A stretch of 21,902 nucleotides of DNA from NCBI GenBank assembly GCA_043803815.1, contig JAZDJR010000027.1:1-21902 (forward strand). The letters are read 5' to 3'. A model generated the notes under the pieces. It saw nothing but the letters and a program-made list of their open reading frames with translations, was not told the DNA's origin and ran no database searches. How positions within the stretch are numbered: the first letter of the stretch is position 1; every line of letters starts with the position of its first letter. Below are positions 1 to 21,902 of the stretch, in pieces. This stretch comes from Candidatus Micrarchaeota archaeon (GTDB lineage Archaea > Iainarchaeota > Iainarchaeia > Iainarchaeales > JAGVWC01). The position numbers were made by a program, and so were the translations under genes.

Positions 1-2
1 CC

Positions 3-86
3 ACCAGTGAGTTAGGCATGACGCAAGAGGCAGCCATCAAGTTCTGGGCGTACCAAAAAGTCAAAAGATACGGAGAAAACGCATAA
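3..86 (+). CDS. 3' end of an upstream gene (partial, unknown product)
   Basis: Frame 3 is open from the window edge: TSELGMTQEAAIKFWAYQKVKRYGENA*, with TAA at 84-86. Confidence 0.45.
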   Translation, partial: TSELGMTQEAAIKFWAYQKVKRYGENA

Positions 87-127
87 CTGCACCGGGTTTT
101 TCAGAAAACCCGAAAAACTTCAGAATC

Positions 128-1270
128 ATGCAACACAGCAAAAAATTTTATTCATTAGTCCCAAAAAAATACTTAAAACAGCCTGAAAAATATTATTACC
201 GAAAAATCCGCTCCAAAAACAAAAAAACACGCCAAAAATACAGCCTTGCATGGAACGAATTTGAAGATTCCTGCATGACAATACAGCCCCGAAAATCCGG
301 CAAAAATCGCTTAAACAAAAACTGGGCCAAATCATTCGCCAAAATCGGCAGCTATTACTTATCCAAAAACTGCTTTCTGCCCGAAAACTACATCCTCAAA
401 AACTGCCGCAAAATCAAAAACATCCCAACCGTTATCGTGCAGGGACGCTATGACATGGCCTGCCCGCCGCGCCAAGCCCACGAACTTCACCAAGCGCTTC
501 CCAAATCCAAACTAATATATACCATCGCCGGCCACAGCGGAAGCGAAAAACAAACCAAAAAAGCAATCATCGAAACGCTCGACGAAATGGCAAAAAAAAC
601 GCGCGCACAGCCAGTTGAAACGACGAACAAAGACTGGGAAGAAACATACCGAAAAAAAGGTGTTGTGCACGCGGAAATCGAGCCGTTTGTAAAAAAAACA
701 GTTCCCCTATTTCGAAAGAAAAAAGTCAAAACTATTTTAGATCTGGGTTGTGGAACCGGCAAGAATTGCTTCTTTTTGGCCAAAAAAGGCTTTACTGTTT
801 ATGGAATAGATAGTTCACCAACTGCCGTTAGGATAGCCGCCCGCCAATTAAAGGGAAAACAAAATAAGAAAATCCGGTTAAAACAAAGCGACATGACCAA
901 AATCCCGTTCAAAAAAGGTTCTTTTGACGCGGTTATCTGCTACCGGGTTATTTACCATGGAACCATCAAACAAATCCGAAAAGCAATCAGGGAAGTGTAC
1001 CGTGTCTTGAAGCCAAACGGCTTGTTTGCCCTCAACCTTATAACCGGAAACGACCAGGATTTCAGAAAGGGACAGGAAATCGAAAAAAACACCTTCATTT
1101 ATCTGAACCCCAAAGAATACAATGTTCCGCACCATTTCTTTACAAAAAAAGAAATCTTGAAAGAAACCAAGGCGTTCAAACTGCTCAAAATCGAACCAGT
1201 CCACTATCCAGACCTCAAAGCCAAGAAACCAAGCGAATACCACCTGTTTCTCGAAAAGGCGAAAAAATGA
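128..1270 (+). CDS. Fusion of the C-terminal half of a proline iminopeptidase (alpha/beta hydrolase) and a class I SAM-dependent methyltransferase
   Basis: Residues ~1-153 contain PIP-like AWNEFE, IPTVIVQGRYDMACPP and AGHS but no GGSWG nucleophile. Residues ~165-380 contain ILDLGCGTGK, GIDSS, FDAVIC and VLKPNG. Confidence 0.8.
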   Translation: MQHSKKFYSLVPKKYLKQPEKYYYRKIRSKNKKTRQKYSLAWNEFEDSCMTIQPRKSGKNRLNKNWAKSFAKIGSYYLSKNCFLPENYILKNCRKIKNIPTVIVQGRYDMACPPRQAHELHQALPKSKLIYTIAGHSGSEKQTKKAIIETLDEMAKKTRAQPVETTNKDWEETYRKKGVVHAEIEPFVKKTVPLFRKKKVKTILDLGCGTGKNCFFLAKKGFTVYGIDSSPTAVRIAARQLKGKQNKKIRLKQSDMTKIPFKKGSFDAVICYRVIYHGTIKQIRKAIREVYRVLKPNGLFALNLITGNDQDFRKGQEIEKNTFIYLNPKEYNVPHHFFTKKEILKETKAFKLLKIEPVHYPDLKAKKPSEYHLFLEKAKK

Positions 1271-1833
1271 AAACCGTTCTTTTTGTTACCACGCGAAAAC
1301 TCAAGTTCAAAATCGCGCAAAAACATTTAGCCCAATTCGGAATCCGGTTAAAACAAGTCCGATTGGAAACCCCTGAAATCCAGGACTGGAACGTGCGCAC
1401 AATCGCAGCGTACTCTGCCAAGTGGGCTGCGAACAGGCTAAAAAAGCCGGTTTTGGTGCAGGATTCGGGTCTCGAAATTTGCGCATTAAACGGCTTTCCG
1501 GGGCCGTTTGCCAAATATGCGGAGCAAACCCTCGGAACAAAAGGAATTCTCAAACTCCTTAAAGGAGTCAAGAACCGCAAAGCGGTCTGGACCGATGCCA
1601 TTGCCTACTGCAAACCCAATGGAAAATCGCAAGTCATTTATCAGGAAGACAAAGCGCGCATTGCGTTAAAACCCAGCGGAAAATTCGGCAGGGAATGGGA
1701 TAAAATATTTATCATGGACGGACAAACCAAAACACTGGCCAGTGTCCCCGAATTTCAAGCCATATTAACCTGGAAACCCGAACGATACGAAAAAATCGCA
1801 AAAATAATCCTGAAAGGCAAAAAAGGACATTAA
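1267..1833 (+). CDS. HAM1/RdgB (ITPase)-family NTP pyrophosphatase, divergent
   Basis: Motifs PEIQ, VLVQDSGL..ALNGFPGPFAK and WDKIF. ATGA overlap with the upstream gene. The C-terminal SHR motif is absent. Confidence 0.85.
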   Translation: MKTVLFVTTRKLKFKIAQKHLAQFGIRLKQVRLETPEIQDWNVRTIAAYSAKWAANRLKKPVLVQDSGLEICALNGFPGPFAKYAEQTLGTKGILKLLKGVKNRKAVWTDAIAYCKPNGKSQVIYQEDKARIALKPSGKFGREWDKIFIMDGQTKTLASVPEFQAILTWKPERYEKIAKIILKGKKGH

Positions 1834-1889
1834 AAAAGTGTCGCTAAAGCCAGGTTAACTGTTGCCCGAAAAAGAAAAGGTCGTTTTAT

Positions 1890-3074
1890 ATGTTTTTGAT
1901 TGCATTTGCGGTTTTTTTGTCAATTTATCTCTTTGTTTTCTTATTGCTCGCTTTAGAGCATAAAAAAAGACAAGTTGCACCGGAAGTCCTTGACCCAATA
2001 TCTTTTTTGATTTCAGCGCATAACGAGGAAAAAACAATTGCGGATTCCTTAACAAGCGCCCTTTCGCAAAAAGGAATATCGGTTAAAGAAATAGTCGTTA
2101 TCGTCGACAACTCAACCGATAGAACCGCCGAGATTTGTAAAAGTTTAGCGGAACAGAACCCTTGCGTCATAATAATACCCAAAAATGACGGCCAGCCCTC
2201 AAAGCCGAAAGTAATACGAATCGGGTTACAAAAAATAAGCACAAAATACGCGGTTTTGCTCGATGCGGACACCATTCTTGAGAAAAATGCGGTTGCTGAA
2301 ACATTTTCTTTTATGAAAAACAACCGTGCGGAGTTCGGCACCTGCATCGTCGACCCGATGCCGGCAAAATCTTTAAAGTATGAAATAATCTCTTCGGACA
2401 AACTTTTTCGACAAAGGATACTGCAGCTTGGCAGGGCTGAAATCAATTGCGCAAACTTGCCGGGGTGCTTTTATATCGGAAATGCGGGCTGGCTAAAGGA
2501 AAACATCTCCAATTCGTTTGTGGAAGACCTTGTTCTTTCGTATAAACTCATCGGGGAAAACAATAAAATTTCGGTTGTCCCAAAAGTCCTTGCTTTTGAA
2601 CAGGAAAGATTGCAATTCAGGTCGTTTTTTCTGCAGCGCATGCGCTGGACAATCGGAAACATTTCCGCTTTTCCGCATTTTTTAAGGGCATTCAAAAACA
2701 AGTCTTTTTCAACAATATTCGGACTTTTTTCATTCCCGCTTTTTTGGTATATAATCCAATATTTTGTCTTTTTCCTGCTGGCCCTTTCTTTCTTTAATTG
2801 GGAAGCCCGAATTTCATTAGTCCTAGTTCTCGCAGCATATCTTCCGGCGCTGATACTAGCACGCACCATGTTTTCAAGGATTAGCGCAAAAGATGCCTTA
2901 ATTTCCTGCGCCTATCTGGCAATAGCATCGGCCGTATATTTAGCGGCATTGTTCGGTTCCGTTGGAATGATTTTTAAGAAGGGGTTCTTTTTTTATGATT
3001 CAGCCCTATTCAAAAGAATGTTTGTAAAGGAGCGTACAAAAAATGAAGTCACAATCAGCAAGAATCAAAACTGA
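1890..3074 (+). CDS. Membrane GT2 glycosyltransferase (cellulose synthase/PgaC-like, QxxRW type)
   Basis: N-terminal TM helix, ISAHNEE, DNSTD, DAD, VED and QRMRW motifs, and several C-terminal hydrophobic helices. Confidence 0.9.
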   Translation: MFLIAFAVFLSIYLFVFLLLALEHKKRQVAPEVLDPISFLISAHNEEKTIADSLTSALSQKGISVKEIVVIVDNSTDRTAEICKSLAEQNPCVIIIPKNDGQPSKPKVIRIGLQKISTKYAVLLDADTILEKNAVAETFSFMKNNRAEFGTCIVDPMPAKSLKYEIISSDKLFRQRILQLGRAEINCANLPGCFYIGNAGWLKENISNSFVEDLVLSYKLIGENNKISVVPKVLAFEQERLQFRSFFLQRMRWTIGNISAFPHFLRAFKNKSFSTIFGLFSFPLFWYIIQYFVFFLLALSFFNWEARISLVLVLAAYLPALILARTMFSRISAKDALISCAYLAIASAVYLAALFGSVGMIFKKGFFFYDSALFKRMFVKERTKNEVTISKNQN

Positions 3075-4176
3075 ATTGTTATCCCAAGGCCTTACGTTCG
3101 ACCAGGAAAGCCTCGAGGGATTGGGAAGTAAATTCAAGGAAGAACACCACGGCTATGACTTCTCCAATTGGGGGGTAAAAAAAGAGCTGTTATTGCCTTC
3201 GGAACTCATGCTTCCGGGAAACATCGTCGTGTGCGTACACAATAGGCCGGAATCGCCGTTTCAGGTAAGAATGGAAGACAGAAAAAGGTTCATTTACAAA
3301 GGCGAAGAAAAACTTTCCAAAATAAGCTTTTTGCCAAGGCCGAAATCCTGGAGCAAAAGCACCAGCGACGGGACTTCGTTAAAAAAAATAATAAACTTTT
3401 ACGGCTACGACTGCATAAACCTGAACATATATTCAGGCTGCGACTTTTGGAATGCCGGACTCCCCTGCCAATTTTGCAGCGTTGCGCCCACGCAGAGAAC
3501 ATTCAAAGAAGCAGTAGTTGAAAAAAAAATCGAACAGGTCCGCGAAGCGTTTAAGACCGCATTTAAACTGGAAAAAGACATCAACTTTGTACTGACAACG
3601 GGCGGGTCACATCTTGAAGCAAACACCGAAGTAAAAGACCAAATCAATGTTTTAAGTGCAATAAAAGAAATCGTGCCTTGGAAAAAAATCAAAGGCAACA
3701 CCGCGTTAATGCCGCCAAAAGACCTTTCATTGATTGGCAAGCTTTATGAAACCGGAATCGAACACCCTTCCTTCAACCTTGAGGTTTGGGGCAAAAAAAA
3801 CTTCCAAAAAACCTGTCCCGGAAAGGAAAAATACCGCGGATATGACCACATCTTTGAGGCATACAAAGAAGCGGTCAAGGTTTTTGGAGACGGCGCCATG
3901 TGGTGCAATTTTGTGGCCGGAATCAACTCGCTTGAGGAATTAAAAGAAGGATTTACCGCAATGGCTGAAATGGGGGTAATTCCAGGAGCAAACGTATTTC
4001 ATCCCGATGTCGGTGCGGTACTTGGAACCAAGCTAAAAAGTCCAAGTACGGAATACATTATTGACTTATTTCACCATGCGTCAGACTTGTACCACCAGTA
4101 CGGCTACAAGCCGTTCTTTTCGGAATCCGTGTTAAGAAATTCTATAGCAAACGAAGCGTACCATGGTTTGATTTAA
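3043..4176 (+). CDS. Radical SAM protein with a CX8CX2C motif
   Basis: CDFWNAGLPCQFC at 3439-3477, TTGGS, FNLEVW and TCPGK. Overlaps the GT2 stop region. Confidence 0.85.
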   Translation: MKSQSARIKTELLSQGLTFDQESLEGLGSKFKEEHHGYDFSNWGVKKELLLPSELMLPGNIVVCVHNRPESPFQVRMEDRKRFIYKGEEKLSKISFLPRPKSWSKSTSDGTSLKKIINFYGYDCINLNIYSGCDFWNAGLPCQFCSVAPTQRTFKEAVVEKKIEQVREAFKTAFKLEKDINFVLTTGGSHLEANTEVKDQINVLSAIKEIVPWKKIKGNTALMPPKDLSLIGKLYETGIEHPSFNLEVWGKKNFQKTCPGKEKYRGYDHIFEAYKEAVKVFGDGAMWCNFVAGINSLEELKEGFTAMAEMGVIPGANVFHPDVGAVLGTKLKSPSTEYIIDLFHHASDLYHQYGYKPFFSESVLRNSIANEAYHGLI

Positions 4177-4793
4177 TGAAAAAAGAACAGCTGGACAGCG
4201 GCGGGAAAAAAATAACCGTTTTTTCAAGCCACGCAAAAAAACCCCTTGCAGCCGTCGTATACCTGCATGGAATTCGAGGAACGCCAAAAGAGCTTTCAAT
4301 GATGAAAAAAGACCTGGAAAAAAAATGCGACGTTTGCTTTTTCGATTTTGATTATAAACACATAAAAAAAATACTCCCCATCTTGAAAAAATTCCTAAAG
4401 CAAAAACCCGGTGGAATCCCATTAGTGATTGCGGGATTAAGTATCGGCGGTGCCTGCGCAATAATCCTTGGAAAGCAGTGCGATGCCGACTTGGTTGTTC
4501 CAATAAATTCGTTTTACAGCCGGGCAATGCTTTTTAAGGAAAAAAATTTGGGAAAATGCGATTTCGACCTGAAGCCCGCAAAATATCTGAAAGACATCAA
4601 AAGAATGGAAATTATTTGCTCAAAAAACGACGAAAAAATCCCAAACCGCCATTCAATCCTTCTTTTTGACGAGTTCCGCGGAAAAAAAGAAATTCATATA
4701 TTGGAAAATACCGAGCATGCTTGCAAAGAAAAAACCGCACAGCGAAAAATAGCGGAAATAATCATCGGCTCTTGCCGCGCCTTGCGTCGCTAA
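4176..4793 (+). CDS. Alpha/beta hydrolase (esterase-like)
   Basis: YLHG oxyanion motif, GLSIGG nucleophile elbow, NDEKIP (Asp) and ENTEH (His). TAATG coupling to the radical SAM gene. Confidence 0.8.
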   Translation: MKKEQLDSGGKKITVFSSHAKKPLAAVVYLHGIRGTPKELSMMKKDLEKKCDVCFFDFDYKHIKKILPILKKFLKQKPGGIPLVIAGLSIGGACAIILGKQCDADLVVPINSFYSRAMLFKEKNLGKCDFDLKPAKYLKDIKRMEIICSKNDEKIPNRHSILLFDEFRGKKEIHILENTEHACKEKTAQRKIAEIIIGSCRALRR

Positions 4794-5514
4794 TGTGTTT
4801 TCTAATCGCTTTTTGGGTCTGATTTACCGACTTTTTTTGGGGAACAGAGGACAAGTCAACAGTCCTCAATTTCCCAGTCCTGAAATAATAATCAAGAATC
4901 GGCTTGATTACCGCATTATATTTTCTAATCCTTGCCTGCATAACCCGAATTTCCGAATCGCCAATGCGGGTGCCAAGCGAACCGTGGCAAGAATCGCACT
5001 TTCCGTCCCTCTTTGGCGGTTTAGTAACCAAATTATACGTTGCTCCGCACGCGTTGCAGGTCAAGCGGTATTTTAACCGGTCGAGCAAAAACTGGTCGCT
5101 GAGTTCAAGGTTTACAACCAAATTCAATTCCGCATTATGCTTTCTCAAAAGAACATCCAAATCGGCAGCAGATTCTATCGTTCTTGGAATCCCGTCCAAA
5201 ATAAAACCTTTGCTGCAGTCCAGCGATTTCAGTTTTTTCTCGACTAAATCCAGCAAAACCGCACTTCCAAGCTCTTCAGTAACCAAACCGCCGCGGCCTA
5301 TTATTTCTTTAATTCTTGCGCCTAACGCAGTTCCTTTTTTTACCTCTTCTCGCAAAAGTTCCCCGCCGGAAATATGCGGAACGCCATACTTTTTGCTGAC
5401 CAAGCCGGCCTGTGTACTTTTCCCGGTTCCCGGTTTTCCCAATAAAACCAAATTTAGTCTTGGTTTTTCACGCCGCTTTGGAAAAAAGTTTCTTAATCTT
5501 TCAAAAGCGGGCAT
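4762..5514 (-). CDS. adk: Adenylate kinase with a zinc-binding LID
   Basis: GKPGTGKST P-loop, HISGGELLR, GFILDGIPRT and LID CNAC...CDSC. Confidence 0.85.
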   Translation of the reverse strand: MPAFERLRNFFPKRREKPRLNLVLLGKPGTGKSTQAGLVSKKYGVPHISGGELLREEVKKGTALGARIKEIIGRGGLVTEELGSAVLLDLVEKKLKSLDCSKGFILDGIPRTIESAADLDVLLRKHNAELNLVVNLELSDQFLLDRLKYRLTCNACGATYNLVTKPPKRDGKCDSCHGSLGTRIGDSEIRVMQARIRKYNAVIKPILDYYFRTGKLRTVDLSSVPQKKSVNQTQKAIRKHISDARRGKSR

Positions 5515-5533
5515 ACTATCACAAAGCCAAATG

Positions 5534-6160
5534 CTAGCGAAGGCCGGAACGGGTAAGTTTTTGAACTCTTTTGGTCCTTATCCGCCAATTATACCCTTGA
5601 GCCACTCTTGCGGCCGATTTTTTAATTGAATCCGAACCTCGCAAAGTTTTCAAAAGTTTCTTGTGCTTATAATGCATTAAAACCTCGACAATGTTGCCCT
5701 GGAAAAAACGTTCCCTTTCCAACGGGTCCTCCCACTTGCCCCTTTTTTTCACAGTCCTGCGTTTAAGGCTCAAGGAAGCGGGAACATACATGTGGAACAC
5801 CGTATTCAACTCCAACCCGTATTTTTTTATAAGCCCGTCAAGCAAGTCGACTTGTTTCATAGTGCTTGGAAAATTATCCAAGACAAAACCCCGCTTAAAC
5901 TTGCCTGGCTGGGAATGCAATGCCTGTTCTATCATCTCAATGACAAGTTCATCAGGAACCTGCTTTTTTTCGGCAAATACCTGCTGAAAAAATACTCCCA
6001 GTTTGGAGTTTTTTGCAGCTTCAGTCCGGGCCAATTTTCCAATGGAAATGAAAGGAAGGCCGATTTTTCGGTGAACTTCCATCCCAGCTCTTGTTTTTCC
6101 GCTTCCCGTCCGCCCCAAAAGAACAAAAACTTGAGCACCATTAAAGAAATCGGGATTCAA
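5534..6160 (-). CDS. Adenylate kinase-family NMP kinase, LID-less and divergent
   Basis: GRTGSGKT, ISIGKLAR, VPDE and GFVLDNFP. Start placed at TTG 6160 after a GGTG SD-like site. The 32-codon upstream extension in the ORF track looks non-coding. Confidence 0.75.
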   Translation of the reverse strand: MNPDFFNGAQVFVLLGRTGSGKTRAGMEVHRKIGLPFISIGKLARTEAAKNSKLGVFFQQVFAEKKQVPDELVIEMIEQALHSQPGKFKRGFVLDNFPSTMKQVDLLDGLIKKYGLELNTVFHMYVPASLSLKRRTVKKRGKWEDPLERERFFQGNIVEVLMHYKHKKLLKTLRGSDSIKKSAARVAQGYNWRIRTKRVQKLTRSGLR

Positions 6161-6259
6161 AAAACAACACCAATAGCAATATATCAAATGAAGAGAATAT
6201 ATAGATTCTCGCTTTAAAAATAATAATACCGCAATATACAAATCAAAGAAGGTCAACCG

Positions 6260-6817
6260 ATGGCTTCAAACAACAGGGAAATTGAAATAAAATTCAGGAT
6301 TCAAAATCCGGAAGAAATAAGGAAAAAAATAATGAAAAGCGGAAAGCTTATCGGCAAAGCATTCGAGAAAACAATCCGTTTTGACACCAAAACAAAAAAT
6401 TTGGAAAAAGAAGAAAAATTTATCCGAATCCGATCCGGATTCAGCAACACCCTGACTTTCAAAAGAAAAATAGAAAACAAAGAGTTCAGAGAAAGAGAAG
6501 AAATAGAATTAGAAATTTCCGATATTGAAAAAATGAGGCAAATACTCAAAAACTTGGGTTTTGACAAAGAACTAATAATGGAAAAACATCGCGAAAAATG
6601 GAAGTTTAAGGATGCGGAAATAGCGCTGGATACGCTTCCCATGGGAACCTTCGTTGAAATCGAAGGAAGCGAGCAGTCAATCAAAGAAACGGCAAAACTT
6701 CTCGGGCTGGATTTTGAAAACAGGATTCTTGAAACATACTGGGAAATCTGGAAAGACTACACGAAAAAAAACAGGATTCAAAGCGAAGACATAACTTTTG
6801 AAGCAATAAAAAAATAG
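6260..6817 (+). CDS. CYTH domain protein (class IV adenylate cyclase / triphosphate tunnel metalloenzyme family)
   Basis: N-terminal EIEIK, IRIR, LTFK, REEIE, K.REKW and FVEIEG motifs. Confidence 0.9.
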   Translation: MASNNREIEIKFRIQNPEEIRKKIMKSGKLIGKAFEKTIRFDTKTKNLEKEEKFIRIRSGFSNTLTFKRKIENKEFREREEIELEISDIEKMRQILKNLGFDKELIMEKHREKWKFKDAEIALDTLPMGTFVEIEGSEQSIKETAKLLGLDFENRILETYWEIWKDYTKKNRIQSEDITFEAIKK

Positions 6818-6840
6818 GATTTTATCTAAAAATGTTTGGA

Positions 6841-7998
6841 TTATTTTTTGGCGACGATTAACGGAACCCATAGCTCCTGCTTGGATAGGCCGCCGTGATG
6901 GCTGATGTGGTGCTTTGGCTTTTCATAGTCCGGAACGCTGTTAAGGCCCCAGCCAGTTTTCATCAAAAGCGTGTAATCTCCGATTCGTTCGTAAAAATGC
7001 GGGTGCACGGTAAACCGCCCGAAAAGCCCTTTTTTGGCCAATTCTTTGCTTTTGAACAAATCGCACGAACGGCCAAAGCGTGATTTTACGTATTTAACAA
7101 ACGCTTTTTCTTTTCCCAGGCGAACCGAACAAAAAGAAAAACGATGCTCGCCGGACAAGGGCGTTGCCAGAATTTCTTTCAATTTCGGGTGGTCATTCAA
7201 ATCGATTGTTTTCTTTTTTGGAACATCAATCAATCCATGGTCGGCCGTTACAATTACGATGGTATTTGTTCCTTCAATGGAATCCAAAAAAGAGGAAAAA
7301 TCGCGGTCCAATTGCCTGAAATGCGAAACCACCTGTCGGCTATCCGTTCCGAACTTATGACATAAGGAATCGATTTTGTCATAATACGCATAAACAAATT
7401 TTCTTTGTTTTCCCGAACCAACGGCTTTTTGGATGCTGCTGAAAAAATCTTTGCGGGTTTTGAAACCGATTCGCTTGGCTTTTCCGGCGCACGTCGAGGA
7501 AAAATCCGAATCAAAATAGTCCCGATGCTGAATAATAAAAGATTTTGTCTTCAAACGGTTTGTCAGCCAATCCAGGCGAAAAACGTTTTGGATTGGAATT
7601 TTTTCCTGCAGAGAAACCTTTTTTTCCAACCGCAACACATACGGCAACGGAATCACAACGCTGCCAAACTCCCACAAAAACATGTACCAAGCCAGCATGC
7701 CGTGCTCTTGCGGGGACAGACCAGTTAAAAAGGACGGAATCGCGGAACTCGTGCTGGTCGGAAAAACACTCGTCATTTTTCCGCGCAAAAAATGAAAAAA
7801 GGAACTGTTCTTTCCGTGCTTTTGCAAGAACTCAAAGCCCAACCCATCCACAACAATCAAAACAACGTTTTTGACCTGTTTGAGTTCCTTTGGGGACAAA
7901 AGACGCAACGGCGCATAACCGGAACGGCCGCCAAACGCGGTTTCAATGGAAGAAACCAGATTCAAAATGCTTCCGCCGGAATAATCGGGCTTATTCAT
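6841..7998 (-). CDS. Alkaline phosphatase superfamily protein (type I phosphodiesterase / nucleotide pyrophosphatase)
   Basis: VVDGLG, SVFPTST, D...HKFG, TADHG and HHGGLS.EL.VP motifs. Confidence 0.9.
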   Translation of the reverse strand: MNKPDYSGGSILNLVSSIETAFGGRSGYAPLRLLSPKELKQVKNVVLIVVDGLGFEFLQKHGKNSSFFHFLRGKMTSVFPTSTSSAIPSFLTGLSPQEHGMLAWYMFLWEFGSVVIPLPYVLRLEKKVSLQEKIPIQNVFRLDWLTNRLKTKSFIIQHRDYFDSDFSSTCAGKAKRIGFKTRKDFFSSIQKAVGSGKQRKFVYAYYDKIDSLCHKFGTDSRQVVSHFRQLDRDFSSFLDSIEGTNTIVIVTADHGLIDVPKKKTIDLNDHPKLKEILATPLSGEHRFSFCSVRLGKEKAFVKYVKSRFGRSCDLFKSKELAKKGLFGRFTVHPHFYERIGDYTLLMKTGWGLNSVPDYEKPKHHISHHGGLSKQELWVPLIVAKK

Positions 7999-8083
7999 GC
8001 TAAAAAAATATCCGATAAGAATTTTTAATCCCGCTTATTCGCGGCAAAAACAAACCGGGCAGTTTTTCGGGTAAAAATCCAAT

Positions 8084-8338
8084 TCACGTTTGCACCGAGT
8101 CCGCAAACCGGCGAAGCTCGGCGACCCATTTGGTCGAAACAAAATACCGGTTGTTCCGGTTTTCAAGCACGTTGTTTTTGACCATGGAAAGCAGGGTTTT
8201 GTGAACGTTTTGGTACGACACCGTTACGCCTTGGACTTGCATCTCGTCCCAGATTTCACGGCAGCGCAACCCCTGTTTTTTGCTCACCAAAAAAACAACC
8301 CAATCACTCGTCGAGCGCTTGGAAAAAATCCAGTTCAT
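8084..8338 (-). CDS. Small stand-alone winged-helix protein (YQxVHK family)
   Basis: STSDWVVFLVS..VSYQNVHKTL..Y.VSTKWV aligns by eye with the N-termini of the proteins at 19757-20638 and 20868-21737. Confidence 0.75.
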   Translation of the reverse strand: MNWIFSKRSTSDWVVFLVSKKQGLRCREIWDEMQVQGVTVSYQNVHKTLLSMVKNNVLENRNNRYFVSTKWVAELRRFADSVQT

Positions 8339-8434
8339 GCAAACAATAAATGCAAATCAAAACAATAATCCCGAAAATTTTCGCTTTTCAACGAAACCGG
8401 AATGGCAAGCGATTGTGCAATTTCCAAAACCAAT

Positions 8435-8455
8435 ATTCAACTTTTTAGTTGATTT
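8435..8455. promoter_or_regulatory. Palindromic operator-like site TCAAC-N6-GTTGA (copy 1)
   Basis: attcaactttttagttgattt in the divergent intergenic region, 19/21 identical to 14983-15003. Confidence 0.65.
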
Positions 8456-8574
8456 TTTTTAAACCGCAGCTGTATTACCTCCAAAGACCGCAATGGATAC
8501 TATAAACGGCGCCGTTTTCCAAGACCGTCCGATTGGTCATTTGCACCCGGGCGGCTTTGGCCAACGGTGAAACC

Positions 8575-8952
8575 ATGAACGTTTTGGAACTGGCCTTGCT
8601 CAAAATCATGCACGAACGAATCTCCCCGAACTCGTGCTCGATGGAGCACTACGCCAAAACGTTTCATGCCCTTTGCATCAGCGAACAGGCCAACCGCTAC
8701 GATATCCAGCGCCTGACCGGCGTAGACCCGAAATGCGCGGAACACGTCCTGCAAAAACTCGCCGGCGCGGGAATCGTTTCGCGCGACAACGGCGAATTCA
8801 CGATTAACCTCCAAACCGAAAAATTATGCCGGCTTATCACCGAAAACGAAACACCGCAAAGGAAACCACGATGGAAACCGCAACTCCAAAACAACACCGC
8901 CTTGCCGCGGAAGATTTTCCAGCCATTGGTCTGCACCAGCCGCATACGATAA
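8575..8952 (+). CDS. Hypothetical protein with a probable HTH/winged-helix
   Basis: GGTGA SD at 8566-8570 before ATG 8575. DIQRLTGVDPKCAEHVLQKLAGAGIVSR is HTH-like. Confidence 0.6.
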   Translation: MNVLELALLKIMHERISPNSCSMEHYAKTFHALCISEQANRYDIQRLTGVDPKCAEHVLQKLAGAGIVSRDNGEFTINLQTEKLCRLITENETPQRKPRWKPQLQNNTALPRKIFQPLVCTSRIR

Positions 8953-9080
8953 TTGCGGCCACGCTAAGCCTAAGCGTAATGCTTGCCCTGCACGTTTTAC
9001 AAATCGGGAATCCGTTTGTTCAAATCGGATTAGGGTCTTTTGTTTTCCTTTTGGCCTTATTTTTTTGGAAAAAAAAGTGA
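8871..9080 (+). CDS. Small membrane protein (2 TM helices)
   Basis: ATG 8871, two hydrophobic segments and a C-terminal WKKK. Overlaps the previous ORF by 82 nt. Confidence 0.5.
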   Translation: METATPKQHRLAAEDFPAIGLHQPHTIIAATLSLSVMLALHVLQIGNPFVQIGLGSFVFLLALFFWKKK

Positions 9081-9095
9081 TTCAACCGAAAGAAA

Positions 9096-10088
9096 TCATT
9101 TATCCAAAAACGCGCCAGCCACGAGCAATGGAAACAAAATTGTGGTATCGCCGACGACTTTTACGGTGTTGGCGTCCGCGGAGATTTTTCCCCATGATTT
9201 GGCTTCTTCCGGCTCGGCACCCGAGTCTGAGCCGTCGAATTCGCTCGAAGTATTCATATAAATCGCGTATTTGGCGCCTTCGCGGTACATGTTGGCGTTG
9301 CAAAGCGTGTGCTTGACAAGCCCCGCGCCGACAATCAAAATTCCGGTTTCTTTGGCGTCGAGTGTCATTTCAATCAGGCGATGATGGTCCATAATCTGGT
9401 CGATTACGAGCTTGGTTTTCTGGTTGTAATTGAAAAAATAGCAGTTGTCCCCTACCGCGCCGTCCATGAAAGCAGGGCAAAAAATCGGAATATTGTTTTT
9501 GGATGCCCAATAACAAATCGATTCGCGGTTGTCGATAATCTCACCCATTTTTTTGATTATTTCCGAAGCAGAAAAAATTTTTCCCGAATTGATTTGCTCA
9601 TTCAGGCACTCTTTCAGGATGGGCTGAAAGAATTTTTCAAACCAGGTATAATGCTCGTTTGGCGCGAGCAGATTTCCGATGCGATTAATCCCTTTTTTTC
9701 GCAAGGCTGCGCCATCCAGGCGAAAATCCGCGACAAAAAAAGGCGCGTGGCACTTGATAAAATCCTCTTCGATTCCGCCGGTTGTGGTCACGAGGCAATC
9801 GACCAAGCGGTGCTCGACCAAATAGCGGATGACTTCGCGGTTGCCGCTGGAAACCTGATTTGAAGTATACCCCAAAAAAAGCGTTACTTTTTCTTTTCGC
9901 ATTTTTTTGCAGATTTCAATGGCGCGGGCAAGGTGCGTAGCCTGAAAGCCCGCGGTTCCAAACGAATCCAAAAGTTTCGAAAGGTCCGCGGGTTCGTTAA
10001 AATCAATTCCGCGAACCGCTATGCCGCTTGCTTTCGCGCTTTTCTTAAAAATGCTCTTATACGCGTCCTTAAAGGTTTTTTTAGCCAA
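9096..10088 (-). CDS. dys: Deoxyhypusine synthase
   Basis: GFQAT, LGYTSNQVSSG.RE, TTGGIEED, GINRIGN and FDGSDSGA.PEEAKSWGK (catalytic Lys). TTG start after GGTGAT. Confidence 0.97.
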   Translation of the reverse strand: MAKKTFKDAYKSIFKKSAKASGIAVRGIDFNEPADLSKLLDSFGTAGFQATHLARAIEICKKMRKEKVTLFLGYTSNQVSSGNREVIRYLVEHRLVDCLVTTTGGIEEDFIKCHAPFFVADFRLDGAALRKKGINRIGNLLAPNEHYTWFEKFFQPILKECLNEQINSGKIFSASEIIKKMGEIIDNRESICYWASKNNIPIFCPAFMDGAVGDNCYFFNYNQKTKLVIDQIMDHHRLIEMTLDAKETGILIVGAGLVKHTLCNANMYREGAKYAIYMNTSSEFDGSDSGAEPEEAKSWGKISADANTVKVVGDTTILFPLLVAGAFLDK

Positions 10089-10178
10089 AAAATCACCAAA
10101 CCGATAAAATCACCAACAAAAGGGCTTTAAAAAGGATTTTGAAAACCAATAAAATACGCTAAAAAAACGGGTTTTGAA

Positions 10179-13034
10179 ATGACTTTAGACTTTTCCGGCA
10201 TGGAAGCCAAATGGCAAAAAGAATGGGACCAAAACCGCGTTTCCAAAGCCAATGCCCAAAAGGGAAAACCCAAGTTTTTTTTGATTTTTGCCTACCCCGG
10301 AATGTCGGGCTTTTTGCACGTTGGACACATGCGCGGCTTCACCTATTCCGACGTGATTACGCGATTCAAACGCATGCAGGGCTACAACGTTCTTTTTCCC
10401 GCGGGTTTTCACGCGAGCGGATTACCCGCGATTTCGTACGCCACCAAGGTCCGCAAAAAAGACCCTTCCACGATTGAACAACTCAAAGCATATGGACTGA
10501 ACTCAAACCAAATCGCGGAACTGGAAAAACCTGAAAATGTGGTCGCGTTTTTTTCCAAAGTTTATGTTAACGATTTTTGGAAACCGTTCGGATTCCTCAT
10601 CGACTGGAACCGAGGAATAAGCACGATTGCTCCCGAATACCAAAAATTCATCGAATGGCAATTCAAAAAACTCAAGCAAAACAATTTGCTCGTGCAAAAA
10701 CCGCACTACGCGCCCCAATGCCCCGTGGACGGACCGGTAGCCATCGACACCAGCGAAACCGACATTTCAAGCGGCGGAAACGCGCAAACACTCGAATACA
10801 CGCTCCTCAAATTCAAATACGATTCTTACGTTTTGCCTGCGGCCACGCTTCGGCCCGAAACCATTTTCGGAGTGACCAACTTTTGGCTTAACCCCGAAAC
10901 CACCTTGATTGAATGCGAATACCAAAACCAAAAATGGCTCGTTACCAAAGAAGCCGCCAATAAAATCGCTTACCAAAAACCGGAATTCCAAATCAAGACC
11001 AAAACCATTCCCGCAAAAGAACTCATCGGAAAAACCGTAACCAATCCCGCAACAAACCAAAAAATAATCATTTTGCCAGCCTTTTTTGTGGATGCTGGAA
11101 CCGGAACCGGCATTGTCATGAGCGTTCCCAGCCACGCGCCATTCGACTGGATAGCGCTTTTTGAACTGCAACAAAAACCCGAACAATTAAAAAAATTCGG
11201 AATCGACCAAAAACAATTGGACAGCATCCGGCCCATTTCATTAATCAATACCGCGGGCTACGGCCCCCACGCCGCAATCGAGGAATGCCAAAAGCGCGGA
11301 ATCGTTTCGCTTTCGCAGGAAAAAGAACTCGAAGAGGCAACCAAGGCGGTTTATGCCGCGGAGTTCCACGCGGGAAAACTAAACGCGATTTACAAGGAAT
11401 TGCAGGGAACCACCGTCAGCCAGGCTAAGGACAAAATCATCGAATCGTTCAAACGGCAAAAAATCTGCGACGACCTGCTCGGCTTTTCCGAAAAAGTGAT
11501 TTGCCGCTGCGGTACCGAAGTCGTATTCAAGCACATCCCCGATCAATGGTTCATCCGCTACTCAGACGAAACCCTAACCCAAAAAACCAAAGACCACGTA
11601 TCCGGCATGACCGTTGTTCCCGAACAATACAAAACCGAACTGCCCGCAATATTGGACTGGTTTTCCGACCGCGCCTGCGTCCGCCAGGGAAACTGGCTCG
11701 GCACGCGCTTTCCATTCGACAACAAATGGATAATCGAACCCATTTCCGATTCCACGCTTTATCCGTTGACTTATCTTTTCAGCAATTACGTCAAAGAAAA
11801 AAAACTCTCGGAAAAAAACCTGACCGAAGAATTCTTTGATTTTGTCTTTTTGGAAAAAGGAAAAAGCGGCGATGCGGCCAAAAAAAGCGGTATTAGCGAG
11901 GCTTTATTGGAGCAAATCCGGTCCGATGTCCAGTACTGGTACCCGTTAGACATCAATTTGGGGGGCAAGGAGCACAAAACCGTGCATTTCCCCGTTTTTT
12001 TAATGAACCATTGCGGAATACTGCCCCAAAAATACTGGCCAAAAGGCATTTTCGTCAACTGGTGGGTCACGGGCGAAATCGGCAAAATATCCAAATCCAA
12101 AGGCGGTGCAAACTCGCTTCACGACCTGACCACACGGTTTTCCGTCGACGCGCTTCGCCTCTATTACTGCAACATCGGAAACCCGCACCTGGATATCCAG
12201 TTCAGCGAAGAAACCGCCCAAAAATACAAAAACACGCTTGAACGAAACCAGCAAATAATCGAAAAAAGTTTGAGTAGCAAGACCACTGAACTGCGGCTGT
12301 TTTTGGACGAATGGCTCGAAAACAAGACCCGCGAACAATTCCAAACCGCCTACCAAGCTCTCGAAGAATACCGCATCAAGGAATACTCGGAAACCGTTTA
12401 CTATTCAATCCCCCAAACCATCAAGGACTACTTCCAGCGCGAAGGAAACAACGCCAAACTCCTGCAAAAAATCGTTTCCGAATGGACACTATCCATGGCA
12501 CCAATTACTCCCCACTTGGCCGAAGAAAACTGGCACGTTCTTTTAAAACAAAAAACATTAGTTTCCACACAAATTTGGAAACCCGATTCCAAACCCGTTA
12601 ATCCAAGCGTTCTTCAAGCCGAAAACATGATTAACCGGCTCTGCGAAGATATCGAAAAAATCAAATCGCTTGCCAAAATCGCCAAACCAAAATCGATTAC
12701 GTTTTATCCAAGCCCGAAATGGAAATGGAACCTGCTCAAAACAGTCCTAGACACCAACACCGACAAACCCGACTTCAAAAAAACAATCGGATTAATCATG
12801 CAAAAAACCGAATTCAAATCCCGCGGAAACGAAATCCCCCAACTCATCCAAAAAATCCTGAACGACGTGGGCTCCCTGCGCGAAATCGTTTCCGTTGACG
12901 AAGTTAAAGTACTTACGCAGGAACAAAAATTCTTCGAAAAAAAATTTGGCTGCACAATCAAAATCGAAGCGGAATCAGCCAACCCAAAAGCAGGCAAAAG
13001 CTTTCCGCAAAAACCGGCGATACAAATAGAATAA
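10179..13034 (+). CDS. leuS: Leucine--tRNA ligase (archaeal type)
   Basis: 951 aa. HVGH, ATLRPET, GTGIVMSVPSHAPFD (editing domain), IEPISDST and KISKSKG. Confidence 0.97.
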   Translation: MTLDFSGMEAKWQKEWDQNRVSKANAQKGKPKFFLIFAYPGMSGFLHVGHMRGFTYSDVITRFKRMQGYNVLFPAGFHASGLPAISYATKVRKKDPSTIEQLKAYGLNSNQIAELEKPENVVAFFSKVYVNDFWKPFGFLIDWNRGISTIAPEYQKFIEWQFKKLKQNNLLVQKPHYAPQCPVDGPVAIDTSETDISSGGNAQTLEYTLLKFKYDSYVLPAATLRPETIFGVTNFWLNPETTLIECEYQNQKWLVTKEAANKIAYQKPEFQIKTKTIPAKELIGKTVTNPATNQKIIILPAFFVDAGTGTGIVMSVPSHAPFDWIALFELQQKPEQLKKFGIDQKQLDSIRPISLINTAGYGPHAAIEECQKRGIVSLSQEKELEEATKAVYAAEFHAGKLNAIYKELQGTTVSQAKDKIIESFKRQKICDDLLGFSEKVICRCGTEVVFKHIPDQWFIRYSDETLTQKTKDHVSGMTVVPEQYKTELPAILDWFSDRACVRQGNWLGTRFPFDNKWIIEPISDSTLYPLTYLFSNYVKEKKLSEKNLTEEFFDFVFLEKGKSGDAAKKSGISEALLEQIRSDVQYWYPLDINLGGKEHKTVHFPVFLMNHCGILPQKYWPKGIFVNWWVTGEIGKISKSKGGANSLHDLTTRFSVDALRLYYCNIGNPHLDIQFSEETAQKYKNTLERNQQIIEKSLSSKTTELRLFLDEWLENKTREQFQTAYQALEEYRIKEYSETVYYSIPQTIKDYFQREGNNAKLLQKIVSEWTLSMAPITPHLAEENWHVLLKQKTLVSTQIWKPDSKPVNPSVLQAENMINRLCEDIEKIKSLAKIAKPKSITFYPSPKWKWNLLKTVLDTNTDKPDFKKTIGLIMQKTEFKSRGNEIPQLIQKILNDVGSLREIVSVDEVKVLTQEQKFFEKKFGCTIKIEAESANPKAGKSFPQKPAIQIE

Positions 13035-13137
13035 AACCGGCCAAGAAATCGAATATCGGGTTCTGTTTATTTGAAAAAACTGCCGTGACTTCTTTATATG
13101 TGATATATTTATATTATCTGTTTTTCATATAGTTGGT

Positions 13138-13782
13138 ATGCGTTTGTCGGAAAAGCGTTGGTTGACATTGGTTTGGATTTTGTCCAATAAGGACCGTTCG
13201 TGGAGTATTTTGGATTTGCAAAAATCAAGCAAGTCTTTGGGTTATGGCCCGATTTGGGATTTTGTAAAGGAACTGGAACGAAGCGGTTTCATAACAAAAG
13301 ACGAATCTTCGAATGAATTTCGGGTTTCAAAGGCGCGGGATTTGATTCAATTAATGGCGCTTTCGCGGCCCTTGTCCACTTTGTTTCCCCGCTTGTTTTA
13401 TTCTGCCAAGGATTTTACCGCCAAGCTGGAGTTGGTGTCCCGTGCAAAAATGGATTATGCCTTGACGGTTTTTGGGGCCAGCGAACTGTGGCGTTCGTAC
13501 GTGAAAACCGAACTCGTACATTTTTACGTTCAAACCAAAGACCTTTCAAAATGGGAAAAATATTTGTTGTCCAATGGCTGCCTGAAAGCCGAGCGTTCCG
13601 ACGCCAATATTTTACTGCACCCCGTTCCGTTAGAATCCTTTTTTAGCCTAACTCAAACCATCAAGAGACTAAAAGTCGCTCCGGCGCCAGTGGTTTTAGC
13701 GGACTTAATCAGTTTCGGAAGCCTAGGCCAGGAACAAGCCCAGTTTTTGATGGAAGAATGGCTTTCCGGCAGGATGAAATAA
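13138..13782 (+). CDS. wHTH-containing AbiEi-like antitoxin/regulator
   Basis: N-terminal wHTH, YALT..GA, VHFYV, ANILL and V.ADL...G..GQEQA pattern. TAATG-coupled to a nucleotidyltransferase gene. Confidence 0.65.
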   Translation: MRLSEKRWLTLVWILSNKDRSWSILDLQKSSKSLGYGPIWDFVKELERSGFITKDESSNEFRVSKARDLIQLMALSRPLSTLFPRLFYSAKDFTAKLELVSRAKMDYALTVFGASELWRSYVKTELVHFYVQTKDLSKWEKYLLSNGCLKAERSDANILLHPVPLESFFSLTQTIKRLKVAPAPVVLADLISFGSLGQEQAQFLMEEWLSGRMK

Positions 13783-14525
13783 TGGAACGCTTGATGATTA
13801 AAAAATCGGACGAGCTGTTGCGCCAGTTCTTTTTGGCGCTCTCGCCAAACGAGCGAATGCATGTCGGCCTTATGGGGGGCTGGGCCGTGCATTATTTGCT
13901 CAAGCGCGAAGGAAAAGAACACATGGGCTCCAGAGACATCGACATTTTTATTGACCCCCACACTATCAAAGAAAAAACGCTTTTTGAACACTTGAAAAAA
14001 CTCGGGTTCCAACCCCATTCGACGTTTCGCTGGTCAAAGTTCTTTCATTCTGAAACCGAACAAGAATTGTCCGGCGAAGAAAGCAAAAAACACCCTTCCC
14101 ACAATATTTCGCCCGTATTCTTTGACATCGCAACCCCGGTTAAAACCAAACACTCGATGCCCGAACCCCTGCTCAAAAAAGTCTATGCCGGACAAAAAGA
14201 AACCTTTTCCCTTTCCGGCGTCAATGTCATGGTTCCAAGCCCCAAAATACTCGTTGAAATGAAACTGGGCTCCAGCATCGAACGACCAGACCCCTTCAAA
14301 CGGGCCAAAGACCTCGTTGACCTATACAACTTATTGGATTGCTTTTCTGACTTGTGGGCAGTGAACAACAATGAGCGAATCAAAGTCAAAAACATACCTG
14401 CAAAAAAAATTAAAAAATTCAAAGCCAAACTGGACCAATTCCGAACCGACGGCACATTAAACGATGCTGCAACCCTGGCCCGAAACACTCCCGCCCGCAT
14501 GTATTCCCTATTCCAAAAAATGTGA
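13782..14525 (+). CDS. AbiEii-like nucleotidyltransferase (putative type IV toxin)
   Basis: LMGGWAV, GSRDIDI, L..MK and KDLVDL motifs. Start at ATG 13782, overlapping the upstream TAA. Confidence 0.75.
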   Translation: MERLMIKKSDELLRQFFLALSPNERMHVGLMGGWAVHYLLKREGKEHMGSRDIDIFIDPHTIKEKTLFEHLKKLGFQPHSTFRWSKFFHSETEQELSGEESKKHPSHNISPVFFDIATPVKTKHSMPEPLLKKVYAGQKETFSLSGVNVMVPSPKILVEMKLGSSIERPDPFKRAKDLVDLYNLLDCFSDLWAVNNNERIKVKNIPAKKIKKFKAKLDQFRTDGTLNDAATLARNTPARMYSLFQKM

Positions 14526-14893
14526 TTCGCACAAAAAGAATTTTGAACAAAACGCATAAAACGAACAAAAAAGGAAAAATAATACCCCGCAAAATTAATC
14601 GGCTTATTCAGCAAATACGCAATGCTTCCGCTCTTAATCTCAAAATCCATATCCTCATGAACCCGAACCGCGGACAACGCCAAAATCTCGGCAATCGCCA
14701 CATACCAAACCAAAGAAACCAATGAATAACCCGCCAAAACGGTTTTTCCGCTTGAAGCCAAACCGACACTCCACAACTGCGCATACGCAAACAACACAAC
14801 GGCCAAAAAAACAAACCGCCCGAAAAACTCGAACCGATACGAAAAAAAATCGCGCAAATTAATCCGAAAAACAGCCACGTACTTGGACAGCAT
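14526..14893 (-). pseudogene. Truncated ABC-2 family permease (DUF990-like)
   Basis: From ATG 14893: KYVAVFRINLRDFFSYRFEF..LW..LAGYS..LVWY..EIKSGSIAYLLNKPIN. After about 110-120 codons the frame runs antisense into the nucleotidyltransferase gene. Confidence 0.7.
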
Positions 14894-14982
14894 AACGACA
14901 AAAACCAACCACCAAACCCAATATAAAAAAAACCCGCAAAAAAAACGAGTATAATAACCCCCTATTTTTTCGACAAACAACG

Positions 14983-15003
14983 ATTCAACAATTTAGTTGA
15001 TTT
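14983..15003. promoter_or_regulatory. Palindromic operator-like site TCAAC-N6-GTTGA (copy 2)
   Basis: attcaacaatttagttgattt, about 87 bp upstream of the 15090 operon. An extra TCAAC half-site lies at 15008-15012. Confidence 0.65.
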
Positions 15004-15089
15004 ATTTTCAACCAGAATCATAATAATACCGCAAAGCGCAGCATATATGGAAACGAGTACATTATTCAAAATTTTAAAAGGATAATAAC

Positions 15090-16013
15090 ATGCTTGCACT
15101 GATTGGCTTGGGTTACTGGGGAAAAAATTATTATTCCACACTGACCAAGTTAGGAAAACGGTGTCTGCTTCGTTATATTTACGACTCTAACGAAAAATTA
15201 AGAGGGAAATATAGTGGTGAAAAAATAATCTTTGCCAAATCCATAGATGAAATTTTAAAAGATGACTCAGTCAAGGGAGTAATCATAGCTACCCCACCCG
15301 CCACTCATTTTAAAATTGCCAAGGCCTGTTTATTGGCTGGAAAAAATGTGCTTGTTGAAAAACCATGCACGGGAAATTTAAAAAAAGCGATGGAATTAAA
15401 GAAAATTTCGAACACGATTGGGCGCCAACTGCTCGTTGGAAACATTTTCCTATTTGATGACTGCGTTAAACGTCTCAAAACCAAAATTAAGAAACAAAAA
15501 ATAAAATTCGTCTCCATTAAGCGATTATTAACTCCTAAAAGAGAAGATGCCGATATACTCCTTGATGTTGTTTTTCACGATTTATATTTAACGAATTATC
15601 TCTTCGATAAGAATTTCAAGGCTAAACACGCATTTATAACCAAGAAATTTGCACGCCAATTTGATTATGCTCACATAACCCTATCCAATGGACCGACCAT
15701 TGTTTGCATCGAAGCGGGGCTGGTTTATCCAAAAAAAGTAAGAGAGCTTCTATTAGTAAGCGACAAAAAAAGTTTCTTTTATGACCAAAACTATTTGACT
15801 GAATACAAAAATATTTTTTCCGAACAAATACCCCGCTTTAAACTCCTTTCAAAAACCAAAAATCGCGCAACCCCATTGGAAAACGAATGTATCAATTTCA
15901 AAAACGCGATTCTTGGCGGAAAAGACAACTACAAAACCCTGCACTACGCGTTAATAAGTTTGCAAAAAATCAAAGAAATCAGGAAGTTATGCCATGCAAA
16001 TACCTTTTGTTGA
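15090..16013 (+). CDS. Gfo/Idh/MocA family NAD(P)-dependent oxidoreductase
   Basis: IGLGYWGKN, ATPPATH, GKNVLVEKP and D...HD motifs. AAGGA SD. Confidence 0.92.
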   Translation: MLALIGLGYWGKNYYSTLTKLGKRCLLRYIYDSNEKLRGKYSGEKIIFAKSIDEILKDDSVKGVIIATPPATHFKIAKACLLAGKNVLVEKPCTGNLKKAMELKKISNTIGRQLLVGNIFLFDDCVKRLKTKIKKQKIKFVSIKRLLTPKREDADILLDVVFHDLYLTNYLFDKNFKAKHAFITKKFARQFDYAHITLSNGPTIVCIEAGLVYPKKVRELLLVSDKKSFFYDQNYLTEYKNIFSEQIPRFKLLSKTKNRATPLENECINFKNAILGGKDNYKTLHYALISLQKIKEIRKLCHANTFC

Positions 16014-17085
16014 CCTCTACCGAGAGAATCGCATCTGCCAAAAAAGAGTCTTGAATTCAATAACCGAACTGATACAGAACGGCACCTTTATTCTTGGCAA
16101 AGACGTAGAGACTTTTGAAAAAAAATTTTCCGACTATATTGGAGCCAAGTATTGCGTTGGAGTTAATTCTGGAACCGACGCGCTGTACCTGGCGCTCTTA
16201 GCCAACAATATTGGACCCGGAGACGAAGTTATCACAACAGCAAACACATACATAGCAACCGCATTGAGCATCAAATATACCGGGGCCAAAACAGTTTTTG
16301 TTGACATAAAACCGGGGCAGTATAACATAAATCCGGAAAAAATACAGGAAAAAATCACCCCAAAAACAAAGGCTATTTTGCCAATACACTTATTTGGGCA
16401 TCCAGCCAATTTAAAGGAAATAAAAAGGGTTGCCGATGAAAACGACCTCGCATTAATCGAGGATTGTTGTCAGGCCCACGGAGCAACAGCAAACAATCGC
16501 AAAGTCGGAACTTTTGGGGACGCGGGATGTTTTAGTTTTTACCCGTCAAAAAACCTTGGCGCGTTTGGAGATGGGGGAGCACTAGTAACAAATAATCAAA
16601 ATATTTACAAAAAAGCGCTTGCCATGCGCTCCTATGGCCAAGTCGCCAAAAATAAACATGATTTATTCGGCGTCAACAGCAGGCTGGATTCTATCCAAGC
16701 GCTTGTTCTGCTTGAAAAATTAAAATATCTCGACGAAAACAACAAAAAAAGAAGGATTCTCGCTAAACGATATAAAAACGGCCTAACAAGCAAAGAATTT
16801 ATCCTGCCAAAAGAAGAGAAAAATTGTAAATCCGTTTATCACTTGTTTGTTATAAGAACAAAAAAACGCGCCCAACTCATCAAGTACCTCACGTCAAAAA
16901 AAATCGGGTTTGGAATACACTACCCAATTCCGATTCATCACCAAAAAATTTTTTCCGAGTATTGTGGACAAAAACTCCCAATAACCGAAAAATACAGCAA
17001 CGAAATAATTTCGCTCCCATTTTTTCCCCATATGTTAGAAGAAGAAATATCTCGAGTAATTGAAAAATTAAATGAATTTGGATGA
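15994..17085 (+). CDS. DegT/DnrJ/EryC1/StrS family PLP aminotransferase
   Basis: IPFVDL, NSGTDAL, GDEVI, HLFG, EDCCQAHGA, SFYPSKNLGAFGDGG (PLP Lys) and NSRLD. Confidence 0.95.
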   Translation: MQIPFVDLYRENRICQKRVLNSITELIQNGTFILGKDVETFEKKFSDYIGAKYCVGVNSGTDALYLALLANNIGPGDEVITTANTYIATALSIKYTGAKTVFVDIKPGQYNINPEKIQEKITPKTKAILPIHLFGHPANLKEIKRVADENDLALIEDCCQAHGATANNRKVGTFGDAGCFSFYPSKNLGAFGDGGALVTNNQNIYKKALAMRSYGQVAKNKHDLFGVNSRLDSIQALVLLEKLKYLDENNKKRRILAKRYKNGLTSKEFILPKEEKNCKSVYHLFVIRTKKRAQLIKYLTSKKIGFGIHYPIPIHHQKIFSEYCGQKLPITEKYSNEIISLPFFPHMLEEEISRVIEKLNEFG

Positions 17086-18496
17086 TTTGATGGATTGCGC
17101 AAGCATGATTGTAAAGCACAGCGGCAAATATCTTTTGCAATTAAGAGACGATAATCCAGCCATTCCTTTCCCGAATACGTGGGGATTATTTGGCGGAAAA
17201 ATTGAGCCCAATGAAACGCCCGAAGAAGCGGTGTTCCGCGAGTTCAAAGAAGAGACCGGAATAGCCATTGATAAATTTTATTTTTATAAAAAAGCAGAAT
17301 TTGCCGACGGGAATGAATACCTGTTTTATACTCTCGATTATATTCCATTGCGGAGAATACAACTATCGGAAGGACAAAAAGCGGAGTACGTTGCAAAAAA
17401 CAAGCTTAAAAAACTGGGTTTTTGTTTGCATGACGGGGTTGATTTGGTTGATTTTGATGCTAATTTTTCTAAACGCCCCAAGGGCGCCCCCTTAAACAGG
17501 TATTCCCGGGTACGCGCATTACTATTTGAAAATAAGCTGCCGCTAGAAAATCAAAAAATGGGTGTGCAGCCATTACCTCAAGAAGCAGAGACTTTTTTCA
17601 AAAATTCCCATTTTTTTAGAAGGGGCATTTTTATCGGACAACGCGGATTTGAAGAGACACTTAAAGGAATAGGGAAGGGAGAAAAATTCGACGTAGTGGT
17701 TGGGGTTGCCGCTTCAGGACAGTTCCAACTTGGGGGAAAACTGGACATTACTGTGTTAAATTTTTTTAAGTCAAAAGGAATGCCGGTACATGTATGGATT
17801 CTTGATATCGACGGGTATATCGACAGGAAAAGAGTCCATTCCCCCATCGAAGCAAAAGCGTTTACTAAAAATTATATCAAAAATATCAAAAAACTCGGGC
17901 TAAGCGAGGACGATATCGTGATTCAAAGCCAAAAAGAGAGCGATTATTTTACGGATGCGTTATGCCTGTCCAAGGAAATAACGCTTAATACATTCTCAAA
18001 AACATACGGCCATTGCAATGCAGGATTCTTATTTTCTTCCTTGTTAATGTATTCAATGTTTTTTAATTATATTAAGCAAAAAAAGAAAGTGCTGGGCATC
18101 GGCGGAATAGAAGAGGATTCCCACGCCAGGATTTTGCGGGACATTTTACGGAAAAAATACGGCACGCCCGAAGGCATTTCTTTTTTATATTTCAAACACC
18201 AGGACAACCTTACAATCGGCAATGACCGGTTGAGCTCTTCACACCCCGAATCAACAATATTTTTTGACGAACCGGAAAGCGAAATCAGCCAAAAAATAAA
18301 TGCCGCATTCGAATACAAAGAAGACATAACAAAATGCAAAGTATTTGAATTTTACAAATATAACGAACCAAACGACCAAACACTTAATAAAATATTTGGG
18401 GACTGCGTTTCCAACAAACTGAATTGTAAAAACTGCAAAAAAACGGCAACGCAAATGGTTCTAAACATAATTAAACCAAAAATGGAAGAAGGATAA
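17072..18496 (+). CDS. Nudix hydrolase fused to a degenerate tryptophanyl-tRNA synthetase-like domain
   Basis: Intact Nudix box GKIEPNETPEEAVFREFKEETGI. The C-terminal ~310 aa aligns by eye with the downstream TrpRS (RG.F.G.R.F, ASG, LSK.IT..TYG, EDSH.RI.RD), but HIGH is QLGG and KMSKS is RLSSS. Confidence 0.85.
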   Translation: MNLDDLMDCASMIVKHSGKYLLQLRDDNPAIPFPNTWGLFGGKIEPNETPEEAVFREFKEETGIAIDKFYFYKKAEFADGNEYLFYTLDYIPLRRIQLSEGQKAEYVAKNKLKKLGFCLHDGVDLVDFDANFSKRPKGAPLNRYSRVRALLFENKLPLENQKMGVQPLPQEAETFFKNSHFFRRGIFIGQRGFEETLKGIGKGEKFDVVVGVAASGQFQLGGKLDITVLNFFKSKGMPVHVWILDIDGYIDRKRVHSPIEAKAFTKNYIKNIKKLGLSEDDIVIQSQKESDYFTDALCLSKEITLNTFSKTYGHCNAGFLFSSLLMYSMFFNYIKQKKKVLGIGGIEEDSHARILRDILRKKYGTPEGISFLYFKHQDNLTIGNDRLSSSHPESTIFFDEPESEISQKINAAFEYKEDITKCKVFEFYKYNEPNDQTLNKIFGDCVSNKLNCKNCKKTATQMVLNIIKPKMEEG

Positions 18497-18508
18497 AGGA
18501 GACTAAAA

Positions 18509-19603
18509 ATGAATTTAAACGCACTTTTAGAAGATAACCAAAAATTAGTAGACCGATTCGGCGCACAACGCATTCAAGACCTTTCAGACGTTCCGGATTT
18601 TTATACTTTTAAGAATGGACTTATTTTTTCCCATCGCGACTTTGACACATTTTATGCCGGATTAAAAAAAGGAAAAAGAAGCGCCATCGTTTCAGGCTTT
18701 AATGCCTCCGGAACTATGCATATCGGCCACAAAGCCGTTTTTGACACCAACCTATTTTTTCAAAAAAAATACGGTTTGCCCGTCTTTATTCCCATTTCAG
18801 ACGATGAGAGTTATGTTTCCGGAAAAGTTGAATCGCAGGAAGATGCACTAAAAAATTCGATGCAATTGGCAAAAGAAATGCTGGCGTACGGATTCGACCC
18901 TCAAAAAACGTATATTGTCATTGACCAGATTTATACAACGATTTATAATCTGGCCATAAAGCTATCGAAACGGCTAACAGTATCAGAAGTTCGGGCAACA
19001 TACGGGTATCGAATGGAAAATAATCCCGGATTATTTTTTTATCCTTGCATCCAAGCCGCCCACATCTTGCTTCCGTTGGAATCCTTCAATTTCGAGCAAA
19101 TATTGGTCCCAATAGGCCCTGACGAAGATAGTCACATTCGGATTTGCCGAGACTTGGCCGGAAGATTTGGATATGCAAAACCCGCCGTTCTTCATGTGGC
19201 TTTTATGCCCGGCACCGACGGTTCAAAAATGTCAAAATCACGAAACAACATGATCAACCTGCAAGACGACGAAAAAATCATTCGCAAACGAGTCAGCAAA
19301 GCATTCAGCGGGGGGGCCATCACAGTTGAGGAGCATCGAAAAAATGGCGGAGACCCAACCAAAGACATATCGTTTTTTTACCTTTCAAAATATTTTTTGA
19401 ATCAAAACGAAGCCAATAATCTCGCAAGCAAGTACCAAAACGGCGAACTATTAAGCGGGGAAATGAAAAAAATGCTGGCAGACAAACTGGTCGAGTTCAC
19501 CACCCAATTCAAAAAGAATCTTTCCCAAATCACCGAACAAGAAATCAAAAAAGTATTATTGTCAAAAAAAGAAACCGGGACAGAAACCCACGAGCCACAG
19601 TAA
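18509..19603 (+). CDS. trpS: Tryptophan--tRNA ligase (archaeal/eukaryote-like)
   Basis: HRDFD, SGTMHIGH (HIGH at 18719-18730), SDDE, YPCIQAA, KMSKS (19226-19240) and AFSGG..T.EEHRKNGGDP. AAGGAG SD. Confidence 0.92.
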   Translation: MNLNALLEDNQKLVDRFGAQRIQDLSDVPDFYTFKNGLIFSHRDFDTFYAGLKKGKRSAIVSGFNASGTMHIGHKAVFDTNLFFQKKYGLPVFIPISDDESYVSGKVESQEDALKNSMQLAKEMLAYGFDPQKTYIVIDQIYTTIYNLAIKLSKRLTVSEVRATYGYRMENNPGLFFYPCIQAAHILLPLESFNFEQILVPIGPDEDSHIRICRDLAGRFGYAKPAVLHVAFMPGTDGSKMSKSRNNMINLQDDEKIIRKRVSKAFSGGAITVEEHRKNGGDPTKDISFFYLSKYFLNQNEANNLASKYQNGELLSGEMKKMLADKLVEFTTQFKKNLSQITEQEIKKVLLSKKETGTETHEPQ

Positions 19604-19756
19604 CTGAATAGATAGCCGCACTTAAGCCACGGTCTTCCCTCGTATCAGTTCCAGATTTTTCCTCAAATAGTCCGCGAATTCGGTTTCGAGCAATACCTCA
19701 ACGCCGAAAAAATCGTTTGACCTGCAAAAAAAACCAAAAGAACAATGGAACAAGCA

Positions 19757-20638
19757 TTAAAGCAATTTGAACGGCGACGCAGCTCGCACTTCTTTTTTAT
19801 TTGGAAAGTATTCCGCAATTTTTTCATAGGCAAAACGGGCCAATTGGGGGTTGCGAAAAATCCGCACCGTTATATCCATTTTGGGCTGCTTTTTCATCAA
19901 ATGCTTGGAATAAAGCGAAAAAAGGTCCACTAAATTGTTGAGTTTTGAATACAAGTTTTCCAACATTTTTCGGGTTTCTTTCGAAAACTCGACTTCATAA
20001 TAATACGAACCTGAAGCGCCAAAATCCTTTTCGAACGTTGCTGTCGGGTCAATGTGAACCGAAAAACCTGCTTCCTCATACCGCTCTTTTACCCAACGGT
20101 CAAAGGGCAAATTTTCCCCAATCAAGACAAAAATCTTGCCAGACTGCACTTCTGCCATTTTATGCAGGAGCGAGAAATCCGTAAAACTAAATGACAATGG
20201 AAACCATGCGCCCCGAATGAAAGCTATTGCCGCTCCCTTTGGTTCCATGATTTTTCCCATTTGGATAAAAATTTTTGTCATTGAAACGCAAAAAACGGAA
20301 AAATTGTCAAAGTGCAATTCGGTTTGAGCCCCAAATTTTTTAGGAACCTTTTTGGCTCCCGAACGGGAAAGCTCTGCTTCCAAGTCCAAAGAAAACTTTT
20401 TTAGATTCAAAACCCAATCCAGGTCAAGGGCAAACTTCCTGTTTTCGAAAACCACGATTCCTTCAGATTCCAACTGCGAAAGCATCTTGTGAACCGCTTG
20501 ATACGAAAAACGCTCTCCCGATAACCGCTCCAATTCTACCTGAATTTCCTTGACAGAAAGCGGCCATTGTTTACTCAAAATCGAAACAATCAAGTCGCGC
20601 GAAGAGCCTTTCTTACCAGCCAAAGGAACCAAGACCAT
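19757..20638 (-). CDS. wHTH (YQxVHK family) regulator with an uncharacterised C-terminal domain
   Basis: SSRDLIVSILSKQWPLSVKEI..FSYQAVHKML..LDWV. Paralog of 20868-21737. Start taken at ATG 20638. Confidence 0.8.
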   Translation of the reverse strand: MVLVPLAGKKGSSRDLIVSILSKQWPLSVKEIQVELERLSGERFSYQAVHKMLSQLESEGIVVFENRKFALDLDWVLNLKKFSLDLEAELSRSGAKKVPKKFGAQTELHFDNFSVFCVSMTKIFIQMGKIMEPKGAAIAFIRGAWFPLSFSFTDFSLLHKMAEVQSGKIFVLIGENLPFDRWVKERYEEAGFSVHIDPTATFEKDFGASGSYYYEVEFSKETRKMLENLYSKLNNLVDLFSLYSKHLMKKQPKMDITVRIFRNPQLARFAYEKIAEYFPNKKEVRAASPFKLL

Positions 20639-20706
20639 AAATGCACAAGTGGACAAAAGGTGTTTAAAGCAGTTTTAATGCCTGCTACGACATTACGCTC
20701 TCGTTC

Positions 20707-20826
20707 AAAAGCAGTCGCTCGCTCAAAACCGAAACAACCGCATCCCGAGCAGACAAATTAGGCAAAACCAAACCCGAAAAAGAAAAACCAGCTGTCACTT
20801 TCCAACCGCCCTTTCCGACTGCTTTT
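20707..20826. repeat. 11-bp perfect inverted repeat, arms 98 bp apart
   Basis: aaaagcagtcg (20707-20717) and cgactgctttt (20816-20826) between the two wHTH paralogs. Confidence 0.4.
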
Positions 20827-20867
20827 TCTCCAACTCCAAAACCCACAAACGCAACGAATCCGCCAAT

Positions 20868-21737
20868 TCATGTGCTTGGTGATTTTGGACCATGCGTTTC
20901 CCAATACTTTTGGTAAAGCTTGATTCCTTCTTCTCTTAGGTTTCTTGCGAGCTCGGGATTTCTGGATATTACTACTTTGATTTGGCTTTTTTGCGTGTAA
21001 ATTTCAAACAATTTGGCTAAGTCAAAAGTATCAATATTTTTGGTTTTAGCAAAAATAGCATTTATTTTAGTCTTTAGTTCAAGAGGATAAAAAATCTGCG
21101 CTACATAATCCCCTTCCACTACAATATCCCCCTCAGCAGGGTAATTGACCCCATAAATCGATTTTTTCCCAAGTTTTACCACAAACTGGTTTCCATAGTG
21201 GTCTAGTGGCGTATTACCACGATACAGACCATAATAAGGAAGTTCAAAAATTCGCTTGATCTGCTCAAAATCTTTTTCGTCGGCGCCAATAGGCATCCAA
21301 GCGTGCATTAGCATTGCAATGCGCGGTTTTTTTTCAGGGTTTGGAAATTCCCAATTAAACTTATGAACAATAAACCGGATAGTCTCCAGCAAACTGTCAA
21401 AACGCAGGTTAATTATATCTTGATTTTGAAAATTCTTAAATGGGCTTTCTTGCGCATAGTTTTGACCGAGCTGTTCACTAAACGATTTGATTCGGCTAAT
21501 CCAATCTGAATTCAGGCAATACCCCTCTTCTCCCCTTACAACAACTTTTTCACTTACCAACAGACCAATCATTTTATGGACTGCTTGGTAAGTTGCAGAA
21601 ATAGCATACTCTGTTTTTGCAATCTGATGAATTTGCTTTAAAGACAAAGGCCAACGATTTGACAAAATGCTAATAATAGCATCTTTTGTGGAAAGTCCTT
21701 GAATTCCCAGTCCTGGCAGGGTTAAAGTAATGGACAT
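20868..21737 (-). CDS. wHTH (YQxVHK family) regulator with an uncharacterised C-terminal domain
   Basis: STKDAIISILSNRWPLSLKQI..TYQAVHKMI..LNSDWI. Shares HAW.P/GAW.P, N.P.D and RNP.LAR with 19757-20638. AGGAG SD. Confidence 0.85.
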   Translation of the reverse strand: MSITLTLPGLGIQGLSTKDAIISILSNRWPLSLKQIHQIAKTEYAISATYQAVHKMIGLLVSEKVVVRGEEGYCLNSDWISRIKSFSEQLGQNYAQESPFKNFQNQDIINLRFDSLLETIRFIVHKFNWEFPNPEKKPRIAMLMHAWMPIGADEKDFEQIKRIFELPYYGLYRGNTPLDHYGNQFVVKLGKKSIYGVNYPAEGDIVVEGDYVAQIFYPLELKTKINAIFAKTKNIDTFDLAKLFEIYTQKSQIKVVISRNPELARNLREEGIKLYQKYWETHGPKSPST

Positions 21738-21783
21738 AGCGCTCCTACAATAGAAGCTACCTGTTTGGTGACAGCGCTTATGT

Positions 21784-21815
21784 CCCCACCTTAAACGTTG
21801 TTTAAGGGTGTGGGG
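21784..21815. promoter_or_regulatory. Inverted repeat in a divergent promoter region
   Basis: ccttaaac-gtt-gtttaagg core (21789-21807), extended by ccccac/gtgggg. Contains TTTAA TATA-like boxes on both strands. Confidence 0.5.
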
Positions 21816-21851
21816 CCTCCGTTTTTTAGCTCAAAATGGAGGTTTCCCACT

Positions 21852-21902
21852 ATGAAGTACTCGGAAGATATTGTTGAAAAACTAGTCGCCAGACTGGCTT
21901 CT
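21852..21902 (+). CDS. 5' end of a gene running off the window (unknown product)
   Basis: GGAGGT SD at 21838-21843, ATG 21852, MKYSEDIVEKLVARLAS... Confidence 0.65.
   Translation, partial: MKYSEDIVEKLVARLAS

What the first reader, a model, noticed from the sequence alone, without database searches (positions are those of the whole stretch)
15090..19603. Candidate puromycin-like aminoacyl-aminonucleoside operon in an archaeon, with TrpRS proteins in place of the ligase
Seen: four co-oriented, tightly linked genes (overlaps of 20 and 14 nt, then a 12-nt gap) encoding a Gfo/Idh/MocA dehydrogenase, a DegT aminotransferase, a Nudix-pseudoTrpRS fusion and a TrpRS. The unit contains no glycosyltransferase, acyltransferase or flippase. 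Established: the puromycin core uses the same three families. Pur10 is an NAD-dependent ATP 3'-dehydrogenase, Pur4 an aminotransferase and Pur7 a Nudix that converts 3'-amino-3'-dNTP to the monophosphate, after which an aromatic amino acid is attached to the 3'-amine. Inference: the operon makes a 3'-amino-3'-deoxynucleotide and the TrpRS pair aminoacylates it, giving an aminoacyl-tRNA mimic such as a Trp analogue of puromycin. The product could act as a translation inhibitor, an antiviral chain terminator or a host-manipulating compound. The covalent Nudix-aaRS link ties the synthetases to the pathway.
Basis: partly seen in the sequence, partly recalled or inferred. Interest (0 to 1): 0.92.

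Follow-up and report, generated by a model that had tools for sequence, protein, structure and literature searches.

The report
Nudix–dead-TrpRS fusion in amino-sugar cassette
A tiny symbiotic-type archaeon carries a very rare four-gene block in which two amino-sugar enzymes sit beside a tryptophan-tRNA ligase copy that has lost its catalytic motifs and is fused to a Nudix hydrolase, followed by a working ligase; this may attach tryptophan to an amino sugar, and a puromycin-like product is possible but less likely.

Summary
Four co-oriented genes (overlaps of 20 and 14 nt, then a 12-nt gap) encode a Gfo/Idh/MocA dehydrogenase, a DegT aminotransferase, a Nudix + TrpRS-like fusion and an intact TrpRS.

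- **Fusion:** it has a perfect Nudix box. Both His of HIGH and the Lys-Met of KMSKS are lost, but the C-x22-C-x6-C-x2-C Fe-S motif is kept. It arose from this order's own TrpRS clade after a long stem branch, and its C-domain is about as conserved as working TrpRSs (57% vs 57-71%).
- **Rarity:** found in 2 of 215 genomes of the phylum and in one 50%-identity cluster among 1.84 billion representatives.
- **Synteny:** the other genome has the same four-gene order with different flanks.

Against the puromycin reading:
- The dehydrogenase and aminotransferase belong to the order's sugar-nucleotide pairs, which elsewhere sit beside a hexapeptide acetyltransferase. That partner is missing here.
- The cassette aminotransferases share no active-site changes.
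- The downstream TrpRS is the only intact TrpRS found in this 86%-complete genome.
- The two cassette TrpRSs are not orthologous.
- Pur10/Pur4/Pur7 sequences could not be obtained for a direct test.

Best guess (0.32): a 3-amino sugar nucleotide is tryptophanylated instead of acetylated. Function remains unproven.

The parts
15090..16013 (+). Gfo/Idh/MocA NAD-dependent dehydrogenase (P0003, 307 aa). It is a fast-evolving member of the order's UDP-sugar 3-dehydrogenase-like group.
   Evidence: Pfam PF01408, 65 bits. The best NCBIfam match is NF040723, archaeal UDP-GlcNAc 3-dehydrogenase, at 90 bits against a 450 cut-off. It keeps 18 of 22 near-invariant residues, including E90-K91-P92 and H163. 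Its terminal branch is 2.61.
15994..17085 (+). DegT/DnrJ/EryC1-family PLP aminotransferase (P0004, 363 aa) of the C3-aminotransferase subgroup.
   Evidence: Pfam, 401.5 bits. PDB matches: 7b0d 396 bits, QdtB 338, WbpE 250, NtdA 234. It is 40-50% identical to DegTs in 20 other genomes of the order.
17072..17536 (+). Nudix hydrolase domain of the fusion (residues 1-155). The Nudix box is residues 42-64 (nt 17195-17263).
   Evidence: Pfam NUDIX, 46.4 bits. Exact Nudix-box regex match. Best curated matches: MutT 40.6 bits, NudI and NudG. PDB NudI 3n77. PADLOC candidate PDC-S07, 49 bits.
17537..18496 (+). TrpRS-derived domain of the fusion (residues 156-474), not able to adenylate by motif.
- QLGG at nt 17726-17737.
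- RLSSS at nt 18227-18241.
- C-x22-C-x6-C-x2-C at nt 18335-18436.
   Evidence: Pfam tRNA-synt_1b, 44.8 bits. TIGR00233, 68 bits against a 176.75 cut-off. Of 116 residues invariant in 12 clade-1 TrpRSs, 49 are kept, 11 kept in one ortholog and 56 lost. The Cys motif is present in 3 of 3 fusion orthologs. The domain nests in the clade-1 TrpRS group on a 1.83 stem.
18509..19603 (+). Intact TrpRS (P0002, 364 aa) of a divergent clade. HIGH at nt 18719-18730, KMSKS at nt 19226-19240.
   Evidence: TIGR00233, 236 bits, above the 176.75 cut-off. It is the only intact TrpRS among 3 PF00579 hits in the genome; the third hit is TyrRS. It keeps 47 of 81 clade-2 invariants. It groups with a G009 fragment and P0126.
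19757..20656 (-). Possible associated regulator: a helix-turn-helix-like N-terminus (my reading of the sequence, no family hit) plus a domain of about 200 aa.
   Evidence: Homologous to L030:6862-7710(-), the gene divergently adjacent to the cassette in the second genome (24% identity, E 6e-15). The family has 4-6 paralogs per genome, so the link is weak. No Pfam or NCBIfam hit.
20868..21737 (-). Second paralog of the same putative regulator family.
   Evidence: 27% identity, E 1.6e-27 to L030:6862-7710(-). A 52%-identical ortholog exists in G002, which has no cassette, so it is probably not cassette-specific.

Best explanation
The four genes form one rare, compositionally foreign module.

P0003 and P0004 are a sugar-nucleotide C3-dehydrogenase/C3-aminotransferase pair. 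In sister genomes this kind of pair is accompanied by a hexapeptide-repeat N-acetyltransferase. Here that partner is absent. Directly behind the aminotransferase lies a Nudix hydrolase fused to a TrpRS paralog, followed by an intact TrpRS. The paralog has lost the adenylation motifs, yet it is conserved like a working enzyme and keeps the Fe-S motif of the anticodon-binding domain.

Proposed mechanism:
1. An NDP-hexose or NDP-HexNAc is oxidised at C3 and transaminated to the 3-amine (inferred from family membership).
2. The intact TrpRS makes Trp-AMP and Trp-tRNA(Trp). What is shown is only that it is the sole intact TrpRS found.
3. The dead TrpRS domain binds the activated tryptophan and passes the tryptophanyl group to the 3-amine, replacing acetylation (speculative; the logic resembles cyclodipeptide synthases or MshC).
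4. The Nudix domain cleaves the nucleotide handle or clears a nucleotide by-product (speculative).

The acceptor is more likely a sugar nucleotide than ATP or GTP.
For: **The module recurs.**
- The same order, GFO-DegT-fusion-TrpRS, with tight spacing occurs in a genome of another family (L030).
- The flanks share nothing with the window except one regulator-like gene.

**The fusion is rare.**
- It is in 2 of 196 genomes of the order and 2 of 215 of the phylum.
- Among the 150 best of 3527 hits in 1.84 billion representatives, only P0006 spans both domains.

**The fusion is constrained, not decaying.**
- Full-length identity is 59% (C-domain 57%) between genomes whose TyrRS and DHS are 37% and 45% identical. 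Clade-1 TrpRSs are 57-71% identical pairwise.
- Many lost invariants are replaced by the same residue in both orthologs.
- The Cys motif is kept in 3 of 3 orthologs. That motif binds a [4Fe-4S] cluster in T. maritima TrpRS (PMC2954223 passages).

**The GFO-DegT pair is of sugar type.**
- P0004-like DegTs occur in 21 of 196 genomes.
- In 18 loci examined with about 1.5-kb flanks, 10 had an adjacent GFO, 4 had an adjacent hexapeptide acetyltransferase, and none had a Nudix or TrpRS-like gene.
- G009 shows the full GFO-LbH-DegT cluster with UDP-GlcNAc 2-epimerase, UDP-sugar dehydrogenase and GT2.

**The acetyltransferase is missing.** G000 has 0 PF00132 hexapeptide hits in 1.08 Mb.

**The block looks foreign.** Cassette GC is 38.9% against 46.6% for the genome, the 1.0 percentile of 943 windows of equal size.

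**Precedents** (PMC9437257 passages): cyclodipeptide synthases resemble TyrRS/TrpRS and use aa-tRNA. MshC is named there only in reference titles, as a CysRS relative that ligates Cys to an amino sugar.
Against: - Only two genomic contexts exist, so synteny is n=2.
- LeuRS and DHS are also near each other in both genomes, so adjacency can persist here without a shared pathway.
- Gene overlaps are common elsewhere in the window.
- No transferase chemistry is shown or predicted for the dead TrpRS domain.
- No tryptophanylated sugar is known to me (recalled, not searched).
- P0002 is the only TrpRS found in G000, so it needs no special role to explain its presence.
- The two cassette TrpRSs are non-orthologous: p-AU 2.4e-33, with the group named after seeing the tree.
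- The cassette DegTs are not resolved as sisters.
- The Nudix domain looks MutT/NudI-like, that is NTP-type rather than NDP-sugar-type, on weak scores.
- G000 is 85.6% complete, so the absences of an acetyltransferase and of a second TrpRS are not proven.
Confidence: 0.32

Rival explanations
1. There are two unrelated pairs that merely travel together.
- The GFO-DegT pair makes a 3-amino sugar nucleotide for surface glycans.
- The Nudix-dead-TrpRS fusion is a translation-side accessory of TrpRS. It could be an inactive subunit that pairs with the active TrpRS, or it could bind tRNA(Trp) through its retained anticodon domain. Either way it would bring a MutT-like Nudix to nucleotide by-products (for example dinucleoside polyphosphates) or to the tRNA.
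For: - An intact TrpRS follows the fusion in both genomes although the two TrpRSs belong to different clades. That fits a need for 'a TrpRS' rather than a pathway.
- The Fe-S motif of the anticodon domain is retained.
- Trypanosomatid TyrRS pseudo-dimers, with one dead half, are a class Ic precedent (PMC9437257 passages).
- Complex prediction of the fusion C-domain with P0002 gave weak support.
  - Score 0.55 (runs 0.55, 0.58, 0.54); best of 3 controls 0.00.
  - The mark was reached by 58 of 80 solved complexes and 2 of 110 mismatched pairs. At 0.60 or under it was reached by only 7 of those 80 and by both passing mismatches.
  - Runs agree in at least 80% of contacts; partner pLDDT is at least 84.
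  - TrpRS homodimers are solved, so the pass may be from memory.
- Background synteny of LeuRS and DHS exists between the two genomes.
- The cassette DegTs carry no shared active-site change.
Against: - In both genomes the fusion directly follows DegT (14-nt overlap here; 5 nt, or an overlap, in L030), with the same order and strand.
- None of the 18 other DegT loci carries a Nudix or TrpRS-like gene, and none of the TrpRS loci of relatives carries GFO, DegT or Nudix within 1.5 kb.
- The usual acetyltransferase partner is missing.
Confidence: 0.28
2. The dehydrogenase, aminotransferase and Nudix make a 3'-amino-3'-deoxynucleotide from ATP or GTP, as Pur10/Pur4/Pur7 and AdgB/C/D do. The TrpRS pair then attaches tryptophan, giving a puromycin-like aminoacyl-aminonucleoside.
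For: - The same three superfamilies are adjacent.
- In Photorhabdus, homologs of pur10, pur4, pur7 and pur3 suffice for 3'-amino-3'-deoxyguanosine (PMC9239236 passages).
- Pur6 is proposed to use aminoacyl-tRNA, and some clusters carry a tRNA gene (PMC11641026 abstract and passages).
- The Nudix domain's best curated matches are NTP pyrophosphohydrolases: MutT, NudI and NudG.
- P0003 differs from its relatives at 2 of 22 near-invariant positions near the active-site motif, H118N and N123D.
- No acetyltransferase is present.
Against: - GFO and DegT nest among the order's acetyltransferase-linked sugar pairs.
- The G178 cassette GFO keeps the H and N that P0003 changed, and scores 190 bits on the UDP-GlcNAc 3-dehydrogenase model like its sugar-type relatives.
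- There are 0 shared changes at 53 near-invariant DegT positions.
- P0004 scores 338 bits against QdtB, which I recall to be a dTDP-sugar aminotransferase.
- No Pur3-type phosphatase, efflux pump or N-acetyltransferase is in the unit.
- P0002 is the only TrpRS found in the genome.
- A direct comparison with Pur or Adg proteins was not possible.
Confidence: 0.1
3. The fusion is a decoy, immunity protein or sensor. The dead TrpRS pocket binds a tryptophan-like or Trp-AMP-like ligand, which could be the cassette's own product. The Nudix domain destroys that ligand or a nucleotide precursor. The adjacent TrpRS is an insensitive copy.
For: - Antibiotic producers carry a second, roughly 30%-identical aaRS as self-resistance, including TrpRS for indolmycin (PMC9437257 passages).
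- G178 has two intact TrpRSs of different clades, one of them in the cassette.
- P0002 is a divergent TrpRS, keeping 47 of 81 clade-2 invariants.
- Pur7 is listed among resistance-mediating enzymes (PMC11641026 passage).
- A regulator-like gene neighbours both cassettes.
Against: - No inhibitor-making enzyme is identified.
- P0156 in G178 is an ordinary clade-2 TrpRS on a short branch.
- TrpRSs of the P0002 type are the sole TrpRS match in G010, so divergence need not mean resistance.
Confidence: 0.1
4. The fusion is a decaying leftover of a displaced native TrpRS and has no function of its own.
For: The order uses different TrpRS clades patchily, and a few genomes hold two. G000's own family uses clade 1, and G000 lacks an intact clade-1 gene.
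Against: - The reading frame is open over 474 codons in three orthologs at 90% and 59% identity.
- C-domain conservation (57%) equals that of working TrpRSs (57-71%).
- Replacement residues are identical in both orthologs.
- The Nudix box is perfect.
Confidence: 0.03

Closest known systems
Puromycin / A201A / 3'-amino-3'-deoxyguanosine core (Pur10-Pur4-Pur7-Pur3; AdgB-E)
   Same: Adjacent Gfo/Idh/MocA dehydrogenase, DegT-type aminotransferase and small Nudix hydrolase. An amino acid is later joined to the new amine, possibly from aminoacyl-tRNA (PMC11641026, PMC9239236; passages only).
   Different: - No Pur3 phosphatase, no Pur6-like synthetase, no acetyltransferase and no pump.
- The dehydrogenase and aminotransferase group with local sugar-type pairs.
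- The Nudix is fused to a dead TrpRS.
- The host is archaeal.
- Similarity to the Pur and Adg proteins themselves was not testable here.
UDP-GlcNAc 3-dehydrogenase / 3-aminotransferase / N-acetyltransferase triads (WbpB-WbpE-WbpD, GnnA-GnnB, archaeal UDP-GlcNAc3NAc route; names recalled)
   Same: - The dehydrogenase's best curated match is archaeal UDP-GlcNAc 3-dehydrogenase.
- The aminotransferase is a C3-type DegT.
- Close relatives in the same order sit in GFO-DegT-LbH arrangements.
   Different: - No hexapeptide acetyltransferase is in the unit or in the assembled genome.
- Scores are far below the equivalog cut-off (90 against 450 bits).
- The aminotransferase scores higher against QdtB (338 bits) than against WbpE (250 bits).
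Cyclodipeptide synthases
   Same: Class Ic aaRS-like catalytic fold without HIGH/KMSKS. They take activated amino acids from aa-tRNA rather than from ATP (PMC9437257 passage).
   Different: - CDPSs lack the C-terminal tRNA-binding domain, whereas the fusion keeps it together with its Cys motif.
- The fusion is a recent derivative of a real TrpRS clade.
- No CDPS Pfam hit.
MshC (CysRS paralog that ligates Cys to GlcN-Ins)
   Same: An aaRS relative that acylates the amine of an amino sugar. I saw only the titles in the reference list of PMC9437257; the details are recalled.
   Different: By my recollection MshC adenylates its amino acid itself and keeps the class I motifs. Here the paralog has lost them, and an intact TrpRS lies next door.
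Double-length TyrRS pseudo-dimer of trypanosomatids
   Same: A class Ic synthetase in which one half is catalytically dead and pairs with an active half (PMC9437257 passage).
   Different: - Here there are two separate genes of different TrpRS clades.
- A Nudix domain is added.
- Pairing has only weak in-silico support.
[4Fe-4S] TrpRS of Thermotoga maritima
   Same: Identical C-x22-C-x6-C-x2-C spacing in the anticodon-binding domain (PMC2954223 passages).
   Different: The T. maritima enzyme is an active TrpRS with HIGH and KMSKS. Cluster binding by the fusion is inferred from the motif only.
TrpRS-A / TrpRS-A-like / ORF1 clusters of DPANN archaea and CPR bacteria (Mukai et al. 2017)
   Same: Extra, non-canonical TrpRS genes of DPANN archaea in conserved small clusters of unknown function (PMC5370408; section 3.3 read in full).
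   Different: - Those clusters hold tRNA(Trp) and ORF1. No Nudix, GFO or DegT is described.
- No tRNA gene lies in this window.
- I could not test whether my clades correspond to theirs.

Membership tests
Puromycin-type aminonucleoside pathway | Adjacent Gfo/Idh/MocA dehydrogenase, DegT aminotransferase and Nudix hydrolase | tested here: met
   Pfam and NCBIfam hits. Family assignments of Pur10, Pur4 and Pur7 come from PMC11641026 passages. The match is at superfamily level only.
Puromycin-type aminonucleoside pathway | Dehydrogenase and aminotransferase closer to Pur10/Pur4 (or AdgB/AdgC) than to sugar-nucleotide enzymes | not testable with these tools
   No Pur, Ata or Adg sequence could be obtained. 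Indirect evidence points the other way: both enzymes sit among the order's LbH-linked sugar pairs, and there is no shared change at 53 near-invariant DegT positions.
Puromycin-type aminonucleoside pathway | Pur3-type monophosphatase, Pur6-type aminonucleoside synthetase and self-resistance genes in the cluster | tested here: not met
   Only four ORFs lie in the unit, and none has a phosphatase, acetyltransferase or transporter domain. Pur6 has no known domain (PMC11641026), so its absence rests on there being no large extra ORF.
Canonical TrpRS (class Ic aaRS): P0002 | HIGH and KMSKS motifs, a full-length anticodon domain and a score above the trpS cut-off | tested here: met
   HIGH at residue 71 and KMSKS at residue 240. 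TIGR00233, 236 bits against a 176.75 cut-off, with alignment 2-312 of 328.
Canonical TrpRS (class Ic aaRS): fusion C-domain | HIGH and KMSKS motifs and a score above the trpS cut-off | tested here: not met
   The fusion has QLGG and RLSSS. TIGR00233 gives 68 bits against a 176.75 cut-off. 56 of 116 clade invariants are lost in both orthologs. All 33 other TrpRS-like representatives with that region aligned keep the first His.
Nudix hydrolase | Nudix box GX5EX7REUXEEXGU and a Pfam score above the cut-off | tested here: met
   Regex match at residues 42-64 in all 3 orthologs. PF00293, 46.4 bits against a 21.1 cut-off.
UDP-GlcNAc 3-dehydrogenase/aminotransferase/acetyltransferase triad | Dehydrogenase scores as a UDP-GlcNAc 3-dehydrogenase equivalog | tested here: not met
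   NF040723 is the best hit, but at 90 bits against a 450 cut-off. Relatives score 179-257 bits, also below the cut-off.
UDP-GlcNAc 3-dehydrogenase/aminotransferase/acetyltransferase triad | Catalytic EKP motif and catalytic His in the dehydrogenase | tested here: met
   E90-K91-P92 and H163 are kept; 18 of 22 near-invariant residues are kept. The catalytic role of these residues is recalled, not tested.
UDP-GlcNAc 3-dehydrogenase/aminotransferase/acetyltransferase triad | Hexapeptide-repeat N-acetyltransferase partner | tested here: not met
   0 PF00132 hits in the 1.08-Mb assembly, which is 85.6% complete. tblastn with the G009 acetyltransferase found nothing.
Cyclodipeptide synthase | CDPS family signature and no C-terminal tRNA-binding domain | tested here: not met
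   The Pfam scan lists only NUDIX and tRNA-synt_1b. The C-terminal domain with its Cys motif is present.
[4Fe-4S]-containing TrpRS | C-x(21-24)-C-x6-C-x2-C in the anticodon-binding domain | tested here: met
   Residues 422-455 of P0001, and both orthologs. The motif definition is from PMC2954223. Cluster binding itself is not testable here.

The most novel reading that the evidence does not exclude
A genome-reduced DPANN archaeon makes a tryptophanyl amide of a 3-amino-3-deoxy nucleoside or sugar nucleotide, which would mimic aminoacyl-tRNA or Trp-AMP. The coupling enzyme or immunity decoy would be a TrpRS-derived, Fe-S-bearing, non-adenylating protein fused to a Nudix hydrolase. This would be the first aaRS-derived aminonucleoside or amino-sugar aminoacyl transferase and the first such bioactive nucleoside pathway in Archaea.
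Probability: 0.1. Interest if true: 0.9.

Novelty: new variant of a known kind. Interest (0 to 1): 0.55.

Why it matters
Paralogs of aminoacyl-tRNA synthetases that leave translation have repeatedly revealed new chemistry. Examples are MshC, cyclodipeptide synthases and amino acid:carrier-protein ligases.

This protein is a TrpRS copy that lost its ATP motifs, gained a Nudix domain, kept an Fe-S motif and stayed under TrpRS-like constraint. It is wired to an amino-sugar pair whose usual acetyltransferase is missing. That gives a concrete, clonable four-gene test case.

If the tryptophanylation idea holds, it adds a new way to acylate amino sugars or aminonucleosides. It would also bear on the open question of how the amino acid is joined in puromycin-type pathways.

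If it does not hold, the case still documents TrpRS displacement and neofunctionalisation in DPANN archaea.

Tried and rejected
**Searches that found nothing**
- More copies of the fusion: two scans of metagenome contigs and one of viral contigs found none.
- The genome-contig scan gave only L030 and an unrelated Nudix.
- Public sequencing runs for 15000-19700: none was listed and no RNA holder was listed, so co-transcription could not be examined.
- ESM Atlas: no usable hit by features; by structure only ordinary TrpRS clusters.
- Paper searches for the PDB codes 7B0D and 7B0M gave nothing useful, so the true substrate of P0004's best PDB match stays unknown to me.
- A search for Nudix + tryptophanyl-tRNA synthetase + paralog returned 3 papers, none on such a fusion by title and abstract start. 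DPANN + tryptophanyl-tRNA synthetase returned 9, and of these only PMC5370408 is relevant. I therefore found no description of this fusion, but these two searches are narrow.

**Ideas rejected**
- A trivial fusion of conserved neighbours: in relatives the stand-alone Nudix genes and trpS lie on different contigs or 17-40 kb apart.
- A second tRNA(Trp): ARAGORN with introns proposed two, but Rfam confirmed only the one on C9.
- A defence system: PADLOC gave only a candidate single-gene Nudix model (PDC-S07) for the Nudix domain and nothing for the other nine proteins.

- Supplements of the papers were not opened. Table S3 of PMC9239236 and Table S1 of PMC11641026 may hold identities that bear on the Pur comparison.
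- I did not use structure prediction or fold search.

Full report
**What is there**

The window is a whole 21.9-kb contig (C27) of a 1.08-Mb, 36-contig, 85.6%-complete archaeal genome. The nearest named relative is a 'Candidatus Iainarchaeum archaeon' MAG, which indicates a DPANN-type organism.

Four co-oriented ORFs lie at 15090-16013, 15994-17085, 17072-18496 and 18509-19603. They overlap by 20 nt and 14 nt, and then a 12-nt gap follows. Their products are:
- a Gfo/Idh/MocA dehydrogenase (P0003);
- a DegT aminotransferase (P0004);
- a 474-aa protein with an N-terminal Nudix domain and a C-terminal class Ic synthetase domain (P0001);
- a TrpRS (P0002).

P0002 has HIGH and KMSKS and passes the curated trpS cut-off, 236 against 176.75 bits. 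P0001 has an exact Nudix box at residues 42-64. At the two class I signature positions it has QLGG and RLSSS.

**The fusion is a neofunctionalised TrpRS paralog, not a remnant**

I labelled three TrpRS clades in this order; the labels are my own.
- Clade 1: 'GIASSG..H[LF]GH', KMS[AS]S.
- Clade 2: 'GRGPSG..HLGH'.
- Clade 3: a divergent group with 'GFNASG' and KMSKS.

Most genomes have one TrpRS.

In a 47-row tree (quick IQ-TREE, SH-aLRT only) the C-domains of the two fusion orthologs are sisters (100). They nest inside the 17-row clade-1 group (100). The stem is 1.83 changes per site, followed by short tips of 0.49 and 0.39.

Of 116 residues invariant in 12 clade-1 TrpRSs, the fusions keep 49 in both orthologs, keep 11 in one, and have lost 56 in both. 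The losses include:
- both His of HIGH;
- the K-M of KMSKS;
- the AHRD and LQYADI stretches;
- the Gln of GLDQDP;
- an 11-residue piece of the 'TGG...GG' region.

Many of the lost residues are replaced by the same residue in both orthologs.

Among 34 TrpRS-like representatives recovered from 1.84 billion proteins, all 33 with the region aligned keep the first His. About 30 of 32 keep K-M-S.

Constraint on the C-domain matches that of working enzymes. The C-domain is 57% identical between the two genomes and the full-length fusion is 59%. Clade-1 TrpRSs are 57-71% identical pairwise, whereas TyrRS and deoxyhypusine synthase of the same two genomes are 37% and 45% identical.

All three orthologs keep C-x22-C-x6-C-x2-C at residues 422-455. 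This is the spacing that binds a [4Fe-4S] cluster in the anticodon-binding domain of T. maritima TrpRS (PMC2954223, abstract and passages). P0002 lacks it.

**Rarity and synteny**

- A word-indexed search of 5.8 billion proteins found two relatives: P0005 (90% identical, on a 1.9-kb contig) and P0006 (59% identical).
- The exhaustive search of 1.84 billion representatives gave 3527 hits at E<=0.001. Only 2 were at E<=1e-30. Among the 150 listed, only P0006 covers both domains.
- At E<=1e-55 the fusion is in 2 of 196 genomes of the order and 2 of 215 of the phylum, counting G000.
- The second genome is reached as G041 and as G178. I take these to be one genome, because the contig number and the coordinates agree. 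It belongs to another family (f24, against f1 for G000).
- Its contig shows GFO, DegT, fusion and TrpRS in the same order and strand with tight spacing. A radical-SAM/SPASM gene and a GT1 glycosyltransferase follow.
- Beyond the four genes, the only similarity between the two loci is a regulator-like gene. It is divergently adjacent to the GFO gene there and is present as two convergent paralogs at 19757-21737 here. That family has 4-6 paralogs per genome.
- Protein identities between the two cassettes are GFO 34%, DegT 49%, fusion 59% and TrpRS 33%.
- The G000 cassette has 38.9% GC against 46.6% for the genome, which is the 1.0 percentile of 943 equal-sized windows. This suggests acquisition as a block. 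In G178 the cassette (35.8%) differs little from its flanks.

**The TrpRS genes**

G000 has three PF00579 hits: P0002, the fusion and a TyrRS (417 bits on the TyrRS model). P0002 is therefore the only intact TrpRS found, and it must serve translation. One intron-bearing tRNA(Trp) was confirmed on C9.

G178 has an intact clade-1 TrpRS elsewhere, plus the clade-2 TrpRS P0156 in the cassette.

P0002 groups with a G009 fragment and P0126 in clade 3. P0156 nests in clade 2. Forcing P0002 and P0156 together costs 130 log-likelihood units (p-AU 2.4e-33), with the caveat that I named the group after seeing the tree.

An intact TrpRS thus follows the fusion in both genomes, but it is not the same gene lineage. 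This is the best-supported functional link in the locus.

A complex prediction of the fusion C-domain with P0002 gave only weak support:
- score 0.55, best of 3 controls 0.00;
- the mark was reached by 58 of 80 solved complexes and 2 of 110 mismatched pairs;
- at 0.60 or under it was reached by only 7 of those 80 and by both passing mismatches;
- the runs agree in at least 80% of contacts, and partner pLDDT is at least 84.

TrpRS homodimers are solved, so this pass may only reflect likeness to known structures.

**The dehydrogenase and aminotransferase are of the local sugar type**

P0004 matches, among solved structures, 7b0d (396 bits), QdtB (338), two 'putative aminotransferases', a 'transaminase' 2oga, WbpE (250) and NtdA (234). 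By the depositors' names and my recollection, this is the subgroup that aminates C3 of sugars.

P0004-like DegTs at 40-50% identity occur in 21 of 196 genomes of the order. I examined 18 of the 19 other loci; the locus of G127 was not fetched, and G000 and G178 are set aside. With flanks of about 1.5 kb:
- 10 of the 18 have an adjacent GFO;
- 4 have an adjacent hexapeptide acetyltransferase whose best hit is the NeuD/PglB/VioB sugar acetyltransferase family;
- none has a Nudix or TrpRS-like gene.

G009 shows a complete GFO-LbH-DegT cluster with UDP-GlcNAc 2-epimerase, UDP-sugar dehydrogenase and GT2.

All tested GFOs best match the archaeal UDP-GlcNAc 3-dehydrogenase model, but below its 450-bit cut-off. 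The scores are G009 257, G178 cassette 190, three others 179-185, and P0003 90.

In trees, the cassette DegTs fall in an unresolved basal polytomy among these relatives. P0003 sits on a very long branch (2.61) in the same subgroup as the G178 GFO. A cassette GFO clade is not rejected (p-AU 0.365).

P0003 keeps 18 of 22 near-invariant residues, including EKP and H163. It has H118N and N123D, which the G178 enzyme does not share.

Across 53 near-invariant DegT positions, no change is shared by the two cassette enzymes.

G000 has no hexapeptide-repeat protein at all: 0 PF00132 hits, while the control search rings in 14 of 14 named genomes. G178 has one, on another contig.

**Reading**

The puromycin analogy is legitimate at superfamily level. 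Four homologs of pur10, pur4, pur7 and pur3 do make 3'-amino-3'-deoxyguanosine in Photorhabdus (PMC9239236 passages). Pur6 has been proposed to draw on aminoacyl-tRNA (PMC11641026, abstract and passages).

The evidence obtainable here nevertheless places the first two enzymes with sugar-nucleotide pairs. I could not obtain Pur, Ata or Adg sequences, so the decisive tree is missing.

A 3-amino sugar nucleotide is left without its acetyltransferase. It is acylated with tryptophan through the TrpRS-derived domain, using Trp activated by the neighbouring TrpRS. The Nudix domain cleaves the nucleotide handle. Steps 1-2 rest on family membership. Steps 3-4 are inference from gene order and from precedents named in PMC9437257: cyclodipeptide synthases in the text, MshC in reference titles only.

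Nearly as likely (0.28) is that the amino-sugar pair and the fusion/TrpRS pair are biochemically unrelated neighbours. LeuRS and DHS are also close together in both genomes. Overlapping genes are common across this window.

The remaining readings are:
- puromycin-like: 0.10;
- decoy, immunity or sensor: 0.10;
- plain decay: 0.03.

**Novelty and verdict**

I found no description of a Nudix-TrpRS fusion in two narrow paper searches. The DPANN TrpRS-A/ORF1 clusters of PMC5370408 (section 3.3 read) are a different arrangement.

I rate the finding as a new variant of a known kind, namely an aaRS paralog recruited outside translation.

Noticed in passing
window 15090-21737: The cassette has 38.9% GC against 46.6% for the genome, the 1.0 percentile of 943 windows. 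The two regulator-like genes behind it are also low, at 41.7% and 37.8%. The whole window is 42.4%. This looks like an acquired island that brought the genome's only TrpRS with it.
   Followed up: partly
window 19757-20656(-) and 20868-21737(-); L030:6862-7710(-): A family of roughly 290-aa proteins with an N-terminus that reads like a winged helix (my reading; no Pfam, NCBIfam or PADLOC hit). A member neighbours the cassette in both genomes. There are 4-6 paralogs per genome, often in tandem.
   Followed up: partly
window 1267-7998: A dense run of nucleotide-handling genes:
- Ham1/ITPase;
- two adjacent adenylate-kinase genes (one with a lid domain, one without);
- a CYTH triphosphate-tunnel protein;
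- a type I nucleotide pyrophosphatase/phosphodiesterase.
   Followed up: no
window 1890-4793: A GT2 glycosyltransferase, a 'variant radical SAM' protein (NF045502, 292 bits against a 125 cut-off) and a weak UPF0227-like hydrolase overlap each other like an operon. This radical SAM is not homologous to the one next to the G178 cassette.
   Followed up: no
window 13138-14980: Two overlapping + strand ORFs (214 and 255 aa) and an antisense 265-aa ORF directly upstream of the cassette have no hit in Pfam or NCBIfam; the two + strand ORFs also have none in PADLOC. Which of them are real genes is open.
   Followed up: partly
order-wide (loci L007-L029, L034): The order uses at least two deeply separated TrpRS clades in a patchy way. 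A few genomes (G178, G009, G011) hold two intact copies. About half of each clade carries the Fe-S Cys motif: 5 of 12 clade-1 rows and 5 of 10 clade-2 rows.
   Followed up: partly
window 18509-19603 and 15994-17085: The TrpRS P0002 and the aminotransferase P0004 contain no tryptophan residue at all. Trp-free TrpRS proteins were remarked on for CPR bacteria in PMC5370408.
   Followed up: no
window 17072-17536: The Nudix domain's best profile hit in any library is the PADLOC phage-defence candidate PDC-S07 (E 9e-14, 49 bits, full length), slightly above MutT.
   Followed up: no
window 9096-13034; G178:C46:32836-36528: Deoxyhypusine synthase and LeuRS are neighbours in both genomes, in a different orientation and with a 1.6-kb gap in G178. 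The LeuRS proteins are only 26% identical over the C-terminal part. This is a caution for reading synteny as pathway.
   Followed up: partly
G000 whole genome: ARAGORN finds only 17 tRNA genes, or 22 when introns are allowed. No hexapeptide-repeat protein is found anywhere in the 1.08-Mb assembly.
   Followed up: partly

Follow-up and report, generated by a model that had tools for sequence, protein, structure and literature searches.

A 21,902-nucleotide stretch of archaeal DNA, referred to here as the window, encodes a canonical tryptophanyl-tRNA synthetase (TrpRS) that is preceded by an unusual open reading frame (ORF), in which a Nudix domain is joined to a second, TrpRS-like domain with altered class I signatures. 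The locus raises the question of what this fusion protein does, i.e., whether it is a failing gene, a subunit of the adjacent synthetase or a synthetase-derived protein with a task of its own. A first-pass annotation, made from the DNA alone, had described an ORF that is intact over 474 codons and links a complete Nudix box to a TrpRS-like domain. This description is borne out, and the residue positions that follow from it for QLGG, RLSSS and AFEYKED are exact (Table 1). Pfam profiles recover NUDIX (PF00293) at residues 17-85 (E 5e-12; 46.4 bits, cut-off 21.1) and tRNA-synt_1b (PF00579) at residues 204-463 (E 1.3e-11; 44.8 bits, cut-off 21.1). The true start may be the second ATG, which agrees with the start of the orthologue P0002 in that both lie 5 nt past the stop codon of the preceding DegT gene. 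The linker between the domains (bin of residues 136-160) shares 8 of 24 aligned positions with this orthologue. In a full-length model the Nudix domain and linker have pLDDT values below 50 because the underlying alignment was without Nudix rows, and the inter-domain geometry is therefore not given by the model.

Table 1. Features of the fusion gene and its cassette in the window; amino-acid (aa) numbers refer to the 474-residue product.
Feature	Positions	Strand	Remarks
GFO/IDH/MocA oxidoreductase	15090..16013	+	first of four cassette genes; profile match
DegT-family sugar aminotransferase	15994..17085	+	end overlaps fusion ORF by 14 nt
Nudix-TrpRS-like ORF, whole	17072..18496	+	474 aa, intact
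Alternative start, second ATG	17090	+	would give 468 aa
Nudix domain	17072..17476	+	aa 1-135; minimal MutT/NudI-like fold (Pfam, AF2, Foldseek)
Nudix box	17195..17263	+	G42..G63-I64; G-x5-E-x7-REUxEExGU, complete (regex match)
Linker	17477..17548	+	aa 136-159; weakly conserved; pLDDT <50
TrpRS-derived domain	17549..18493	+	aa 160-474; Rossmann fold, CP1, shortened C-terminal helical domain
QLGG in place of HIGH	17726..17737	+	aa 219-222; P0002 has QLGN
M326 replacing Gln	18047..18049	+	Gln in 88% of 43 canonical TrpRSs
GIEED replacing GxDQD (AIDQ-type)	18104..18118	+	D>E at 347, Q>E at 348
RLSSS in place of KMS(A/S/K)S	18227..18241	+	aa 386-390; K>R, M>L; the window retains both Ser
AFEYKED	18305..18325	+	aa 412-418; anticodon-contact loop GGRxTxEEQRxLGGxP minus 11 columns
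C422-x22-C445-x6-C452-x2-C455	18335..18436	+	[4Fe-4S]-binding motif of Fe-S TrpRSs; invariant in 3/3 fusions
K456	18437..18439	+	directly after fourth Cys; invariant in all 46 aligned sequences
Canonical TrpRS "type B"	18509..19603	+	364 aa; HIGH aa 71, KMSKS aa 240, no Cys motif

The fold of the TrpRS-derived domain is modelled with confidence: blocks of 10 residues have pLDDT values of at least 90 over most of residues 171-470, the lowest being 83. The first-ranked Foldseek match is the Aeropyrum (A.) pernix TrpRS 3a04 (TM by target 0.77), which is also the closest sequence of solved structure in a phmmer comparison (E 1.3e-22). The fusion nevertheless falls outside the TrpRS equivalogs, scoring 68.4 bits with TIGR00233 (trpS; cut-off 176.75), which the neighboring TrpRS passes with 236.1 bits, and 149.7 bits (E 1e-43) with the NCBIfam archaeal TrpRS profile NF008925 (cut-off 451).

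The claim that HIGH has become QLGG and KMSKS has become RLSSS is upheld by alignment. A pairwise alignment places QFQLGG opposite TMHIGH of the neighbor, in agreement with a 46-row alignment; the first residue of this signature (219) is His in 43/43 canonical TrpRSs and Gln in 3/3 fusions, while the fourth position is His in 77% of the canonical TrpRSs compared. RLSSS sits in the KMS(A/S/K)S column, where the fusions read RLSS(S/A). Residue 386 is Lys in 95% and residue 387 Met in 100% of the 43 canonical TrpRSs, as opposed to Arg and Leu in the fusions; the closest true TrpRSs have KMSSS here, from which RLSSS departs in these two residues alone. At position 348, in the AIDQ-type motif, Gln is found in 95% of the 43 canonical sequences and Glu in 3/3 fusions. 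From its motif context, we take M326 to stand in the position of human Gln284, a ligand of the Trp alpha-amino group. The roles of human Gln284 and of the AIDQ residue Gln313 are described in PMC2275098. Of 68 columns that are conserved in at least 75% of the 43 canonical TrpRSs, 29 are retained by all three fusions; the DIDGY segment, R353, R356, D357 and G221 are kept. The changed columns include H219>Q, M387>L, K386>R, Q348>E and Q326>M, each identical across the three fusions. The exchanges within the motifs (H>Q, K>R, M>L, D>E, Q>E) keep to similar residues and are fixed, and the domain thus looks remodelled rather than eroded.

The anticodon-binding segment was described in the first-pass annotation as eroded, which is correct in part. 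The reduction of the AFSGG..EEHR..GG.P segment of the neighbor to AFEYKED is real: all three fusions lack 11 columns of it, the GG of the loop is replaced by Y/C and K, and the last, C-terminal helix is missing. In human TrpRS, the corresponding loop touches the anticodon bases through Ser378, Gly380, Arg381, Asp382, Ile384 and His387 (PMC1538984). What has not eroded are four cysteines and the invariant K456. In Thermotoga (T.) maritima TrpRS a C-x22-C-x6-C-x2-C motif chelates a [4Fe-4S] cluster, and the subgroup of TrpRSs with such a cluster is defined by C-x(21-24)-C-x6-C-x2-C in the anticodon-binding domain (PMC2954223). By its cysteine spacing of 22/6/2, the C-terminal domain of the fusion is predicted to belong to this subgroup. 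K456, by its position directly behind the fourth Cys, would be the equivalent of human Lys431, which contacts anticodon base C35 (PMC1538984, PMC2954223). The four-cysteine motif did not figure in the first-pass annotation.

The fusion thus shares with the Fe-S TrpRSs (T. maritima TM0492, A. pernix 3a04) the fold, the cysteine motif and the Lys behind it, and differs from them by substitutions in HIGH, in KMSKS, in the AIDQ-type motif and at the specificity Gln, by the absence of the 11-column anticodon loop and C-terminal helix and by the presence of a Nudix domain at the N-terminus. Another modified TrpRS is the Entamoeba (E.) histolytica protein 3hzr, deposited as a "TrpRS homolog", which has the TrpRS fold and matches the model at rank 44. 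As Merritt and co-workers reportedly found in 2011, its class I active-site motifs are gone, and it is said to retain a fully conserved tRNA-recognition region. This protein is eukaryotic and without a Nudix domain, whereas the fusion of the window has the contact loop deleted; the two are of independent origin. Pfam searches at E up to 0.1 gave no match of the fusion to other aminoacyl-tRNA synthetase (aaRS) paralogue families. A cyclodipeptide synthase was considered and rejected: no such family is among these hits, and the domain is far closer to TrpRS.

The Nudix domain, in turn, looks catalytically active, as judged from sequence and model. The full Nudix pattern is present, R56, E57, E60 and E61 are invariant among 83 aligned Nudix sequences, and the AF2 model (residues 1-142; mean pLDDT 93.7, pTM 0.87) displays the alpha/beta/alpha Nudix fold. 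Foldseek returns at least 500 Nudix structures from the PDB at E <= 0.001, where NudI, MutT, Ap4A hydrolase (3i7u being among the best matches) and RppH all score at about E 1e-9 to 1e-8 and GDP-mannose hydrolase scores alike, such that fold matches do not tell the substrate classes apart. All NCBIfam hits for the Nudix domain are below their cut-offs (MutT 43.9 against 97.9), standalone homologues are 26-39% identical, and a second copy was not found at E <= 0.001 in the 85.6%-complete genome of the window. The closest analogues are small MutT/NudI-type (d)NTP pyrophosphohydrolases, which are the best sequence and fold matches, have about 130 residues and carry a full Nudix box; the domain of the window differs in being fused and in lying under all equivalog cut-offs. 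The NMN adenylyltransferase/Nudix hydrolase NadM-Nudix (NF003787, a weak match to the Nudix part) also joins a Nudix domain to an HxGH-class Rossmann nucleotide-binding domain. There, the partner is an active nucleotidyltransferase and the Nudix domain is C-terminal, i.e., the order is the opposite of that in the fusion, of which the partner domain is synthetase-derived.

As to the origin of the TrpRS-derived domain, the adjacent TrpRS is 26% identical to the fusion and falls in the other main clade of a maximum-likelihood tree (41 rows). The three fusion domains form a clade (support 100) with a stem of 2.71 substitutions per site, which nests in a clade of 17 canonical TrpRSs (support 98) that includes sequences from same-family genomes (G002, G003). 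A clade of the fusions with the neighbor of the window is rejected by an AU test (delta lnL 49.2, p 0.018), with the reservation that the groups were named after the tree had been seen and that long branches are involved. A duplicate of the adjacent TrpRS is therefore not what the tree depicts; rather, the domain appears to be a paralogue of the Fe-S-type archaeal TrpRS that is common in genomes of this DPANN order (Iainarchaeia/Diapherotrites-type).

The same intact fused ORF is found in three independent assemblies. The two further ORFs, with the same altered motifs, are 90% (P0001) and 59% (P0002) identical to that of the window, and P0002 comes from another family. Between the window and the second cassette locus (L016), the fusion shows the highest conservation within the cassette (58.7% amino-acid identity; 61.9% in the catalytic-like part and 67.4% in the Nudix domain), followed by DegT (48.3%), the neighboring TrpRS (32.8%) and GFO (31.7%). 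For this pair pS is 0.83, i.e., saturated, for which reason a dN/dS figure is not given; pN values are 0.24-0.26, that of the catalytic-like part being 0.24. Branches within the fusion clade are 0.47 and 0.59+0.08, to be compared with a median end branch of 0.37 for ordinary TrpRS orthologues. The short in-clade branches together with low pN at saturated pS indicate purifying selection on the fusion, as far as its three known sequences tell, and they are at odds with neutral decay of the TrpRS-like domain.

The fusion gene is embedded in a cassette with the order GFO-DegT-fusion-TrpRS, which is common to the window and L016. The canonical TrpRS starts 12 nt downstream of the fusion in the window, as against 51 nt in L016, and the DegT-fusion junction, an overlap in the window (Table 1), is a 5-nt gap in L016, where the cassette is followed by genes for a radical SAM/SPASM protein and a GT1 glycosyltransferase. 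The best match of GFO is the archaeal UDP-GlcNAc 3-dehydrogenase (90 bits, under the cut-off of 450) and that of DegT is PseC (261.7 bits, under 423.5). At 38.9% GC against 46.6% for the genome, the cassette ranks within the bottom 1% of 943 windows (4.5 kb each), and this atypical composition of the four genes suggests an accessory function rather than a role in core translation. The cassette appears to move between families. Among the 196 genomes of the order, the fusion was found in 2, which belong to different families (f1 and f24). The earlier statement that the architecture is not a recognised one proved to be well founded: fusion proteins other than P0001 and P0002 were not found among 5.8 billion clustered proteins, the P0002 cluster is the only 50% cluster spanning both domains among 1.84 billion representatives, and a literature search found no Nudix-TrpRS fusion.

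Taken together, these observations are best explained, at a probability of roughly 60%, by a neofunctionalised TrpRS paralogue that carries an active-looking MutT-type Nudix domain and is selectively maintained within an accessory cassette. According to this explanation, a burst of change would have replaced the residues with which real TrpRSs bind ATP and the Trp backbone by the now conserved Q219, M326, E347, E348, R386 and L387, and the anticodon-contact loop and last helix would have been lost, while the fold, the CP1 dimer interface, the Fe-S cysteines and the anticodon lysine were kept. The protein would no longer activate Trp, although some residual or altered ATP-dependent chemistry could persist because the substitutions are conservative and the fourth HIGH position is variable. 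It would presumably work as a class-Ic-type dimer, by default a homodimer, in which the module derived from TrpRS would hold a ligand; this could be a molecule of nucleotide type, accommodated by the remodelled pocket, or else tRNA(Trp) or its acceptor end. The bound ligand would confer specificity on, or regulate, the N-terminal Nudix domain beside the former active-site entrance. A comparable location is known from human TrpRS, where a fragment at the N-terminus lies alongside the catalytic domain and contacts the tRNA at its 3' end (PMC1538984).

An alternative is that the inactive fusion forms a heterodimer with the adjacent TrpRS, where the Nudix domain, brought close to the live active site, would clear side-products such as Ap3A or Ap4A or channel a nucleotide. 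The adjacency, kept in both cassette genomes, fits a functional link to that TrpRS, and the Ap4A hydrolase fold match points in the same direction. There is also a precedent, the trypanosomatid double-length TyrRS described in PMC9437257, a class Ic pseudo-dimer in which an activity-less half is retained as dimer partner. There, however, the dead and live halves constitute one polypeptide and jointly charge tRNA, whereas the fusion is a separate gene product from another clade than its live neighbor and carries a hydrolase. A complex model of residues 160-474 with the neighbor gives an ipSAE of 0.61 (runs 0.61, 0.61 and 0.63) against 0.00 for the best control, with at least 94% of contacts shared between runs and partner pLDDT values of at least 84; in the calibration of the method, which applies only roughly to this model because custom alignments were supplied for it, 58 of 80 solved complexes and 2 of 110 mismatched pairs attained such a value. 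The modelled contact is formed by CP1 residues 286-324, the canonical TrpRS dimer interface (CP1 forms this interface also in human TrpRS; PMC1538984), and the result therefore reflects likeness to solved TrpRS dimers and fits hetero- and homodimer alike. A homodimer of the fusion is at least as likely. Against the heterodimer it also counts that its two partners stem from different TrpRS clades and are no more than 26% identical. Between the two cassette genomes, the fusion side of the modelled interface is identical at 19 of 32 positions but the neighbor side at 11 of 33, and the neighbors may not even be orthologues (as sisters p-AU 0.042, borderline). Moreover, tRNA binding by class Ic synthetases extends over both subunits (PMC2954223), so that the active site of the neighbor would rely on the loop-less anticodon domain of the fusion, and such a heterodimer would probably make a poor synthetase. 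The heterodimer is, in sum, unlikely.

The neighborhood upstream offers another explanation, in which the Nudix domain cleaves or edits an NDP-amino-sugar produced by GFO and DegT, while the Rossmann domain binds a nucleotide or aminoacyl donor. It draws on the conserved, tightly spaced GFO-DegT-fusion order, the sub-cut-off similarity of the two enzymes to UDP-GlcNAc 3-dehydrogenase and PseC, the glycosyltransferase and radical SAM genes of L016 and the GDP-mannose mannosyl hydrolase, itself a Nudix enzyme, among the fold matches. Low GC is typical of glycan islands, as of this cassette. Of 16 standalone-Nudix loci fetched from relatives, one (G012) has the Nudix gene translationally coupled between two DegT genes in a glycan cluster, but this Nudix domain is not the closest relative of that in the fusion, and the other 15 are without a nearby DegT, GFO or TrpRS homologue detectable with these queries. 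Small DPANN genomes pack unrelated genes tightly, and nothing links the TrpRS fold with NDP-sugars. This explanation is improbable.

An ATP-dependent ligase with odd motifs, either an unusual TrpRS or an MshC/GluQRS-like enzyme for a non-canonical acceptor, is favored by the chemical similarity of the exchanged residues (H>Q, K>R, M>L, D/Q>E), by the retention of both KMSKS serines, the DIDGY segment, R353, R356, D357 and G221 and by the variability at the fourth HIGH position; aaRS paralogues with new acceptors, such as MshC and YadB, are described in PMC9437257. The fusions nevertheless depart at precisely those positions, the first His and the Met of KMSKS, where all canonical sequences agree, the Gln counterparts of the Trp alpha-amino ligands are gone and the scores are far below every TrpRS equivalog cut-off, which renders a ligase quite improbable.

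A long shot combines several of these elements in a tRNA-linked sugar-modification module, in which the fusion would move Trp to an NDP-amino-sugar and the Nudix domain would cut the nucleotide handle. The GFO-type dehydrogenase and DegT aminotransferase would make the NDP-amino-sugar, the canonical TrpRS of the cassette would supply Trp-tRNA(Trp) or Trp-AMP, and the motif-less domain, devoid of ATP chemistry but with acceptor-end pocket, Fe-S cluster and dimer kept, would act like a cyclodipeptide synthase, i.e., as an aminoacyl transferase attaching tryptophan to the amino sugar. If true, the fusion would be the first aminoacyl transferase derived from TrpRS, and DPANN archaea would possess an aminoacylated glycan precursor. 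Finally, a neutrally decaying duplicate with a chance Nudix fusion, or an assembly error, to which the non-canonical signatures and tiny family might point, is contradicted by the ORF shared intact by independent assemblies, the motifs that stay the same at 59% overall identity, the conservation within the cassette, the pN and pS values and the short post-stem branches, and is very improbable.

The significance of a neofunctionalised TrpRS paralogue is seen by comparison with other aaRS-derived proteins. Folds of aaRSs have been recruited to regulation, ligation to non-tRNA acceptors and aminoacyl-tRNA-dependent transfer (PMC9437257), and such proteins with new jobs, e.g., HisZ, MshC, YadB/GluQRS and the cyclodipeptide synthases, have repeatedly uncovered new biochemistry. 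None of these carries a Nudix domain, and the table of the same 2022 review lists no TrpRS-derived aaRS-like protein. The reach of the finding is limited because only 2 of the 196 genomes in a single DPANN order carry the fusion. Within these genomes, the fusion gene offers a clean natural case in which a catalytic set was rewritten and then held by selection, in combination with a hydrolase that would lie by the opening of the former active site and a dedicated adjoining TrpRS. The role of the [4Fe-4S] cluster in TrpRS is described as unresolved (PMC2954223), and the fusion provides a tractable handle on the purpose of this cluster and on the re-use of the synthetase scaffold.

The C-terminal two thirds of an intact ORF in the window, whose N-terminal part is a Nudix domain (hereafter the fusion), have the archaeal TrpRS models as their closest NCBIfam matches (NF008925, E 1e-43). 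The scores are far under every curated cut-off, i.e., 149.7 vs 451 for NF008925 and 68.4 vs 176.75 for TIGR00233, the latter cut-off being exceeded by the canonical TrpRS encoded directly downstream (hereafter the neighbour; 236.1 bits). The complete Nudix box described in the first-pass annotation was borne out, as G42..G63 fits the full consensus, and QLGG, RLSSS and AFEYKED lie exactly where that annotation had placed them. Both pairwise and multiple alignment put QLGG in place of HIGH and RLSSS in place of KMS(A/S/K)S.

The TrpRS rows (alignment A3) and the Nudix rows (A4) were aligned separately. A3 has 68 columns with a residue shared by 75% or more of 43 canonical TrpRSs. The three fusions (the window ORF and its two relatives, P0001 and P0002) all keep 29 of these, and at the other 39 one or more of them departs, counts in which 5 of the 68 columns (1, 42, 43, 57, 58) are meaningless because the first ~20 TrpRS residues were spuriously aligned onto the Nudix part. 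HxGx with the first His is found in 43/43 canonical rows. The changes at the site (see the table) are common to all three fusions, and most are chemically conservative. By motif context, we take G222, R386, E348 and M326 to be the counterparts of human His173, Lys349, Gln313 and Gln284, respectively. Residues G221, D245, S388, R353, R356 and D357 and the DIDGY segment are kept. [quoted passage not shown] The alignment thus points to a remodelled pocket that very probably makes no Trp-AMP any more, a reading to which we assign a probability of about 75%.

Features of the fusion, its surroundings and the comparison loci (window coordinates or fusion residues unless a locus or contig is named; percentages refer to 43 canonical TrpRSs)
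Feature	Position	Strand	Observation
Fusion ORF	17072-18496	+	474 codons, intact
Possible alternative fusion start (ATG)	17090	+	orthologue starts at the equivalent Met; 5 nt past the DegT stop codon in both loci
NUDIX (Pfam)	aa 17-85	+	E 5e-12
tRNA-synt_1b (Pfam; class Ic synthetase family)	aa 204-463	+	E 1.3e-11
QLGG	17726-17737
RLSSS	18227-18241
AFEYKED	18305-18325
First His of HIGH	Q219		H in 100%
Fourth residue of HIGH	G222 (N in P0002)		H in 77%
KMSKS	R386		K in 95%
KMSKS	L387		M in 100%
AIDQ-type motif	E347		D in 88%
AIDQ-type motif	E348		Q in 95%
Trp alpha-amino ligand position	M326		Q in 88%
Residue adjoining the Gln of the M326 position	deleted in fusion		D in 81%
Neighbour TrpRS	18509-19603	+
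299-aa protein	19757-20656	-	no Pfam/NCBIfam match
289-aa protein	20868-21737	-	no Pfam/NCBIfam match; paralogous-looking, by eye, to the 299-aa protein
Homologue of the 299/289-aa proteins	L016 (second genome's cassette locus), 4862-5710	-	E 2e-16; just upstream of the GFO gene
LeuRS, upstream of cassette	10179-13034	+	951 aa; GC 46.5% (higher)
Deoxyhypusine synthase, upstream of cassette	9096-10088	-
Type I phosphodiesterase/nucleotide pyrophosphatase-family protein, upstream of cassette	6841-7998	-
Standalone Nudix between two DegT aminotransferases	L055 (G012:C1:102000-112000), 3514-6231	-	149 aa; translationally coupled
TyrRS directly upstream of TrpRS	L024 (G010:C20), 3-734	-	divergent
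tRNA-Trp call, window's genome (G000)	C9:189-285	-
tRNA-Trp call, window's genome (G000)	C15:7184-7347	+

The C-terminal domain carries a motif overlooked at first pass, C422-x22-C445-x6-C452-x2-C455. In T. maritima TrpRS the same Cys4 motif, located in the anticodon-binding domain, chelates a [4Fe-4S] cluster, and the motif is reported in anaerobic bacterial and archaeal TrpRSs; human Leu430 is given as the equivalent of the fourth Cys (PMC2954223). Directly after this Cys, K456 is invariant (46/46 aligned sequences) and by position would correspond to human Lys431, which is described as making a key contact with anticodon base C35 (PMC1538984). The human loop that reads C34-A36 (Ser378, Gly380, Arg381, Asp382, Ile384, His387; PMC1538984) has its counterpart deleted in the fusion. 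The first-pass description of the anticodon segment as eroded holds to the extent that 11 columns of GGRxTxEEQRxLGGxP are absent and the last helix is gone; because the Fe-S site and the lysine stay, the domain appears trimmed rather than simply eroded. Other N-terminal additions to the Fe-S TrpRS type are found in P0008 (588 aa) and P0127 (536 aa), metagenomic canonical Fe-S-type TrpRSs with extensions of ~190-245 aa.

The single canonical TrpRS genes of the relatives fall into two groups, type A and type B. Type A proteins, from 14 genomes, share 33-38% of residues with the fusion domain (E 1e-37 to 1e-50), with KMS(A/S)S in most type-A rows, and type B is a better match to the neighbour than to the fusion domain. 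In a maximum-likelihood tree of 41 rows with the genome's TyrRS as root, the three fusion domains group together (support 100) with a stem of 2.71 substitutions per site, and this group is nested in a 17-row type-A clade (98) with the TrpRSs of the same-family genomes G002 and G003; the Cys4 motif is also present in 6 of the 14 canonical rows of this fusion-bearing clade. The neighbour belongs to the type-B clade, beside the TrpRS of genome G010, on a long branch (1.84 vs a median of 0.37). Placing the fusions and the neighbour in one clade costs 49.2 lnL units and is rejected (p-AU 0.018, for a group named after the tree was seen and with long branches involved). As judged from this nesting and rejection, the fusion domain is derived from an Fe-S type-A TrpRS lineage and is not a duplicate of the neighbour. 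Gene conversion between the genes of the fusion and the neighbour was considered and set aside, there being no clear recent tract. Both share an EDSH variant of DQDPH, in a stretch with 25/48 identical nucleotides; in 15-codon windows their third-position identity is ~0.1-0.6, with peaks that adjoin a deletion where the alignment is unreliable. The neighbour reads PDEDSH vs DQDPH elsewhere, i.e., the same Q>E and P>S as in GIEEDSH of the fusion, and is without the Cys4 motif of its counterpart in the second cassette-bearing genome (G041). A poorly resolved Nudix phylogeny groups the Nudix domain of the fusion with metagenomic standalone Nudix proteins, not with those of the relatives.

When 5.8 billion protein clusters were searched with word seeds, the two relatives were recovered, P0001 (90% identical, 474 aa, on a 1.9-kb contig) and P0002 (59% identical, 462 aa, from a MAG titled Candidatus Iainarchaeum / Diapherotrites). 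Profile searching of 1.84 billion 50%-representatives gave 4735 matches at E <= 0.001; among the best 150 of these, only the P0002 cluster covers both domains, and the next match is an ordinary 365-aa TrpRS at 152.6 bits. Look-alikes in the ESM Atlas were nothing but TrpRS clusters. Within the order, the fusion is found in 2 of 196 species genomes, i.e., that of the window (family f1, 85.6% complete) and G178 (the same place as G041; contig C23, 59% identity, 479-aa frame, family f24, 92% complete); it is absent from the three other f1 genomes and found in 0/40 closer relatives. In 35 genomes of relatives, the regions flanking TrpRS (~1.5 kb on each side) hold no Nudix, DegT or GFO homologue, and tandem TrpRS pairs, raised at first pass as perhaps routine, were seen at none of the relatives' TrpRS genes in 35 genomes. 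Genomes G009 and G011 each have two TrpRS matches, on different contigs. A second class Ic ORF beside the TrpRS of G010 is a TyrRS; the neighbour has this G010 TrpRS as its closest relative. Two TyrRS copies in G041 (loci L017 and L018) are 95.3% identical (345/362), one of them on a 1.2-kb contig, which suggests strain heterogeneity in the bin.

In both genomes the gene order is GFO/IDH/MocA oxidoreductase, DegT aminotransferase, fusion, TrpRS. In the window these genes (15090-19603) are tightly packed: DegT shares 20 nt with GFO and 14 nt with the fusion, and a spacer of 12 nt lies between the fusion and the TrpRS. The cassette has a GC content of 38.9% vs 46.6% for the genome, low enough to fall in the bottom 1% of 943 windows, each 4.5 kb long, and is present in two separate families within the order. 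The LeuRS, deoxyhypusine synthase and phosphodiesterase-family genes upstream of it have a higher GC content. This fits an accessory cassette spread by lateral transfer; an ancient cassette with many losses is a possible alternative. A fragment of the 299/289-aa protein family lies beside the type-B TrpRS of another genome (G039, locus L033), and members of this family may move together with either type-B TrpRS or the cassette.

Between the two genomes, the fusion as a whole is 58.7% identical at the amino acid level (Nudix part 67.4%, catalytic-like part 61.9%, C-terminal part 50.7%, linker 33.3%), and the values for DegT, GFO and the neighbour are 48.3%, 31.7% and 32.8%, respectively. In the catalytic-like part pN is 0.24 and synonymous sites are saturated (pS 0.83); since pS exceeds 0.75, dN/dS takes no numerical value, but judging from these sequences it must be well below 1. 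The altered state is strongly conserved, which speaks against neutral decay of a duplicate, the outcome named at first pass as fatal to a functional reading. Branches within the fusion clade (0.47; 0.59+0.08) are similar in length to those of ordinary TrpRS orthologues (median end branch 0.37). Rapid change on the stem and a normal slow rate afterwards are what one would expect from neofunctionalisation rather than from decay.

An AlphaFold2 model of the TrpRS-like part (46 aligned sequences) has 10-residue pLDDT block means of at least 90 for most of aa 171-470 (lowest 83). Among PDB entries it is closest to A. pernix TrpRS (3a04, E 3.6e-21, TM by target 0.77). Further archaeal and eukaryotic-type TrpRSs rank behind this entry, as does the crystallised E. 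histolytica "TrpRS homolog" 3hzr, a eukaryotic protein that reportedly is without the active-site motifs. In the full-length model the Nudix domain and linker have pLDDT < 50, with no usable geometry between domains. Modelled separately (83 sequences), the Nudix domain reaches a pLDDT of 93.7, and its matches to NudI, MutT, Ap4A hydrolase, RppH and GDP-mannose hydrolase are of similar quality (E 3e-9 to 1e-7), so that the fold points to no substrate; every match to NCBIfam Nudix models is under its cut-off. The N-terminal fragment of human TrpRS is described as flanking the catalytic domain and touching the tRNA 3' end (PMC1538984), and by this analogy the Nudix domain, ~25 residues upstream, would be near the old active-site entrance.

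The first-pass annotation proposed that the fusion is a subunit that heterodimerises with the neighbour. Modelled as a complex in three runs, fusion aa 160-474 and the neighbour gave ipSAE values of 0.61, 0.61 and 0.63 (best control 0.00), with agreement in at least 94% of contacts, partner pLDDT of at least 84 and contact at the canonical CP1 interface (fusion aa 286-324). The mark is reached by 58/80 solved complexes and 2/110 mismatched pairs, a calibration that is only rough here, own alignments having been used. Because TrpRS dimers are already solved, the pass is not specific to the neighbour; at the level of the model it shows that the fusion has kept a TrpRS-type dimer surface, not that its partner is the neighbour. 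A canonical TrpRS directly follows the fusion in both genomes, and if the two neighbours are truly non-orthologous this adjacency arose anew, a point that would favour a functional link. However, the fusion and the neighbour belong to different TrpRS clades (26% identical), the neighbours of the two genomes, only 32.8% identical, are uncertain as orthologues (a sister placement has a borderline p-AU of 0.042), and across the genomes the modelled interface is identical at 11/33 positions on the neighbour's side and 19/32 on the fusion's. In neither protein is the interface better conserved than the rest, and there is no hetero- vs homodimer signal. In addition, tRNA would bind across the dimer, so that a live subunit would presumably rely on the truncated anticodon domain of the fusion. 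Pairing with the neighbour is considered a live alternative, if an unlikely one. G041 has a canonical type-A TrpRS on another contig (C24), which makes the cassette TrpRS an extra copy there; no other TrpRS was found in the window's genome (assembly 85.6% complete). ARAGORN called only 22 tRNAs in this 1.08-Mb assembly; one of the two tRNA-Trp calls is a credible, intron-bearing tRNA-Trp(CCA), and the second, with a 69-nt intron and a poor fold, is probably false.

The best matches of the upstream pair, archaeal UDP-GlcNAc 3-dehydrogenase and PseC-type aminotransferases, are both under cut-off and suggest an NDP-amino-sugar branch; in the second genome the cassette locus goes on to genes for a radical SAM/SPASM protein and a GT1 glycosyltransferase. 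That the fusion acts in this sugar-nucleotide pathway is another live alternative, less probable still. At 1/16 standalone-Nudix loci fetched from relatives the Nudix is wedged between two DegT genes in a glycan cluster; it is not the closest relative of the fusion's Nudix. This cluster also holds GT61, GT15-like, methyltransferase and flippase genes.

A remodelled, probably non-activating TrpRS domain has parallels among aaRS-derived non-synthetases already known, i.e., HisZ, MshC, YadB, cyclodipeptide synthases and the trypanosomatid TyrRS pseudo-dimer, as covered in a review (PMC9437257). NadM-Nudix, a known fusion of Nudix to an HxGH-class domain, is named among the NCBIfam matches of the fusion. 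In the literature searched, in part at the level of titles and abstracts and including a table of that review, no description was found of a Nudix-TrpRS fusion, a prokaryotic TrpRS-derived pseudo-synthetase or Iainarchaeal synthetase paralogues. Given the known aaRS paralogues and this search, we regard the fusion as a probable further aaRS-derived non-synthetase, in a Nudix-TrpRS combination new to the literature searched. Such a protein would have lost Trp activation, would probably form a dimer and would carry an active Nudix domain, which the TrpRS-derived module may direct or regulate by binding a ligand or tRNA.
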